In this document: one piece after another, positions 1-64,000 of the stretch
Layout of the letters: every line of letters starts with the position of its first letter
How positions within the stretch are numbered: the stretch's first letter is position 1
Assembly (NCBI GenBank): GCA_963731795.1
Contig: CAVSWU010000003.1
Coordinates: 902,216 to 966,215, forward strand
Origin: an uncultured delta proteobacterium
GTDB taxonomy: Bacteria > Myxococcota > Myxococcia > Myxococcales > Myxococcaceae
Reading direction: 5' to 3'
DNA length: 64,000 bases
Notes under the pieces: model-generated
Databases searched by the model: none
What the model saw: the letters and a program-made list of their open reading frames with translations, nothing else
Told to the model about the DNA's origin: nothing
Made by a program: the position numbers and the translations under genes

Positions 1-781
1 GATCCACGTGCGAGGCCTGCGCCAGCGGCTCCTGGGAGGCCAGCGCCTCACGCGCCGCCTTCGCCCGGGCCAGCCGCTGCGGAAAGTCCTTGAGCAGAGG
101 CCCCAGCGGGTGCGCCTTCACCTTCGCCTCAGCCTCCTCCAGCAGCCCCGAGACGAGCAGGCCCTCCACCTCCAGCTCCAGCAGCCGCGTCTTTGCCTCC
201 TCGCGGTGCTTGCCCGCCGGGAAGTCCCGCAGGTACGCGAAGAGCTTCGTCGCTCCCGAGGCCCGCGCCTGGGCGAAGGCCTGATCATCCAGCCGCGCCT
301 CCACCTCCAACCGCCGCGGATCATCCCCCGCCTCGCGCAGGAAGGCCGAGAGCCGCTTCGGATCCTCCGACGTCGACAGCTCCTTCTGCTCGGCCTCGGT
401 CAGCAGCTTCTGCGCCTCCTCCTTGTGCGCCCCATCCGGGTGATCCGCCAGGAACTGGCGCCAGGCCGCCACCGTGCCCACCTCCTTCGCGGCGTTGAAG
501 CGCAGCCCCTCCAGCAACGCGCGTGCGGCGTGAGCCTGCGAGGCCTCGGGGTGTTCCTCCAGGAAGCGCTTGTAGGCCAGCACCGTGTGGAGCTTCTGCG
601 CCTGCGTGAACTCCAGTTCCTCCAGGCGCGCCTCGGCCGGCTCGGCCATGTCGTCCTTCGGGTACTCGCGGAGGAACTCTCGGTAGGCCTCGGCCGTGTC
701 CGCGTCCTTCGCGCGCTGGTACGCCTGGGACGCACAACCCGTGAGGGACAGCAGCACCGCGAGGACAAGAATCCTGGGCAT
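1..781 (-). CDS. TPR-like (BamD/YbgF-type) outer-membrane lipoprotein, partial. Its 3' end runs off the window start
   Basis: Reverse-strand ATG at 781-779. The N-terminus MPRILVLAVLLSLTGCAS has a signal peptide and an LTGC lipobox. The protein has repeated 'Y/FxxFLxEYP/HP' units typical of BamD/CpoB-like TPR lipoproteins. It is not in the ORF track because no stop lies inside the window. Confidence 0.7.
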   Translation of the reverse strand, partial: MPRILVLAVLLSLTGCASQAYQRAKDADTAEAYREFLREYPKDDMAEPAEARLEELEFTQAQKLHTVLAYKRFLEEHPEASQAHAARALLEGLRFNAAKEVGTVAAWRQFLADHPDGAHKEEAQKLLTEAEQKELSTSEDPKRLSAFLREAGDDPRRLEVEARLDDQAFAQARASGATKLFAYLRDFPAGKHREEAKTRLLELEVEGLLVSGLLEEAEAKVKAHPLGPLLKDFPQRLARAKAAREALASQEPLAQASHVD

Positions 782-911
782 CACCCCACCATTATCCCAC
801 CTGTCCAGAAACGGAAAACCCAAGCCTCCACGCCCGGTTGCTTGGGTAGGTTTTTTGACGACACAACCCGTCGGCGGGACCATGTAGCACGTGGACTTAC
901 AGGGAGGTCTC

Positions 912-1778
912 ATGAGGTTCGTCGCGCTGCTGGCCGGGATGGTGTGGATGACGGGGTGCGCCACGGGTGCCGCGGGGGCTCCGCTGGGCGGCGAGCTGTC
1001 CTTCGAGAACCTGCGCTACCGGCCCGCCACTCCCGCAGCCATGCCTCGCCCCATTCCGAATGAGGCCGAGGAGTCCGAGCCCGCCGTCGCGGAGGCTCCG
1101 TCCCGTGCGGAGCCGCGCCCCGCCGTGGCAAAGCGGGAGACGCCCGCGAGCAGGTCCGCGCCCCGAGTATCGCGCGCCGAGCCGAAGAAGCGTGTGCAGC
1201 CCGTCTCCCATCCTGTCGTGTCCCGGGATGCTCGCGAGACTGGTGCTCACCACCGCCCGCGCGCTGGTCGGCCAGTCCCAGGTGAAGGTGGGAGGCCGCA
1301 CCTACCCGAGCGACTGCACCGGGCTCGTGGAGGCGGTCTATACGGAGGCCGGCCTCTCTCTGCGAGGCACTGCGAAGCCGGGAGACAACGGCGTCACCGC
1401 GCTCTACCGCTACGCCCTGAACCACGGCCGTGTGTACAACGGCGGCCGGCCGGTGGCGGGGGATCTCGTCTTCTTCCGCGAGACGTACGATCAGAACCGC
1501 GATGGCCGGCGCAATGACGGGCTCACCCACGTGGGCATCGTGGACGAGGTGGACCGGGACGGCACCGTCACCGTGATCCACCGCGTGAAGCGCGGCGTGG
1601 TGCGCTACCGGATGAACCTCGCGAAGCCGAGCGTGGGCAAGGATCCTGCCACCGGCAAGATCCTCAACGACACGCTGCGAGCCCCGGGCCAGGGCCACTC
1701 CTTCGCCCTCACCGGCCAGCTCTTCGCGGCGTACGCCACCGTGCTCCCCGGCTCCAAGCCGGTGGTCGTCGCGCAGCG

Positions 1779-1782
<4 letters not shown>
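912..1782 (+). CDS. Lipoprotein with C-terminal CHAP/NlpC-P60-like cysteine peptidase (peptidoglycan hydrolase) domain. There is an apparent +1 frameshift near 1235-1250
   Basis: GGAGG RBS 4 nt before ATG 912. Signal MRFVALLAGMVWMTGC. The linker contains ELSFENLRYRPATPAAMP. The C-terminal domain in the other frame (967..1782) carries the CHAP Cys/His motifs (DCTGLVEAVY ... THVGIV). The frame switch occurs around SRDARE / LVLTTARALVGQ. Confidence 0.6.
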
Positions 1783-4574
<2,792 letters not shown>

Positions 4575-4741
4575 GGTGATGCCTCCACGCGAGTGCGAGC
4601 TCCGGGCTCGCAGCTCAGCGACGATGAGGGGGGGTGCTCAGGATCGTGCGCTCGCGAGGAGGCCCTGTAAATGGCGGCGGAAGAAAAGCCGCTCGCCAGA
4701 AGCAGAAGCCACTCGGGGTCACGCTCACCCCAGCGCGGACA

Positions 4742-5920
4742 TCAAGAGGCGCGGGCGGTGCGATCCCACGCCGGCTTTTGCGCGTTGCGCAGGAATCGCC
4801 AGAAGCCCACCACGATGGCCAGGTTCATCGTCACGAAGTAGTAGGCAATCGACGCGATGCGGCGCCCCGTCCCCTTCAGCACTCCGGCCTTCCCCAGGTA
4901 GGCCAGCGCGTAGAACATGAACTGGGTGAAGAGCGTCAGCCGGTAGAACACGCTATCCAGGAGGAACAGGTTTGCCAGGAGCGCCACCGCCATCAGCGCC
5001 GGCGCGCACCAGCGCAGCAGCTTGTGGGACCAGAAGGCGAACGCGGCGAAGCCCGCCGTGGGCCGCAGCAGCCCCGGCACCAGCTTCAGGCTCTGGAAGT
5101 TGCCCGCGGCGATCCGCGCCCGCCGCCCGAACTCCTTGCCGTAGTCCTCCGTCGTCTCCTCGTGCGCCACCGCCTCGTCCTCGTAGACGACCTTGTAGCC
5201 CTGATCGAGGATCCGCAGTGGGATGACAAAGTCATCCACGATGGTGGACGGAGGAAGCTGCGTGAAGAGCGTGCGGCGGATGGCGTACAGCCCACCGTTG
5301 GCTCCCACCACCGCGCCCCGCTTGCCCTCGTAGAACTTGATGAGCGACTCGTAGCTCCAGTAGGCGCTCTCCTCGTAGTCCTGCTTCGTCGGGTTGTAGA
5401 GCCGCAGCTTCCCGCAGACCGCGCCCACCTCCGGATCCTCGAAGTGGCGCACCAGCGCCTGGAGGGCGTCGGGCTCGATCATCGTGTTCGCGTCCGAGAG
5501 CACGATGATGTCCCCCCGGGCCGAGGGGATGCACCGGTTGAGCACCGTCGTCTTCCCGGCGCGCGGCGCCGGCGACAGCCGCACCCGCGAGTCCGTGCAC
5601 GCGCGGACGAGCTCATCCGTCCCATCCGTGGAGCCGTCCGAGCCAATCAGCACCTCGAAGCGGTCCGCCGGGTACTCCAGCGCCAGGCTGTTCTCCAGCT
5701 TCTGCCGGATGCAGCTCGCCTCGTTGTAGGCGGCCACCACCAGGCTCACCGAGGGCGCCGGCCTCTCCTTCAGCTCCCGGCGCCGGTTCTCCCCCTGCCG
5801 CATGGACCGGAGGGTGTGAAGCACCTGGGCCACACCCTCCAGGACGAAGAGACACAGTGGGTAGAAAAAGTACGTGTGCAACAGCAGCAAGGCCGCGAAC
5901 CAGAAGAAGACCTCCGCCAT
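4742..5920 (-). CDS. Family-2 glycosyltransferase, a membrane protein (PgaC/cellulose-synthase-like)
   Basis: Start MAEVFFWFAALLLLH is an N-terminal TM segment. The protein has DxD-type motifs (LIGSDGSTDGTDE, VLSDANT) and C-terminal TM helices. The longer 528-aa ORF upstream of this start has a composition-biased N-terminus, so the shorter start is preferred. Confidence 0.75.
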   Translation of the reverse strand: MAEVFFWFAALLLLHTYFFYPLCLFVLEGVAQVLHTLRSMRQGENRRRELKERPAPSVSLVVAAYNEASCIRQKLENSLALEYPADRFEVLIGSDGSTDGTDELVRACTDSRVRLSPAPRAGKTTVLNRCIPSARGDIIVLSDANTMIEPDALQALVRHFEDPEVGAVCGKLRLYNPTKQDYEESAYWSYESLIKFYEGKRGAVVGANGGLYAIRRTLFTQLPPSTIVDDFVIPLRILDQGYKVVYEDEAVAHEETTEDYGKEFGRRARIAAGNFQSLKLVPGLLRPTAGFAAFAFWSHKLLRWCAPALMAVALLANLFLLDSVFYRLTLFTQFMFYALAYLGKAGVLKGTGRRIASIAYYFVTMNLAIVVGFWRFLRNAQKPAWDRTARAS

Positions 5921-6086
5921 CACCCTCGCCTCCGCGCTCCCTGCACTCGATTGCAAGGGAGGATCAGCAAGGGGCGTGCCGGAAGAGCCCCCGCGGCTTC
6001 CCTCGGAGAGCGGGAGCCTCAGGCCCGGCCATGGCGTGCAATGCTGAACTTCCTCCAGCCCTGAGCGGAAAGAGACTGAAAGTCTG

Positions 6087-7992
6087 TCAGGGCGCGGGAG
6101 CGGTGGCGGCCGCCCACTTTTGGAGCGTCCGAGCGAGCGTGTGGTTCGGGTTGAGCGCCAGCACCGCGTCGAGCAAGGTCTGAGCCGTGGCCGGATCCTT
6201 CTGGCGCAGCGCCAGGCGGGCCCCCAGCACGTAGGCCCGAAGGAAGGTCTGGTCCTGCTGCCGCACCTGCGCCAGGGCGTCGACGACGTCCGGCAACGCA
6301 GCCGGTGGCGAGTGAGCGTTGAGGGCATACTCGGCCTGCGCGAGGTCGCTCCAGTGTGGGTGGGACTCCACCTTCCTCAGCCGCTCGGCCAGGGCGAGCG
6401 CCTCGGCGGAGCCGCTGACACCCTGGTAGATCGCCTGCGCCTTCACCCGCGCCACCACATCGGCCGACGGCTCCGTCTCGGGGGCCGCACGGATGACCTC
6501 GAAGGCCTGCTCGAGCCGCTTCGTGAGGTTCGCGACAGTGACGCTCGAGCGGTCGCCGCTGCTCGCCCAGGAGGATCAGCTCCTGTCTGCGCGCGTTGAC
6601 CCGGCTGGACCAGTCGGCGGTGGCCTTGGTGATCTCCAACTGGGAGATCTCCTTCTGGAGCCGCGCCTCCTCCAGGCGGATCCAGCTCGAGCTCCACCTG
6701 CGCGTCATCGAGCTGCAGCGCGAGCGCCACCACCAGCTCCGCCTGGGCCTCGGTGAACTTCGGGAACCGGCCCACCAGCGCGCTCAGCTGCTCGATGGCC
6801 TGCGCTCGGGAAGCCGAGTCATCCCGGCGCAGCAGGCTGACTGCCTCGTCCTTGGCGGACAGGGCCTCGACAGGCAGCTCCGCGCCCCGGTTGCGCCAGA
6901 CCGGGTACGACAGCCACGCCGTCAGGCCCAGCGCCACGACTGCCGCCAGGATGATGAGGATTCGCTCCTTGCCACTGCCCGAGGCCGGCTCCGCGGCTGG
7001 CCTGGCGCTCCCGGTCCGCTGCGGAACAATCAGCTCGGGTGGCAGCTCGAGCGCGGGCGCCCGGTGCGGGGCAGCCATGGGCCCACTGCGCTCCACCTCC
7101 GGCTCTGGAGGGAGGGATGGAAGCGCGGGTCCCGGCAGCGGGACAGGCTCTTCGGGCAGCTCGAGGGACGGCCCAGAGGGTAAGGAGACATCCACCATCG
7201 CCTTGCGCGCCGCCTCGACCTCCGCGGAGCCAAAGGTCTGGGTGATAGCCGACGTGGGCTGCGGGGCGGGAACCGAGGCCGCACCGAAAACCTGCGTCGT
7301 GCTGGCCGAGGGCGCCTTCGCGGCCACAGCGGGCGCGCCGAAGACCTGCGTCGTGCTGGCCGATGGGGGCTGGGGAGGGACAGAGGCCGCGCCGAAGACT
7401 TGCGTCGTCGTGGCCGGTGGAGGCTTGGGAGGGACCGAGGCCGCACCGAAAACCTGCGTCGTGGTGGCCGAGGGTGCCTTCGCGGCCACAGCGGGCGCGC
7501 CGAAGACTTGCGTCGTGGTCGCCGGTGGGGGCCGGGGAGGAACCGAGGCCGCACCGAAGACCTGCGTCGTGGTCGGCGAAGCTGCGGGAGTTCCAGGCGC
7601 GCCAAACACCTGGGTCTTCCCCCCGGGTGCCAGGGGCGCACTCACGGTCGCAGCGCCAAAGACCGAGCGTCCGCTGCCGAGACACTGTCGTCCTGCAGGC
7701 TCGCGGCGGCAGGAGCTGGCAGAGCCACTCCGAAGATCTGCGTCGTCTGGGTGTCCGGAGGCCCCTGCGTCGAGGCTCCCGCGAGGGGGCTACCGAAGAC
7801 CTGCGTGGTCGTGGCGATGGAAGCGCGGGAGGCCTGAGGGCTCGGGCTCTGCCCCGGGACGAAGACCGCCCCCGAAGGCGTGGCCGTGAAGACGAAGCTG
7901 CAGCGCGTGCACTGGACCGAGGCCCCCGAGGGCGGCAGCAGCCGAGGGTCGAGATCGTACTGAATCGAGCACTGGGGGCAGGCGATCTGCAC
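6087..7992 (-). CDS. MJ0042-type zinc-ribbon protein with TTQVFG tandem repeats, a TM segment and a C-terminal TPR domain. It is split over three frames by apparent frameshifts near 7650, 6715 and 6565
   Basis: The N-terminus is MQIACPQCSIQYDLDP...VQCTRCSFVF (zinc ribbon). About 13 TTTQVFGA repeats follow. A hydrophobic stretch ILIILAAVVALGLTAWL follows. The TPR-like C-terminus ends ...LNPNHTLARTLQKW. Frame switches sit at homopolymers: at 7650, restoring TTTT where the sequence reads TTT reunites the frames. Confidence 0.6.
7240..7800. repeat. Tandem in-frame coding repeats of ~33-66 nt, encoding the TTQVFGA(S/P) units
   Basis: The motif ccgaagac(c/t)tgcgtcgtg(c/g)t(g/c)gcc recurs more than 12 times on the + strand. 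Confidence 0.8.
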
Positions 7993-8019
7993 GCTGCGTG
8001 CTTACCACACGCGGGCGGG

Positions 8020-8412
8020 CTACGGCGCCTCTCGAAGCTCGGTGGCTGCCTGGAGAGTCTCCAACTTGGCAGCCCCCACGCCGGAGACGGCATCCACCTG
8101 GGCCCAGTTGGAGAAGCGTCCCTGGGCCTGGCGGGCCTCCACGAGCTTGTGCGCCAGCGAGCGCCCCACGCCCGGCAGCCGAGCCAGCTGCTCCTCCGAG
8201 GCGGAGTTGAGATCCAACTTCAGCCCGAGCGCCAGCGCCTGCGCGGCCGTGGGAGGGGCGCCGTCACCGCAGACGGCCACACCCTCCCGGAAGCGCACCG
8301 CGGAGGGCTCGCAATCGAGCGCCGGAGCCGGGCTCGGCCACCGCCACCGCACCACCCCACCGAGCGCCATCAGCCCGAGTGTCGCGGCGGCGAGCGAGCC
8401 CGTGCGGTTCAC
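8020..8412 (-). CDS. comEA: ComEA-like helix-hairpin-helix DNA-binding protein
   Basis: N-terminal signal/TM segment followed by DLNSASEEQLARLPGVGRSLAHKLVEARQ...FSNWAQVDAVSGVGAAKLETL (tandem HhH). Confidence 0.65.
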   Translation of the reverse strand: MNRTGSLAAATLGLMALGGVVRWRWPSPAPALDCEPSAVRFREGVAVCGDGAPPTAAQALALGLKLDLNSASEEQLARLPGVGRSLAHKLVEARQAQGRFSNWAQVDAVSGVGAAKLETLQAATELREAP

Positions 8413-8415
8413 CGA

Positions 8416-9680
<1,265 letters not shown>

Positions 9681-9819
9681 GGTGCTTGAGCCCCTCTCTG
9701 CTTGACGGGCGGACCCTATTGGGCGCATCCCCGGCTGTCAAAGCCGTCGTGTTACACCTTGCAGGGCTGTCCGTCTGCCCGCTTTGGGCTACGGTGCGCG
9801 CCCTTTCGTTGGAGCCCCC

Positions 9820-11411
9820 ATGTCCCTCCCCCGCCTGCTGATCGATGGAGACACCCTGAAGCTGGAGGAGATCCTCCAGGTGGCCCGCCACGCCGTCACG
9901 GTGGAGCTGGCCCCCGAAGCCGCCGCCCGGGTCGGCGCCGCCCGCTCCCTGGTGGACCGGGTAGCCGCGGGGGACACCCCGTCCTACGGCATCAACACCG
10001 GGTTCGGCACCCTGGCCGAGGTCCGTATCGACAAGAAGGATCTGCGGGAGCTGCAGCGCAACCTGATCCTCTCGCACGCGGCGGGGGTGGGCTCGCCACT
10101 GCCGCTGCCGGAGGCCCGAGCGCTGCTGCTGCTGCGGTGCAACGTGCTGGCCAAGGGGTACTCGGGCATCCGGCCGGAGACGCTCTCCCTGGCGCTGGAG
10201 ATGCTGAACCGGGACGTGGTGCCGGTGGTGCCCGAGCGAGGGAGCGTGGGCGCGTCCGGAGATCTGGCGCCGCTGGCGCACCTGGCGCTGGTGTTCATCG
10301 GCGAGGGCGAGGCGTTCTACCAGGGCCAGCGGCTCCCGGCCCGGCAGGCGCTGGAGCGGGCGGGGCTGCAGCCGGTGGTGCTGGAGGCCAAGGAGGGCCT
10401 GGCGCTGGTGAACGGCACGCAGGCCATGTGCGCGGTGGGCACCCTGCTCCAGCTGCGCGCGGAGATGCTGGCGGACCTGGCGGATCTGGCGGGGACGATG
10501 ACGCTGGAGGGGCTGCTCGGGAGCCACAAGCCGTTCATCCCGGAGATCCACGAGGTGCGAGCCCACGCAGGCCAGAAGGCGTGCGCGGCGCACCTGCGTC
10601 GGCTGCTGGTGGGCAGCGATCTGGTGGAGACGCACGTGAACTGCAGCAAGGTGCAGGATCCGTACAGCCTGCGCTGCATGCCGCAGGTGCACGGCGCGGC
10701 GCGCGAGGGGCTCTCGTTCGCGCGGCGGATCCTCGAGGTGGAGGTGAACAGCGCCACGGACAACCCGCTGGTGTTCGTGGACTCGGAGCGGATCGTCTCG
10801 GGAGGCAACTTCCACGGGCAGCCGGTGTCGCTGGCGCTGGACGTGGCGGCGATGGCGCTGACGCAGCTGTCGGCGATCAGCGAGCGCCGGGTGGAGCAGC
10901 TGGTGAACCCGTCGCTGTCGGGGCTGCCGCCGTTCCTGGCGAAGAACTCGGGGCTCAACTCGGGGTTCATGATCGCGCAGGTGACGAGCGCCGCGCTGGT
11001 GGCCGAGTCCCGCGTGCTGAGCCACCCGGCCTCGGTGGACTCCATCCCCTCCTCGGCGGGCCGTGAGGATCACGTGTCCATGGGCATGACGGCGGCGCTG
11101 AAGGCGCGGCAGGTGGCGGAGTTCACGCGCTCGTGCCTGGCCATTGAGATGCTGTGCGCGGCGCAGGCGCTGGACTACCGGCAGCCGGTGAAGGCGGGCC
11201 GGGGTCCGCAGGCGGCGTACGAGCTGATCCGCCGCAAGGTGCCCACGATGGAGAAGGATCGCGAGCTCCACCGGGACATCGAGGCGGTGAGCGCGCTGAT
11301 CGACTCGGGCGAACTGCTGGAGGCCGTGCGCGCCGCCACGGCGTCAGCCAGCTCAATCCAGGAAGCGCCGCTCCCACCGGCGCGTCTCTTCCATGGGGCG
11401 GCGAAGGATAG
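9820..11411 (+). CDS. hutH: Histidine ammonia-lyase. The 3' end is uncertain and may be frameshifted or truncated by the downstream insertion
   Basis: It has the MIO-forming motif [14 protein letters not shown] and full-length HAL similarity from [12 protein letters not shown] to ...[13 protein letters not shown]. No stop follows at the expected position; an alternate frame stops at 11411. Confidence 0.8.
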
Positions 11412-12258
11412 GGATAGCGGCACGATAGAGCCATGGTTCCAACACCTGGGCCAGCTCCCGATACGCGGGGAGCACTTCACCACGCTCCACATCGCCCGCC
11501 TCTGGCCAAGCCCCCAGGGTGACGACGACCTTGTCTCCCGCCAGTTCCTGCACGGTGGTGCCTGGGCTGTGGAGCCGAGTGCGCACTCCTTCAGCCCCTC
11601 CCAGTTCTCCCAACACGGGTTGGCCGAGAAAGTTCATCCAGTGCGGCCCCCTGAGGCGAGTACCCACATCCCACGAATACCCAGACTCACTTGAAACATC
11701 GATCCCCGGGTAACGCATCCAGTGGGGAGTCAGGGCTCTCGATACCCCCACGAGATCGAGCCCGCCATTGAACGCCAAGCCGCACGAACCCGAGCACAAG
11801 GGCAGCAGCGAGGCAATCTCGATCGCCAGCTCGCGCACCCGGCCTGGCCCATGCTCCTCAAGGAATTCGGTAGGCAGCCAGAACTGTGCCTCGCACATTG
11901 CATCCGGCTTGTACGCCCTGGAGATGACTTCAAAGTCCTTACCACGATACAGAAAGGCAAAGGTGCCTGAGACATCAGGCGCCTCCAAGGCAATGCGATG
12001 GTAGTTCCCCTCCAGAAGCTCTCGCCGGATGAGACCCCAACTGTGCTCGTTGAGGTCGCGCCACTCCCCTTCCTCGTCGGCGTATACACCCAGTGCCTGA
12101 GGCCCAACCCATCGCAAATAGACATCCAACGCGCTCATTACCTTTTGGGCAATGACTTGATGAGGGGGCCGCATGTAGAAGGTCAGGCTCAATCCTTCAC
12201 GCACCACTACAGTCCCGTTCCGAGCCTCAATGCGAATACGCGGGTAATGCTCACTCAT
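11353..12258 (-). CDS. Immunity-like protein, a hypothetical partner of the upstream secreted protein
   Basis: 301-aa ORF with good coding statistics but only ~58% GC against ~70% for its neighbours. It overlaps the upstream gene's stop by 4 nt. It overlaps the hutH 3' end convergently. Confidence 0.55.
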
Positions 12259-13084
12259 CGGCCGACTCCCAGATGCGGCTGAACGAGCCCGGGCTTCACC
12301 CCGAGGGCCTCGCCATACATCTCTCCTTGACTCCTTCCGCTATAGGGATGCCCCTTCGGGTAGTTCCTCCAAGAAGACCTGTTACTCGTGTTCATGCAAG
12401 GGAACTTGAAATCATAGGCATCCTGAACCCGGCGCGGATTCTCCTCATGGATGACGAGGTCCGGTTCCAGGGTTCCTCTCAATTCCTCGCCACGCCCCTG
12501 TCTCAGCAATTCTTCCACCACCTCTCGTGGAATGTATTCCGTCTTCCCCGTCCTCGGATCAAAGCGGTAGCGAGGCGTGAGGGTGAAGCCCCCTGGCCTC
12601 AGCTTGCTCAGTTTCTCCGCGGCGCACCGCAGCGCCACCTCGTGTTGCTCCACTCCCAGTTGCATCGCCCGAGTGATGGGCTGCCCATTCCGGTCCGTGC
12701 CCACCACCTCCTCGCACTCTTCGCGCGTGGGCCCCCGGTTGAAGTACTTGAGCATGACTTCGGAGCGCGCATTGTCCGCGCACTCGGCCAGCGCCTGGTC
12801 GATGGCGGCTCTCTCATTCTCTTCAAGCTCGCGGCTGGGCCGGACCAGAAGCCCTCCCGCCACTGCGGCTCCCACCAGCGAGCCGCTCGCCACGGTCGTG
12901 CTAGCGGCTGCATGCTGCCCCAGCACCGGTGGGCAGTTCGCCGGATCCCTCAGGCACGTGTTCGAGACCGTGTCCAGGCCGTACTGCCGTGCCGCTCCAT
13001 GGCCACCCACACAGGCCACGTGCAGCACGCACGCCCCCAGCATGGCGATGAAGCTCCAAGATCTCTGCTCACTCTGCCCTGGCA
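12255..13084 (-). CDS. Secreted protein or lipoprotein with a C-terminal domain of unknown function, a putative polymorphic toxin
   Basis: GGAGG RBS 6 nt upstream. The N-terminus MPGQSEQRSWSFIAMLGAC has a lipobox-like LGAC. It is translationally coupled to the lower-GC downstream gene. No catalytic motif was recognised in the C-terminal region. Confidence 0.5.
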
Positions 13085-13168
13085 TCTGCGCCTCCACTCT
13101 GGGAAATCCGTCCCCGCCGGCGACGGATTGATCTCTCGCACCGCGAGGAGGAACAAGAGAAGGCCTGG

Positions 13169-14767
13169 CTACGCCGCCGCGCGCCCGAGCGAGTTCGTCA
13201 CCACCGTCTGCGTCCCGGTGAGCGCCAGGGGACTGCGCCGCACGGCGGCCTTCTCCAGCCCGGCGCCGCTCTGCGCCCACCACTGCGCGGCATCCTCTTC
13301 CGTCCACCGGCCCGCGTCCGCGCACAGCTCCAGCGCGATCCGCAGCTCACGCGCGTTGGTGAAGCGGGACTCGGGGCGCTTCTCCAGGCACCGGAGGATG
13401 GTGCCACACAGATCGTCCGGCAGCTCTCGCCCCAGCCGCGAGCTCGGCGGTATGGGCACCGTGTTCACGTGGTGCGAGCAGATCTCCGACGCGCTCTGGC
13501 CCGCGAAGACATGGCTCCCAGTGAGCAGCGCATAGCCCACCGCGCCCAGCGAGTAGAGATCCGCGCGCCCATCCACCCTCGTCGGATCCGTGATCGCCTC
13601 CGGCGCCAGGTAGTGAGGCGTGCCGGCCACCACGTTCGCCCGGCCAGAGCCCGGCTCCTCGGAGACGCCGAGCTGCTTCACCAGCCCGAAGTCCAGCACC
13701 TTCACCATGTCCGGCACGCCCCGGCGGCGGCAGAGGAACAGGTTGGCCGGTTTGATGTCGCGGTGGAGCAGCCCCTGGCTATGCGCCTCCTCCAGCGCTC
13801 CGCACACCTGGCGGAGGATGTGGATGACGCGCGCGGGCGACTGCGGCCCCGCGCCGACCAGCAGGCGCTCCAGATCCACGCCCTCCAGGTACTCCATCAC
13901 GTAATAGAAGAGCCCCTCGGCGGTGCGGCCGTAGTCATAGATGGCGATGGTGTTGGGGTGGGTGAGCTGGCTGGTGAGCTGCACCTCGCGCTCGAAGCGC
14001 TCCAGGCTCTGGCCGTCCGCGTCCGAGCGCAGGAGCTTGATGGCCGTGCGGCGGCGCATCATCGCGTGGCTGGCCAGGTACACCTCCCCCATGGCCCCCG
14101 CGCCCAGCAGCTCGAGCAGGGTGTACTGGCCCAGCTTGCGCGCGTCTCGCACCTGCTGGCGCAGGCCGTGGACGACCCGGGTGATCAGGGTGGCCATGAT
14201 GACGGCGATGGCGCTCCAGAGCAGCGCATCGAGCGCGGGCAGGAGGAAGCCTTCGGGCGCCTCACGCCGCAGCAGGGCCAGGAAGATCACGTCCGGCAGC
14301 ACCCCCGCCACCGTGACCCAGAACGTCCTCCGGGCGGAAGTCGGGATGATCACCGCGCGGCAGATCAGCGCGGCGTTGGTCCCCAGCAGCAGCGAGAGGG
14401 CGTCGTTGTCGAAGTAGGCATCGAGCTTCATCAGGAAGAGCGCTGACAGCAGCCCCACGCTCTCCAGCCAGCGCAGGAGCCGCGTGGACCGCTTATCCGT
14501 ACGGCACACCTGCCAGAACGCGAACGCGACCATGACACTGGCCAGGTGATAGGCATAGGCCGGCGCGATGATCACGGTCAGCCACGAAGTACCGACGAAC
14601 ACGATCGCAGCGAGGCTGGTGATGACGTAGAAGCCGGCGTCCAGAAGGAAGAGCGTCTTGAAGAGGAACACCAACCGCTGCTGCAGGAATGCACGCTCCT
14701 CCTCCGGGGGGAGCGTCCCGGCAGTGGAGGCTGTCGGCTGAGCCAGATCTGGTCCGAGGTGAACCAT
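13169..14767 (-). CDS. Membrane-anchored Ser/Thr protein kinase
   Basis: Four to five N-terminal TM helices are followed by a Hanks kinase domain (GAGAMGEVY, AIK, HRDIKPANL, DFG, APE). Confidence 0.85.
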   Translation of the reverse strand: MVHLGPDLAQPTASTAGTLPPEEERAFLQQRLVFLFKTLFLLDAGFYVITSLAAIVFVGTSWLTVIIAPAYAYHLASVMVAFAFWQVCRTDKRSTRLLRWLESVGLLSALFLMKLDAYFDNDALSLLLGTNAALICRAVIIPTSARRTFWVTVAGVLPDVIFLALLRREAPEGFLLPALDALLWSAIAVIMATLITRVVHGLRQQVRDARKLGQYTLLELLGAGAMGEVYLASHAMMRRRTAIKLLRSDADGQSLERFEREVQLTSQLTHPNTIAIYDYGRTAEGLFYYVMEYLEGVDLERLLVGAGPQSPARVIHILRQVCGALEEAHSQGLLHRDIKPANLFLCRRRGVPDMVKVLDFGLVKQLGVSEEPGSGRANVVAGTPHYLAPEAITDPTRVDGRADLYSLGAVGYALLTGSHVFAGQSASEICSHHVNTVPIPPSSRLGRELPDDLCGTILRCLEKRPESRFTNARELRIALELCADAGRWTEEDAAQWWAQSGAGLEKAAVRRSPLALTGTQTVVTNSLGRAAA

Positions 14768-14826
14768 TCAGAGTGAATGTTCTATCACCGTTGGAGGGGA
14801 ACAGGGCAGCCCTTCCTCCCAGGCCC

Positions 14827-16080
14827 TCATCGTTTGCCAGCACGGCCCGCGGCTTCGATGAACAGGTCGGCGTAGCGGTTGCGGGGGTCCTCGGGGCGGG
14901 TGCCATCGCGGTAGTAGAACGTGAACGCGTCCCACTCGTCGGGGCGGTTGTCCGTGGCGAACATCCAGGGGGTGAGCCCGCCCACGCCCACCCGCCACGC
15001 GCAAAGCATCCACCCTCGGTACATGGCGCGCCGCTCATCGAGGGTGAAGCCGCCCTGGTTGCGCAGGCCGAACTCTCCGAGGAAGAACGGCTTGCCAAGC
15101 TCCCTCGCGATGGCGGCGCGCTCGGAGATCCAGTGCGCCCCGCTCTGGGCCGTGAGCTCGCTCGGGATGCCCCAGTCTTCCGGATAGAAGTGCGCGCTCC
15201 CGAAGTCGATCGATGGCGACGCCGTGTTCCCCCGGTAGCTGGTGGATGCCTCGAAGAGAGACGCGGGAGTCCGCCTGCGCCAGAACGCCGCGTCATAGCC
15301 CTGGAGGGAGGTATCGAAGCCTTCCTCACCCGTTCCCACCAGGTGCCCGGGCGCCTGGGCCTTCACCACGGCGGCGATCTCGTCCACCCAGGCGCGCATC
15401 GCCTCCCCTCCCCTGTCCAGCCCGATGCCGCGTGGCTCGTTCAGCACCTCCCAGCTCAGCACGGCCGGATGATCTCCATAGCGGATTCCATCGAAGGTGT
15501 TGACGCGAGACAGCAGGAAGGTGATGTACCGCTTGTAGAGCTCGATCACCTCGCGGTCGGTGAAGAAGCGCGGATCCCCTTCGCGCGGCTCGGGCAGCCC
15601 GGCCCAGGTCACGTACTGACGCGCGCCGCCGTAGGCATCCCAGGAGTTGCCGAGCGGCAGGACGAGCTTCACTCCATAGTGAGCCGCCCGGGTGAGGACC
15701 AGGTCCAGGCCCCGGAGGCTGGTCTCGTCGTACTGCCCCGGTGCCAGTTGGATGGTGGAGACGCCTCGCGAGCCGACCGCGTCGTTGAACGCGAGGGTCC
15801 GCACGCCCCAGGCGCCGAGCGCCGCGGCCTTGGCGAACACCTCCTCCACGGCCGGCGACTCCGCCAGCCCGTTCCGGACATCCCGAGCGGCTTCATCCTG
15901 CAGGTAGTACGCGTTGAGCAGCACCGAGGTGGAGGGTGCATCCCCCAGGCGCACCGGGGGACTCAGCGGACAGTCGGCGGCATCCTCCTCGAGCTGGTCC
16001 AGCGGATCTTCGCCGCATGCCACGAGCAGCGAGAGGATCAGGCTCAGCCAGATACGCAGGTCAGGTCGCATGGCCCTCAT
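14827..16080 (-). CDS. GH5-family glycoside hydrolase lipoprotein (mannanase/cellulase-like)
   Basis: Lipobox LSLLVACG. Catalytic motifs WEVLNEPR (acid/base NEP) and FLGEFG (nucleophile) are present. Confidence 0.8.
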   Translation of the reverse strand: MRAMRPDLRIWLSLILSLLVACGEDPLDQLEEDAADCPLSPPVRLGDAPSTSVLLNAYYLQDEAARDVRNGLAESPAVEEVFAKAAALGAWGVRTLAFNDAVGSRGVSTIQLAPGQYDETSLRGLDLVLTRAAHYGVKLVLPLGNSWDAYGGARQYVTWAGLPEPREGDPRFFTDREVIELYKRYITFLLSRVNTFDGIRYGDHPAVLSWEVLNEPRGIGLDRGGEAMRAWVDEIAAVVKAQAPGHLVGTGEEGFDTSLQGYDAAFWRRRTPASLFEASTSYRGNTASPSIDFGSAHFYPEDWGIPSELTAQSGAHWISERAAIARELGKPFFLGEFGLRNQGGFTLDERRAMYRGWMLCAWRVGVGGLTPWMFATDNRPDEWDAFTFYYRDGTRPEDPRNRYADLFIEAAGRAGKR

Positions 16081-17362
16081 CGAAGCGGATGATGCGCTCC
16101 ACGCGCCACAGGCCGGAAGGGCTCCCAGGCCGCAGGAGCATCAGCCTCGCGCTCTGCCCCACAGCTACCTCACAGGCGCTCCTCGGCGGGAGGGGCACGG
16201 TGTCACCCTCCTTCGCCTCCTTGGGAGGCAGCGGCACCGCCGTGAGCCCGTGTCCGTCCACTGTCTCGACAGCCCCGAACACACGCAGGTCGCCCAGTTC
16301 CGCGATCGTCGCGAGGATCCCGGCGCGCGCCCTCCCCTGCGTCACGCGTACCGCGGGGCTGGCGGCCACTCCAATGTCCGCGACGAAGGAGTCACCCGCC
16401 TCGCCGAAGACGTGGGCGCCCTTCACGATCACCTGGAGCAGCCCCTTGCTCTCGTTCAGCGGGATGGAGTCGTAGCGCTCCAGTTCCGCGTGCTCCACCC
16501 TGCCGCTCGCGAGCGCCTCCAGGGCGGAGACCAGGGCCACGAAGTTCAACCGCAGCAGCGGCCCCTCGGCCTCGGGCATCGGCGCGGGCCACGGGCCGGT
16601 CTCGATCAGCACGGGCGGCGTGCCCCAGCGGCCCATGTTGTCGCCGAAGGCGCGGACCTCGAACGCGTCGCTGTATCGCCCGATCTGCCCGGGCGCGAGT
16701 GGCTCCAGGGCGTCCCGGATGATCGCACACACCTTCTTGGCCAGCAGGCGCCCGGGGTTGTCGCCGCGCGCCTCGTCGAAGGCCGGCGCGAGCAGGGAGA
16801 TCGACGCGGGCTTGCCGGTCCTCCCCACCGCCGTGCGCCAGTCCTGGTTGTGGAGGTTGAAGCCGATGAGGGGCTGGAGCCGATCCCTCAGCGCCTTGAG
16901 CGTGCGCCCCTCGGGCGTCTGGAGCATCAGCGCGTCCCGGTTGATGTCGATCCCCTGCGCGTTGGCTCGCTGGAAGCGCTCGGCCCCATCCGGGTTGAGC
17001 ATGGGCACCCCGTGCAGCGTGAGCGCGGAGAGCAGCCCCTCCACGCGAGGCTCCTGCCGGTAGCGCCGCAGGTACTCGAAGAGCTCGAACAGGGCCGTGG
17101 TGGCGGTGGGCTCGTCGCCGTGCATCTGGGACCAGAGCAGCACGTGCTTGGGGCCGTGGCCGACCTCGACACGGTGGATCGCGCGGCCCTCCACCGAGCG
17201 CCCCACCTCTTCCACTCGGAACAGCGCCGAGGCGGACTCCTGGAGCCGCTTCAGCCAGGCCACCACCTGGGCATGACGCACGAGCGGCAGCGGCGGGCGC
17301 TCCTGGAGGCGGACTTCATCCCAGAGCGAGGCGAGTGAGGAGGAGGAGGAGAACGGGATCAT
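16061..17362 (-). CDS. M14-family zinc carboxypeptidase-like protein
   Basis: Motifs WSQMHGDEP, NPDG and NLHNQ match M14 zinc-binding and catalytic residues. The start is chosen at MIPFSSSS; a GTG at 17386 is an alternative. Confidence 0.7.
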   Translation of the reverse strand: MIPFSSSSSLASLWDEVRLQERPPLPLVRHAQVVAWLKRLQESASALFRVEEVGRSVEGRAIHRVEVGHGPKHVLLWSQMHGDEPTATTALFELFEYLRRYRQEPRVEGLLSALTLHGVPMLNPDGAERFQRANAQGIDINRDALMLQTPEGRTLKALRDRLQPLIGFNLHNQDWRTAVGRTGKPASISLLAPAFDEARGDNPGRLLAKKVCAIIRDALEPLAPGQIGRYSDAFEVRAFGDNMGRWGTPPVLIETGPWPAPMPEAEGPLLRLNFVALVSALEALASGRVEHAELERYDSIPLNESKGLLQVIVKGAHVFGEAGDSFVADIGVAASPAVRVTQGRARAGILATIAELGDLRVFGAVETVDGHGLTAVPLPPKEAKEGDTVPLPPRSACEVAVGQSARLMLLRPGSPSGLWRVERIIRFDEGHAT

Positions 17363-17508
17363 GAGCCGGAGCGCGAGTCTCCGCACACGAAGGTAGGCAC
17401 CGACCCACGGGATTTGCTATGGGCTACCGGGCCTTGGGCCCTATCTTTGGAGCTGCAAGTTTCTTGCAACACAGTCGCTCGCCGAGCGCGAGCGGGAGGG
17501 AGACATCC

Positions 17509-18333
17509 ATGAAGCGGTTGTTGAATCCCGTAATGGTGGTGGCGGTACTGACGCTGGCGTCCGCGTGCAAGAAGGTCGAGCGGATCGAGGTGGAGCCCAA
17601 GTCGGTGGCGCTCAACACCCCGAGCCAGAAGGAGACCCTGAAGGTCACGGCCGTCACCGCGGACGGCAAGCCGGTGGACGGCGTGAAGTTCGAGTTCTCC
17701 TCGGCCGACAAGAACGTGGCGACCGTGGACGCCCAGGGCACGGTGATCGCGGTCAAGAGCGGCTCGACCACCGTCGAGGTCAAGGGCAACGACAAGAGCA
17801 CCAAGGTCCCGGTGGAGGTGAGCATCCCCTCGAAGATCGTGACCAAGGGGCCCATCACCCTCACGGGGATCGGCACGAAGGCGACGATCGACGCGCAGGT
17901 GCAGGATGACGCGGGCCACCCGATCAAGGACGCCAAGGTGGAGTTCGGCAGCGCCGACCCCAAGATCGCCGAGGTGGCCGGCAACACGGTGACGGCCACG
18001 GGCGTGGGCACCACGCAGGTGACGGCGACCGCGGGCGCGCTGCGGCAGACCCTCGAGGTGACGGTGAAGCAGCCCGAGGTGGCCGCGCTCGCCATCGAGG
18101 GGGCTCCGGCGGACCTGAAGGTGGGCCAGAGCGCCACGCTCAACGTCACCGCCAAGGCCGCGGATGGGAACACCATCGCGGGCGTGACGCCGACGTTCAC
18201 CTCCAGCAACGAGAAGCTCGCCACCGTGGACGCCACCGGCAAGGTGACGGCCGTGAAGGTGGGCGCGGTCACCATCACCGCGAAGAGCGGCGACAAGACC
18301 GCCGACGCGAAGATCACCATCAAGAAGAAGTAG
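17509..18333 (+). CDS. Lipoprotein with bacterial Ig-like (Big_2) domains
   Basis: GGAGGGAG RBS. Signal MKRLLNPVMVVAVLTLASAC. The protein has repeated Ig-like segments ending ...TITAKSGDKTADAKITIKKK. Confidence 0.8.
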   Translation: MKRLLNPVMVVAVLTLASACKKVERIEVEPKSVALNTPSQKETLKVTAVTADGKPVDGVKFEFSSADKNVATVDAQGTVIAVKSGSTTVEVKGNDKSTKVPVEVSIPSKIVTKGPITLTGIGTKATIDAQVQDDAGHPIKDAKVEFGSADPKIAEVAGNTVTATGVGTTQVTATAGALRQTLEVTVKQPEVAALAIEGAPADLKVGQSATLNVTAKAADGNTIAGVTPTFTSSNEKLATVDATGKVTAVKVGAVTITAKSGDKTADAKITIKKK

Positions 18334-18394
18334 TCGCGCGGATGGGGCATGGGGGCCACGGGACCGTGTTCCGTGGGCCTCATGAAGGAAGGGC

Positions 18395-18432
18395 TCGGAG
18401 TCCCGAGGAAAGCCCTTCGGGCCCTTCTCCCT
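18395..18432 (+). terminator. GC-rich hairpin downstream of the Big_2 lipoprotein gene
   Basis: gaagggctcggagtcccgaggaaagcccttc forms a nested inverted repeat (GAAGGGCT/AGCCCTTC and CTCGG/CCGAG). There is no clear U tract. Confidence 0.3.
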
Positions 18433-18634
18433 TCCAGCGCCTGAGAGGATGTAGACTGCCGGGCACGGCCTGCCGAAACCTGTCAGACAACCAGACAGGT
18501 TCATGCCATGCGCCACCGGCGGGTAGCCGCCGAGTTCCTCCTCACCCGGTCTCCCCAGCGAGACTGCGCAGACCTCAGCAGTGGAGGTGCGCTCAGTAAG
18601 CACGGGCGACCTCGACCTTTATGAGCAAGGCTCC

Positions 18635-19499
18635 ATGAACCTCTCTCCCTCCGCCGTCACGGCTCCAGCCGCGCGCGAGGACTGGCTCAGCCTGGCGCTC
18701 TACTTCGGCCTCGCGTTCGGCCTGTCGTGGGCGCTCCACCTGTCCATCACCCTCTTCCACCTTCCCTTCACGCGAGATCTCACCTCCGGCGGGCAGGTGG
18801 CCTACATCGTTGGTATCACGGGGCCTTGCACCGCAGCGCTCATCACCACGGGGCTGCGGGGTGGCACTCGGGGCTTACGCGAGCTCCTCGCCCCCTTCAC
18901 CCGGTGGCGCTTTCCTCTGCGCTACTGGCTGCTGACCCTCGGCGCGGTGGGCGTCATCCGCGCGGTGGGTGTCGGGATCTCCATGGCACTGGGAGGCCCG
19001 GCGCCGGAGCACTGGTTCAACGTGTCGCCCGGGATGCTGCTGGTCCTCGTGGGCCAGCAAGCTCTACGTCATGCTCGGTGAGGAGATTGGCTGGCGCGGG
19101 TTCGCGATGCCGCGGCTCGTGGCCCGCCTCGGGTGGGTCGGTGGAACGCTCGTGCTCGGCGTTCTCTGGGCGTCCTGGCACCTGCCCATGTTCCTCGTGC
19201 CCGGCTCCAGCCAGCACGGCACCAGCTTCTCCGGCTACCTCGTCGTCGTGGTGTCCTGGACCTTCCTCATGGCGTTCCTCTGGTCACGGACCCGGAGCCT
19301 GCTCGCCCCCATGATCTTCCATGGTGCGCTCAACCTCTGGGCGTTCACCACCTCGCAGCCCGACGAGGCGCAGCCCATTACCCGCATCGTCTACGCCATC
19401 GTGGCCGTGACTATCGCGGTGCTACTCCCCAGGCCCGCGTTCCGCCCCGCATCGCTCGCGGCCCCAGGTGAGACCGCGCCTCCCATGGCCCCCGGGTGA
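18635..19499 (+). CDS. CPBP (CAAX/Abi) family intramembrane metalloprotease, with an apparent frameshift near 19040-19060
   Basis: Motifs GEEIGWRGF and FHGALN are present, with multiple TM helices. The N-terminal half lies in ORF 18581..19081 and the C-terminal half in ORF 18969..19499. Confidence 0.7.
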
Positions 19500-19613
19500 G
19501 GAACTGCCGCTGAGCTCACCGGCGCGGCTCCGGCGCTTCCCCCACCTGGGACTTCCATCCGCGCTCCCGGTTGCAGCTATGCTGCGCCCTTCCCTTCCCC
19601 AGGAGATCAGCGG

Positions 19614-19841
19614 ATGGACATGAAGAAGCTGTTCCACGTCCTCGTCGTGGGCGGTGCGGTCATCGGCACCGGCGGTGGTTGCGCCAAACCGAAGGGCAGC
19701 GAGGCTCCGGCGCCCCAGACGCCTCCCGCGGCCCAGACGGCTCCCACTGGCACCGCGACGACTCCCAAGCCCGACTCCGACACCAATGGCACCCCGCCGG
19801 CCCAGCCCCAGGAGAAGGGGGGCGGAGCCAACGGTTGGTAG
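19614..19841 (+). CDS. Small Pro/Thr-rich lipoprotein
   Basis: AGGAG RBS. MDMKKLFHVLVVGGAVIGTGGGC has a signal peptide and lipobox. The protein is 75 aa. Confidence 0.45.
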   Translation: MDMKKLFHVLVVGGAVIGTGGGCAKPKGSEAPAPQTPPAAQTAPTGTATTPKPDSDTNGTPPAQPQEKGGGANGW

Positions 19842-19861
19842 GCCTGTCTCTTCCAGCGCCC

Positions 19862-20560
19862 GTGCGTCAGCGCATCGCCGCCGCGTGGAGCTTCCGCTTC
19901 CACGTGGAGCGCGAGGCACAGGCGTGCTTCTCCCGGCTCGCGCTCTGGCTGGAGCAGGCTGGAGCGCCGAGTACGGTGGTGGAGCTGGCTCGCCGCTCCG
20001 CCGAGGACGAGGGCCGCCATGCCGCGCACTGCGCTGCCCTCGCTCGTGACTACGGCGTCCCGGTATCCCAAGAGGCGCCGGTGGTGCTTCCCGAGATCGC
20101 TCCCCGCTCGCTCTCGTTTCCCCAGCGGACGCTCTACGAGCTCGTCGCCGCTTGCTGCGTGGCGGAGACCGTGAGCGTGGGCGTGCTGATGCGGTTGCGC
20201 CCCGTCGCGGGTGATGAGCGCATGCGTGCCGTGCTCCACGAGCTGCTCCAGGACGAGATCGTTCACAGCCGGCTCGGCTGGGCGTACCTCGCCCATGTGG
20301 CTCCCTCGGAGAGCGTCGCCTTCCTGGGCCGCTTCCTGCCGGACATGATCGAGGCCACCGCCGCCGAGGCCAGCCAGCCCACCGCCCTCGCTCCCGAGGA
20401 TGACGACCCGGCCCTGCTCCCCCATGGCGTGCTCCCCCATGCGGAGCGGCGCGCCCTCTTCGCCTCGGCGATGCGTGACGTGGTGATGCCGGGGCTGGAG
20501 CAGCACGGCGTGCCCACTGGCCCCGCCCGCGAGTGGCTCGAGCGCCACGGGCTCGGCTGA
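19862..20560 (+). CDS. Ferritin-like (di-iron) domain protein
   Basis: Motifs EDEGRHAAH and ELLQDEIVHSRLGW are ferritin/rubrerythrin-like. A GTG start is inferred from the conserved region. Confidence 0.55.
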   Translation: MRQRIAAAWSFRFHVEREAQACFSRLALWLEQAGAPSTVVELARRSAEDEGRHAAHCAALARDYGVPVSQEAPVVLPEIAPRSLSFPQRTLYELVAACCVAETVSVGVLMRLRPVAGDERMRAVLHELLQDEIVHSRLGWAYLAHVAPSESVAFLGRFLPDMIEATAAEASQPTALAPEDDDPALLPHGVLPHAERRALFASAMRDVVMPGLEQHGVPTGPAREWLERHGLG

Positions 20561-20594
20561 GCCCCTACGCGCAGCCAGGCGGAGGAGCCTCGGC

Positions 20595-20662
20595 GGTGAC
20601 GGCAGTCACCGGTGGTGACCGTTGTCACCAGGGGCTCCTGGTGTCTGGGGTCACCACCTGGC
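20595..20662. promoter_or_regulatory. Candidate operator, with two adjacent GGTGAC-N4-GTCACC palindromes plus a third half-site
   Basis: GGTGACGGCAGTCACC at 20595-20610 and GGTGACCGTTGTCACC at 20614-20629. An extra GTCACC half-site lies at 20651-20656. The site is ~150-220 bp upstream of the 20813 ORF. Confidence 0.4.
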
Positions 20663-20812
20663 CCATGCAGCCCGGGCCTGCGCGCGTAACCCCCTGAAAC
20701 TCCTGAGAAGCTCATGTGGTCTCCCCTCCTCCGTTTCGTGGCATGCGGGGTGCAGTAGGGGTCAGCCATACTCACCGACCCCACGGTCGGTTCCAAAAAA
20801 TGGAGCTTCATC

Positions 20813-21658
20813 ATGCGCATCAACTCTTCCGTCCCGACCACCGTCGCCCGTACCTCCGAGCCCCAGTCCACCGTTGCCGCCAAGCCGGCCGTCGAGGCCA
20901 AGGTCAGCACCGAGGCCAAGCACCTGGGCCACTCCATCGTCGACGGCGGCTGCTTCCCCACCCCGCACCCGCTGCCGTTCCCGCTCCCTCCGGTCTTCAA
21001 GCCCGCCGATGCCAAGGTGCGCGCCACGCAGGGCAACCAGCTGCACGAGATCGCCCATGACGTGCGCAACGGCTCCGTCACCGCGCAGGAGGCCGAGAAG
21101 CTCCTGAAGGAGCAGCAGGACATCGCCAAGGCCACCCAGCAGGCCATGGCCGACGGCAAGCTCACCAAGGAGGAGCAGCTCAAGCTCAACCTGATGCAGG
21201 CCCGCGCCGAGCTGCACATCTACCAGGCCAGCCACAACAGCAGCCGCGAGGCCTTCGCCCGCTTCGACTCGGACGCGCAGCGCCAGGCGGGCCAGATCGA
21301 TCGGCTGGCCAACGGCCGCACCAACGGCAACATCACCAACAGCGAGGCCACGGAGCTGCTCGGGCAGCAGACGCAGATCGCCGACGCCCGCGGCGACGCG
21401 GACTCCCCGCTCGAGAACTTCCTGCTCGACCGCAAGCTGGATCAGGCCGACCGGGAGATCTCGTACCACAGCAAGCCGGGCACGCAGTTCGACTTCAAGC
21501 CCTTCCCGCACCCGCTGCCCTTCCCGGAGCCGCTGCCGCTGCCCCGCCCCGTCCCGCTGCCCGAGCTTCCCCGGCCGCTGCCGTTCCCGCGCAACGAGCT
21601 GCCCTCCAAGCCCTCCTTCGAGGTGCCGGTGTTCCTCAAGGGCACCATCGCCGGCTGA
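20813..21658 (+). CDS. Hypothetical protein with a coiled-coil core and Pro-rich PHPLPFP termini
   Basis: 281-aa ORF with genome-typical codon use. The N-terminal PHPLPFPLPP is mirrored by the C-terminal PFPHPLPFPEPLPLPRPVPLP. Confidence 0.6.
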   Translation: MRINSSVPTTVARTSEPQSTVAAKPAVEAKVSTEAKHLGHSIVDGGCFPTPHPLPFPLPPVFKPADAKVRATQGNQLHEIAHDVRNGSVTAQEAEKLLKEQQDIAKATQQAMADGKLTKEEQLKLNLMQARAELHIYQASHNSSREAFARFDSDAQRQAGQIDRLANGRTNGNITNSEATELLGQQTQIADARGDADSPLENFLLDRKLDQADREISYHSKPGTQFDFKPFPHPLPFPEPLPLPRPVPLPELPRPLPFPRNELPSKPSFEVPVFLKGTIAG

Positions 21659-21953
21659 GCCTGAGCGGACTCTCGCTCACCCACGGCCCTCCCTCGCCTC
21701 GCGCGAAGGAGGGGCTGTGGGGTCCGCGGGGCGGAACAGCGCGCAGGCATGCACGGGCTGGGGAGGATACTTCCGCGGCAGCAGCGGGCAGAGGATGAAC
21801 GTGGAGCTCTTCGTCTGCACGTAGCGCGGAGGCGCGGCGCACCGGTGGCAGAGGCTGGTGGGGAAAGGCAATGGCTCGGGCGGGAGTGTCATGTGCTCGA
21901 GGCGTGAGCCGGGGATGAGCCGCGGCCCCGGGCCAAGACGGCGCAGGGCCTGG

Positions 21954-22163
21954 CTACTGGCCGAAGATCTTGCGGAACAGGCGGAGGACCGAGCGGGACA
22001 GCGGCGTGGCCACCGGCTTCACGTTCTCCTTGAGGCCCAGCTCGACCATGGGCTTGCTCCGCCGGGGATCCGTCGAGAGCACGCTGAACTCGTCATCCCC
22101 TTCGAGCGCGGTGTAGACCTTGGCTGCGCGAGTTGTGGAGGGAGGCTTTGTGTCCTTCGCCAT
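21954..22163 (-). CDS. Small hypothetical protein (69 aa)
   Basis: GAGGAAG RBS 4 nt upstream. MAKDTKPPSTTRAAKVYTALEGDDEF... has high GC3. Confidence 0.5.
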   Translation of the reverse strand: MAKDTKPPSTTRAAKVYTALEGDDEFSVLSTDPRRSKPMVELGLKENVKPVATPLSRSVLRLFRKIFGQ

Positions 22164-22283
22164 GGTCTTCCTCGTAAGTGGGCGCCCATCCTACCTGATT
22201 CAGGGCTGCCGCTCCAGCCCGACGAGCGCTGCCCCGGTCAGCCACAGCGCTCGTCAGGACCCCTGGGGGAAACCGGGCGACTC

Positions 22284-23684
22284 CTACTGCACGGAGAACA
22301 GGCCGCGCAGCTCCTCGGTGTTGGAGATGGGGTTGCCCGCGTTGCCCTTCGCGGTGGCACGCCACTGGTAGATGAGGCCCGGGGTCAGCGCCGGCCCGCC
22401 GTACGTCACCGAGACGTCGCCCGAGGTGCTCGCAGGCACCGCGAGGTTCTCCCACACCTTCGTGCCCTGCGAGTCGAACACGCGCAGCTCGTACGACTTG
22501 GCGCTGGAGTACGGCTTCCAGGTGAACTTCGGCGTGCCCGTCACCACCTCGCTCGTCTCACCCGCGCCAGGGCCCACCATCTGGATGGCGCCCGTCACCT
22601 TGAACGAGGGGCTCGCGCTCGGCGTGCCGTTGGCCACGGTGATGTGGGAGATCTGCGTGCCGGAGATGTTGGGGTCCGGATCGCGCACGTTGCCGTCGTT
22701 CTCGAAGGCCGCCAGCACCACGTACTTCCCGTCCGGCACGCCGGTGATGGACCACGCTCCGGTGATGTTGGGCGCGGTGCCCGGATCCGGCGCGCGCAGC
22801 CCCGGCGGCACCTCGCCACGGATCAGCGCGTCATTGAAGGTGCTCTCCACCACCATGACCACGCTGGTCCCTGCCCCGTTCGCGCCCGCGACGAGCTGCA
22901 CCGAGCCACTCAGCGTCGCGCTCGAGTCTCCCGCCTTGTGGATGGCCACCCCAGTGGTCTCCACGCCCGGCTGCACCGTGACATCCGCCGGCGTGTAGTT
23001 GGAGCCCTTCACGTACGCCTGGGCCTTGTACCCGCCGCCCGGCACCACGTTGAACACCTTCCACTTGCCCGAGCTATCGGCCACGGCCGAGTACGCATGG
23101 CCATTGCCCTCGACCACGACGAGCGCGGACTGGCCCGTCGCCAGCTCCACCGTGCCGGACACCGCCGGCCGGCCCTGCTCCGCCGCCGCCAGGCCGATCA
23201 GCCCCACGTCCGTCTGCCCCGAGGAGAACACCCACGGCTTCTGATCCCCCGCGCTCGCGGCGCCCGTGGTGTCGATGGGCAGCGCCACGCGCAGGCCCGA
23301 GGGGAACGGCTGGTAGTTCTGCGCGCCGGCCCGCAGCGTCAGCCGCACAGCCACCGGCGTGCCCTTGTCGTCCGAGCGCTGCGTGGGGATGCGCAGCGAG
23401 TAGTGGCCATCCGCGCCGCTCACCGCGATGCCCGACGCCGGAGCACCGTTGATGTCCAGCGCCGTCACCTCCGCGTTCGCCACCGCCGCGTTCGTGCCCA
23501 GATCGAACACCTTGCCTTCCACCTGCAGCGGCGCGAAGCACATGGGCTTGTCCTGGCCGCTCACGCTCTCGCAAACCAGGTTGTCCGAGCAGGACTTCGG
23601 ATCATCCAGCTTGCACTCCTTGTCGCCGCCGCAGGCCGCTGCCAGCAGCGCCACCAGTACCGGCACGATTCGCTTGACCATTCG
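22284..23684 (-). CDS. Lipoprotein with Ig-like/carboxypeptidase-regulatory-like beta domains
   Basis: Signal MVKRIVPVLVALLAAACGG with lipobox. A Cys-rich N-terminal segment is followed by a Gly/Thr-rich beta-rich sequence. Confidence 0.7.
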   Translation of the reverse strand, partial: RMVKRIVPVLVALLAAACGGDKECKLDDPKSCSDNLVCESVSGQDKPMCFAPLQVEGKVFDLGTNAAVANAEVTALDINGAPASGIAVSGADGHYSLRIPTQRSDDKGTPVAVRLTLRAGAQNYQPFPSGLRVALPIDTTGAASAGDQKPWVFSSGQTDVGLIGLAAAEQGRPAVSGTVELATGQSALVVVEGNGHAYSAVADSSGKWKVFNVVPGGGYKAQAYVKGSNYTPADVTVQPGVETTGVAIHKAGDSSATLSGSVQLVAGANGAGTSVVMVVESTFNDALIRGEVPPGLRAPDPGTAPNITGAWSITGVPDGKYVVLAAFENDGNVRDPDPNISGTQISHITVANGTPSASPSFKVTGAIQMVGPGAGETSEVVTGTPKFTWKPYSSAKSYELRVFDSQGTKVWENLAVPASTSGDVSVTYGGPALTPGLIYQWRATAKGNAGNPISNTEELRGLFSVQ

Positions 23685-23764
23685 GGAAGTCTCCAGCTGT
23701 GAGAGATGTCCGGGAAGACCCCGCGAATGCCCGATCAGCCACACCTACAGAGAGGCAGGTACCC

Positions 23765-24625
23765 CTACTCTCCTTTGCTGAGGCGATCGGCGAAGAAGGC
23801 GCGCGTGTCCTCGCTCACGGGCAGCGCGCGGAGGGCGGCCTGGGTCGAGGAGATCTCGTACGGCACGCGGCGGAAGAAGACGAGATCCCCGTCATAGAGC
23901 GCCCAGGAGGCACGCGGATCCCGATCGCGCGGCTGCCCCACGCTGCCCGGGTTGATCACCACCTTCCTCCCGTGCAGCCCGCCGATCATCGCCATGCCCT
24001 GCGGCACGTAGAAGATCGTCCGAGGCCCCAGGAAGGTGAACATGCGGTTCCAGTCCTGGGAGACGCTGAACAGCTCCCGATCCTCGTACGTGGTGAGGAT
24101 GGCCGGGACATGGGTGTGGCCGCAGAAGCCATGGGGCGTGGCGAACCGGGCGAGCAGCTCGCTCAGGAACTGATCAATCTGCGGGTTGAGCTGCAGGTAG
24201 TGCGTGCGGTGGCCCGGCCAGACGTAGCGCAGCGTCGGCTCCTCGGGCGCCCCGTGGACCCAGGTGATGCCCGGCTCCTGCTGGAGCGCCAGCGCCTCGG
24301 CCGGCCCCGCCGCGAGGGCCGCGCGCATCCGCTCCCAGGGCTCGAGCCCCTCCAGCGCTTTCGCCGACCAGAGCGCCAGCTCCCGGGCATCGTCCTCCAT
24401 GCCCTCGTCACCCGGGAGCGCCGTCTCCAGCTCGTGGTTGCCCGACAGCACCAGATCCGCGATCTCGTGGACGCGGGCGAAGCACTCCCGGGGGAACGGG
24501 CCATAGCCCACGGTGTCCCCCAGGCAGACGATGCGGTCCGGCTTCTGGGTCTCCACGTCCCGCAGCACCGCCTCCAGCGCGGCCAGGTTGCCGTGGATGT
24601 CGCTCAGGATCGCGATGCGCGGCAT
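23765..24625 (-). CDS. Calcineurin-like metallophosphoesterase
   Basis: Motifs DIHGN, GDTVGYGP, GNHE and GHTH are present. Confidence 0.8.
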   Translation of the reverse strand: MPRIAILSDIHGNLAALEAVLRDVETQKPDRIVCLGDTVGYGPFPRECFARVHEIADLVLSGNHELETALPGDEGMEDDARELALWSAKALEGLEPWERMRAALAAGPAEALALQQEPGITWVHGAPEEPTLRYVWPGHRTHYLQLNPQIDQFLSELLARFATPHGFCGHTHVPAILTTYEDRELFSVSQDWNRMFTFLGPRTIFYVPQGMAMIGGLHGRKVVINPGSVGQPRDRDPRASWALYDGDLVFFRRVPYEISSTQAALRALPVSEDTRAFFADRLSKGE

Positions 24626-24706
24626 GAAGCCTCCGGTCCGTCTGGCTCCCCCGGCAGGGAGAGCATCCCCATGGAGCGAAGTGTGGCACGGGCCGGGAGC
24701 GCCAGC

Positions 24707-25111
24707 TCAGCTGATCTCCGGCGGCTTCGCCAGGATCTCCTCGACCATGTAACGGATCACATCGGACGGGGTGATGATCCCGACAAGCGCTCCTCCCCGC
24801 AAGACCGGCAGGTGGTGGATCCGGTGCTGACGCAGCAGGCCCATCACCTCCTCGGTCCTATCGAACTCGTTCACCGAGTGGACCGAGCGGGTCATCAGAT
24901 CGGAGGCCCGGGTCGAGGGATCCCGCTCCGCGAGCAGCGCCTCCAGCAGATCGCCCTCGCTGACGAAGCCCTCGACGTGGCCCTCGGCGCCGACCACGGG
25001 GACGCCGCCGATCCGTGCGGCCGCCAGGCAGCGGGCGATCTCGGCCAGCGAGGCCTCCGGGCCGACCGAGACCACCGGCGCGGTCATCATGTTGCGTGCG
25101 TGACCTTTCAT
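24707..25111 (-). CDS. CBS-domain pair protein
   Basis: Two CBS motifs (VVSVGPEASLAEI... and HHLPVLRGGALVGIIT). Confidence 0.8.
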   Translation of the reverse strand: MKGHARNMMTAPVVSVGPEASLAEIARCLAAARIGGVPVVGAEGHVEGFVSEGDLLEALLAERDPSTRASDLMTRSVHSVNEFDRTEEVMGLLRQHRIHHLPVLRGGALVGIITPSDVIRYMVEEILAKPPEIS

Positions 25112-25184
25112 GGGCCCCGTCTACTGGCACGACGGAAAGGGCGTCAACCCAAGCCCGCCGCCTGTGCCTTCCACCCGACGAGCC

Positions 25185-25412
25185 CTACCGCCGCCGGCGC
25201 CCGCCTCCACCGCCGCCAAACAGCATCAGCAGGACACCGCCAGCCACCGCCGCGCCGCCGCCCGCGAGGTACAGCGTGGTGCGCTCCGAGTAGCGCCCGG
25301 TCACCGCCTCGGTCGCCTTCTCGGCCAGAGAGTCCTTCGCCTTCAGCCCGGACCACAGCACCACCGCTCCCGCGACGGCGATCATCACTCCCAGGATCCG
25401 GACAGCGCCCAC
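25185..25412 (-). CDS. Small two-TM membrane protein (~75 aa)
   Basis: AAGGAGG RBS 4 nt before a GTG start. Hydrophobic segments ILGVMIAVAGAVVLW and GGAAVAGGVLLMLFG are present. Confidence 0.45.
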   Translation of the reverse strand: MGAVRILGVMIAVAGAVVLWSGLKAKDSLAEKATEAVTGRYSERTTLYLAGGGAAVAGGVLLMLFGGGGGGRRRR

Positions 25413-25582
25413 GTTGCCTCCTTGGCTGACCCGCAAGATACGCAGGCAGGAGCGTGCGCCACGCAGATTTTTCGCCGCCCCCCGGAGCTCCCTGCCCGAA
25501 AGGGCCATGCGCTCTTCGTGGCCTGGGCCTTGCACACCTCTCCCTCGAGCCGGGCTGAGGTCCGAAGAATCGGAGAGACACA

Positions 25583-26020
25583 ATGAAGATGGAGAGAATC
25601 AAGAAGGAGCTGCTCTCGGAGCACAACACGCTGCGCGGTCTGCTGGAGATCCTCGAGGATCTGGTGGAGAAGGTCTCCGCGGGCGATAACTCCTCTGAGC
25701 CCGCCCTCCGCGAGGCCGCTCACCAGCTCTCCAACGCGCTCCTGAGCCACATGGAGTCCGAGGAGGGGCACCTGGCGGCGCTGAGCCGGGGCGGCGGTGC
25801 CCATTGGGCCCAGCACCTGAACGAGTTCAAGCACCACCACGGCCACCAGCGCGAGCTGCTCGCCCACTTCATCGATCGCGTCGACAGCGTCCACGCCTCG
25901 CGGCGGCTGGGGGAGATCGTCCAGGCCATGAGCACGGCGGTCCTGCTCGACATGGAGCACGAGGAGCTGTCCCTCTTCGCCCCCACGTACACCGGCATCA
26001 CCACCGTGCAGGGCGCCTGA
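25583..26020 (+). CDS. Hemerythrin-like (HHE cation-binding) domain protein
   Basis: GGAGAG RBS. H/E pairs are present (LSHMESEEGH, HHHGHQRELL, DMEHEEL). Confidence 0.6.
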   Translation: MKMERIKKELLSEHNTLRGLLEILEDLVEKVSAGDNSSEPALREAAHQLSNALLSHMESEEGHLAALSRGGGAHWAQHLNEFKHHHGHQRELLAHFIDRVDSVHASRRLGEIVQAMSTAVLLDMEHEELSLFAPTYTGITTVQGA

Positions 26021-26035
26021 TATGCATCGGGGGCC

Positions 26036-26524
26036 ATGCCCTACACCCCCATCATCGGCACCCTCGGCTATGTGATGTCCCCGGACGGGGAGCGGGTGCT
26101 CCTCGTCCACCGCAACGCGCGTCCGAATGACGCGCACCTCGGCAAGTACAACGGCCTCGGCGGGAAGATGCAGCCTGACGAGGACGTCGTCTCCTGCATG
26201 CGGCGCGAGATCCGCGAGGAGGCCGGGATCGAGTGCCTGGAGCTGAAGCTGCGCGGCACGATCAGCTGGCCCGGCTTCGGCCCCCAGGGAGAGGACTGGC
26301 TCGGCTTCGTGTTCCGGATCGACCGCTTCTCGGGCACGCCCCTCGAGCGCAACCCGGAGGGCGAGCTGTCCTGGGTCCCCGTGAAGGACATCCTGTCCCT
26401 GCCCTTGTGGGAGGGGGATCGGCACTTCCTCCCCTTGGTGTTCGACGCGGATCCGCGGGCCTTCCACGGGGTCATGCCCTACGCAGGAGGTCACGCGCTG
26501 AGCTGGTCCTTCTCCCGGATCTGA
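26036..26524 (+). CDS. NUDIX hydrolase
   Basis: Nudix box GGKMQPDEDVVSCMRREIREEAGI. Confidence 0.85.
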   Translation: MPYTPIIGTLGYVMSPDGERVLLVHRNARPNDAHLGKYNGLGGKMQPDEDVVSCMRREIREEAGIECLELKLRGTISWPGFGPQGEDWLGFVFRIDRFSGTPLERNPEGELSWVPVKDILSLPLWEGDRHFLPLVFDADPRAFHGVMPYAGGHALSWSFSRI

Positions 26525-26681
26525 GGTTCTTCCTCGGGCCTGATCAGGGGGGATCCGTCCGGATCCGTCCGGATCCAGCCACTCCGGGGGTGATCCGTCC
26601 TACCTGATACGTGTCGAGACGCTGGATCAACTCCACCTGAGCTGTAGTACCTTCCCGCCGTCTTCCAGGAGGACTCGTCAG

Positions 26682-27320
26682 GTGTTCTTCCGTTCCGGGT
26701 GGTTGGAGTCGCTGTTCGATCGCTTGGGGCTCACCCAGTGGGTGGGCCCGCTGCGCGCGTTCCTGCGGCGAGCTCGGGACAACGAGCCGCTGGATGGCCA
26801 ACCAGCAGTCCGCAGTGAGTCTCCGCAGTCCCCTCCCATCGAGTCCACCATGCCCACCAAGAAGCCACGAGCCCAGAGCAAGAAGACCTCTCGTTCCCAG
26901 CCCGCCAAGGCGCAGAAGCGCGCCGCGAAGCCCGCGGCTCGCAAGGCCGCCGCCAAGCGTGGCGCCACCGCGAGCAAGCGCACCGGCGCGGCGAGGACCG
27001 CCACCGCGGAAGCCGTGAAGCAGCTGGTGGACGCGCTGCAGAGCCACCCGCAGCAGAAGGACATCGTCTCGGCCGGGCAGCAGCAGAAGGACCAGCTCCT
27101 GCGCTCGCTGATCCCGCTCTACCTGGCGCGCTCGCTGGGCGTGGAGGTGACGTCCGGAACCACCTCGCGCTTCTGGAGCAAGCTGGGCGTGTCCTACGCC
27201 GCGCCCAACGCCGCCAAGGCGCTGCGCATGCACACCGGCTACGCCTCGGACTCCAAGAAGGGCAAGGCGATCACCGCCAAGGGCGTCCGGTACGTCGAGG
27301 ACGCCATCGCCCGAGGCTGA
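26682..27320 (+). CDS. Lysine/alanine-rich histone H1-like DNA-binding protein
   Basis: GGAGG RBS before a GTG start. The middle region is KKPRAQSKKTSRSQPAKAQKRAAKPAARKAAAKRG. It lies immediately upstream of hsdM. Confidence 0.5.
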   Translation: MFFRSGWLESLFDRLGLTQWVGPLRAFLRRARDNEPLDGQPAVRSESPQSPPIESTMPTKKPRAQSKKTSRSQPAKAQKRAAKPAARKAAAKRGATASKRTGAARTATAEAVKQLVDALQSHPQQKDIVSAGQQQKDQLLRSLIPLYLARSLGVEVTSGTTSRFWSKLGVSYAAPNAAKALRMHTGYASDSKKGKAITAKGVRYVEDAIARG

Positions 27321-27339
27321 GCCCGGCGCGCGGCTCTCC

Positions 27340-27376
27340 GTTGATGCCCCGCCCCCTCTCTGAGTGAGGGCGGGGC
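27340..27376 (+). terminator. GC hairpin after the H1-like gene
   Basis: ccccgccccctctctgagtgagggcgggg has a CCCCGCCC/GGGCGGGG stem. There is no U tract. Confidence 0.3.
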
Positions 27377-27463
27377 CTCGGGTGCGGCCTGGAGGAGCCG
27401 TCCGATCGTGGCACCAGGCCGGGAAATGGACGCATTGGAGCAAGCCGGTAGCTTCTCGGGCTG

Positions 27464-29365
27464 ATGCCCAGCACCCGCCGCCTCTCTGCCCCACAGCGCC
27501 GAACCGCTCTCGAGCAGCTCGGCCGTGACCGCCTCATCACCCTCACCGACCACTTCGGCCTGGAAGTCGGCGACAAGCGCGTCGCCGAAAACCACGTGAG
27601 CGCCTTGCTCCGGGCCCGGAGCGTGGACTTCTCCGAGCTGCTGGGGCTCCTGACGCGCCAGGAGCTTCAGTCCATCTGCGACGCCCTGGGCCTGGACCGG
27701 GGTGGCCGCGAGAAGGAAGTCCTCGCGCAGAGGATTCTCGACCTTGGGGAGGAGAGCCAGGGGGAGCTGCCCCTGACCGAGGCTGCTCCAGAGGAGGCTC
27801 CTGCGGAGAAGCCCAAGGCAAGCCGCGCCAAGGCTCAGAAGAACGGTGGCGATCTCGGGTTCGAGGCCACGCTCTGGCAGGCGGCGGACAAGCTCCGGAA
27901 CAACATGGACGCGGCCGAGTACAAGCACGTCGTCCTCGGGCTCATCTTCCTGAAGTACATCAGCGATGCCTTCGAGGAGCGCCGCGCCCAGCTCCTGGCC
28001 GAGGTGGACCAGGGGGCGGACCCGGAGCACCCCGACGAGTACCGGGCCGAGAACATCTTCTGGGTCCCCAAGGAGGCCCGCTGGGAGCGGCTCCAGGCCC
28101 AGGCCAAACAGCCGAGCATCGGCAAGCTCATTGACGACGCCATGGTCGCCATCGAGCGGGACAACCCCAGCCTCAAGGGAGTGCTGCCCAAGGAGTACGC
28201 CCGGCCCGGCCTGGACAAGCAGCGCCTGGGGGAGCTGATCGATCTGATCGGCACCATCGGCCTGGGAGATAGGGAGAACCGCAGCAAGGACATCCTCGGG
28301 CGCGTCTACGAGTACTTCCTCTCGGAGTTCGCCAGCGCCGAGGGCAAGAAGGGCGGCCAGTTCTACACGCCCCGCTCGGTGGTGAAGCTCCTGGTGGAGA
28401 TGCTCGCCCCGTACCGGGGCCGGGTCTACGATCCCTGCTGCGGCTCCGGGGGCATGTTCATCCAGAGCGAGAAGTTCGTGGAGGCCCACGGCGGCAAGCT
28501 CGGAGACATCTCCGTGTTCGGGCAGGAGTCCAACCCGACGACGTGGAAGCTGGCGAAGATGAACCTCGCCATCCGGGGCATCGACGCGAACCTCGGGCCC
28601 GAGAACGCGGACAGCTTCCACCGGGATCTGCACAAGGATCTGAAGGCCGACTACATCCTCGCCAACCCGCCGTTTAACGACAGCGATTGGGGTGGAGATC
28701 GGCTCCGCGAGGATGTCCGGTGGAAGTTCGGCGCACCTCCGGTCGGGAACGCGAACTTCGCGTGGGTGCAGAACTTCATCCACCATCTGGCACCGACGGG
28801 GACAGCGGGCTTCGTGCTGGCCAACGGCAGCATGTCCTCAAACCAGAGCGGCGAAGGTGAGATCCGCCGGGCCATTATTGAGGCAGATCTCGTGGATTGC
28901 ATGGTGGCACTCCCTGGGCAACTCTTCTATTCGACGCAGATTCCCGTGTGCTTGTGGTTCCTGGCGCGCGACAAGAAGAACAATCGACACAGGGACCGAC
29001 GGGGCGAAACCCTGTTTATTGACGCGCGAAAACTGGGAAGGATGATCGACCGAACCCACAGGGACCTGATCGACGAAGATATCCAACGGGTCGCTGACAC
29101 TTATCACTCCTGGCGCGGGGACCGCGATGCGGGCAAGTACGAGGACATAACTGGCTTCTGCAAGGCGACTCGGCTCAGCGACATCGCCGTCCACGGTTTC
29201 GTACTGACGCCAGGGCGGTACGTAGGCACGCCTGAAGCTGATGACGAGAAGCCATTCGCGGCGCACTTCTTGAGCCTGCGTGCCACTCTTGAAGAGCAGT
29301 TCGCCGAGTCTGACCGGTTGCAGGCTCGGATTCGCAACTCGCTCGCTCGTGTGAGGGGCGAGTAA
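27464..29365 (+). CDS. hsdM: Type I restriction-modification system methyltransferase subunit
   Basis: It has the N6-adenine methyltransferase motifs [10 protein letters not shown] (motif I) and NPPFN (motif IV), plus an N-terminal HsdM-N-like region. Confidence 0.9.
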
Positions 29366-30651
29366 TGAAGATCGAATGGCCCATCCTATCGCTAGCTGAG
29401 GCGGGGGTGACATTGCTGGATTGTGACCACCGCACTCCGCCTGCTGCCCCTGAGGGATACCCCTACGTCACAATCCCACAGATCAAGGACGGTCGTCTCG
29501 ACCTGTCTGACGTTCGGCGAATTGCTGAAGAGCATTTCCTCGATTGGACAAAGAAAACGCGCCCCATGGCAAACGATGTGGTCGTGGTGCGCCGGTGTAG
29601 CCCTGGGGATAGTGCTCATGTTCCGCCAGGGCTTGAGTTTGCTCTCGGTCAGAATCTTGTGCTTCTGCGCGCAGATGGGACCAGGGTTGCACCTGTATTC
29701 CTGCGATGGTTGGTGAGAAGTCCCTCTTGGTGGGAACAAGTCCAACGCTTCCTGAACGTCGGCGCAGTCTTTGACAGTCTGAAGTGTCGCGAGATTCCCA
29801 ACTTTCGATTGCCGGTCCCTCCCATCGACCAGCAACTTCTTATTGCAGAGGTGCTTGGAAGCCTAGATGAAAAAATCGCTTTGACGCGTCGCATGAACCA
29901 GACACTAGAAGATATGGCCCAGACATTGTTCCGGTCCTGGTTCGTGAACTTCGACCCAGTCCGGGCCAAGGCCAAGGGGCGGCGGCCTGAAGGTATGGAT
30001 GGGGCGATGGCGGCGCTTTTTCCTAACAGGCTCGTCGAATCAGAACTGGGTAACATTCCGGAGGGTTGGGCCAACTCCAGCATCTACGATGTAGCAAGCG
30101 CTGCATATGGAACCCCGTTCGCGTCGAGGCTCTTCAATTCGCAAGGAGATGGACTGCCGCTCATCCGCATCCGCGATCTCTCGACGCATGCTCCAACGAC
30201 CTTCACGCGCGAAGTGCTGGATCGTCAAATTGTCGTTGACCCAGGCGACATCGTGGTGGGCATGGACGGCGAGTTTCGTGTTCATCACTGGCGAGGTCCT
30301 CGCTCGCTAATGAACCAGCGCGTGTGCAAGTTCGTCCCCGCTCCGGGCGTGTCCAGAGTCTTCGTGGCCCAGTCCCTTATCGGGCCAATGCGGTTCTTCG
30401 AGAATACAAAAGCAGGAACGACAGTCATCCACCTCGGGAAGGCAGACATTGACACCATCAAGATCGTGAAGCCGCCCATGAGCATCCAGCAGGTGTTCGG
30501 CAATCTCGCGGAGCCTTTGCTTGAGAGAGTTCTCCTGAACGAGGCGGAAGCGCGGACATTGGCCGACCTACGTGACACTCTCCTCCCGAGGCTGTTATCC
30601 GGGGACATCCGCGTCGGTGAGGCTGAGGCCAAACTGGCGGCGAGCGTCTGA
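29365..30651 (+). CDS. hsdS: Type I restriction-modification specificity subunit
   Basis: Two target-recognition-domain halves with conserved spacer helices. A TAATG overlap joins it to hsdM. GC is ~50-55%. Confidence 0.85.
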   Translation: MKIEWPILSLAEAGVTLLDCDHRTPPAAPEGYPYVTIPQIKDGRLDLSDVRRIAEEHFLDWTKKTRPMANDVVVVRRCSPGDSAHVPPGLEFALGQNLVLLRADGTRVAPVFLRWLVRSPSWWEQVQRFLNVGAVFDSLKCREIPNFRLPVPPIDQQLLIAEVLGSLDEKIALTRRMNQTLEDMAQTLFRSWFVNFDPVRAKAKGRRPEGMDGAMAALFPNRLVESELGNIPEGWANSSIYDVASAAYGTPFASRLFNSQGDGLPLIRIRDLSTHAPTTFTREVLDRQIVVDPGDIVVGMDGEFRVHHWRGPRSLMNQRVCKFVPAPGVSRVFVAQSLIGPMRFFENTKAGTTVIHLGKADIDTIKIVKPPMSIQQVFGNLAEPLLERVLLNEAEARTLADLRDTLLPRLLSGDIRVGEAEAKLAASV

Positions 30652-30729
30652 TCGAGAGCCCGAACCTCACCGAGCCCTTTGACGCGGATGCGGGCGGGCC
30701 ACGATCAGCGCCGCTGATTCGGTGGACGA

Positions 30730-30790
30730 TGGGCGAGACGGACAGCAGCGGCTGCACTTCATGTCTGGACGTCCAGACATGAGAGTGGGA
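30730..30790. repeat. Palindromic repeat element, copy 1
   Basis: GGCTGCACTTCATGTCTGGACGTCCAGACATGAGA; the perfect 22-bp palindrome CATGTCTGGACGTCCAGACATG lies at 30760-30781. Confidence 0.85.
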
Positions 30791-31041
30791 GCGCCCCCCC
30801 CGGCAGCTCCTCCTCTCCCTCTCCTTCGAACGATCTGTAGAGGTGCGGCGCGAATCCCCAGGGGTCCGCTGCGACCGCCTTTGGCAAGCCGCACCCAGCA
30901 CGTTGGGCAAACAGAGAGAGCGCGGTGGGAGGCGAGAGGCCCACGCGGCATCACCCGGCAGGGCGTGGTGTTCCCTCCAGCAGCGGGTTCTACTGCTGCC
31001 TGACTCCGCTCCTGTCCGGGTAAGCGGAGGGGGGAGGACAC

Positions 31042-32661
31042 ATGCGTGCGGACCGCTTCCACCTGCTCCACTGCCGCAGCGCTCGGCATTGGGTTGTGCT
31101 CGTGCTCTGGGGATTGCTGGCAGGCTGCGCCAGCGGCAGAGCGGGGCCTCCCCTGGGCGGGGTGAGGGACTTCGAGGCGCTGCGCTACCGGCCTGCCACC
31201 CCGGAGCCCATGCCTGACACGGCGGCGGCGCGCAAGAGGGCGCAGTCGCAGCCCCAACCAGCCCTCGCGGGCAGTGGTAGCCCTGCGGGGATGGTGGCGC
31301 GCTCGGTGCTGGGCGGTGTCCAGCAACTGGACACCTTCGAGCAGGTACTGGTGCTGGCCGGGCTGGACAACCCCGAGGCACTCCCCTCGCCCGAGGCGCC
31401 CCTCCCCCCCGAGGACGCGGCGGCGCTGTATGACGAGCTGCTGGACAAGCCCGTCCCCCTGGCCCGCTTCGGTCCTCGGCTGGTGGCCACCTACCTGTTG
31501 CGCGAAGCCATGGAGGGGGATGAGGAGCTGCCCCGGGCGGTTCTGCTCCAGCGCGTGCAGCGCTTCAAGGGGCTGGCGGTGCTGCGGCCCGACGGCTACC
31601 TGGCGTGGGCGCTCACCGGACAGACGCAGCAGCACGTGGCCGAGGTGGAGTGGAAGGACGGCGCCTTCCGGGCTCATGACTTCGAGGTGGGGCACTTCTA
31701 CTCGGGCCGCAACGCCATGGCCTTCTTCGCGGTGGATGAGCAACTGCGGGACAGGAAAGAGTCCGGCGTGCTGGCCGAGGTGTACGACGACGCGGATGTC
31801 ATCAGCCGCGTGCTGGACGGAGCCGAGGCTTCCTACGTCGAGTTGGCCCTCTCCATCGGCAAGCTGGTGAGCCACCCCCTCCAGAGCGCCGAGGACTTGA
31901 AGCACCTGCCCTCCGCCCTGGCCGCCCTCATTGAGAGCTCGCCCGAGTACCTGGAGCGCTTCCGGCTGATGACGCGCGGAGAGCAGATCCGTGCGCTGTC
32001 GAAGCTGGGCACCACGCTGCTGTCCACCTACGGAGCGGCGGGGGGCACCACGCGCACGGTGGCGGCGGTGGGCAGTGGGATGGAGTCCGTCTCCGTGCCC
32101 GCGCTGACGCTCACGGCGGAGGGGGCGCTGGTGGTGGAGCGAGTCATGGTGCCCGCAGGGCGCGTGGTGACGGCGCTCAGCGGCGGGCCTGGAGCGGCCA
32201 TCATCCTTCAGCGCGCTGGCGACGCGGCCAGCGGAGGACAGCCCACTGCTCCGGAGGGCCCCGGCGAGTGGGGCCCGGCCAACGAGTCCATGAGCAAGCG
32301 CTCGGCGCGCTACCAGGAGCAGATCACCGGCCACTCCGCCAGCGAGGCGTACTGGGTGGGCGGCAAGGACTTGAAGAGCGGCGGCGTGAAACTCGACGGC
32401 TTCAAGGACGGAACGCTGCTGGATGCCAAGGGCCCCGGCTACGCCAACAAGTTCAACGACAACCTCACGCCCAAGAAGTGGTTCGCGCCCTCGGGAGCCA
32501 AGCAGCTCATCAAGCAGGCCCAACGCCAGCTCAATGTGGCCAAGGGCGTTCCCATCCGCTGGCATGTGGCGGAGAAGAAGGCCGCGGACGCCATCCGGAA
32601 GCTCTTGGAGGATGCGCCGATCACGGGGATTGAAGTGGTCTACACTCCCGCGTTGCAATAA
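31042..32661 (+). CDS. Lipoprotein polymorphic toxin candidate with a C-terminal PD-(D/E)xK restriction-endonuclease-fold domain (Tox-REase-like)
   Basis: GGAGG RBS. Signal with LLAGC lipobox. The leader contains DFEALRYRPATPEPMP. The C-terminal ~130 aa reads GHSASEAYWVGGKDLKSGGVKLDGFKDGTLLDAKG...IRWHVAEKK, with a D...D-x-K motif. Two paralogous immunity-like genes follow. Confidence 0.7.
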   Translation: MRADRFHLLHCRSARHWVVLVLWGLLAGCASGRAGPPLGGVRDFEALRYRPATPEPMPDTAAARKRAQSQPQPALAGSGSPAGMVARSVLGGVQQLDTFEQVLVLAGLDNPEALPSPEAPLPPEDAAALYDELLDKPVPLARFGPRLVATYLLREAMEGDEELPRAVLLQRVQRFKGLAVLRPDGYLAWALTGQTQQHVAEVEWKDGAFRAHDFEVGHFYSGRNAMAFFAVDEQLRDRKESGVLAEVYDDADVISRVLDGAEASYVELALSIGKLVSHPLQSAEDLKHLPSALAALIESSPEYLERFRLMTRGEQIRALSKLGTTLLSTYGAAGGTTRTVAAVGSGMESVSVPALTLTAEGALVVERVMVPAGRVVTALSGGPGAAIILQRAGDAASGGQPTAPEGPGEWGPANESMSKRSARYQEQITGHSASEAYWVGGKDLKSGGVKLDGFKDGTLLDAKGPGYANKFNDNLTPKKWFAPSGAKQLIKQAQRQLNVAKGVPIRWHVAEKKAADAIRKLLEDAPITGIEVVYTPALQ

Positions 32662-32671
32662 GACAGGCCTT

Positions 32672-33403
32672 GTGAGCGAGACGTACTACATCGGTGGTTA
32701 CTGGGGCGCGCGGAGGGAGGATGCCGAGTCGTGCGCTCGGCGCATCGCCGCGTTGGTGCAGGCGCTGGCGCCTGTCGATCCGCTCTTTGTCAGCTGGTTC
32801 AAGACCGCGAAGTCCCTCAAGGAATCCCTCAAGCGTCCGCTGGAGTTCGAACTCGCCAGCCTCTCCAAGTACGTCCAGCGCAACATCATGCGTGACGACA
32901 GGCGCAAACCCATGGAAGACCTGGGCTTTACCGTCTGGTTGTGGAACGGGGACCGGGGGGGCAACGACGCCTGGTTGCAGATGAGCTGTGGCGTAGCTTC
33001 AGAGCGAGTGAGCAACAGCTGTGTTCTCAGAGCGCCCTTCGAGGGGCCTGGAGCGGAGCGGGTCCTGACCACCGCTTTCCAGGTTCAAGCGCTGCGGGCC
33101 ATCGTCACTGCTTGGGATCCGGACTGGGGAGTAGGCATGTCGCGTGATCATCGAGACATCATCGGTCCCAGGTGCCCACACGTGCTGGTAGGCTGGGTGA
33201 CATACCTCTCGCGCCGCTTGGGCCGTGTACCCCCGCTGCCCGCGCCCGTGCGCATTGAGCCCTTGGAGGACAAAGGCACGCTCGTCATCCTCACCCCCGA
33301 GCGCTTCACCGCCTCCAACCCCGAGCACGTCGCCCTGGCCGAGCGCGTCCGCGAGCTGCTCGACCGCGCCGGGCTGCTCGGCAAGCCGCGTCCTGAGAAG
33401 TAG
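32672..33403 (+). CDS. Immunity-like protein 1 (a paralog of the 33575 gene)
   Basis: GTG start 10 nt after the toxin stop. (M)SETYYIGGYWGAR...WDPDWGVGMSR. It is ~80% identical to the next ORF. Confidence 0.65.
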   Translation: MSETYYIGGYWGARREDAESCARRIAALVQALAPVDPLFVSWFKTAKSLKESLKRPLEFELASLSKYVQRNIMRDDRRKPMEDLGFTVWLWNGDRGGNDAWLQMSCGVASERVSNSCVLRAPFEGPGAERVLTTAFQVQALRAIVTAWDPDWGVGMSRDHRDIIGPRCPHVLVGWVTYLSRRLGRVPPLPAPVRIEPLEDKGTLVILTPERFTASNPEHVALAERVRELLDRAGLLGKPRPEK

Positions 33404-33424
33404 GTTCAGGGCCTGCAATGGACG

Positions 33425-33486
33425 GTGGCAGAGACAGGCAGCGACGGCTGCACTTCATGTCTGGACGTCCAGACATGAGAGTTGGA
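33425..33486. repeat. Palindromic repeat element, copy 2
   Basis: The same element as copy 1; the 22-bp palindrome lies at 33456-33477. Confidence 0.85.
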
Positions 33487-33574
33487 GCGTGCTATCTGGC
33501 AGTTCCTCCCCTCCCAGGTAGCAGCGCGTTATCCTCGCTCCTCGGCACGCCCGCGCTGCAATGAGACAGGCCCC

Positions 33575-34306
33575 ATGATCGAGACGTACTACACGGGTGT
33601 TTACTGGGGCGCGCGGAAAGAGGACGCTGAAGCCTGCGCGCGTCGCATCGCGGCCCTGGTCCAGTTGCTTCAGCCAGTGGATCCGCTCTTCGCCAGTTGG
33701 TTCAAGGGCTCGAAGTCTCTCAAACAGTCCCTCCAACGCCCGCTGGAACTCGAACTCTCCAGTCTCCAAAAGTACATCCAGCGCAACCTCATGCGTGACG
33801 ACAGGCGCCAGCCCATGGAGGATCTGGGCTTCAGTGTTGGTCTGTGGAATGGGCATCAGGGGGGTAACCACGCTTTTCTGAGCATTGGCTGCGGGGGATA
33901 TTGGGATCAGCTGAGCAATAGCTGTGTTCTGGATGCTCCGGATGAGGGGCCTGGTTCAGAGCGCGTCCTGACAACGGACTTCCAAGTTCAGGCGCTGCGG
34001 GCACTCGCCACCGCGTGGGACCCAGATTGGGGAGTGGGCATGTCACGTGCTCATCGGGACATCATTAAGGAGAAGTGCCCACACGTGCTGGTGGGCTGGG
34101 TGACGTACCTCTCGCGCCGCTTGGGCCGTGTACCCCCACTTCCTGCGCCCGTGCGCATCGAGCCCGTGGAGGACAAAGGCGCGCTCATCATCCTCACCCC
34201 CGAGCGCTTCACCGCCGCCAACCCCGAGCACGTCGCCCTGGCCGAGCGCGTCCGCGAGCTGCTCGACCGCGCCGGGCTGCTCGGCAAGCCGCGTCCTGCA
34301 CAGTAG
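33575..34306 (+). CDS. Immunity-like protein 2 (a paralog of the 32672 gene)
   Basis: MIETYYTGVYWGAR... The C-terminal ~100 aa are nearly identical to immunity 1. It is preceded by a copy of the toxin's last ~15 nt (cccgcgctgcaatgagacaggcc). Confidence 0.65.
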   Translation: MIETYYTGVYWGARKEDAEACARRIAALVQLLQPVDPLFASWFKGSKSLKQSLQRPLELELSSLQKYIQRNLMRDDRRQPMEDLGFSVGLWNGHQGGNHAFLSIGCGGYWDQLSNSCVLDAPDEGPGSERVLTTDFQVQALRALATAWDPDWGVGMSRAHRDIIKEKCPHVLVGWVTYLSRRLGRVPPLPAPVRIEPVEDKGALIILTPERFTAANPEHVALAERVRELLDRAGLLGKPRPAQ

Positions 34307-34324
34307 GTTCAGCGCCTGCGGTGG

Positions 34325-34390
34325 GCGGCGGGAGAGCCAGGCCGCGGCGGCTGCACTTCATGTCTGGACGTCCAGACATGAGAATCAGAG
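34325..34390. repeat. Palindromic repeat element, copy 3
   Basis: The same element; the 22-bp palindrome lies at 34359-34380. Confidence 0.85.
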
Positions 34391-34437
34391 CACGCCACCT
34401 CAGCCTCCCGCCGCCCCTTCTCGTGAGCCGCGCCTGC

Positions 34438-35163
34438 TCAGCGCGCGGCCGGCGGGACCGCATCCATCAGCGCCTCGATCACCTTGTCGACCTCCGCCAG
34501 AGGAAAGTCCCGCAAGGTCCCGAGGATGGTGCCCTTCTGGTTGCGAGCGGTGAGCTGGATGCGGCTGCTCTTGTCGGTGAACTTGCGCGCCAGCGAGTCA
34601 CGGTAGCGCTTGATCCGCTCCGCATCCTCCTTGGGAATGGGCATGTTGGAGGTGGGCCGGCGCAGGCGCTGCAGGGCCTTGCGCAGCTCCACCACGCTGC
34701 AGTTGGCGAAGGACTTCTCCTGGGTCGCGCCGTCCTTGTCGACCACGGTGATGGGGAAGAGGCCCGGGTCGTTCCTGTCGGCCTTCTTGCCGGTGGCCTC
34801 TTCGTAGGTGAGCAGCAGGCCCAGGCGCGAGATGCCGTACTGCACGCACACCTCCTGGCTGAACTCGCGGGCCACGGCGCCGTACGCGGCCAGGGTGGCC
34901 CGCGACAACTCCTTCAGTTCTTTGGCGAAGAAGTCGGGCGCATCCTTGTAGCCCGCATCCTCCGCCAGATTGTGGGTGACGACGTAGTTGTAGATGAGAC
35001 CAATCTGGTAGAAGTTGATCTCGCTCTGCCCCAGGATCTGGCGAATGGTGGAGGGGACTTCTTCGATCGTCATCCCCTCAAGCGAGCCGTTGAGGCGGGG
35101 ATTGAGAATGGCCTGGGTGAGGTTCGACATCGGATCTTGAGCTGCGACAACAGGCTTTTGCAT
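34438..35163 (-). CDS. Hypothetical protein embedded in the Type I R-M locus
   Basis: 241-aa ORF with real coding statistics and ~60% GC. It has no recognisable motif. It is divergent from hsdR. Confidence 0.55.
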   Translation of the reverse strand: MQKPVVAAQDPMSNLTQAILNPRLNGSLEGMTIEEVPSTIRQILGQSEINFYQIGLIYNYVVTHNLAEDAGYKDAPDFFAKELKELSRATLAAYGAVAREFSQEVCVQYGISRLGLLLTYEEATGKKADRNDPGLFPITVVDKDGATQEKSFANCSVVELRKALQRLRRPTSNMPIPKEDAERIKRYRDSLARKFTDKSSRIQLTARNQKGTILGTLRDFPLAEVDKVIEALMDAVPPAAR

Positions 35164-35319
35164 GTGAGACGTTCCTTGGTTGGAGCTGCGTGATTGCTGC
35201 GCTCCCTCCTAAAGCAGGGCCCGTGCCAACACAGAGGCCAGTGAAATGGCCCCCTTACGCGAAGGGGCTCCCCTCCCCCCATCTCACTTCGTGGACTGGA
35301 CAGTCTCATTCGGTGGACT

Positions 35320-38562
<3,243 letters not shown>

Positions 38563-38583
38563 CCCGAGGTGGCGCGCTGAGCT

Positions 38584-39624
38584 TCAGCCCAGCGGAACAG
38601 TCCGTCCCTCGGCGGCGCTGCGGTGCGCGGCCTCCAGCACGCGGATCACCTCGCTGGCGCTCTCCGCCGTCACGGGCACCGGGCCCCTCTCCCCTCAGGG
38701 CCGCGGCGAGCTGCCGGTAGAACTCTTCGTAGCGGCCCGGCACCGTGGGCACGATCCCGCCTCGGCTCAGCCGTCCGTACCGCTCCGCTGGTTCGGCGCC
38801 CCACCCCGCCATCCCCGGCCTCAGCCCGGCCTTGAGCTGCTCCTCCTGCGGATCCAGCCCGTATTTGAAGTAGGCATCCGCCTCGCCCTGCAAGACGAAG
38901 CGCGTCCACGGCTCATGCACCACCGAGCCCGAGCGAAGGATCACGCGCAGCTCTCCGTAGCGCAGCAGCAGGTGGAACCAATCCACCGCCTGCGCCCCGG
39001 GCCTCTGCCGGCCGGCGTCGGCCATGATCGACTCCGGCATACCGAACAGCTGCAGCGCCTGATCCACCAGGTGCGCACCCAGATCCCACAGCGTGCCCCC
39101 TCCCGGCCCAGCCTCCTCCTTCCAGCGCTTCTTCACCTCCGGCCGGAAGCGATCAAAGTGGCTCTCGAAGCTGTAGAGCCTCCCGAGGCGCCCCTGCTCC
39201 ACCAACTGGCGGACCGTCAGGAAGTCCCCGTCCCAGCGGCGGTTCTGGAAGACGGCCAGGCAGAGGCCTCGCTCCCGAGCCAACGCTCCCAGCCGGGCCG
39301 CCTCCGCCGAGTCCAACGTGTAGGGCTTCTCCACGACGACGTGCTTGCCCGCCAGCAGCGCCCGCTCCGCCAGCGCCGCATGGCTGTCCGTGGGCGAGGC
39401 GACGATGATCAGCTCCAGCGCCGGATCCGCCAGCAGCGCCTCCACGGACAGTACGCGCGCCCCCGGCCAGTCCCGCGCGACCGCGTCGGCGCTCCGGGTG
39501 GCGACAGCACTCAGAGTGAAGGCCGGCTCCCTGCCCAGCAGCGGAGCATGGAAGCTGGCTCCGGCCAGGCCGTAGCCGATCAGACCCACGCGAAACACAT
39601 CTCTTTTCGGGAGCGAATCGGGCA
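38584..39624 (-). CDS. Gfo/Idh/MocA-family NAD(P)-dependent oxidoreductase, with an apparent frameshift near 38685
   Basis: Rossmann motif [10 protein letters not shown] and the EKP motif are present. Removing one G from CCCGGTGCCC restores the C-terminus ...[34 protein letters not shown]. Confidence 0.75.
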
Positions 39625-39804
39625 TCTCTGGACCGTAACGCGGCAGCGACTCCCACCCCAAGCCCCTCTCCCCCCGTCTCCCGGGGGGCCAACCACGCTT
39701 TTCGTCAAGGAAGTCGGGAACTTGAGAGGCCGGCCAAGCACGTGTTACGACCGCGACGGCCAGAGCCGCTGCCACGACTTCCCCTCTGCCGGAGCCTGCT
39801 TCCC

Positions 39805-42800
39805 ATGAGCGAGCAGAACGATCTCACGAGGACCTCGTCCTCTGCCTCCATCCCCGCGCCAGCAGGCACTCCCGCGAGGCCCACAACCGAGGTCCTCGCC
39901 CAGAACGTGAGCGCGCTGCCGGTGGCCACCCCTCCCGAGGATGAGGCCCGCGAGCGCCTCGCCGCGCTGGAGCGCGAAGCCCGCGCCCTGGTGCCAGCGA
40001 TCCGCAGGCCGCCGCCCTGCTCTTCCACGAGATCGGCCTGCTCTGGGAGGAGACGCTCAAGAACCCGCGCAACGCGGCCGTCGCCTTCCAGAACGCCTAC
40101 AAGCTGGCGCCGAGCTTCCTCGCGAACATCCGCGCCGCGCGCCGCCTCTTCGCGGACGTGGGCAACTGGCAGATGGTCATCCAGCTGCTCGACGCGGAGC
40201 TGGCGCGGCACCGAGGAGCCTCGCCAGAAGGCCACGCTGCTCTTCGAGAAGGCCACCATCCTCGAGGAGCGCCTCGTCGCGCGAGGCGGACGCCAAGGCC
40301 GCCTGGCAGCAGTGCCTGGAGCTGAAGCCCACCGAGGTCGGCCTGCTCACCCAGCTCGAGGCCCACTACGCGGCGCGCAACGACTACGAGTCGCTGGTCG
40401 AGGTGTACCGGCTGCTCGCCGGCACGCTGGAGCACCCCGCCGCTGCGCGCGCACTACCTCACCACCGCGGGCCTGGTGCTCGAGGAGCGCCTCAAGCAGC
40501 GCGAGGCCGCCGCCGACTTCTTCCGCGAGGCCTTCGCGCTCGACCGCTCGGACCTGCTGCTGCTCGCGGCCATGAAGCGCGTGGCCGAGCGCGAGGGCCG
40601 CGCCGACGAGCTGCTGGCCGCGCTGGCCGCCGAGGCCGACGTGCTCGGCACCCAGGCCACGCCCGCCTACCTGCAGATCGCCAAGGTCTACGAGCGCATG
40701 GGCCGCAAGGATGACGCGCTGGCCGCGCTGCTCGCCGCGCGCCGCGTCACCCCGAACGAGCCGCTCGTCCTCTCCGAGCTGGCCGGCATCTACGAGACGC
40801 AGGGCCGCTACGAGGAGCTGGCGGACGTGCTGCTCGGCGTGGGTGGGCTCCATCACCGACGAGAGCGAGCTGGTGGCCATCAACCTGCGCCTGGCCGCGC
40901 TCTACGAGGAGGATCTCAAGCGCGAGCACGGAGGCCATCGCCCGCTACCAGGCGATCCTCTCGCGCATCCCCGGCCACGCCCCCGCGCTGGCGGGCCTGG
41001 GCAAGCTCTACCACCGCGCTGCAGAACTGGGAGGGGCTCGTCTCCGTCTTCGACGCGGAGATCGCCGCCGCCGAGGACGCCCGCGCAGAAGGCCGCCCGC
41101 ATGTACAAGGCCGCCGAGGTGCTCGAGGAGCGGCTCGGGCGGCAGGACGAGGCCATCGCCCGCTACAACGACTGCCTCCAGCTCCAGCCGGGCTACCTGC
41201 CCGCGCAGAAGGCCCTCTCGCGCCTCTACGAGCGCCAGGGCCGCTTCGCCGAGCTGGTCGCGCATGTACGAGCAGGATCTGCTGCAGACCACCGATCGCG
41301 ATCAGCTCATCTCCACGCTCAACAAGATGGCGGTCCTCTACGAGGAGCGCCTCAGCGATCTCGATCACGCCATCGACTGCATGAAGCGGATCCTCGATCT
41401 GGCCTCCGATCACCTGCCCACCATCCGCAACCTGTCGCGGCTCTACGAGCGCGCCGGGCGCTACCGCGAGCTGATCGAGACCGCAGGAGCTGGAGGCCTC
41501 GTTCGCCGGCGACACCAAGCAGGTGCTGTCGCTCTACCACCGCAACGCGGAGATCCTCGACGAGCACCTCAAGGATCGCACCGGCGCCATCGGCCATGTA
41601 CGAGCGCGTGCTGGCGCTCTCTCCCTCGTACCTGCCCGCGCTCAAGGCGCTGGGGCGGCTCTACGCGCAGGAGGGCCGCTGGAGCGAGCTGATCAAGATG
41701 TACCGGGCGGAGGCGGAGATCTCTCCCTCCACCGAGCAGGCCGCCACGCTGCAGTTCAAGATCGGCGAGCTGTACGAGCACCGGCTCAAGAGCCAGAACG
41801 AGGCCATCGCCGCCTACCAGGAGGTGCTCACGCTGGCGCCCAGCTACTTCCCCGCGCTGCGCGCGCTGGCTCGCATCTACCGGGCCAACGGCCACTGGGA
41901 GAAGCTGATCGAGGTGCTGCGCGCCGAGGCCGCCAACCGCATCGATCCGGTCGAGCGCGCCAACGCCCTCTTCCAGGCCGCCGCCATCTGGGAGGACCAG
42001 CTGCAGCGGCCCGAGCTGGCCATCGAGGGCTACCAGGAGGTGCTCGGCTGACGCCGGGCCACGCCGCCGCCCTGCGCGCCCTGGAGCGGCTCTACACCAC
42101 CCAGGACAACATCAAGGAGCTGGTGGCCATCCTGGATCGCGAGACCCAGGTGGGCCAGACGCCGGGCGCCAAGGTGGCCGCCTACCTCAAGCTGGCGCGC
42201 CTGTACCTGGATCGCTTCAAGGAGCCCGCCCGCGCCGCCCAGTGCTGCGAGGCCGTGCTCCAGCTGGATCCCGGCCAGCTTCACCGCGCTGAAGATGCTC
42301 GAGCGCATCCGCGCCGGGGACAAGCCGCGCCGCGCCGAGCTGCGCTTCCGCCTCTCCGAGCACGTGCAGGAGACACGCCTGCGCACCGCGCTGCGCCTGT
42401 CCGCCGCCGCGGATCAGGACAAGGGCTCCACCGAGGCCACGCTGGAGGAGTACAAGCCGGCCTTCCAGGAGGATCCCTCGGACGTGCGCGTGGCCTTCGC
42501 GCTGGAGCGCGCGCTGCGCCAGGCCGGGGACTTCGCCGGCCTGGCCTGGCTCTACAGCCGCCGCCTGGAGGTGGTGACCGAGCCCATCGAGCGCGTGGAG
42601 CTGCTGCTGCGCATCGCGGACCTGTCCGAGCACAAGCTGGGCGATCTGGAGCGCGCCGGCCAGCTCTACCGGGCCGCGCTGGAGGCCCAGCCGCAGTGCC
42701 TGCCCGCGCTCAGGGCTCGCGCCGCGTGCAGCTCAAGCAGGGCAACGTCGCCGCGGCCCGCGCCACCCTGGAGGCCGAGGCCCGCGCCAGCCGCGATCCC

Positions 42801-44881
42801 CGCAGCGCCGTGGAGGCCTTCATCGCCGCCGCGAAGCTCGCCTCCTCCCGCCTGAACGATCTGGACGGCGCCGCCGCCCTGTACCGGCAGGCGCTGGAGA
42901 AGGATCCGCTCAACCCCGCGGCCACCGCGGGCCTGGAGGATCTGCTCGCCCAGCGCGGCGGCACTCCGGATCTCGCGGCGCTGCACGAGCGGCGCGGCGA
43001 GGCCCGGCTGGCCCAGCGCGATCTCCAACGCCGCCGCCGCCGCGTTCATCAGCGGCGCGAAGCTGTACATCACCGCGCTGAGCGATCGCTCCAAGGCCAT
43101 GGCCCTGGTGGAGCGCGCGCTCGCCGCGATGCCGAACTACCCGGATGCGCTGGAGCTGAAGGGCCGGCTGCTGCTGGAGGACCAGAAGTACGCCGAGGCC
43201 GCCGCGGCGCTCGCCCAGCGCGTGCAGCAGGGCGGCGATCCGCGCCTGCTCGCGCAGCTCCACCTCACCCTGGGCGGCCTGTACCAGACGCACCTGAACG
43301 AGACGAGCCGGGCCTCCGCGCACCTGCAGACGGCGCTGGCCGCGATGCCGAAGAACGAGGAGGCGCTGGAGCGGCTCGCCACCCTGCACGGCCAGGCTCG
43401 CAACTGGTCCGGCGCGGTGGACTGCCTCAAGCGCCTGCTGGAGCTGGAGCTGGCCACGGTGGATCGGGCGCGCCACACCGTGGAGCTGGCGCGCATCCAC
43501 GACGAGGGCCTCGGCGACACGGCCGGCGCATCCGCGCTGTACCGCAAGGCGCTGGAGCTGAGCCCCGGGGACTCGGAGCTGGTGGATCGGCTCGTCACCC
43601 TCTACGAGCGCGCCCACAACCTGCCGGAGCTGGCGCAGATGCTGGAGGCGCAGGTGGGCGACGCTCGCGGCGGTGGATCAGAAGCGGGCCCAGTCCGTGC
43701 GGCTGCGGCTGGCGGAGCTGTACGCCCGCGCGCTGGAGCAGCCGGCGCGCGCCATCGCCGTGCTACCGGCAGGCGCTGGAGCACGAGCCGACGAGCATCT
43801 CCGGCGCGCGCCGCGCTCGCGGAGCTCTACATGCGCGACTCCTCGGCCACGGCGCTGGCGATCGAGGAGCACCGGCAGCTGATCAAGCTGGACCCGACGC
43901 GGGTGGACAGCCTCCACGCGCTCTTCAAGCTGTGGGAGGGCCTCAAGCAGCACGACAAGGCCTTCTGCGCGGCGGCGGCGCTGCAGTTCCTGCGCTCGGC
44001 CAACGAGGTGGAGGTCGTCTTCTACAACGAGGCCAAGGCGCGGCTGGCGCAGGACGCGCAGGAGTCGCTGCCGCTCACGGATCTGGATGGCATGCTGCTG
44101 CACCCGTCCGCGCGCGGGCCGCTGCTGGAGGTGCTGCGGGCCATCGGCGATCAGCTCGGGAAGATGTACCCGCCCCAGTTCGAGATGCTGGGCGTGGACA
44201 AGAAGGCGGACAAGCTCAAGCCGGACTCGGCGGTGTTCAAGGCCATCCGCGCCGTGGCTCAGGTGTTCGGCGTGGAGGAGTTCGAGGTCTACCAGTCCCG
44301 CCGCGGCCTGATGACGCTGGAGACCACCGAGCCGCTCTCGGTCTGCGTGGGCCAGGACGTGGTGCGCAAGTTCAACGCCCGCGAGCAGAAGTTCCTCATC
44401 GGCCGCGCGGTGCTGGGGCTGCTGAACAAGACGGCGGTGCTCTCGAAGCTGTCGCAGGGCGAGACGGCGGATCTGTTCGGCAACTCCGTCCGCATCCACG
44501 CGCCGCAGTTCACCGCGCTCGGGCGGAAGAGCGATGACATGGTGAAGCAGCTGCGCAAGGCGTACTCGCGCAAGGCGCTCAAGGCGCTGGAGGCGCCGGC
44601 GATGGCGCTCGGGGCCGATCCGAAGGCGGATCTGAAGAAGCTGTCCGGGGGGCTCTCGCTGTCCGCGGATCGAGCCGGCATGCTGATGTGCGGCGACATC
44701 TCCGTGGGCCTGGGGCTGGTGCTGCGTGAGGACCCGACGATGGCGGAACTCGAAGATCGAGACGGCGGCGGATCCGGTGATCCAGGCGCTGAAGGCGCGC
44801 GAGGATCTGCGCGATCTGATGACCTTCTCCCTGTCGGACGACTTCTTCCGGCTGCGCCAGCGGCTGGGGCTGGGGCTGTAG
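39805..44881 (+). CDS. Very large TPR-repeat protein (~1690 aa) with a non-TPR C-terminal domain, broken by many (>10) apparent frameshifts
   Basis: TPR consensus runs across ORFs 39742.., 39941.., 40476.., 40711.., 41264.., 41523.., 42295.. and 43099..44895 (ALxxxP, YxxLG, W/A-rich pairs). The true C-terminus ...[12 protein letters not shown] lies in an alternate frame and ends at 44881. Confidence 0.55.
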
Positions 44882-44885
44882 TCGC

Positions 44886-45617
44886 CTACTCCTGACGGAC
44901 CACGGCATCCGCGGGCAGGCCGCCGCGGATGCGCGCCAGGGCGTCCTCCACGGGCGCCAGCTCGGCGGCCTCGATCGTCACCTTCACCCGGTAGTCCAGC
45001 GTCGGATCGAACACCGGGTAGGAGCCGATGGCCACGTGCGGCATGTCCAGGGCCACCCGGTCCAGCACGGCGGCGATGGTGCTCTCGCCCAGGCGCAGGT
45101 AGAGGCTGCGCAGATGCACCGGCGTGCCGCGCAGCTGCTTGAGCACCGTCTCCAGCTGGAGCCTGAAGAGCTGGGGCACGCCGGGCAGCAGGAAGACATT
45201 GTCCACTGTCAGGACAGGGAACCAGGTGCCCGCCTGGGGCAGCAGCACGGCGCCCTCGGGCGCGTCCGCCAGCCGCAGGGCCTCCTCGGTGAGGTGATCC
45301 GAGCGCTTGCGGATGAGTTCCACCATCTCGGGCAGGCGCACCACCTGGCGGCCCATGGCGAGCGCCACCGCGCGCACGGTGACGTCATCGTGGGTGGGGC
45401 CGATGCCGCCGCTGGTGAAGACGTAGGTGGCCTTCGAGCGCGCCCGGGCTACCGCGTCGACGATGGCGTCCACGTCATCGGTGACGATCTCCACGGAGCG
45501 CAGAGGAATGCCGAGCTCGCGCAGGCGGCGGATGAGGTGGGGCCCGTTGGCATCCACCACCTTCGCGGTGAGGACTTCGTTGCCGATGATGACCGCTGCT
45601 GCGCCGGTGCGCTCCAT
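44886..45617 (-). CDS. CinA-like / molybdopterin-binding (MoCF-biosynthesis) domain protein
   Basis: AAVIIGNEVLTAKVVDANG...FTSGGIGPTHDDVT matches the CinA N-terminal domain. Confidence 0.8.
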   Translation of the reverse strand: MERTGAAAVIIGNEVLTAKVVDANGPHLIRRLRELGIPLRSVEIVTDDVDAIVDAVARARSKATYVFTSGGIGPTHDDVTVRAVALAMGRQVVRLPEMVELIRKRSDHLTEEALRLADAPEGAVLLPQAGTWFPVLTVDNVFLLPGVPQLFRLQLETVLKQLRGTPVHLRSLYLRLGESTIAAVLDRVALDMPHVAIGSYPVFDPTLDYRVKVTIEAAELAPVEDALARIRGGLPADAVVRQE

Positions 45618-45651
45618 GGAAGGTGGACTCTAGTCTCCTTCGGCGAATTCC

Positions 45652-45831
45652 TCACCGGGCCTGACAGAGCCAGATCTTTTCGCGGGAGTTGGGATCTATG
45701 TGGAGATTGCAGAGCTCATCCGCTGCACACGAGCCGCTCACCTTGGGGTCACAGACCCGGCCACAATACCCGAAGAAACAAATCCCGATGAACAGCAGGC
45801 TCCCAAGCCCCAGCATGGCACGCAGGTTCAT
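45652..45831 (-). CDS. Small secreted cysteine-rich peptide (59 aa)
   Basis: GAGGGG RBS 3 nt upstream. MNLRAMLGLGSLLFIGICFFGYCGRVCDPKVSGSCAADELCNLHIDPNSREKIWLCQAR has a signal-like N-terminus and 7 Cys. GC is locally low (~55%). The ORF is absent from the track because it is under 60 aa. Confidence 0.4.
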   Translation of the reverse strand: MNLRAMLGLGSLLFIGICFFGYCGRVCDPKVSGSCAADELCNLHIDPNSREKIWLCQAR

Positions 45832-45922
45832 AGCCCCTCGTGGGTGAGTGGACAGCCACTCTACCAGATGCCTGCCTGCCGCCTGCGAAGCCGACAGGGA
45901 GACCTACTGTCACGGCAGAACC

Positions 45923-47932
45923 ATGGCCTTGTCACTGGCACCCTCGGCGGGAGGGCTCTCGCAGCCCCGCACAGATCAGGCAGCAGACACAGCCGAGCGT
46001 GCGCGGGCTCACCTTCTCTTCCGCCGCTACGCTGGCTCGCTGCAATTGCGCCTGCGCACCTTCGAGGAGCTCCTCGCCCTGGCCGAGGTTCCAGAGGCGC
46101 TCTGGGTGGCGACCGCATGCCCGACGGCCGGGCTCTCGTGTGATCCCGCCTTCCTCTCTCAGCTGGACACGGAGGCCCACGGCCGCGTGCGGGCGCGCAT
46201 GTTCATGAGGGCCATCGACTGGACCACACGGATGCTGGCCGACCGGTCCGATTGTGTCCCTGGCTCGGATGTCCTGACGCTCGCGCACCTGTCCGCGGAA
46301 GCGACACATCTGCGGACCGCCGCCCACGAGGTCTTCGCCGCATGCGGCCTCTCAGCGGGCGCCCAGGTCTCACTGGAACAGGTGCGCAAGGCCCGCGAGA
46401 AGCTCTTCCCCTCTCGCGAGAAGGCAACCCCTCCCACCAGCGTGGACCTGCCGCCGCCTCCCTCGGTCCCTGGGCTGCCCACGAGCTTGAACGGGGCCTA
46501 CCCTCCGATCCCGCAGTCGCCTCTCCCTTCACCACTGCCCGCTTCCCCCGCTCTCCCTGCTCCTCTCACCGAGGCGGAGCAACGGCTCATGGAGCTGGAG
46601 CGGATCATCCTCTTCCAGCGCTGGCTCTTCACGTTCGCCAACAACTTCGTGGCGATGCCCGATCTCTACGCGCGAGATCGGCGGGCGCTCTTCGAGCAGG
46701 GCACGCTCATCATGGCCGGCCGGGAGTTCTCGCTCGCGGTGCGGGTGATGGACCGGGCCTCCCACGCGGCGATGGCGAGCGAGGCCTCCATGTTCATCCT
46801 CTACTGCGTCATCAGCGGAGGCCAGCCCGCGCGCACCTTCGAGGTCGCCGTGCCTGTGACATCCGGCACGACTCGCGGCCTCTACGTGAACAAGCGTGGC
46901 GTCTTCCGAGACACCGAGGGCCACGAGTACGACGCCCAGGTGGTGCAGATCATCCAGCAACCGGTGTCGCTGTATGAAGCGGCCACCGCTCCCCTGCGCC
47001 GACTCATTCGACTCATCTTCAGCCGAGTCGAGTCATGGTCCAACACGGCGGATGCGCAGCTCCAGGGACGCTTCACGACGAGATCCGGGCCCTATCCATC
47101 CTCCAGCCCGTACCCTTCTTCTGGGTCTTACCCTCCTCCTGGGGCCTCCTACCCCTCTCCTGGCTCCTATCCCTCTGCCGGGTCCTCATACCCCTCTCCC
47201 GGGTCCTCCTATCCGGCCCCCGGGTCTTCCTATCCGGCTCCCGGGTCCTCCTATCCCTCTGCCGGGTCCTCCTATCCCTCTGCCGGGTCCTCCTATCCCT
47301 CTGCCGGGTCCTCCTATCCCTCTGCCGGGTCCTCCTATCCCTCTGCCGGGTCTCCCTCCCCCTCTGCAGGGTCCTCCCCGATCGCCCAGCCTCCCCCCGC
47401 TGGAGCGGGCCTGCTGGCCCTCCAGGGAACCATCGGGCACATCGTGGGCGCGAGCGTGGCCGCGGCGGCGATCGGCTCCGCGCTGGCCTTCATCATCAAC
47501 CAGCTCCGCTCGGTCACGCTGCTCGAGGTCCTGTTCAGCCTGTTGATCATCCTTGCCTCGGCGATGCTCCCAGCCCTGCTCCTGGCCTTCATCCGCATCG
47601 CGAACCGGGATCTGGCCGTGGTGTTGGAGGGCGCGGGCTGGGCCATGAATGATCGCCTGCGCCTGACGCGACGGCTGGGGCGGCTCTTCACCCGGCGCCC
47701 ACGACGCCCTCCTCACTCACGCATCGACATCCGTGACAGGGTCGCCGAGCTGCTGAGGCAGCGCGTCCAGAGAGAAGAGGGCTGGACACGTGCCCTCCTC
47801 AAGAGCCTGCTGGGAACCCTGGCGCTGATCGCCGTCGCCTGGCTGCTCTGGCACTACCACGCCGAGCTGGCGGCCTGGGTGAAGCAAGCCCTCACCACTG
47901 CTCCTCCCGCCGGGGCGGGGCAGGCGAAGTGA
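45923..47932 (+). CDS. Hypothetical membrane protein with a GSSYPSA heptad tandem-repeat region
   Basis: Long ORF. About 12 (S/A)GSSYP(S/A) repeats are followed by 3-4 C-terminal TM helices. Confidence 0.6.
   Translation: MALSLAPSAGGLSQPRTDQAADTAERARAHLLFRRYAGSLQLRLRTFEELLALAEVPEALWVATACPTAGLSCDPAFLSQLDTEAHGRVRARMFMRAIDWTTRMLADRSDCVPGSDVLTLAHLSAEATHLRTAAHEVFAACGLSAGAQVSLEQVRKAREKLFPSREKATPPTSVDLPPPPSVPGLPTSLNGAYPPIPQSPLPSPLPASPALPAPLTEAEQRLMELERIILFQRWLFTFANNFVAMPDLYARDRRALFEQGTLIMAGREFSLAVRVMDRASHAAMASEASMFILYCVISGGQPARTFEVAVPVTSGTTRGLYVNKRGVFRDTEGHEYDAQVVQIIQQPVSLYEAATAPLRRLIRLIFSRVESWSNTADAQLQGRFTTRSGPYPSSSPYPSSGSYPPPGASYPSPGSYPSAGSSYPSPGSSYPAPGSSYPAPGSSYPSAGSSYPSAGSSYPSAGSSYPSAGSSYPSAGSPSPSAGSSPIAQPPPAGAGLLALQGTIGHIVGASVAAAAIGSALAFIINQLRSVTLLEVLFSLLIILASAMLPALLLAFIRIANRDLAVVLEGAGWAMNDRLRLTRRLGRLFTRRPRRPPHSRIDIRDRVAELLRQRVQREEGWTRALLKSLLGTLALIAVAWLLWHYHAELAAWVKQALTTAPPAGAGQAK
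47084..47378. repeat. 21-nt tandem repeats (tccggg/gccgggtcctcctatccc...) encoding GSSYPSA
   Basis: Near-identical 21-nt units occur 10 or more times. Confidence 0.85.
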
Positions 47933-48050
47933 ACGGCGGCTGATTGCTCCCCCCTGCTCGGGAGAGGCGTGGGGCGGACGTTCCACTGCCCGTCACAAAG
48001 GCGCGCGGGCCACTCCAGATTCAAGAACGCCACACGAGCAGGAGAGCTCC

Positions 48051-49139
48051 ATGACCACCGGTATTCCTCCGCATGCAGGACCTGGCAGCGTCGCTCACCC
48101 GGCGATAACAGCGCCCACGATCGATGCTGTCCTCTTCCAGGGTCAGTTCCTGATGCAAGGCCAGCAGGGCTCCGCCGTGGCCGAGGTGCAGAGACTGCTC
48201 GGGATCCCCGCCGACGGAGCGTTCGGCCCCGGGACTCGGGCCGCGGTCGAGGCCTTCCAGCGGTCCGTGCAGATTGCTCCCGGCTCGGAGGCGCTGGGCA
48301 TGGTCGGGAAGACGACGCTCCAAACGCTGATGAGCGTCAAGCGCCAGTGGCTCGCCGCTCCCTCTCTGGACGAGGTCCGCACAGGACACCGCCTGCTCTG
48401 GCAGGGTCAGGCCGGGCCCGCGGTCAAGGAGCTGCAGCGCCTGCTCGGGCTCGCCCCTGTCCTGCAGGACGGAGGCTTCGGGCCGACGACCTACGCCGCG
48501 GTCCTGGATTTCCAGTTCCTGTCCGGCATCCCCATCCCACCAGGACTGGAGGGAGTGGTCTGGCACGAACTCCTCGAGGCACTGCTGCGCAGACAAGGCC
48601 AGGCGGGGGCGAGCGGCCTGACGCTGCAACAGCTCCGCGCGATCATGCCCAAGCTCCCCGAGGCCCACGCCGCGTACTACCTGCCCCTGCTCAATGCCGC
48701 CATGAACGAGGCGGCCATCACCACTCCCAGGCGCCAGGCGGCCTTCCTCGCGCAGCTCGCGCACGAGAGCGGAGAGCTGCGCTACTGGGAGGAGCTCAGT
48801 GACGGCAGCGCCTACGAGGGCCGCCGGGATCTCGGCAATGTCCACCCGGGAGATGGGCCTCGCTACAAGGGGCGCGGCCCCATCCAGCTCACCGGGCGCA
48901 ACAACTATCGCGCGGCGGGGCAGGCGCTCGGCGTCGACCTGGAGAACCATCCCGAGCTCGCCAAGGATCCGGCCATCGGCTTCCGCGTCGCCACCTGGTT
49001 CTGGGCGACGCGCGGGCTGAATGCGCTGGCGGACGCCGGCGACTTCCGGGAGATCACCCGCCGCATCAACGGGGGCTACAACGGCCTCGAGCAGCGCGAG
49101 GCGTACTACGCTCGGGCGCTGCAAGCCTTGCAGGCCTGA
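48051..49139 (+). CDS. Peptidoglycan-binding GH19 (chitinase/lysozyme-like) hydrolase
   Basis: Two PG_binding_1-like repeats (AVAEVQRLLGIPADGAFGPGT, AVKELQRLLGL...DGGFGPTT). The GH19 motifs AAFLAQLAHESGELRYWEE and GRGPIQLTGRNNY are present. Confidence 0.8.
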   Translation: MTTGIPPHAGPGSVAHPAITAPTIDAVLFQGQFLMQGQQGSAVAEVQRLLGIPADGAFGPGTRAAVEAFQRSVQIAPGSEALGMVGKTTLQTLMSVKRQWLAAPSLDEVRTGHRLLWQGQAGPAVKELQRLLGLAPVLQDGGFGPTTYAAVLDFQFLSGIPIPPGLEGVVWHELLEALLRRQGQAGASGLTLQQLRAIMPKLPEAHAAYYLPLLNAAMNEAAITTPRRQAAFLAQLAHESGELRYWEELSDGSAYEGRRDLGNVHPGDGPRYKGRGPIQLTGRNNYRAAGQALGVDLENHPELAKDPAIGFRVATWFWATRGLNALADAGDFREITRRINGGYNGLEQREAYYARALQALQA

Positions 49140-49154
49140 GCGCCACCCGGGCGC

Positions 49155-49818
<664 letters not shown>

Positions 49819-50159
49819 CGGGGCAGCAGCGCTCGAGGGGTTGTCCAGGTGCAGCTGGCGCCGCAGCTCCAGCAGATCACCGTACCGCTTCAGCTCCTCG
49901 GCGAGCTCGCGGCGTCCCTTGAGGTAGTGCACCAGGCTATAGCTCACCAGCCCCAGCACCAGCACGGTAACCCCGAAGGCCAGGTAGCGGCACCTTCGCC
50001 GAGTCCCAGAACAGCTTGGCCGCCGCGCCCGCGAGGATGAGGGCGATGACGAAGGACGACGCCCGCGTGGGCGAAGTGCAGGATGCTCTGGCGGGTGGAC
50101 AGGCTCTCCTGAAGGCGCTCGAGCTGCGAGCGCAGATCCTCTTGGGTTTGGGCGTTCAC
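49819..50159 (-). CDS. Small coiled-coil / two-TM membrane segment (frameshifted). It may be a separate gene or an N-terminal extension of tmk
   Basis: [57 protein letters not shown] is pieced from three frames. No stop separates it from the tmk frame. Confidence 0.3.
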
Positions 50160-50223
50160 GGGGTCGGGGACATAGCGCAGCCACGGCCCGCCGTCGAGCC
50201 GTCACCGCACCCCCGCTCCCACC

Positions 50224-51560
<1,337 letters not shown>

Positions 51561-51564
<4 letters not shown>

Positions 51565-52137
51565 GCGTCGGCCGCCACGACGCGCGTGCCGCAGACCGTG
51601 CAGATCTTGTTCGGCCGGGTGGGCGTGCGGCACTTCTGGCAGGGCAGCCACGTCAGACTCCTCCGGCGGCCACGCCGCCCTTCGCCGTGGCAGCCGGCCG
51701 CGGTGGGACGCACCCGCGACAGGCGCATGCCGCAGCGTCGCACACCATGCCCTCGGCCTGGACGTTGCGGCAGTACCGGCAGACGACCGCGCCCGTGGGC
51801 ACCGCCGTGCGCACTCCGTCATCCGCGGCGCGGCCCGTGTCCAGCTCGGGCACGGCCTCGACGCTGACCTTGTCGATCGGCGCCATGCGCGTGGTCTCCA
51901 TGTCCGGCACCGCTGAGGCGGCAGGTCCGGGCCGGCTTGCTGCCGGGTCTGGTCCAGCTCGGGCAAAATCGGAGCCTCCACCGCCACGCGACCGCCAACG
52001 TGGTGGGTCTGCTCCAGCTCAGGCAGGGTTGGCACGGCCACAGCGGCGGCGACTTTGGGCACCTGGAGCTTCTTGCCGCAGTTGTCGCACTCGTCCCCTT
52101 GGGCCTGCTGGTGTTCACACACCGGGCAGATGATCAT
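51561..52137 (-). CDS. Triple zinc-ribbon (CxxC x6) protein, translationally coupled to thrC, with two apparent frameshifts
   Basis: MIICPVCEH..CDNCGKK; VVCRYCRN..MVCDAAAC; LPCQKCRT..CTVCGTRV. The CxxC pairs are separated by PELE/PELD motifs. The TGA stop overlaps the thrC ATG. Confidence 0.5.
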
Positions 52138-52187
52138 GGGGGCGAACGTTAACGGGCCGGGGTGCCCGGGAGCAACGCACACCCACT

Positions 52188-52826
52188 TCACCCCAGGTGC
52201 CGAGCCTCGCCCGTCATGGGGACGAAGCGCACGGCGAGCAGGTGCTCGACCCGGGGCACCCCGCCGGCCCGGAGCGCGAGTAATGCGCAGCAGCTCCTGG
52301 TTGCCCTCGCTGGGGCCCCACCGGCATCACCATCCGCCCGCCGGGCTTGAGCTGTCCCAGAACTTTGGGAGGGACGGACTCGGGGGCCGCCGTGCCGATG
52401 ACCGCGTCGAACGGCGCCTCCTCCGGCCAGCCCAGCGAGCCGTCTCCCAGGCGCAGGTGGACATTCTCGAAGCCCAAGCGCCCCAGCAGCACCTCCGCCG
52501 AGCGGGCAAGCGAGGGGACGATCTCCACGGAGTACACTTCCCGACACAGCTGGGCGAGGATGGCCGTCTGGTAGCCGGAGCCGGTGCCGATCTCCAGCAC
52601 CCGCTCGTGCCCCTGGAGCTCCAGGGCCTCGGACATGAGCGCGACGATGTAGGGCTGGCTGATGGTCTGCCCGTGGCCGATGGGCAGTGGGCGAGTCCTG
52701 GGTGGCGGCATGGCGAGCACTCTCGGGGATGAAGTCCGCGCGGTTCAGGCGCGCGATCGCATCGAGCACCCGCCGATCACGGATGCCCTGCCGCTCCAGG
52801 AAGTCCGCCAGCTCACGATCGCCCAT
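52188..52826 (-). CDS. pcm: Protein-L-isoaspartate O-methyltransferase, with two apparent frameshifts
   Basis: [15 protein letters not shown] and [16 protein letters not shown] (AdoMet motif I) are present. Confidence 0.75.
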
Positions 52827-52887
52827 GGCGCTTCCCCCTTCTGCTCAAGGTTACACATCGCCACGGCACCTCAAGGCCCGCCGCATC

Positions 52888-55559
52888 TACCCCACCCGAG
52901 CCAGCGCCAGGCGGCCTTCCCACCGCTCCTCCAGCGCCTTCACCAGCCCCTGATGCTCTGGCGCCCGCAGGCTGCGGATCCTTCTCGAGGATGCGCCGGG
53001 CCTCGACCTGGGCGAGCGAGAGCAGATCTCCATCCCGCGCGAGGTTGGCGACGGCGAGCTCGGGCAGGCCGCTCTGCCGCGTGCCGAGGAACTCGCCGGG
53101 CCCGCGGATCTCCAGATCCTTCTCGGCGATGACGAAGCCGTCGCTGCTGTGCTCCATGACCGCGAGCCGCTCGGTGGACTCCCAGGAGCGGGCGGGGCTG
53201 GCCACGAGGTAGCAGTGGCTGATGGCCGCGCCGCGCCCCACCCGGCCGCGGAGCTGGTGGAGCTGCGAGAGGCCGAAGCGCTCGGCGTACTCGATGACCA
53301 TGACGGAGGCGTTGGGCACGTCCACGCCCACCTCCACCACGGTGGTGCACACGAGGACGTGGATGCTGCCGCTCGCGGAACGCCTCCATGACGGCGTCCT
53401 TCTCCTCGGGCTTCATGCGCCCGTGGAGCAGCCCCACGCGGGCCTGCGGGAACACCTGCTGGAGCTTCTCCGCGCCGCGCGTGGCGTCCTCGAGGTCCAG
53501 CTTCTCGGACTCCTCGACCAGCGGATAGACGACGTAGGCCTGGTGGCCCTTGGCGATCTCGGTGGCCACGGACTCGTAGACGCGGGCGCGATGCTGCTCG
53601 CTGAAGACGCGGGTGGTCACGGGCGTGCGGCCCGGGGGCAGCTCGTCGATGATGGAGACGTCCAGGTCGCCATAGAGCGTCATCGCCAGCGTGCGCGGAA
53701 TGGGCGTGGCGGTCATCACCAGCACGTCCGGCTTGAGGCCCTTGCTCATGAGCGTGTGGCGCTGGAGCACGCCGAAGCGGTGCTGCTCGTCGATGACGGC
53801 GAGCCCCAGCCGCTCGAAGGCGACATCCCCCTGGATGAGCGCGTGGGTGCCCACGGCGAGGCGGATCTCGCCCCGCGCCACGGCCTCGCGCACCTCGCGC
53901 TTCTGCTTCGCGGTGCCAGCGGCGCTGATCAGCCCCACGCGGTAGCCGAGCGGCTCCAGCAGGCGGCGGAAGTTGCGATCGTGCTGCTCGGCGAGGATCT
54001 CGGTGGGGGCCATCACGGCCACCTGGTAGCCGTCCTCCAGCGCGAGCAGCGCGGCGACGAGCGCCACGGCCGTCTTGCCGGAGCCCACGTCGCCCTGGAC
54101 GAGCCGGTTCATGGGCTCGGGGCGGGCCATGTCGAGGGAGAGCTCCTCGATGACGCGGCGCTGGGCGCCGGTGAGCTGGAACGGGAGCGCGCCGCGAGCC
54201 CGCTCCAGGCGCTCCGGGGAGACATTGAAGGCAATGCCCTTCTCCGCCTTCACGCCCTGGCGCTTGAGGCCCACGCCGAGCTGAAGGAAGAACAGCTCAT
54301 CGAACGCGAGCCGCCGGTGGGCGGGGCTGAGGTGGGCATCGAGCTGTCCCAGGTCCGAGTCTTCCGGAGGGAAGTGGATGCTGCGCAGAGCCTCGGGGAG
54401 CGTCATCAGCTTGAGCCGCTTGCGCAGGGACTCGGGCAGGGGCTCCTCGAGGTGGCGGGCGTAGGACTCGCTGACGCGGGCGGCGATCTCGCGGAAGGAG
54501 CGCTGATCACCGCGCTCGAAGCCCGGGTAGATGGGGACGATGCGGTTGAAGTGGACGGAGGAGGACTCGATGTCCTCGGCGGGCTCGATCTCCGGGTGGG
54601 CCATCTCCCGGCCCGTCATCGAGGCGCGGATCTCGCCCGAGAGCACGAGCCGCTTGCCCACGGTGAAGCGAGCCTTGAGCCACGGCCCGGCGTGGAAGTA
54701 GGTCGCGGCGATGCTGCCGGAGCGATCGGCGATGACCGCCTTGAAGTAGCGCTTGCCATTGCGGCCGGAGGTGTAGTCGGCGTGCTTGACGACGCCCACG
54801 GTGACGCCGCGCTCGCCCGGATCCAGCTCGGCGATGGTCTTCAGCTTGCGCCGGTCCTCGTAGCAGCGAGGCAGGAGGAACAGGATGTCCCCCACGCGGC
54901 GCAGGCCCTTCTTGTCGAGCGCGCTCCAGCAGCCGCGGCCCGAGCCGCTTGCCCAAAGTCTTGAGCGGAGTGGACAGCGGCCCCGAGCGGGGCGCGATGG
55001 AGAGGAGCTTCGCCTCGGCGCGAGACTCCTCGGCCCCGGTGGCGCGCTTGCGCTTCTTCGGAGCGGCCTTCTTCTCCGCCGCGGGAGGCGTGCGCGGAGG
55101 AGCAGGGCGGGCCGCCGACGGGGGCGTCAGCACCAGCGGAGCCGCGGGCTTCGGCACCGGCTCGGCGGACTTCCAAGGAGGGACCCCGGCACCCACCGCC
55201 GGAGCTGAAGGCGCCGCGCCCATCCCCGCCTCCGGCTCTGCTCGCCCCGCCTCCTCCTGGGCGGAGCCGCCTGCCTCGCCCCGAATCACCTGCTCCAGCT
55301 CGGCGGGCAGCGCCACCCCGCTCATCTTCAGCGCGGCCACGACGCGCCGCAGCGCGGCCTTGCGCCGGTCCAGCATGGGGTGGTCCACATGAGGCAGCGC
55401 GGCGCGCAGGAGCGACAGCGCGCGAGGCTCCACGCCCGAGGCCCCGGCCAGGGTGCGCTCGATGACGCCGCGCAGATCCCTCACGGTGGAGAGCTGGGCG
55501 AAGTCCCGCTGGCACGCATAGCGCAGCGGTCCAACGAGGCTGGCGAGGGGGTGGCTCAC
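52888..55559 (-). CDS. recG: ATP-dependent DNA helicase RecG with a long low-complexity N-terminal extension, with three or more apparent frameshifts
   Basis: Helicase motifs [16 protein letters not shown] and [10 protein letters not shown]. The C-terminus ...[23 protein letters not shown] matches the RecG tail in an alternate frame. Confidence 0.8.
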
Positions 55560-55670
55560 AGGCGGGTCCGAACGCTCATCCTAAGAAGCCGGAATGACGT
55601 CCCACACCAAATGAAAGCGGGGGAGCGAGCAGAGGCCCACTCCCCCGGCGGCGGCATGCACGGCGAGACG

Positions 55671-56180
55671 TCAAGGAGTGGACGAAGACTCCTCGTCCGG
55701 AGGGTCCTCGAAGCGGACCTGCTCGATCTCGTACTCGCGCTCGCCGCCCGGGCTGCGAACGGTGGCGACGTCCCCCACCTTCTTGCCGATGAGCGCTCGG
55801 GCCACCGGCGAGGTGATGGCGAGCCAGCGCTTCTTGATGTCGGCCTCCAGCTCTCCGACGATCCGGTAGGTGACGGCCTTGTCGGTCTCCGTGTCGCGCA
55901 GCTCCACGGTGGCGCCAAAGACGACGGCCTCCCCCTTGAGCTTGCTGGTGTCGATCACCTCGGCCCGAGCAATCCAGTCATTGATGTCCAGGATCCGGCC
56001 CTCGATGTGGGACTGCTTCTCCTTGGCCGCGTGATACTCGGCGTTCTCCTTCAAGTCACCGTGGGCGCGTGCGACCTCGATCTCCTTGGAGATCTTCGAT
56101 CGCTCCACGGTCTGGAGGTGCTTGAGCTCCTCCTTGAGCTTCCGGAGACCATAAGGAGTCATCGGGATGTTCCCGCTCAT
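55671..56180 (-). CDS. greA: Transcription elongation factor GreA
   Basis: MSGNIPMTPYGLRKLKEELKHLQ...GDLKENAEYHAAKE...; the full-length match is ~170 aa. Confidence 0.9.
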   Translation of the reverse strand: MSGNIPMTPYGLRKLKEELKHLQTVERSKISKEIEVARAHGDLKENAEYHAAKEKQSHIEGRILDINDWIARAEVIDTSKLKGEAVVFGATVELRDTETDKAVTYRIVGELEADIKKRWLAITSPVARALIGKKVGDVATVRSPGGEREYEIEQVRFEDPPDEESSSTP

Positions 56181-56369
56181 CGACACAGCTCCTTCCACGA
56201 CCCAATGAGTAAGTATCCGCCTGCCCGCCCCCTCACTGAGGGGTTCGAGGGCAGCCCACGAAGAAATTCTGAATGTAGGAGACGATCGGCATGCGGGCAA
56301 ACGAAAGCAGCCAGAGGCCGGACAGAGAAGGACTTGGGAGGCGGCCCGAGAACCCATTAGGCTACGTCG

Positions 56370-56897
56370 ATGCTCCTGGTCCGCGAGGTCCGAGCCCTGG
56401 CGGGGAACCTCTCCAACGAAGATTTCCGGCGGCAGATCGGGCCGTTCGTGCTGGTGCGGCGTCCTCCGGACCCAAAGCTGGCCCGGGTGGCGATGCGGCT
56501 GGGGGTGCAGCGCACGCGGCTGTCGCGCTCGTCCGCCGATTCCAAGCTCCTGATGGCGGAGTTGCTGCAGCAGTTCGATGACCTGGGGATGGCCACCTTG
56601 CCCCCGATCCACGACAGCGAGGAGCTGCAGATCGGCCGGCTACCGGACAACGAGCTGGTGATCGACGATCCGTCAGTCTCCAAGCGCCACGCGGTGCTGC
56701 GGTGGGACAGCGTGGCGCGGCGGTGCATGGTGACGGACCTGGGCTCGCGCAACGGGACGCTTCTCAACGCCGAGTACGTCCGGGACGCGAACACGCTGGT
56801 GTCGGACGGGGACATGCTGTGCTTCGGGGACGCGGAGTTCTGCTTCCTGGAGACGCACAGCCTGCTGTCGATGCTCCGAGTGGCGGGAAACTACTGA
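56370..56897 (+). CDS. FHA-domain protein
   Basis: The C-terminal FHA reads IGRLPDNELVIDDPSVSKRHAVLRW...VTDLGSRNGTLLN. Confidence 0.8.
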   Translation: MLLVREVRALAGNLSNEDFRRQIGPFVLVRRPPDPKLARVAMRLGVQRTRLSRSSADSKLLMAELLQQFDDLGMATLPPIHDSEELQIGRLPDNELVIDDPSVSKRHAVLRWDSVARRCMVTDLGSRNGTLLNAEYVRDANTLVSDGDMLCFGDAEFCFLETHSLLSMLRVAGNY

Positions 56898-56936
56898 GGC
56901 GAGCCCCTTGGACGCAGGCAGTGGTAGGAGAATGGA

Positions 56937-57632
56937 TCAAAACCGCCCCGACAGGCCTCCGAGAATGCCTCCCCCGGGAGTAGCCCCCACCGTGGGCACC
57001 ACCTGGGGGCTGGCGTGGGCAGAGGCCGAGAGCGGACCGTTCTGGACCAGGGCGTTGGAGATCTCGTAGCCCACGATGGCGCCGAGGAGCGGACCCACGA
57101 TGAGGCCCGTAATCATCGGCCCCGTCCCCGTGGAACTGAAACCGTAGATGAGGCCCGCCCCCGTGCCCACGAGCGTGCCGGCGAGCGCGGGAAGGAACTC
57201 GCCTCTCCCGCCCAGGCTCTGAGCAGCCATCTGCACCCCCAGCGGGATGCCCACGAACGCGGCGGGAACGGTGACAAGGAGGACGGTCGCGGCGCACAGG
57301 CCGCCATGGTCGGCGGAGCAATTCACGTTTTCGAGCGCGGAGGCCCCCAGGAGCAGGCCCACGATGCCCATGCCCACGCCCCCCAGCACACCTCCGAACG
57401 CCTCCGCCAGGACGCGCGGCACGACGAGATCCGGAGGAGCCTCGCTCTGGGGCTTGTAGTGGTAGGGGATGAGCTCACCACGAGGAGCAGCCGACTCGGG
57501 AGGGGGCGGCTCCGACACAGCGGGCACCTGATCAGAGCCCGGGTTGACCGGCGGCGCGTCCGAGGAGGCCTGGGCGAATCCAACGCTCGCTGTCAGCAGG
57601 GCGAGGCACAACACGATGCGGTGGTGGATCAC
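56937..57632 (-). CDS. Glycine-zipper-rich secreted/membrane protein
   Basis: A signal peptide is followed by multiple GxxxG-rich hydrophobic helices. Confidence 0.55.
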   Translation of the reverse strand: MIHHRIVLCLALLTASVGFAQASSDAPPVNPGSDQVPAVSEPPPPESAAPRGELIPYHYKPQSEAPPDLVVPRVLAEAFGGVLGGVGMGIVGLLLGASALENVNCSADHGGLCAATVLLVTVPAAFVGIPLGVQMAAQSLGGRGEFLPALAGTLVGTGAGLIYGFSSTGTGPMITGLIVGPLLGAIVGYEISNALVQNGPLSASAHASPQVVPTVGATPGGGILGGLSGRF

Positions 57633-57751
57633 CTCCCCAGCCTAGCTTCTTCTCCGTCACGAAGGGGACACGACGGCACGCCTCCCGGGCAATGCCGCCG
57701 CGCAGCTCACGCGCGTACATGCACGGCCCGAAACACCGAAGGAGGCACGGC

Positions 57752-58186
57752 ATGACGCTGGGACTCGGGGCGCGGGGACTGTGGCTGGTGCTGGGCGCGC
57801 TGCTTGGGGCTTGTGGCTCGATCAACAACGGCGGCGGTGGCGGTGGCGGCGATGGCATCGGCGGCGCTGGGGGCAGCGACGCTGGCACCGAGGCCGTCCT
57901 CACCATCGAGAACTTCACCTTCAACCCGAAAAACCTCCTGGTGAGCCCGGGCACGAGGGTACGGGTGGTGAACCGCGACTCGGCGCCCCACTCCGTGACG
58001 AGCGAGTCCATGGACGGAGTCCTCACCCCGGGCTCGGTGAACGGCGTGTCGTTCGACACGGGCCCGTTCACAGGCGAGCGTACCTTCATGGTGCCAGCGG
58101 GGGCCCCGCACGGGACGGTGGTGCCCTATTACTGCACCGTCCACTTGAGCGGCATGCGCAACAACGGGCACATCACCGTGCAGTGA
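57752..58186 (+). CDS. Cupredoxin (type-1 blue copper) lipoprotein
   Basis: Lipobox LLGACGS. A poly-Gly linker is present. The T1 Cu ligands are H (PHSV) and C-x2-H-x2-M (YYCTVHLSGM). Confidence 0.75.
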   Translation: MTLGLGARGLWLVLGALLGACGSINNGGGGGGGDGIGGAGGSDAGTEAVLTIENFTFNPKNLLVSPGTRVRVVNRDSAPHSVTSESMDGVLTPGSVNGVSFDTGPFTGERTFMVPAGAPHGTVVPYYCTVHLSGMRNNGHITVQ

Positions 58187-58216
58187 TGTCCCGCGCTCAA
58201 CTGGCCGCGGAGGCTC

Positions 58217-59368
58217 TCAGCTCGGGGTGAACGTGAGCACGCGCCGGAGGTTGGCGCGAATGCTGCTCTCAGGGACGAGCTGGAAGAGCCGGTCTCGTAC
58301 CCAGCACGCGACGGCGTTCTCCCACTGCCCGATCTGTCCCAGGCGCCGAGACTGGCTCACGAAACCGTTGGCGCGTGGCAGGCGGAGCGCCTCGTAGCGG
58401 GAGAGCGCCGCGGGCAGATCCTTCTCCGTGGCCAGGCACCGCGCGAGCACCACCGCGTCCTCCACCGCCTGTCCCCCACCCTGCCCCAGGTTCGGCGTCA
58501 TCGGGTGCGCCGCATCCCCGAGCAGCGCCACGCGCCTGCCCACCCACTTCTGGACCGGCGGCCGATCGTGGATGTCCGTCCGCACGATAGAGGAGGCCGG
58601 CGTGCTCTCGATCAGCGCTCGGATCGGCTCGTGCCAGCCGGAGAAGCGTGACAGCAGCTCGCCATGGGCGTCCGGAGCGTCGATGCCTCCCGCCCGCAGG
58701 TTGGCGGTGGCGAACCAGTAGGTGCGCCCCTGGCCGAGCGGAACAATGCCGAAGCGCAGGCCCTGCCCCCAGGTCTCGGAGGTGCTGGTCTCGTCCGCCA
58801 GACCGGGGGCCTCGCACACCCCGCGCCAGCTCGTGTAGCCCGCGTACCGCGGCTCGCCGTCGTTCAGGAGCTGTGAGCGTACCGTGGAGCGCAGGCCATC
58901 GGCGCCCACCAGCAGCTCACCCCGAACCTCGGTGCTATCCGAGAGCCGAACGATCACGCCCTCTGGCTCCTCTCGGAAGCCCACCACCTTGACGCCGAGC
59001 TTGAGGGGCTCGGGCCCCAGCGCCTCCTGGAGCACCTCCTGGAGCCGGGCCCGATGGATGGCGATCATCGGCGCGCCGAGCTCCTGGGCCATCTCGCTCA
59101 CCAGCATCGTCCCGAGCGAGCGCCCCCGGGAGTCCAGGATGGAGCCGCGCTGCATGGCATGGCCCGCCGCGGCGACGGCCGTGTCGAGCCCGATCGTCCG
59201 AAACGCCAGGATCGCGTTGGTCTGCATCGTGATGCCGGCGCCGACGGGGCGAAGCGAGGGGGCCCGCTCGAAGATCCGGACGGAGAACCCCGCCCGGCGC
59301 AGCGCCACCCCGAGGGTGAGGCCCCCGATGCCGCCACCCGCGATGACGACTGTCCGGTTCGTATCCAT
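58217..59368 (-). CDS. FAD-dependent aromatic-ring monooxygenase/hydroxylase
   Basis: VVIAGGGIGGLTLGVAL (GxGxxG), the DG motif GADGLRS and LLGDAAHPMTPNLGQG are present. Confidence 0.8.
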   Translation of the reverse strand: MDTNRTVVIAGGGIGGLTLGVALRRAGFSVRIFERAPSLRPVGAGITMQTNAILAFRTIGLDTAVAAAGHAMQRGSILDSRGRSLGTMLVSEMAQELGAPMIAIHRARLQEVLQEALGPEPLKLGVKVVGFREEPEGVIVRLSDSTEVRGELLVGADGLRSTVRSQLLNDGEPRYAGYTSWRGVCEAPGLADETSTSETWGQGLRFGIVPLGQGRTYWFATANLRAGGIDAPDAHGELLSRFSGWHEPIRALIESTPASSIVRTDIHDRPPVQKWVGRRVALLGDAAHPMTPNLGQGGGQAVEDAVVLARCLATEKDLPAALSRYEALRLPRANGFVSQSRRLGQIGQWENAVACWVRDRLFQLVPESSIRANLRRVLTFTPS

Positions 59369-59445
59369 TCCCCGAGGTGTAGACTCAGTGCCCCCGCATG
59401 CACAACTTCGCATTCTCGACTCTGAATCGGCGGGGCCCACGGACA

Positions 59446-60290
59446 TGAAGCTTTATGCCATCAGCGATCTTCACGTCGGAGCCTCCGAGAATCGGGAGGC
59501 CCTGGAGGCGCTGTCTCCCCACCCGGAGGACTGGCTGATCATCGCCGGGGACGTGGGGGAGACGCGCGAGGATCTCGACTTCACGCTTCGCACGCTCACC
59601 CCGCGCTTCCGCCAGCTCATCTGGGTCCCGGGCAACCACGAGCTGTGGACGCTCCCTCGCTCTCCCCTCCGAGGAGAGGCCAAGTACCGGCAGCTCGTCT
59701 CCGTCTGCGAGTCGTACGGGGTCCTCACGCCGGAAGATCCCTATCCCCGCTGGCCGGGCGAAGGGCCCCCCCGGATCATCGCTCCGCTCTTCCTGCTCTA
59801 TGACTACTCGTTCCGGCCGGATGACGTCCGCGAAGAGGACGCGGTGCAGTGGGCCATGGACTCCGGCGTGCTGTGCACGGACGAGGCACTGCTCTTCCCC
59901 GATCCGTATTCCTCGCGCTCCGCGTGGTGCGCCGCGCGCTGCGAGCAGACCCGCAAGCGCCTGGAGGCCATCCCCGCGGAGTGCTCGACCATCCTCGTGA
60001 ACCACTTCCCGCTGCGCCGGCACCACGCTCGCCTCCCGCGCATCCCCCGCTTCTCCATCTGGTGCGGCACGCGGAGGACCGAGGACTGGCACCAGCGCTT
60101 CCGCGCCGAGGTCGTCGTCACCGGCCACCTGCACATCCCCCTCACCTTCTGGGATGACGGGGTGCGCTTCGAGGAGGTGTCGCTCGGCTACCCGCGCCAG
60201 TGGCAGCACCGCCGCGGCATCGATCAGGCCCTCCGGCAGATCCTTCCAGCCACCACTCCACCCTCTCCCTCCCCGATCTTCCGGGGGTAG
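59446..60290 (+). CDS. Calcineurin-like metallophosphoesterase
   Basis: MKLYAISDLHVG, IAGDVGE, GNHE and GHLH are present. Confidence 0.75.
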
Positions 60291-60334
60291 GGACTCCCTC
60301 ATCTGGTGGGAGCACCATTGTCGATGAGGGCTCG

Positions 60335-62269
60335 ATGGGGTTTCCTCTGGGGCCCATGCGCTCCCGGATCCTCGTCCTCACGCTGCTCCTCACCGCCGCC
60401 TGCCATACCTCCCAGGAGATGACCGCCACCCAGGACGGGCTGGAGCTCCGAGCGGAAGCCCGAGACGACGCGGCCGTGGTGGAGCGGCTGCCGCTCGGCA
60501 CGCGGGTCAAGGTCTACGATGCCCGCTTCTGGGAGAGCCCGGACTGGCACCGCATCGAGACCAAGGCGGGCACTCGGTTCACGAAGCTCGACGGGCTGGC
60601 GCCCTACCCGCTCCGTGGCGAGACGCGGTTCGTCCGGCTGGAGGAGCTGCCCGTGCACGTGAGCCGAGAGGACTCGGGGCGTGTCGTCGAGACGCTGAAG
60701 CTGGGCGATGAAGTCCAGCTCCTGGCTCAGGATCCTCCTGGCGCGGCGGAGTACCACGGGATCATCCGCGAGGGGGCGCTGCACGGCTACGTGGACGAGT
60801 TCGGCCTCTCGGCGGAGAAGCCCCTCACGCGCAACCTCCTGACGAGCTCCAGCGAGCTGCTCAAGAAGGGTGACTTCGATCGAGCGAAGCAGCTCGCGCG
60901 TGCGGCCAAGGCGATGGCCGAGGGGACCGGCAAGAGCGGCGCGCTCGTGGAGGCGATCACCCGCGCGGAGAAGGAGCCCGCCGCGTTGAACGATGAGCTG
61001 ATCGACTTCGGCGCCAATGCGGCCAGTGAGGCGCCTCCGGGCAAGGGCGCCCTGGGCTATGTCGTTCCGTACCGCGCCCCGGTCCGGGAGGGCCCGGATG
61101 AGCGGGATGACACCCTCACCATGCTCCCGGTGGATGCGGCCGTGGAGGTGCTGGAGATCAAGGGCCCATGGGCCCAGGTGGCGCTGATCGCGAAGAAGAC
61201 GCCATGGATGGCGGTGGACCTCGGGGATCTCGCCAAGATCGATGCGGGCGAGACCGCGGCGCTCTCGCCGGCCCAGAGGAGCGGCCGCGCGCGGGGATAC
61301 ATGCGGCTCACCACGCTCCAGGCGAAGCGTCCGAGCGCCACCGAGCAGTTGGCCAAGGTGAACACGCTCTCGAAGGAGGAGCACGGCGATGAGCGGCTGG
61401 CGCTGCTCAAGCGGGCCCTGACCGTCGCCGAGCCCAAGGAGGTGCCCCCGGTTGCCACGGCACTGCTCGACGAGGCCTTTCAAGGCGAGCGGTACCAACT
61501 GGCGGTCGCCGCGGCCCTCCGGCTGAAGGAGGCGGGCTCGGCAGGCCCCCAGGGCGCAACGGGCAAGGGGTGGAAGCTCGAGACGGTCACGAGCCTCTAC
61601 GGCTGTTCCGGCTCTCCCCTGGAGGCTCAGATCGAGCAGCTGGACTTCACGCCGGACGGCGAGTTCCCGAAGCCGACGGGCAACGTCTGCGCCCTGGTGA
61701 CGGGGCTCTCATCACCCTGTGACGTGTGCCTCTCGGATCTCTCCGAGTACGACGCCAAGGAGAAACAGAACGTCCTGCGCAACAAGGTCGCCATCGACAA
61801 CACCCTCAGCACTCACGAGGAGGTGATCACGAGCCACCTGAAGGCCACGTCTCGCCTGGAGGACGCCTTTCCACGGCCCTCGCGAATGAAGGTGACGGTG
61901 CATGCCTCCTCCGGCTCGCCGCCCGGTCGCCTCTTCGTGTTCGAGCTGCCGCTCGATGTGGACCGCTACCAGACCGAACTCGTGGTGAAGCCCTTGTTCA
62001 AGGAGGCCCGAGTCTCAGAGGTGGCCCTCCCCGAGTCCGCCGCCGAGGGCCGCTGGGAGTACTGGATGAGCACGCTGCAGTGGGAGGACTCGGCCCACGG
62101 CGCGATCTTCTCCTCGGATCCGAAGGCTGCGTGGACGGCGGTGAAGGCGTTCGCACGAGCGCTTCAGGAGAAACCCAAGGCGCTGCTCTCACGCAATGAG
62201 GAGGCGGGCGTGGTGTACTCGCTCCACCTCTCGGATCACTGCGGCAGGTGCCCAAACCGCCACAAGTGA
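60335..62269 (+). CDS. Large hypothetical lipoprotein
   Basis: Signal MRSRILVLTLLLTAAC. The ORF has consistent coding statistics throughout. Confidence 0.65.
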   Translation: MGFPLGPMRSRILVLTLLLTAACHTSQEMTATQDGLELRAEARDDAAVVERLPLGTRVKVYDARFWESPDWHRIETKAGTRFTKLDGLAPYPLRGETRFVRLEELPVHVSREDSGRVVETLKLGDEVQLLAQDPPGAAEYHGIIREGALHGYVDEFGLSAEKPLTRNLLTSSSELLKKGDFDRAKQLARAAKAMAEGTGKSGALVEAITRAEKEPAALNDELIDFGANAASEAPPGKGALGYVVPYRAPVREGPDERDDTLTMLPVDAAVEVLEIKGPWAQVALIAKKTPWMAVDLGDLAKIDAGETAALSPAQRSGRARGYMRLTTLQAKRPSATEQLAKVNTLSKEEHGDERLALLKRALTVAEPKEVPPVATALLDEAFQGERYQLAVAAALRLKEAGSAGPQGATGKGWKLETVTSLYGCSGSPLEAQIEQLDFTPDGEFPKPTGNVCALVTGLSSPCDVCLSDLSEYDAKEKQNVLRNKVAIDNTLSTHEEVITSHLKATSRLEDAFPRPSRMKVTVHASSGSPPGRLFVFELPLDVDRYQTELVVKPLFKEARVSEVALPESAAEGRWEYWMSTLQWEDSAHGAIFSSDPKAAWTAVKAFARALQEKPKALLSRNEEAGVVYSLHLSDHCGRCPNRHK

Positions 62270-62324
62270 GCCGGAGCAGGCGGCCTCCGGCCCATCGCGG
62301 ACTCACGCCTGTGCCGAGGACGGC

Positions 62325-62747
62325 CTACGCCTTCACCAGCACGATGGGCTGGCCCTCGGGCACGTGCTTCATGGACACCGAGTTCATGCAGTAGCGCAGC
62401 CCCGTGGGCGGAGGGCCATCCGGGAAGACATGCCCCAGGTGCCCGTCGCAGCGGGCGCAGCGCACCTCGGTGCGAATCATTCCGTACGCGCGATCCTGGT
62501 ACTCCGTCACCGCGTCCGGGCCGATCGGCTGGGTGAAGGAGGGCCAGCCGGTGCCGGACTCGAACTTCACTCCCGCCTTGAAGAGCGGGTTGCCGCAGCC
62601 CGCACAGACATACGTGCCCGGCTCCTTCGTGCCGAGGAAGCACCCGGACCCCGGGCGCTCCGTGCCGTGGTTGCGCAACACTTCATACTCCTCGGGCGTC
62701 AGGCGCTTGCGCCACTCGGCATCGCTCAGCGTCAACTTGTCCACCAT
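62325..62747 (-). CDS. msrB: Peptide methionine sulfoxide reductase B
   Basis: It has the SelR motifs CAGCGNPLF, GWPSF and RCARCDGHLGHVF. Confidence 0.9.
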   Translation of the reverse strand: MVDKLTLSDAEWRKRLTPEEYEVLRNHGTERPGSGCFLGTKEPGTYVCAGCGNPLFKAGVKFESGTGWPSFTQPIGPDAVTEYQDRAYGMIRTEVRCARCDGHLGHVFPDGPPPTGLRYCMNSVSMKHVPEGQPIVLVKA

Positions 62748-62788
62748 GCTGTCTCGCTCCTCTCAAGGCTCCGCGGCCCACTGGAAGT

Positions 62789-63606
62789 GTATGCTCCCAC
62801 GCCGAATGCCCACAGAGCAGAGCGAAAGGGCGCCTGCCCCCCCGATTCCGGATCGACTCCGCCTCCCGCTGCGCTTCGACGCAGCGCGCCTCCAGGAGGA
62901 CCTCGGCAGACTGTCGCCGGACGACTGGGTGCCCCACTTCAACAAGGGCTACTACCAGGGCGAGTGGAGCGGCGTGGCCCTGCGCGCCATCGGCGGCAAC
63001 GCCCACAAGCTCTACCCGGACCCCACGGCTCCCGAGGCCTTCGCCGACACACCGATGCTCGCCCGCTGTCCCGCCGCGCGCGAGGCCTTGAGTGCCTTTG
63101 CCTGTCCTCTGCTCTCGGCGCGGTTGCTGAAGCTCGCCGCGGGGGCTCGCATCCGTGAGCACAGCGACTACAACCTGGGCTACGCCGATGGCGAGGTCCG
63201 CATCCACATCCCCATCACCACCAACCCAGAGGTGGAATTCCACCTCGCGGGCCAGCGCATCCCCTTCGCGACGGGAGAGTGCTGGTACCTCGACTTCAAC
63301 CTGCCCCACCGGGTGGAGAACCGAGGGAGCACCGATCGCGTTCACCTGGTGGTGGACTGCGTGCTGGATGACTGGCTGCGAGCGCTCTTCGCCCGCGCGG
63401 TGGCTCGCCAGGAGCTGGAGCGCTTCATCCAGCGCGTCCTGAGCGAGCCCTCGCTCCAGCAGCGGCTCCTGGAGGCTGCGGATCCGAAGGCCTTCTCCGA
63501 GCTCGCCCAGCGCCTGGGAGCAGAGCACGGCCATGCCTTCACCGCCGAGGAGCTTCAGTCCGCTCTGCGAGAGGCTCGAAGCGCCTGGCGGGAGAAGTGG
63601 GTATGA
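62789..63606 (+). CDS. Aspartyl/asparaginyl beta-hydroxylase-family (cupin, 2OG-Fe) protein
   Basis: The HxD...H triad is present (IREHSDYN ... PHRVEN). The length and fold match AspH/LpxO-like proteins. Confidence 0.7.
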
Positions 63607-64000
63607 GCTGGCCCGAGCGGCCCGCCCTTCCCTCCGCCGAGTGGATCCCCCTCCGGATCTATCCGAAGGACTCCCGGCTCTTCGTGGACTGGTGCCACCT
63701 GCGAGGCCTGCGCCTCACTGATCCCTTCTTCGATCAGACCATCGAGCGCTGCCTGCGCCACCCCTTCTCCCTGCTGTTCCGGCCGCAGACGCCCGTCGAG
63801 TGGCTGGAGCCGAGCGCCCTCCAGCCCGCGCTGTCGCCTCGCGGCTTCATCTTCCACCTGTCGCGCTGCGGCTCGACCTTGCTCTCGCAGATGCTGGCGG
63901 CGCTCCCGCGCAACGTGGTCCTCTCCGAGGCTGGCCCCATCGATTCGGTGTTGCGCGCGCACCTGCGAGTGCCTGGGATCACGGATGCGCAGCGCATCGA
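63604..64000 (+). CDS. Sulfotransferase-like protein, partial (runs off the window end)
   Basis: An ATGA overlap joins it to the upstream gene. The PAPS-binding-like motif FHLSRCGSTLLSQML is present. Confidence 0.55.

Follow-up and report, generated by a model that had tools for sequence, protein, structure and literature searches.

Two lipoproteins with unrelated C-terminal domains, one a CHAP/NlpC-P60 hydrolase and the other a nuclease toxin, are encoded in the same 64-kb stretch of DNA (64,000 nucleotides, hereafter the window) from an uncultured member of the Myxococcaceae whose genome has a G+C content of 69%. Both carry the same short segment behind the lipidated cysteine, and the question raised by this locus is what such a segment does in two otherwise different proteins. 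An earlier sequence-only reading of the window had taken it for a common sorting or delivery signal on polymorphic effectors, possibly an escort domain for outer-membrane exchange (OME) or secretion.

A leader motif shared by two lipoproteins

Both peptides quoted in that reading are present after the lipobox Cys exactly as given (981-1046 and 31150-31215), and they share the motif PLGG-x3-FE-x-LRYRPATP-x2-MP, with 16 of 22 residues identical (Table 1). Pairwise BLASTP of the CHAP gene product against the toxin, with composition adjustment, returns 54 bits (E=1e-12), and the similarity is limited to CHAP residues ~4-79 and toxin residues ~19-82; the signal peptides, the 5' UTRs, and all downstream sequence are unrelated between the two genes. 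The C-termini had correctly been called unrelated: gene 1 matches the Pfam families CHAP (9.4e-9) and NLPC_P60 (3.9e-6), and the toxin matches Tox-REase-5 (8e-16) with a TseT-like fold. The similarity between the two leaders is confirmed as real, significant, and module-like, lying between unrelated flanks. A six-frame scan of the 64-kb window for LRYRPATP and FE.LRY gave no third site.

It might be argued that two Pro/Gly/Ala-rich tethers in a genome of 69% G+C look alike by chance, given that both tethers are of low complexity and rich in G+C. This explanation is refuted by the composition-adjusted BLASTP result (E=1e-12) and by the recurrence of the motif in hundreds of orthologs and dozens of toxins, which also rules out that it occurs by chance in these two proteins only.

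AlphaFold models place the motif in a tether that is predicted to be intrinsically disordered in both proteins (pLDDT <50 for toxin residues 30-93; low pLDDT without secondary structure for residues 17-108 of a CHAP ortholog). The shared segment is shown to be a short linear motif of ~22 residues, situated in this disordered region, behind the lipidated Cys and ahead of the fold.

Table 1. Features of the CHAP and toxin loci, numbered from the first position of the window
Feature	Position	Strand	Remarks
CHAP/NlpC-P60 outer-membrane lipoprotein gene	912..1782	+	Disrupted by 1-nt insertion near 1239
Type II signal peptide and lipobox MTGC	912..959	+	Cys codon 957-959; from translation and 113 orthologs
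Leader motif PLGGELSFENLRYRPATPAAMP, CHAP lipoprotein	981..1046	+	Starts at +9 from lipidated Cys; low pLDDT, without secondary structure
Pro/Ala/Glu-rich variable linker between motif and catalytic domain	1047..1238	+	Predicted disordered
CHAP/NlpC-P60 catalytic domain	1240..1782	+	+1 frame relative to 912; ortholog model pLDDT >90
HEAT neighbour (UvrD-HEAT) of CHAP gene	781..5	-	
GT2 neighbour (GT2-Zn_ribbon-HHH) of CHAP gene	5920..4751	-	
SitA3-family lipoprotein nuclease toxin	31042..32661	+	539 aa; identical to P0001
Signal peptide and lipobox LAGC	31042..31128	+	Cys codon 31126-31128; sequence unrelated to CHAP counterpart
Leader motif PLGGVRDFEALRYRPATPEPMP, toxin	31150..31215	+	Starts at +9 from Cys; within residues 30-93, pLDDT <50
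Toxin-specific basic leader tail (PDTAAARKRAQ...) and remaining disordered tether	31216..31323	+	Low pLDDT
Folded part of SitA3-type escort domain (aa ~95-380), then conserved junction GGPGAAIILQRA	31324..32217	+	Family alignment and AF2 boundaries
Tox-REase-5 (PD-(D/E)xK) nuclease domain	32254..32658	+	Pfam 8.4e-16, aa 422-511
Imm52 immunity gene (sitI-like)	32673..33403	+	Pfam 2.4e-80; GTG start, 11 nt past toxin stop
Second Imm52 gene	33482..34306	+	Pfam 9.4e-78

The CHAP lipoprotein as the home of the motif

The CHAP gene starts at ATG 912, its N-terminal frame (ORF 891/912-1517) is open to 1517, and the CHAP domain is encoded in the +1 frame by an ORF running from ATG 1228 to 1782. Without one base at ~1239 (GAG-A-CTG), the two frames join into a protein of 289 aa, to which full-length orthologs align colinearly with 100% coverage; the frameshift reflects either an assembly error or a pseudogene, and the 184-aa P0159 is the sole call for this gene in the genome's public record. 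The CHAP domain reported earlier at this position is real, but the protein as then presented spliced two frames and has no single intact ORF behind it.

Orthologs of the CHAP protein span the Myxococcaceae/Archangiaceae, their identity between genera is 55-90%, and each of the named genera recovered has a homolog of full length. Among 113 orthologs, the catalytic residues C137, H208, and H225 are invariant, the lipobox-region residues T14, G15, C16, A17, and T18 are invariant or nearly so, and conservation reaches 90% or more at the motif residues P24, R35, Y36, P41, P45, and R46. Conservation of the motif equals that of the catalytic core, and the ~60-residue linker that follows the motif is without conservation across the orthologs. 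The gene order in the window (UvrD-HEAT, CHAP, GT2-Zn_ribbon-HHH) is also found in L001 and L006, and the genome scan gave at most one match to the CHAP-gene pattern per assembly. The home of the motif is shown to be this CHAP/NlpC-P60 lipoprotein, which is conserved and syntenic and which keeps the motif under strong purifying selection. Upstream of the gene, a riboswitch was considered and rejected, as Rfam returned no match in that region.

If both proteins were polymorphic effectors with a common delivery domain, as the sequence-only reading proposed, then the CHAP protein would itself be a toxin that hydrolyses peptidoglycan and is delivered by OME. In other systems, amidases of the CHAP/NlpC-P60 type often serve as antibacterial effectors. 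Additionally, OME can in principle transfer any lipoprotein of the outer membrane (PMC5562445). However, the CHAP ortholog is conserved throughout, including a C-terminus that is not polymorphic, its synteny is that of a housekeeping gene, and it has no adjoining immunity gene, the flanking genes lying on the opposite strand. The effector interpretation of the CHAP protein is largely refuted by these observations and is regarded as highly improbable.

The nuclease toxin and its immunity locus

The closest known systems are the SitA3 lipoprotein toxins of OME and their SitI immunity proteins (Vassallo et al. 2017, PMC5562445; Vassallo et al. 2021, PMC8546572). The term escort domain denotes the ~375-aa N-terminal region that defines a SitA family (PMC8546572), and in the window toxin this region includes folded residues ~95-380. 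The window toxin resembles the SitA3 family in its lipobox, its ~375-aa escort domain ending in AAIILQRA, its PF15648 domain, and its immunity gene directly downstream, as well as in its restriction to the Myxococcaceae/Archangiaceae and its non-core insertion context. The start codon (ATG 31042) has GGAGG upstream, and the lipobox (LLAGC-ASGRAG) has Ala at +2, the absence of Lys at this position being the published criterion for outer-membrane sorting (PMC5562445). The AAIILQRA sequence at residue 385 is identical to the end of the escort domain as specified by the primers for the SitA3-Mf1 chimera (PMC8546572, Table S1C), and the nuclease belongs to the same Pfam family (PF15648) as that of SitA3-Mf1. 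Homologs of the toxin, which in the family alignment are conserved from residue ~95 on, carry lipobox strings that are listed for SitA3 in the literature (QTACATGYPMG and the STGC[IV]TV type). Together with the AAIILQRA match, these strings are indirect evidence that the escort domain is homologous to that of SitA3. The arrangement of a toxin followed by Imm52 is repeated in L004 and L005, and the second Imm52 gene in the window is probably an orphan immunity gene.

Because of the lipobox without Lys at +2, the AAIILQRA junction, the PF15648 domain, the downstream Imm52 gene, and the lipobox strings of its relatives, the window nuclease is, by its sequence, an OME lipoprotein toxin of the SitA3 family. 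The suspected involvement of OME was therefore well placed as regards the nuclease, but the motif is not the escort domain: the folded escort domain, of ~290 residues, is separate from the leader motif, which lies in the tether ahead of the fold. Published definitions of the SitA families rest on the escort domain, and the lipobox is listed there from position -3 to +7 only. Neither the motif nor a link to the CHAP protein is mentioned in PMC5562445 and PMC8546572, where a disordered post-lipobox region is noted, and within these two papers the motif appears to be previously undescribed.

In Foldseek searches, the nuclease domain alone was matched (TseT, 7dym_A; PA3907, 9oz0_B) and the escort domain gave no match; NCBIfam gave no match for either the CHAP protein or the toxin. 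The C-terminal Tox-REase-5 fold of the type VI secretion effectors TseT and PA3907 (7dym, 9oz0) matches that of the window toxin, whereas their delivery route and N-terminal regions are entirely different.

Distribution of the motif

When 1.84 billion proteins were searched with a profile of the motif, 24 representatives scored E<=1e-3, 22 of which are CHAP orthologs or toxin-like lipoproteins (some mere fragments), the other two being unrelated repeat proteins that are considered artefacts. The toxins recovered by this search are SitA3-like toxins and the AHH toxin P0250. Two further toxin-like carriers, L010 and L011, came from a genome scan with a degenerate pattern and are putative toxins on the basis of their architecture and sub-threshold Pfam hits. 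Because the DNA pattern used in the genome scan covers only P-[LMV]-G-G-x7-RY-x-P-x-TP, the T2, T3, and T5 variants were missed there. Similarity among the carrier architectures is limited to the first 35-60 residues, and the bodies and C-terminal nucleases of P0250, L010, and L011 resemble neither the SitA3-like toxin nor one another; the basic leader tail of the window toxin is shared with the otherwise unrelated L010 (55% identity over 58 aa) and with L011. The idea of a common leader on polymorphic effectors thus survives for the toxins (SitA3-like with Tox-REase-5, the AHH toxin P0250, L010, and L011) but fails for the CHAP protein, which is not a polymorphic effector.

The motif is missing from large clades of SitA3 (the Archangium, Cystobacter, and Corallococcus types), and the +2 to +7 residues published for M. 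xanthus SitA3 (ASGCATLTPLS) and for the M. fulvus HW-1 homologs are unlike the leader. These absences speak against the motif as a universal requirement for delivery. In H. versicolor, a motif-bearing paralog (L031) is accompanied by a motif-deleted one (P0012), and this pair, together with the motif-free clades, indicates that the motif is dispensable for the SitA3 family. The version of the leader in Myxococcus/Corallococcus CHAP proteins, RYRSASPPAFPR, was absent from all toxins recovered in the profile search of 1.84 billion proteins.

The position of the motif near the lipidated Cys, at conserved spacing, would suit a generic sorting signal that is used in the producer rather than the recipient (e.g., for Lol-dependent outer-membrane targeting, retention in the inner leaflet, avoidance of export to the surface or matrix, or loading into outer-membrane vesicles). 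Post-lipobox sorting motifs are known in other phyla, such as the lipoprotein export signal of Bacteroidota. Early residues also sort the lipoproteins of Myxococcus (Bhat 2011, as cited in PMC5562445). However, a signal of this kind would be expected on many lipoproteins, and the spread over ordinary lipoproteins that would have deprived the motif of any delivery role was not seen; the profile search returned only CHAP orthologs and toxins, bar the two repeat proteins. Moreover, most SitA toxins are likewise destined for the outer membrane and do without the motif, and the lineage-specific co-variation described below would be unexpected if the motif were read by the conserved Lol machinery. 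A sorting function is accordingly considered quite unlikely.

Co-variation of the toxin and CHAP leaders

At least four lineage-specific variants of the leader are common to toxin and CHAP protein. When toxins from seven genomes were compared with the CHAP leader of their own genome, the identity sum was 95, whereas permutations averaged 78.6 (sd 4.2); the own-genome score was attained by 6 of 5040 permutations, the three Hyalangium genomes being mutually indistinguishable in this test. The toxin leader is shown to follow its own genome's version of the CHAP leader, lineage by lineage. The spacing from Cys to motif is identical in five of the seven toxin-CHAP pairs. Toxins conserve the same positions as the CHAP protein (P1, G3, R12, Y13, R14, P15, T17, P18, and P22), although this comparison is partly circular, and the correlation between the two conservation profiles (r=0.87) was given little weight because the extraction pattern fixes several of the positions.

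Co-variation could also arise if toxin genes took, or repeatedly re-took, the 5' segment of the CHAP gene by recombination or gene conversion, with the motif working only in the hydrolase and being neutral in the toxins. The leader is clearly mobile among toxin architectures, many SitA3 homologs have lost the motif yet kept the gene, and identical codons are in excess in two of six genomes, namely GCA_035296065 (z=2.4, the shared codons including GGC-AGC-CTC for the derived G-S-L) and the window pair (z=1.7-2.3). Part of the co-variation may thus stem from exchange of DNA. However, signal peptide, RBS, and promoter all lie outside the similarity, which argues against a simple capture of the 5' end, and capture of the whole 5' end is rejected because the upstream DNA and signal peptides are unrelated. 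Furthermore, identical codons at identical residues number 39 when pooled, compared with 33.3 expected (z=1.37), and synonymous sites that are this close to random indicate that selection acts on the protein. In QKJM01, FRYRPLTPP occurs in toxin and CHAP protein alike, yet five of the nine codons differ, and in GXIMD the same residues are kept with fewer identical codons (3-4) than expected (5-7); recent gene conversion as the only cause is rejected by this codon test. The conservation of the same positions in toxins (with the circularity noted) and the retention of the Cys spacing next to a flanking tether that is free to diverge point in the same direction. As a full explanation, passive carriage of the leader is judged unlikely. 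The central point, namely that the leader of the toxin goes with that of the resident CHAP protein in each lineage, could not have been seen by the earlier reader.

A candidate role in toxin release

Because the shared stretch changes in step in both proteins across lineages, the toxins probably imitate the hydrolase. The preferred reading, to which we assign a probability of roughly one half, is that the toxins mimic the tether motif of the CHAP protein in order to engage the same envelope partner, a candidate function deduced from sequence comparisons. The toxin leader would stand in for the hydrolase tether before the hydrolase's own envelope partner, and this putative partner would co-evolve with the motif in each lineage. 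OME would deliver the toxin into the inner leaflet of the outer membrane of a kin cell, and, since OME leaves the toxin there, the step served would most likely be recognition or cleavage of the tether, which could free the toxin from the membrane or pass it to a periplasmic import route. Since the targets are kin, the leader would have to match the local version, and the copying of a housekeeping substrate could make resistance costly. The exit of SitA from the outer membrane is an acknowledged gap, for which proteolysis in the post-lipobox disordered region has been proposed, with no site or native substrate named (PMC8546572). A candidate partner would be a peptidase/TolB-like-propeller/OM-barrel protein of the MXAN_2422 type, as MXAN_2422 has been implicated for SitA3 and its loss leads to partial SitA3 resistance (PMC8546572).

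For the subset of toxins that carry it, the motif offers a defined 22-residue candidate site for release from the recipient outer membrane, and the CHAP lipoprotein is the candidate native protein with the same site. A more elaborate and rather doubtful version of mimicry is that the leader is a lineage-tracking mimic by which several families of OME toxins recruit the protease or adaptor of the recipient's hydrolase and are cut free of the outer membrane, which would be the missing first step in the entry of SitA. In that version, how well a toxin leader fits the local CHAP protein would set an extra, previously unrecognised layer of kin range, and resistance would be costly. With mimicry in general, the locus would provide a clear bacterial case of a toxin that copies a housekeeping short linear motif and tracks its changes through evolution. 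The T1-T4 leader variants represent natural swaps for tests of specificity. Were the motif only recombinational baggage, it would still constitute a mobile leader cassette common to several toxin architectures.

Relation to other envelope systems

Colicins have disordered translocation domains with a TolB box, which is a competitor of Pal for TolB. The leader motif resembles the TolB box in being a short linear motif in the disordered N-terminus of a nuclease toxin that is similar to a motif of an endogenous outer-membrane lipoprotein, and its proposed use, the hijacking of a host envelope protein, would also be the same. As mimicry calls for, the target cell has an endogenous protein with the same motif (the CHAP protein), and the toxin motif evolves in step with it. 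Parallels between colicins and SitA have been discussed (PMC8546572). Unlike colicins, to which it has no sequence relation, the SitA3-type toxin is itself a lipoprotein delivered by membrane fusion, and the putative mimicry here is one of sequence identity in the literal sense, varying together with the host gene.

In E. coli, MepS (Spr) is an NlpC/P60 outer-membrane lipoprotein under the control of the NlpI-Prc adaptor-protease system. Like the CHAP protein, MepS is an NlpC/P60 hydrolase anchored in the outer membrane, and the dependence of its level or activity on recognition by a periplasmic protease is a precedent for the proposed partner, although the tethers of the two proteins show no sequence similarity. 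We know of no toxin that exploits the NlpI-Prc system.

The N-terminal trafficking modules of polymorphic toxins (MIX, FIX, LXG, PAAR/Rhs, and PT-TG; Zhang et al. 2012, as cited in PMC8546572) are comparable in that one N-terminal module is found on many unrelated C-terminal toxin domains. Those modules are folded and specific to a secretion system, whereas the leader described here is a linear motif of 22 residues that is shared with a non-toxin housekeeping protein.

The shared leader and its two carriers

The sequence-only reading held that two lipoproteins of the window, a CHAP hydrolase and a nuclease toxin (P0001), share a segment of ~25 residues after the lipobox Cys (PLGG-x3-FE-x-LRYRPATP-x2-MP) and that both are polymorphic effectors with a common sorting or delivery signal. 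The shared segment is borne out. In this stretch of 68.6% G+C, the frame from the ATG at 912 encodes MRFVALLAGMVWMTGC-ATGAAGA-PLGGELSFENLRYRPATPAAMP and the toxin ORF encodes ...VLVLWGLLAGC-ASGRAGP-PLGGVRDFEALRYRPATPEPMP; in a six-frame scan, LRYRPATP and FE.LRY occur only at these two sites. BLASTP aligns the two proteins (E=1e-12) over the lipobox and ~60 residues downstream, with no alignment beyond this. The DNA likeness begins near the Cys codon, and the signal-peptide and upstream DNA of the two genes are unrelated. Their C-terminal domains differ as claimed (Pfam CHAP/NLPC_P60 versus Tox-REase-5).

Features of the window, of the toxin P0001 and of two loci from other genomes
Feature	Position	Strand	Remarks
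HEAT/CHAP intergenic region	782-911		130 bp, divergent
CHAP lipoprotein gene	912-1782	+	1 extra base at ~1239
Beta-propeller gene	1779-4574	-	931 aa, secreted; Lactonase/SGL-type repeats, C-terminal TSP3 repeat
Zn_ribbon ortholog	6123-7992	-	alignment falls in three different frames
Type I restriction-modification operon with toxin cassette	27464-39808
hsdM/hsdS	27464-30651
Toxin gene (P0001)	31042-32661	+	539 aa
Basic tail of leader	31216-31251		P0001 aa 59-70
Imm52 gene	from 32673		GTG start
Second Imm52 gene	33482-34306
hsdR	35320-39808	+	overlapping ORFs 35320-37296 and 36851-39808
P0001 signal peptide	up to Cys29
P0001 disordered tether	aa 30-93		pLDDT <50; motif at 37-58
P0001 folded escort domain	aa ~95-380
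P0001 linker	aa 380-404
P0001 nuclease	aa 405-539
Lipoprotein of locus L010	5943-8000	-	685 aa; no Pfam match; PD-(D/E)xK-like C-terminus
Lipoprotein of locus L011	2581-3774	-	~368 aa; sub-threshold Tox-REase-9 match

The CHAP gene can be read as a single gene only after repair: as sequenced, its N-terminus and CHAP domain lie in different frames, and removal of one base at ~1239 restores a 289-aa protein. Used as the query, this repaired protein retrieved relatives at 100% coverage across many genera, with identities of 78-90% in Hyalangium, ~65% in Stigmatella, and 52-60% in Corallococcus, Myxococcus, Pyxidicoccus, Archangium, Cystobacter, Vitiosangium, and Aggregicoccus; from the window's own genome came only a 184-aa CHAP fragment. 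The locus order (UvrD and HEAT on one strand, then CHAP, GT2, Zn_ribbon, and HHH) is kept in the window and two distant genomes, none of which shows any sign of an immunity partner there. Given these conserved full-length orthologs, the conserved locus, and no sign of an immunity partner, the proposal that this protein is a polymorphic effector fails; the gene encodes a cell-wall hydrolase lipoprotein of housekeeping type. The motif is present in 110 of 111 full-length orthologs with a detectable lipobox (consensus GCATG-x(1-5)-P[LM]GG-x7-RY[RSH][PS]-x-[TS]P-x2-x-PR). In an alignment of 113 CHAP orthologs, conservation reaches 90% or more at P24, R35, Y36, P41, P45, and R46, and the ~60 residues after the motif show no conservation at all.

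P0001 has two paralogs on the same 4.25-Mb contig and hundreds of relatives, all ~500-540-aa lipoproteins with Tox-REase-5 from the same bacterial families. An Imm52 immunity gene (Pfam) directly follows the toxin gene, and the cassette of toxin and two Imm52 genes lies between hsdS and hsdR. The conserved N-terminal region ends with AAIILQRA at aa 385, the exact peptide encoded by the SitA3-Mf1 chimera primers (Vassallo et al. 2021, PMC8546572); SitA3-Mf1 also carries PF15648 (PMC8546572), and relatives of P0001 bear lipobox strings listed for SitA3 homologs (2017 supplement, PMC5562445). On these resemblances, P0001 can be assigned to the SitA3 family of outer-membrane-exchange (OME) toxins, of which it is an ordinary new member. 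Its layout was read from an AlphaFold model, and the nuclease matches TseT structures.

Distribution of the motif

A 39-column profile of lipobox and motif, run without a word filter against 1.84 billion representative proteins, gave 24 matches at E<=1e-3. These are CHAP orthologs or their fragments; SitA3-like toxins, among them a distant branch (P0254, P0257, P0261); the lipoprotein P0250, which differs in its body and has an AHH nuclease, together with its fragment P0262; and two artefactual matches to eukaryote-like repeat proteins. Scanning one genome per species with a degenerate DNA pattern gave 27 matches. Ten fall outside Myxococcaceae/Archangiaceae and look like chance, since they lack lipobox context and a rough prior estimate was ~9; the others are CHAP orthologs and toxins from these two families, including two further architectures, L010 and L011. 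The bodies of both are unrelated to SitA3, the gene downstream of the L010 lipoprotein is faintly TsiV-like, and the two may be undescribed OME toxin families. The motif is thus neither a chance feature of two proteins nor a general feature of lipoproteins, but marks one housekeeping family and lipoprotein toxins, where it forms an N-terminal module on unlike bodies (SitA3-like, P0250, L010, L011), as the sequence-only reading had supposed. All-against-all BLAST shows that the motif-bearing toxin architectures have only their first 35-60 residues in common. Their leaders run on into a basic tail, PDTAAxRK(K/R)AQ (P0001, L010, L011, P0245), common to otherwise unrelated toxins and absent from CHAP orthologs.

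Large SitA3 clades lack the motif, which is therefore an optional add-on rather than a core requirement; residues +2 to +7 published for M. xanthus SitA3 (ASGCATLTPLS) are unlike it (PMC5562445). Some paralogs in the motif-bearing toxin clade (P0012, P0016, P0018) have it cleanly deleted, e.g., GCATDSARPFRGGAAGRGGPPAMVARSV. Hyalangium versicolor holds such natural deletion variants, with P0012 lacking the motif and its sister paralog L031 keeping it.

Lineage-matched co-variation

Different lineages carry different versions of the motif, which recur in CHAP orthologs and toxins alike and are clade-specific on the tree of toxin bodies: T1 (PLGGxxxFExLRYRPATP in CHAP, same pattern in toxins), T2 (CHAP PMGSLVDLEDMGYSPATP, toxin PLGSLAELDAMEYHPATP), T3 (PMGFRVASASLRHRPATP, PVGHRVAAGGIRYRPATP), and T4 (PMGGYAVASSFRYRPLTPP, PMGGHVVGGDFRYRPLTPP). 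Same-genome pairs, confirmed or inferred, were compared in seven genomes (the window, H. gracile, matched by source organism name, H. versicolor, the CBFGSI01 MAG, GCA_035296065, GXIMD 01537, and Archangium SZUA-606). The own-genome identity sum over the gapless 22-mer is 95, versus a permutation mean of 78.6 (sd 4.2); 6 of 5040 permutations reach 95, the ties being interchanges of the three Hyalangium genomes. The distance from lipidated Cys to motif is identical in five of the seven pairs (+9/+9 in three, +6/+6 in two). Copies that diverged independently from a single ancestor could not match in this way; the pattern requires either selection that favours one sequence in both genes or exchange of DNA between them. 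The leader could be a neutral product of recombination, as the excess of identical codons in GCA_035296065 (z=2.4) would suggest; however, this is the only clear excess, GXIMD shows a deficit, and the pooled count of identical codons at identical residues (39 observed, where local codon usage predicts 33.3; z=1.37) is near expectation. The sameness is therefore kept mainly at the protein level.

Possible role of the leader

A conserved linear motif in the disordered tether of a housekeeping lipoprotein is thus found, at the same anchor distance, on OME-type toxins of several architectures, and the two co-vary under protein-level selection. The motif may be read by an envelope partner co-evolving with it, in which case the toxins would imitate the hydrolase and exploit its partner. 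In colicins a TolB box mimics Pal, and the E. coli NlpC/P60 lipoprotein MepS undergoes adaptor-mediated proteolysis; the leader appears alike in logic to both. SitA toxins reach a kin cell as lipid-anchored proteins of the outer membrane's inner leaflet and must be released before they cross to the cytoplasm. The leader could be a sorting signal acting in the producer cell, but release or hand-over in the recipient is the step it most likely serves, because proteolysis in the disordered post-lipobox region has been proposed for SitA and cells that have lost MXAN_2422 (peptidase, TolB-like propeller, OM barrel) are partially resistant to SitA3 (PMC8546572). Neither the leader motif nor a CHAP link is mentioned in the SitA papers PMC5562445 and PMC8546572, and a full-text literature search found nothing linking OME to CHAP; the motif, its several toxin carriers, its CHAP lipoprotein origin, and the lineage-matched co-variation are apparently new.

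Other features of the window

Several conserved genes are frameshifted (CHAP, the Zn_ribbon ortholog, hsdR); so many within 64 kb suggests assembly indel errors rather than pseudogenes. The beta-propeller gene, which lies between CHAP and GT2 and overlaps the stop region of CHAP with its own stop codon, is a lineage-specific insertion, since CHAP and GT2 adjoin in the two other genomes examined. The second Imm52 gene resembles an orphan immunity gene. The HEAT/CHAP intergenic region, compared with its equivalents in L001, L007, L009, L015-L018, L020, L022, L024, L026, L028, L029, and L032, shows strong conservation in the genera Hyalangium, Archangium, and Vitiosangium and has no Rfam match. 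Within it, a hairpin (CCCAAGC...GCTTGGG) precedes GGTTTTTTGACGACAC, and a conserved GTGGACT..ACAGGGAGG stands ahead of the ATG; the region could serve as a promoter/operator or be transcribed as a leader RNA.

Follow-up and report, generated by a model that had tools for sequence, protein, structure and literature searches.

Myxobacteria tell kin from non-kin partly by means of large sets of lipoprotein toxin-immunity cassettes. Two overlapping genes that adjoin hutH in a Hyalangium-like myxobacterium raise the question of whether such a cassette is present within the 64,000-nucleotide stretch of DNA analysed here (the window), how its products may act, and whether its arrival altered the end of hutH. 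Taken together, the data favour, as the probable reading, a two-gene interbacterial-antagonism cassette in which a lipoprotein DNase is paired with a TsiV immunity protein, with outer-membrane exchange as the likely means of delivery.

The gene pair and its products

Each of the two open reading frames has hundreds of conserved homologues and so represents a genuine gene, not a chance ORF; the features read from them are given in Table 1. Both genes lie on the minus strand in the same direction. The initial annotation had described them as translationally coupled, and the ATGA in which the toxin gene ends and the immunity gene begins bears this out, although the toxin start had been placed at 13084, one base off the actual ATG at 13085. 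The same 4-nt toxin/immunity overlap recurs at loci L081, L082, L129 and L130 and on the P0002 contig. The inverted repeat in the spacer upstream of the toxin gene is specific to the window, and is missing from the otherwise alignable L083 spacer. A scan of positions 11000-13500 for sigma-70 promoters and terminators returned nothing above chance, and neither direct or inverted repeats flanking the cassette nor any trace of a transposon or of an integrase-type element was found.

Table 1. Coordinates of the cassette and of the adjoining hutH end (window positions)
Feature	Position	Strand	Basis
Putative toxin gene, 276-aa lipoprotein with C-terminal PD-(D/E)xK nuclease-like domain	12255..13085	-	ORF, start context, homologues
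Immunity gene, 301-aa TsiV/DUF3396-family protein	11353..12258	-	PF11876 match
Predicted type II (lipoprotein) signal peptide, aa 1-25	13011..13085	-	alignment A1, hydropathy
Linker, aa 26-79, low-complexity, predicted-disordered	12849..13010	-	AF2 pLDDT, variability in A1, hydropathy
Predicted globular nuclease-like domain, aa 80-276	12258..12848	-	
Proposed catalytic residues E146, D209, D225, K227	D209, 12459-12461; D225, 12411-12413; K227, 12405-12407	-	
ATGA overlap of toxin stop and immunity start (translational coupling)	12255..12258	-	read from sequence
GGAGG, Shine-Dalgarno-like, 5 nt upstream of toxin ATG	13091..13095	-	read from sequence
Inverted repeat (stem-loop, I6) in the 83-nt kinase-toxin spacer	13105..13129	.	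repeat search
Normal hutH stop position, TCA in the window	11344..11346	+	alignments A3, A4, A5
hutH read-through tail, remaining 115 of 116 codons plus stop (11692-11694)	11347..11694	+	antisense to tsiV

Searches of both proteins against family profiles, as the initial annotation had suggested, placed the 301-aa protein in PF11876; the lipoprotein matches no curated family model. The PF11876 match (E=8.1e-51, 173.4 bits against a cutoff of 25) spans profile positions 2-271 of 271, and is accompanied by a weak PDB match to the immunity protein PA0821 (7drg). The C-terminal RRWERRFLD, directly before the stop, is kept across TsiV homologues, and the first ~50 residues contain neither an N-terminal hydrophobic segment nor a signal peptide. 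TsiV is predicted to reside in the cytoplasm, where it would bind and block the nuclease; members of the TsiV/DUF3396 family have been demonstrated by experiment to confer immunity to VRR-Nuc toxins, which introduce double-strand breaks (PMC9635880).

The upstream protein reaches its hydropathy maximum at residues 11-25. It had been flagged as a possible lipoprotein from an LGAC motif, and this motif is indeed present as MLGAC at Cys19; it is, however, a second lipobox-like motif, the family-invariant lipobox cysteine being Cys25 (LHVAC), which follows the hydrophobic stretch in 30/30 sequences of alignment A1. "Lipoprotein" is also the UniRef name of some of the homologues. Lipoproteins are sorted according to the residue at position +2, which may direct retention in the inner membrane; here the +2 residue is Val after both Cys19 and Cys25, and no inner-membrane retention residue is present. 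Six further cysteines follow the lipobox, which fits an extracytoplasmic protein. The linker carries two semi-conserved cysteines and a Gly/Ala-rich hydrophobic stretch at residues ~62-78, the latter visible as a hydropathy bump at residues 61-75, and its sequence is variable in A1. AF2 confidence is low throughout this region (pLDDT < 50 for residues 22-78) and high for residues 80-276 (pLDDT > 90).

The confidently modelled domain is predicted to be nuclease-like, of the PD-(D/E)xK type, and would be expected to have the corresponding enzymatic activity. P208-D209 and D225-x-K227 are invariant in A1, and E146 is found in at least 90% of its sequences. In the AF2 model, E146 lies in helix 139-162, P208-D209 opens strand 210-213 and D225-x-K227 closes strand 219-226, such that the E, (P)D and (D/E)xK residues sit on the alpha/beta/beta elements expected of the superfamily. 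Structural likeness to solved PD-(D/E)xK members was observed with moderate matches, and a Foldseek search of the toxin against the PDB gave no match at E<=0.001. Neither the single sequence nor the profile returned anything meaningful from Pfam (including VRR_NUC and Tox-REase), NCBIfam or the PDB; PDB chains at E<=10 yielded chance matches only, and Pfam at E<=0.1 yielded no family.

Linkage, turnover and the end of hutH

The toxin family has about 250 members, among which 242 homologues are about 260-290 aa long, and it diverges to 40-80% identity. All named homologues are myxobacterial (Hyalangium, Corallococcus, Archangium, Vitiosangium and Myxococcaceae), and no relative of the toxin is encoded on the viral contigs scanned. 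A TsiV gene directly follows the toxin gene in 43/46 loci; of the three exceptions, two are truncated by a contig end, and the third, a distant homologue, has only 196 nt of sequence after it. Toxin-immunity pairs are arrayed in tandem at L102, L109 and L117, and the genomic surroundings of the cassette are unrelated between loci. The toxin-then-immunity arrangement first proposed is thereby strongly supported at the level of sequence, as a TsiV/DUF3396 gene linked to a gene for a nuclease-like lipoprotein.

Base composition sets the pair apart from its surroundings. GC content is 63.7% in the toxin gene and 60.8% in the immunity gene, whereas the remainder of the window stands at 68.8%; the GC3 values are 0.75 and 0.68, respectively, against 0.85-0.95 in neighbouring genes, and minima of 0.56-0.57 occur in 300-nt windows. 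The low GC noted initially thus holds relative to the surroundings, although the ~58% then given is slightly low for the whole 301-aa gene. In 17/18 loci the flanks are richer in GC than both cassette genes; at L119 the immunity gene alone is lower. Taken as a whole, the cassette has a lower GC than its flanks at all loci compared.

Comparison of the region downstream of hutH in relatives, also proposed at the outset, revealed three states of the site. The cassette occupies an identical tsiV-hutH junction in L129 and L130; in a closer relative (L131) it is gone by a 1.78-kb deletion, which left the final ~29 nt of tsiV (the last six codons and the stop) beside hutH; and in H. versicolor (L132) the site is empty. 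The alignments support the view that the cassette is an accessory module beside hutH, and these relatives document its gain and loss at single-site resolution. Conserved core status, high GC and housekeeping homology, each of which would have spoken against the original proposal, were looked for and not found. In the same vein, it is very improbable that the pair is something other than a toxin system, such as a housekeeping periplasmic or outer-membrane nuclease or a non-enzymatic protein, with DUF3396 in another role. The placement of the toxin domain in no curated family and the moderate structural matches would suit such a role; however, the variation of the site among close relatives (cassette present, absent or reduced to a scar), the obligate link to a family whose immunity function is proven (PMC9635880), and the atypical GC, arrays and non-core distribution all argue against it. 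Uniform occurrence throughout the clade, which would have favoured this reading, was not observed. The cassette is an ordinary accessory cassette, probably representing a common kind of bacterial weapon.

A single 28-kb island, suggested by the lack of window positions 11344-40000 in the distant relatives L001 and L004, was considered and dropped, because most of this interval has native composition and ordinary genes, and shows a collinearity with H. versicolor that begins at the kinase gene.

The hutH reading frame, from the ATG at 9820, comprises 624 codons and extends to 11694, whereas each of the 120 best-matching HutH proteins is about 508 aa long (497-526) and covers only ~81% of it. 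HutH homology stops at 11343, and the codon that follows, which is TGA, TAA or TAG in relatives, is TCA in the window, owing to a G-to-C difference at 11345 that is private to it. The missing stop had been recognised correctly in the initial annotation, as the frame does run on to 11694; the pair, however, stops outside the hutH terminus and not within it as was then thought, since the tsiV stop (11353-11355) lies beyond the normal hutH stop with a gap of 6 nt. The two ORFs overlap because the hutH stop reads TCA instead of TGA.

It had also been proposed that insertion of the module into the 3' end of hutH removed the stop, and a genuine HutH fusion or extension might then have resulted. The frame does continue for 116 codons into antisense tsiV, and the cassette is only 6 nt away from hutH. 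However, the same junction exists in L129 and L130 with the TGA intact and a 508-aa HutH, and the scarred L131 has TGA as well; the difference comes down to one private base, in an assembly where sequence error is plausible. A fusion is accordingly very improbable. As read from the alignments, the loss of the stop is an independent single-base difference, separate from the cassette, and the base at 11345 reflects either a mutation or an error in the assembly. The latter is a live alternative because the neighbouring aspartokinase gene is broken by two private 1-nt insertions in the same assembly, at 9358 and 9389. The apparent HutH extension should not, for the present, be given a biological interpretation. 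The tail was separately considered as a conserved extension and rejected, in that its tblastn matches coincide precisely with antisense tsiV sequence.

Proposed mechanism and comparison with known systems

The favoured model proposes that the upstream lipoprotein is exported by the Sec and Lol pathways, the outer membrane being its probable anchoring site, and that its C-terminal domain acts as a PD-(D/E)xK (restriction-endonuclease-fold) DNase. The translationally coupled TsiV would remain in the cytoplasm of cassette-bearing cells to bind and block the nuclease. The toxin may then reach neighbouring myxobacterial cells as outer-membrane cargo through TraAB-dependent exchange, as SitA does, enter the cytoplasm and cut the DNA of cells that do not possess the cognate TsiV. 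By analogy, SitA-like passage between kin as an outer-membrane lipoprotein appears to be the most likely route.

Because TsiV belongs to a type VI immunity family (PMC9635880), it might be supposed that the pair is instead a type VI effector-immunity pair of the TseV/TsiV type, with a spike-loaded nuclease injected into the target. Salmonella bongori TseV2/3-TsiV and P. aeruginosa PA0822/PA0821 (PMC9635880) do share with the cassette a PF11876 immunity protein and a PD-(D/E)xK-type nuclease encoded directly upstream, with a common D...DxK layout. Further, betaproteobacterial TsiV genes (on Burkholderia and Robbsia plasmids) are preceded by a PAAR-like toxin whose core has weak similarity to that of the cassette toxin: profile-profile alignment of A1 with 30 PAAR-like toxin C-terminal domains by hhalign gave a probability of 30% (P=5.4e-4), a weak signal over 35 columns spanning the D and YD[FM]KF motifs, and alignment of A1 with a single PAAR-like toxin was uninformative (probability 0.1-0.3). 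However, the cassette toxin differs from TseV in its Sec/lipoprotein signal with an invariant lipobox cysteine, in giving no match to VRR_NUC, and in the exclusively myxobacterial origin of its named homologues. By Pfam it contains no PAAR, VgrG, Rhs or MIX region, and the 10 longer proteins among 261 cluster representatives (50% identity) that the profile search matched likewise contain no T6SS-type domains when scanned against Pfam. In addition, no T6SS genes adjoin the cassette, either in the window or in L081, L082 and L129-L132. Type VI delivery is therefore hardly to be expected. At this locus TsiV/DUF3396, an immunity family recorded solely in type VI secretion, is partnered with a putative lipoprotein toxin.

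A lipoprotein nuclease could also serve outside kin exchange, either in predation after release on outer-membrane vesicles or mainly in addiction (post-segregational killing) that would keep the locus from being lost, with the immunity protein then providing self-protection only. This is unlikely, albeit less so than type VI delivery. A precedent is pMF1.20/pMF1.19 of an M. fulvus plasmid, a SitA6-type DUF2380 pair that stabilises the plasmid (PMC6091211) and which, like the cassette, consists of a small single-domain lipoprotein nuclease and a co-transcribed inhibitor. The pMF1 pair nevertheless belongs to unrelated protein families, combining DUF2380 with a double-CXXCG where the cassette has PD-(D/E)xK with TsiV, and differs in its gene order, and the cassette is chromosomal. 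The lack of a long escort domain and the retention of the cassette at one site in several lineages are consistent with addiction or vesicle release; against this, the cassette was cleanly lost in L131 with no visible consequence, tandem diversified arrays and 40-80% identity are as expected of polymorphic competition toxins, and neither a vesicle or plasmid context nor a relative on the scanned viral contigs was seen.

Delivery by outer-membrane exchange, the favoured reading, finds a close parallel in the SitA proteins of Myxococcus (families SitA1/2 to SitA7), which are likewise lipoproteins: their C-terminal domains are nucleases, and a cytoplasmic immunity protein is encoded just after them (PMC5562445, PMC8546572). 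The cassette resembles these in its lipobox, C-terminal nuclease domain, downstream immunity gene in the same operon, accessory loci that are at times tandemly repeated and restriction to the same myxobacterial group, and the non-modular toxin domain reported for SitA4, SitA6 and the DNase family SitA7 is also a feature of its toxin. In one homologue (P0256), moreover, the nuclease domain is fused to a SitA6-family (DUF2380/TIGR02269) lipoprotein region. However, whereas an escort domain of ~375 aa, of which six families are defined, forms the N-terminal part of the published SitA proteins (PMC8546572), the 276-aa cassette toxin has only a disordered linker of ~55 aa, and no sitB gene is present at the locus. 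The SitA6 models (TIGR02269/DUF2380), the only SitA models compared, do not match the toxin.

The same window encodes, at 31042..34306, a Tox-REase-5/Imm52 pair of the TseT/TsiT type, comprising a lipoprotein with an LLAGC lipobox and its partner. This pair likewise couples a restriction-endonuclease-fold toxin to a dedicated immunity gene, but from other toxin and immunity families, and with a long SitA-type N-terminal region that the cassette toxin does not have. With so short an N-terminal region, the cassette offers a compact system in which to test the features that a lipoprotein toxin requires for cell entry, and a profile built from the ~250-member family, for which curated models of the nuclease domain are lacking, could improve the annotation of myxobacterial genomes. 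Tentatively, and with less than even confidence, the cassette may belong to an unclassified minimal family of lipoprotein toxins outside SitA1-7, as judged against the SitA6 models alone: a TseV/TsiV-type nuclease-immunity pair, of a type known elsewhere from type VI secretion, repackaged with no more than a lipobox and a Gly/Ala-rich, disordered linker of ~55 aa in front, so that the toxin would enter cells without the ~375-aa escort domain that is thought to define SitA toxins and drive their entry.

The gene pair and its products

The toxin gene of the cassette begins with an ATG at 13085, preceded 5 nt upstream by GGAGG, and its TGA stop and the start ATG of the following tsiV gene share the overlap ATGA (12255-12258). 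A longer GTG-initiated reading frame for the toxin gene was rejected, as it would run into the preceding kinase gene and as the homologues begin at the ATG. Against a window GC of ~69% (68.8% outside the pair), the toxin gene has 63.7% and tsiV 60.8%, and GC3 falls to 0.75 and 0.68, respectively, versus 0.85-0.95 in neighbouring genes. The initial annotation had described a toxin-then-immunity pair at 11353-13084 with a GC of ~58% for the 301-aa second frame; gene order, coupling and lower GC are borne out, but the end coordinate is one base off and the GC estimate slightly low. The kinase-toxin junction of the window recurs in L083 and P0010. An inverted repeat with 12-nt arms in the kinase-toxin spacer was not found in the spacer of L083, which otherwise aligns.

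Coordinates of the features discussed, in window positions
Feature	Positions	Strand	Remarks
aspartokinase gene	8416..9728	minus	split over three reading frames by insertions at 9358 and 9389
hutH-to-Ser/Thr-kinase interval	11344..13168
two-gene cassette	11353..13085	minus
Gly/Ala-rich linker stretch	12849..12900		toxin aa ~62-78
inverted repeat	13105..13129
type I restriction-modification locus	27464..37296
hsdM	27464..29365
hsdS	29365..30651		GC3 0.64
539-aa lipoprotein gene	31042..32661		LLAGC lipobox, long N-terminal region, C-terminal Tox-REase-5 domain
Imm52 gene	33482..34306
hsdR	35320..37296
TPR-repeat genes	~40008..45600

The 301-aa tsiV product fits the full length of the Pfam profile PF11876 (E=8.1e-51), which stands for the TsiV family ("Type VI immunity for VRR-NUC"; previously DUF3396), its top sequence match in PDB is the DUF3396 protein PA0821, and no signal peptide was found in it. 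DUF3396 proteins have been experimentally shown to be immunities against Salmonella bongori TseV nucleases (PMC9635880). The toxin sequence, searched against Pfam, NCBIfam and PDB, gave no match. Its homologues number 242 in a 90%-clustered database, and 261 representatives of 50%-identity clusters were matched; almost all are of 260-290 aa, and all those with a named organism are myxobacterial (Hyalangium, Corallococcus, Archangium, Vitiosangium or Myxococcaceae). In a 30-sequence alignment, the family shows a lipoprotein signal peptide in which one Cys never varies (Cys25 in the window protein, which bears a second candidate lipobox, MLGAC, at Cys19), separated by a variable linker from a conserved C-terminal domain in which P208-D209, D225-x-K227 and four Cys residues are invariant and E146 is retained by 90% or more of the sequences. 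With the toxin alignment as input, AlphaFold2 gave pLDDT >90 at residues 80-276 and <50 at residues 22-78, and in the predicted structure the motif residues lie on one helix and two neighbouring strands, the arrangement known from PD-(D/E)xK nucleases. Within the otherwise disordered linker is a Gly/Ala-rich hydrophobic stretch, VASGSLVGAAVAGGLLV, of which homologues retain the character and not the sequence; it might have a role in membrane insertion or cell entry.

Linkage of the two genes was examined in 46 homologue-encoding loci, of which 44 are metagenomic and the other two are L081 and L082. A TsiV gene directly follows the toxin gene in 43, overlapping it or lying within ~50 nt. Two of the remaining three end at a contig edge, and in the third, where the homologue is a distant one, the sequence continues downstream for just 196 nt. 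This linkage, the PF11876 match and the predicted PD-(D/E)xK domain strongly support the original toxin-then-immunity reading. The settings of the cassette are unrelated: it neighbours purC in one case, for example, and is flanked by a histidine kinase gene and an amidohydrolase gene in another. The pair is repeated or in tandem in several loci (L102, L109, L117). Where 2.5 kb of flank or more could be compared (18 loci), both genes fall below flank GC in 17 loci, and in L119 the immunity gene only. In L081, tsiV and a convergent purC overlap by 6 nt (5076-5081), and tight convergent packing at the 3' end of the cassette is thus not unique to the window.

The hutH junction and the cassette in relatives

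The window HutH protein shares 96.9% identity with its counterpart in a Hyalangium sp. genome and 95% with the one in H. versicolor. Its homology to relatives stops at 11343, and the normal stop position (11344-11346), occupied in relatives by TAA (L007), TAG (L127) or TGA (L128, L129, L130, L131, L132), reads TCA in the window. As the tsiV stop codon lies at 11353-11355, hutH and tsiV are convergent with a 6-nt gap. The window hutH frame continues for 116 codons antisense to tsiV, stopping at 11692-11694, and among the 120 best HutH homologues not one has a comparable tail; in many tsiV homologues the antisense frame is open, which accounts for the long read-through of a hutH without its stop. 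It had been suggested that the cassette was inserted into the hutH 3' region, and the missing stop had been read as a sign of it. However, the cassette lies beside hutH, not in it, as two loci of relatives, L129 and L130, have the same 6-nt gap and junction sequence with a 508-aa hutH ending in TGA; their toxins are 82% identical to that of the window, and their gene order is the same (toxin, tsiV, convergent hutH, aspartokinase, comEA). The stop loss is unrelated to the cassette: at 11345 the window has a private G-to-C change, and 72 such private substitutions, this one included, were counted over 2.76 kb of alignment. The alignment has only two indels, both of them private insertions of 1 nt (9358 and 9389, 31 nt apart), and both lie within an aspartokinase gene that is intact in L128, L129 and L131. 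The substitution and the insertions may be either real or assembly errors, and the aspartokinase gene either a real pseudogene or a carrier of such errors; the doubtful origin of its insertions bears on the trust to be placed in the hutH stop-codon change.

The contig L131 (Hyalangium sp. GCA_045802625.1), 95.6% identical in DNA to the window across 2.8 kb, is without the cassette. After its hutH TGA the last ~29 nt of tsiV are kept (2731-2759; ERRFLD and stop codon), the end of a C-terminal motif, RRWERRFLD-stop, conserved in tsiV genes everywhere. Over 2731-2768 this remnant is fused to sequence that in L129 precedes the toxin gene; L129 positions 7972-9752 (1,781 nt) are missing from L131. 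The remnant is a deletion scar, left by a natural 1.78-kb loss of the cassette. In L132 (H. versicolor), two M16 peptidase genes start 30 nt after hutH, no tsiV scar was found, and beyond the M16 genes stand the same kinase, GH5, M14 and Big_2 genes that the window has. The junction in L129 and L130, the scar in L131 and the empty site in L132 together establish the cassette as an accessory element, fixed 3' of hutH in part of the clade, inside a variable hutH-kinase interval.

Among the Hyalangium-like genomes compared (window, L129, L131, L132, L083), that interval is hypervariable, holding the cassette alone in the window and L083, the cassette and two unknown genes in L129, the unknown genes with a two-component system and two M16 genes in L131, and the M16 genes in L132. 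In more distant Myxococcaceae (L001, L002, L004), the TPR-repeat genes directly follow hutH, so that window 11.3-40 kb is lineage-specific relative to those genomes; its composition is mostly native.

Delivery and relation to known toxin systems

On the most likely reading, the toxin is exported, lipidated and, with Val at +2 and hence no known inner-membrane retention residue, probably anchored in the outer membrane; its six further Cys residues would fit an oxidising compartment. Given a cytoplasmic immunity protein and a predicted DNase-type toxin, the toxin would have to act in the recipient cell's cytoplasm. The known route for myxobacterial lipoprotein nuclease toxins is TraAB-mediated outer membrane exchange, as in SitA/SitI (PMC5562445, PMC8546572). 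Delivery of the window toxin by this route, the likeliest one, would agree with its lipobox, an immunity gene lying downstream, the occurrence of tandem arrays, the accessory status of the cassette and the SitA6 fusion in P0256. This 451-aa homologue, from the representative search, joins a SitA6-family lipoprotein region (DUF2380/TIGR02269, above the curated cutoff; DUF2380 is equated with SitA6 in PMC12077181) to the same nuclease domain, and could be a naturally formed chimera between two families of lipoprotein toxins. In a few other homologues the nuclease domain follows yet other N-terminal regions: judged by eye, the 470-aa one of P0274 opens with a hydrophobic, signal-peptide-like stretch, and those of P0382, P0385 and P0386 are charged and Glu/Lys/Gln-rich, and no signal peptide is obvious in them.

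Plasmids of Burkholderia, Robbsia, Rhizobium and Agrobacterium carry TsiV homologues whose annotation is type VI immunity protein, and in Burkholderia a toxin with a PAAR-like domain precedes the TsiV gene. The C-terminal domains of 30 PAAR-like toxins were made into a profile, which in an hhalign comparison with the myxobacterial family aligned over the catalytic core and matched the D and YD[F/M]KF motif (probability 30%, P=5.4e-4), which is suggestive of, though not conclusive for, a common origin. Pfam's VRR_NUC model hits neither of the two groups.

An escort domain of ~375 aa is reported for the SitA families, whereas the window toxin has a disordered linker of ~55 aa with its Gly/Ala-rich stretch, and the missing long escort domain is the main misfit to the SitA route. 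The description of SitA7 goes no further than a predicted, non-modular DNase, and by it the window family could be SitA7 or another family. A second toxin-immunity set lies within the type I restriction-modification locus, and its 539-aa Tox-REase-5 lipoprotein has a textbook SitA-like architecture. Systems of this kind are well known and abundant in myxobacteria, with 25-80 sitAI loci per genome (PMC8546572); what the present cassette adds is modest: a lipoprotein toxin that has a TsiV immunity as its partner, a nuclease family not covered by a curated model, and an architecture reduced to a minimum.

Follow-up and report, generated by a model that had tools for sequence, protein, structure and literature searches.

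SitA3-Mx of M. xanthus DK1622 (MXAN_1899), the founding member of the SitA3 toxin family, is a lipoprotein in which an escort domain carries a polymorphic C-terminal toxin of the PD-(D/E)xK superfamily, in this case a CdiA-type tRNase (PF18451). Its gene is followed by an immunity gene, has sitB upstream and is located on the prophage-like element Mx-alpha. The accessory gene sitB is dispensable; it is common in M. xanthus but missing from most SitA3 homologues elsewhere, including the experimentally tested SitA3-Mf1 of M. fulvus HW-1 (LILAB_02580), which is paired with SitI3-Mf1 and has a toxin domain of the PF15648 type. The sitAI3-Mf1 pair without sitB beats its parent in a traA-dependent manner, and the escort and toxin domains of SitA3 and SitA5 are functionally swappable. 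[quoted passage not shown] The TseTBg toxins lose their DNase activity when the conserved D and K are mutated (PMC9990079). The CdiA-CT, Rhs and colicin-type toxins follow a similar modular plan: a conserved delivery or translocation region is joined to an exchangeable C-terminal nuclease, and the specific immunity gene lies next to the toxin gene, at times in extra copies. They use other delivery machinery, however, and their N-terminal regions are unrelated.

The window (the whole 64,000-nucleotide stretch of DNA analysed here) contains a toxin-immunity cassette within a type I restriction-modification (R-M) locus, with hsdS on one side and a frameshifted hsdR on the other. Described below are its domain layout, the family to which it is homologous, the modelled fold, the conservation of the catalytic residues, the linkage of toxin and immunity genes and the polymorphism of the family. 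Together they led us to read the cassette, with a probability of roughly 85%, as a SitA3-type sitAI locus from a Hyalangium-like myxobacterium that encodes a Tox-REase-5 toxin delivered by outer-membrane exchange (OME) and its Imm52 immunity, and thus as an ordinary case of a kin-discrimination system that has been studied in depth. The features of the locus are as follows.

27464-29365: hsdM of the type I R-M locus, intact
29365-30651: hsdS of the type I R-M locus, intact
30723..30819, no strand assigned: 97-nt repeat, copy 1, upstream of sitA (palindrome 30759-30782)
31042..32661, plus strand: sitA3-family lipoprotein toxin gene (from the ORF list, GC3, homologues and BLASTP to SitA3 proteins)
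31042..31128, plus strand: type II signal peptide, aa 1-29, lipobox LAGC, predicted acylated Cys29 (direct sequence reading)
31129..31311, plus strand: variable disordered tether, aa ~30-90 (pLDDT and allele identity)
31312..32217, plus strand: SitA3 escort domain, aa ~91-392, terminating in the junction motif GGPGAAIILQRA (homology and model)
32305..32574, plus strand: toxin domain of the Tox-REase-5 type (PF15648, PD-(D/E)xK nuclease), matched by Pfam over aa 422-511 and folded as a unit over aa ~403-539
32672..33403, plus strand: sitI, Imm52 gene 1, 243 aa, GTG start (Pfam PF15579, 271 bits)
33419..33515, no strand assigned: 97-nt repeat, copy 2, between the Imm52 genes (palindrome 33455-33478)
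33575..34306, plus strand: Imm52 gene 2, 243 aa, in a 903-bp tandem repeat unit (Pfam PF15579, 262 bits)
34322..34418, no strand assigned: 97-nt repeat, copy 3, after Imm52 gene 2 (palindrome 34358-34381)
34438-35163, minus strand: orf241, 241-aa conserved hypothetical protein, convergent with Imm52 gene 2
35320-38400, plus strand: hsdR, type I R-M locus, with at least five frameshifts beyond ~36930 (frame hops 1>2>0>2>0>1)

The sitA ORF begins with ATG and encodes a product of 539 aa. GGAGG motifs lie 4 and 11 nt before this start, and the GC3 of the ORF (0.88) is in the range of real genes within this window of 69% GC. The lipobox LLAGC reported in the preliminary description was confirmed. 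The N-terminus, MRADRFHLLHCRSARH-WVVLVLWGLL-AGC, comprises an Arg-rich positive n-region, a hydrophobic h-region and the lipobox L26-A27-G28-C29, and LLAGC is kept in the paralogues P0002 and P0003 as well as in P0004. The residue at +2 is Ala and not Lys, and that at +7 is Gly and not Ala; since lipoproteins without Lys at +2 and without Ala at +7 are sorted to the outer membrane under the rule given in PMC5562445, outer-membrane sorting is predicted. Thus, a type II signal sequence, a lipobox Cys and the lack of Lys at +2, as expected for a SitA3-family lipoprotein, are all present. The stretch that follows (aa ~30-90) has pLDDT values of 35-49 in the full-length model and is 62-80% identical among close alleles vs 90-95% in the escort domain; the N-terminal ~100 residues of SitA3 proteins are also variable (PMC5562445, supplementary file 3). 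The "long low-complexity linker" of the preliminary description is limited to this variable, disordered stretch, whereas aa ~91-392 form a conserved domain that had been overlooked. The full-length protein returned 593 homologues in the first homology search, which places the sitA observation far beyond chance. The named homologues all belong to Myxococcaceae/Archangiaceae (Hyalangium, Archangium, Cystobacter, Corallococcus, Pyxidicoccus, Myxococcus and Vitiosangium), and the nearest match in a representative-genome scan was from a Hyalangium sp. MAG (84-85%). One weak tblastn match, between SitA aa 19-89 and window positions 921-1169, did not share the frame of the CHAP/NlpC-P60 ORF at 967-1782 and was rejected as compositional.

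The assignment to SitA3 was based on the supplementary alignment of the eLife 2017 SitA paper (PMC5562445) and on the primers of an mBio 2021 study. Three SitA3 sequences were rebuilt from the alignment printed in supplementary file 3 of the former and used as BLASTP subjects. The window protein matched M. xanthus MXAN_1899 over the escort domain only (48% identity, window aa 78-426, E 7e-103), and it matched both LILAB_02580 (SitA3-Mf1; 55% identity, window aa 89-538, E 4e-156) and Q664_23910 (60% identity, window aa 80-538, E 9e-180) over the escort and toxin domains; the last two are named as SitA3 homologues in PMC5562445. Hence the ~375-aa family-specific escort domain homologous to that of MXAN_1899 is present, and the guess that the gene is SitA-like is borne out and narrowed to SitA3. 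The Table S1 primers for SitA3-Mf1 (PMC8546572) encode the start MRAGHW, the escort end AAIILQRA and the toxin start GTAAKD, and the rebuilt LILAB_02580 row agreed with all three peptides. The escort/toxin junction GGPGAAIILQRA at window aa 381-392 is identical in LILAB_02580. Because the escort homology and the junction are shared with the tested SitA3-Mf1, the window gene is, as judged from sequence, a new allele of a toxin type already characterised experimentally.

The likeness to SitA3-Mf1 extends to the lipobox, a Tox-REase-5 toxin domain that is 65% identical, the lack of sitB upstream and an immunity gene directly downstream. The window locus differs from it in an escort domain that is only 48% identical, and in having two immunity genes and a type I R-M operon setting. 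The toxin of SitA3-Mx, in contrast, is unrelated in sequence to that of the window (26% in a forced alignment). The gene upstream of the window sitA is hsdS and not sitB, which is not disqualifying because most SitA3 homologues outside M. xanthus are without it.

The preliminary description had placed a D...D-x-K motif of restriction-endonuclease type in the C-terminus and had proposed a profile comparison with the Tox-REase families. This comparison gave Pfam Tox-REase-5 at 58.8 bits against a cutoff of 25 with 93 of 95 profile positions covered, and the motif was found as GGVKLDGFKDGTLLDAKG at aa 447-464. In an alignment of 34 sequences, D452, Q496 and E511 were invariant, position 461 was D or E, and K463 was at least 90% conserved. 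The window protein has D-A-K vs E-A-K in the majority, D being present in several homologues as well. D452, D461 and K463 are the putative catalytic residues. The toxin-domain model built with 34 homologues had a mean pLDDT of 94.2, and its Foldseek comparison with the PDB produced only two significant matches, 9oz0_B (E 1.7e-7) and 7dym_A, both of which are a P. aeruginosa Tox-REase-5 toxin in complex with its immunity protein. Thus, the restriction-endonuclease-like fold and the D...(D/E)xK signature of Tox-REase-5 occur together in this domain. A sequence-only search of the PDB with the toxin domain found nothing meaningful, so that the kinship with TseT emerged at the fold level only, and NCBIfam had zero matches for the toxin, the immunity proteins and orf241. 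Separately, the gene 35 products of mycobacteriophages Sbash (NC_026589.1, 30417-30779, labelled "hypothetical protein") and Che9c (NC_004683.1, 29541-29900, gp35) were found to be 32-35% identical to toxin aa 405-523.

These data also bear on the possibility that sitA is an inactive relic whose frame is intact but which is unexpressed or non-toxic and kept only beside useful immunity genes. A simple consensus scan recognised no sigma-70 promoter upstream of sitA, the neighbouring hsdR appears to be decaying, and many truncated Tox-REase-5 fragments occur across myxobacterial genomes; a search with the toxin domain by itself gave mostly short fragments, uninformative as to further delivery architectures. 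However, promoters in myxobacteria are poorly recognised by so simple a scan, the ORF is of full length and lacks none of its domains, it keeps the invariant catalytic and structural residues and a gene-like GC3, and both domains were modelled with high confidence (the escort domain at pLDDT >90 over aa 91-250 and less confidently over aa ~250-376). We therefore regard a relic as unlikely.

The same toxin and immunity families raise the question of whether the toxin travels by another route than outer-membrane exchange, such as secretion as a T6SS effector or as an effector of another kind. The Tox-REase-5/Imm52 combination is that of the T6SS pair TseT-TsiT, the best structure and sequence matches of the toxin and the immunity protein were PA3907/PA3908, and the toxin domain alone recurs in Rhizobium, Streptomyces and Actinomyces plasmids and in mycobacteriophages. 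On the other hand, PAAR, VgrG, Rhs and Hcp domains are absent from the SitA protein and its neighbours, its N-terminus consists of a lipobox signal peptide and a SitA3 escort domain, and SitA3-Mf1, an orthologue built in the same way, proved traA-dependent in experiments. Another route of delivery is accordingly highly improbable.

Variation of the toxin tip was examined with the escort domain (aa 90-396) as the sole phmmer query against a library of 1.84 billion cluster representatives. Among the 225 representatives matched, 69 had the escort domain together with a C-terminal tail, and these 69 proteins matched 16 Pfam families in all, mostly C-terminal toxin domains. Tox-REase-5 was found in 18 of the 69, and the others included CdiA_C, Colicin-DNase, WHH, HNH variants, Ntox47, Tox-HNH-HHH, GH-E, HicA-like, Tse2 ADP-ribosyltransferase and Ntox28. 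The SitA3 family is thus polymorphic and modular at its toxin tip, which is the pattern described for SitA3. Four distant escort homologues of 630-770 aa (P0288, P0292, P0298 and P0338) have the escort domain after an N-terminal extension of 230-360 aa and are without a lipobox in the first 150 aa scanned, and eCIS_core (PF13699) was matched by 4 of the 69 proteins scanned. These observations suggest that the escort domain may also be used beyond the lipoprotein SitA toxins.

At shorter range, five close alleles were compared, namely the window protein, two paralogues from the same 4,253,742-bp contig (P0002 and P0003) and two proteins from the Hyalangium MAG. Their escort domains are 89-95% identical and their toxin domains 82-90%, with the toxin-domain changes clustered near aa 470-500 and 530-534 and the window toxin domain being the outlier. 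P0002 and P0003 represent at least two more SitA3/Tox-REase-5 paralogues, 89-90% identical, on the contig of the window protein, and their differences are focused in the signal peptide/tether region and in one toxin-domain patch.

The two immunity-like genes noted downstream of sitA both turned out to encode full-length Imm52 proteins, each covering 230 of 233 profile positions, next to the Tox-REase-5 domain gene. The GTG start of the first (Imm52_1) lies 8 nt past the sitA stop, as expected for a downstream sitI in the same operon. Imm52_1 is without a signal peptide, which fits a cytoplasmic, non-transferred antidote, and it matched the TsiT chains 7dym_B and 6jdp_A in sequence; it is likely the cognate immunity protein of the window toxin. 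In all 7 related loci examined, a single Imm52 gene is present 10-50 nt downstream of the sitA homologue, and sitB, hsd genes and the 24-nt palindrome described below are absent from every one of them. Locus L002 of the Hyalangium MAG has a 26-aa remnant of an Imm52 N-terminus (5576-5653) upstream of sitA, a sign that sitAI units had been rearranged or arrayed at that place too.

Imm52_1 and Imm52_2 are identical at 194 of 243 residues (80% at the amino acid level, BLASTP), and in the 903-bp tandem repeat the 5' halves share 79% and the 3' halves 93% nucleotide identity. Imm52_2 shares 85% identity with the L002 immunity protein and 79% with Imm52_1. The outlier toxin domain, the equally divergent Imm52_1 and the closer relation of Imm52_2 to the L002 immunity protein suggest that Imm52_1 co-diverged with the window toxin. 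For Imm52_2, we infer that it most likely widens the protection to sibling alleles, because the genome encodes two paralogues that are 89-90% identical. The TseTBg system also has a second immunity protein, which unlike Imm52_2 is an HTH repressor and not a second Imm52. Toxin genes of myxobacteria that are followed by additional immunity genes have been described before (PMC12077181).

The steps from lipidation and TraAB transfer through cytoplasmic entry and nuclease activity to neutralisation can be drawn by analogy with the work on SitA3-Mf1 and TseT/TseTBg. SitA would be exported by Sec, lipidated at Cys29 and sorted by Lol to the outer membrane, from which it would hang by its ~60-residue disordered tether. 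A neighbour with matching TraA/TraB would fuse its outer membrane with that of the producer, and the lipoprotein could then diffuse into the recipient; traA and traB were not found among the ORFs surveyed in the 64-kb window. The escort domain (aa ~91-392) would carry the C-terminal Tox-REase-5 domain into the cytoplasm, where the latter would cut nucleic acid through the putative D452...D461-x-K463 active site. Cytoplasmic Imm52 (SitI) is expected to bind the toxin as TsiT binds TseT, and producers and clonemates would survive because of this binding.

The cassette is part of a 4.6-kb insert that separates the stop codon of hsdS from the start of hsdR. This insert holds sitA, the two Imm52 genes and orf241 and is flanked by an imperfect 30-nt direct repeat (26/30; 30714-30743 and 35305-35334), the second copy of which overlaps the hsdR start codon. 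The GC content of this island (0.58-0.67) is below that of its surroundings. No integrase or transposase was found nearby, the flanks contain housekeeping-type genes, and the insert is not on an obvious mobile element. The breaks in hsdR represent either a decaying restriction subunit beside a surviving methyltransferase or local assembly indels. The product of orf241 is without a Pfam, NCBIfam or PHROG family and has 28 homologues, the few named ones being from Hyalangium; since the 43-45% identical ones sit in unrelated chromosomal contexts and no family was assigned, orf241 was left out of the proposed system.

The insert further contains three copies of the 97-nt repeat, the whole copies being 72-84% identical to copy 1, around a perfect 24-nt palindrome TCATGTCTGGACGTCCAGACATGA that is invariant in all three. 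The palindrome occurs only at the sitA locus within the window, and no further instance was found in two metagenome scans. Copy 3 forms a 47+47-nt hairpin between the convergent genes (RNA fold of -62.8 kcal/mol, z -7.8). An operator, a recombination site and an RNA hairpin are the candidate roles of the palindrome.

The position of the cassette exactly between the intact hsdM-hsdS and the decayed hsdR could also indicate that cassette and type I R-M genes form one defence or addiction module, in which the REase-fold toxin serves as a surrogate nuclease, the antidote is either HsdM/HsdS methylation or Imm52, and the outcome is stabilisation of the island or abortion of phage infection. A precedent exists in TseTBg, a Tox-REase-5 toxin against which methylation by a neighbouring methylase protects (PMC9990079). 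However, the hsd genes are beside none of the 7 related sitA-Imm52 loci, and the hsd linkage is therefore local to the window genome. Furthermore, a lipoprotein signal peptide would export the nuclease, which misfits intracellular restriction or abortive infection, and we consider such a module very unlikely. A related thought, modelled on the protection that Dam methylation gives against TseTBg, is that the placement is not accidental and that toxin and HsdM/HsdS might form a composite self-identity module with type I methylation of the cell's own DNA as a second non-transferable shield and with the palindrome as a control or recombination site through which immunity units could be amplified or swapped; this is a speculation to which we would give very little weight. 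A SitA3 toxin-immunity locus whose toxin is delivered by outer-membrane exchange remains the preferred reading.

Between 25 and 80 sitAI loci are reported per myxobacterial genome, and because of this a single extra allele is of modest value; the locus adds one further SitA3/Tox-REase-5/Imm52 allele, from a Hyalangium-like lineage, to the myxobacterial "self-identity barcode" repertoire. The presence of the cassette inside a type I R-M operon with a decaying hsdR, the pairing of an outlier toxin domain with an equally divergent Imm52_1 and the tandem immunity genes would be mildly useful for the study of cassette evolution. The escort domain is without a solved structural relative, and SitA3 alleles that model well are therefore a reasonable start for structural work on cell entry. 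On the question, raised in PMC12077181, of why additional immunity genes accompany some toxin loci, the diverged tandem Imm52 pair offers a natural case of immunity expansion.
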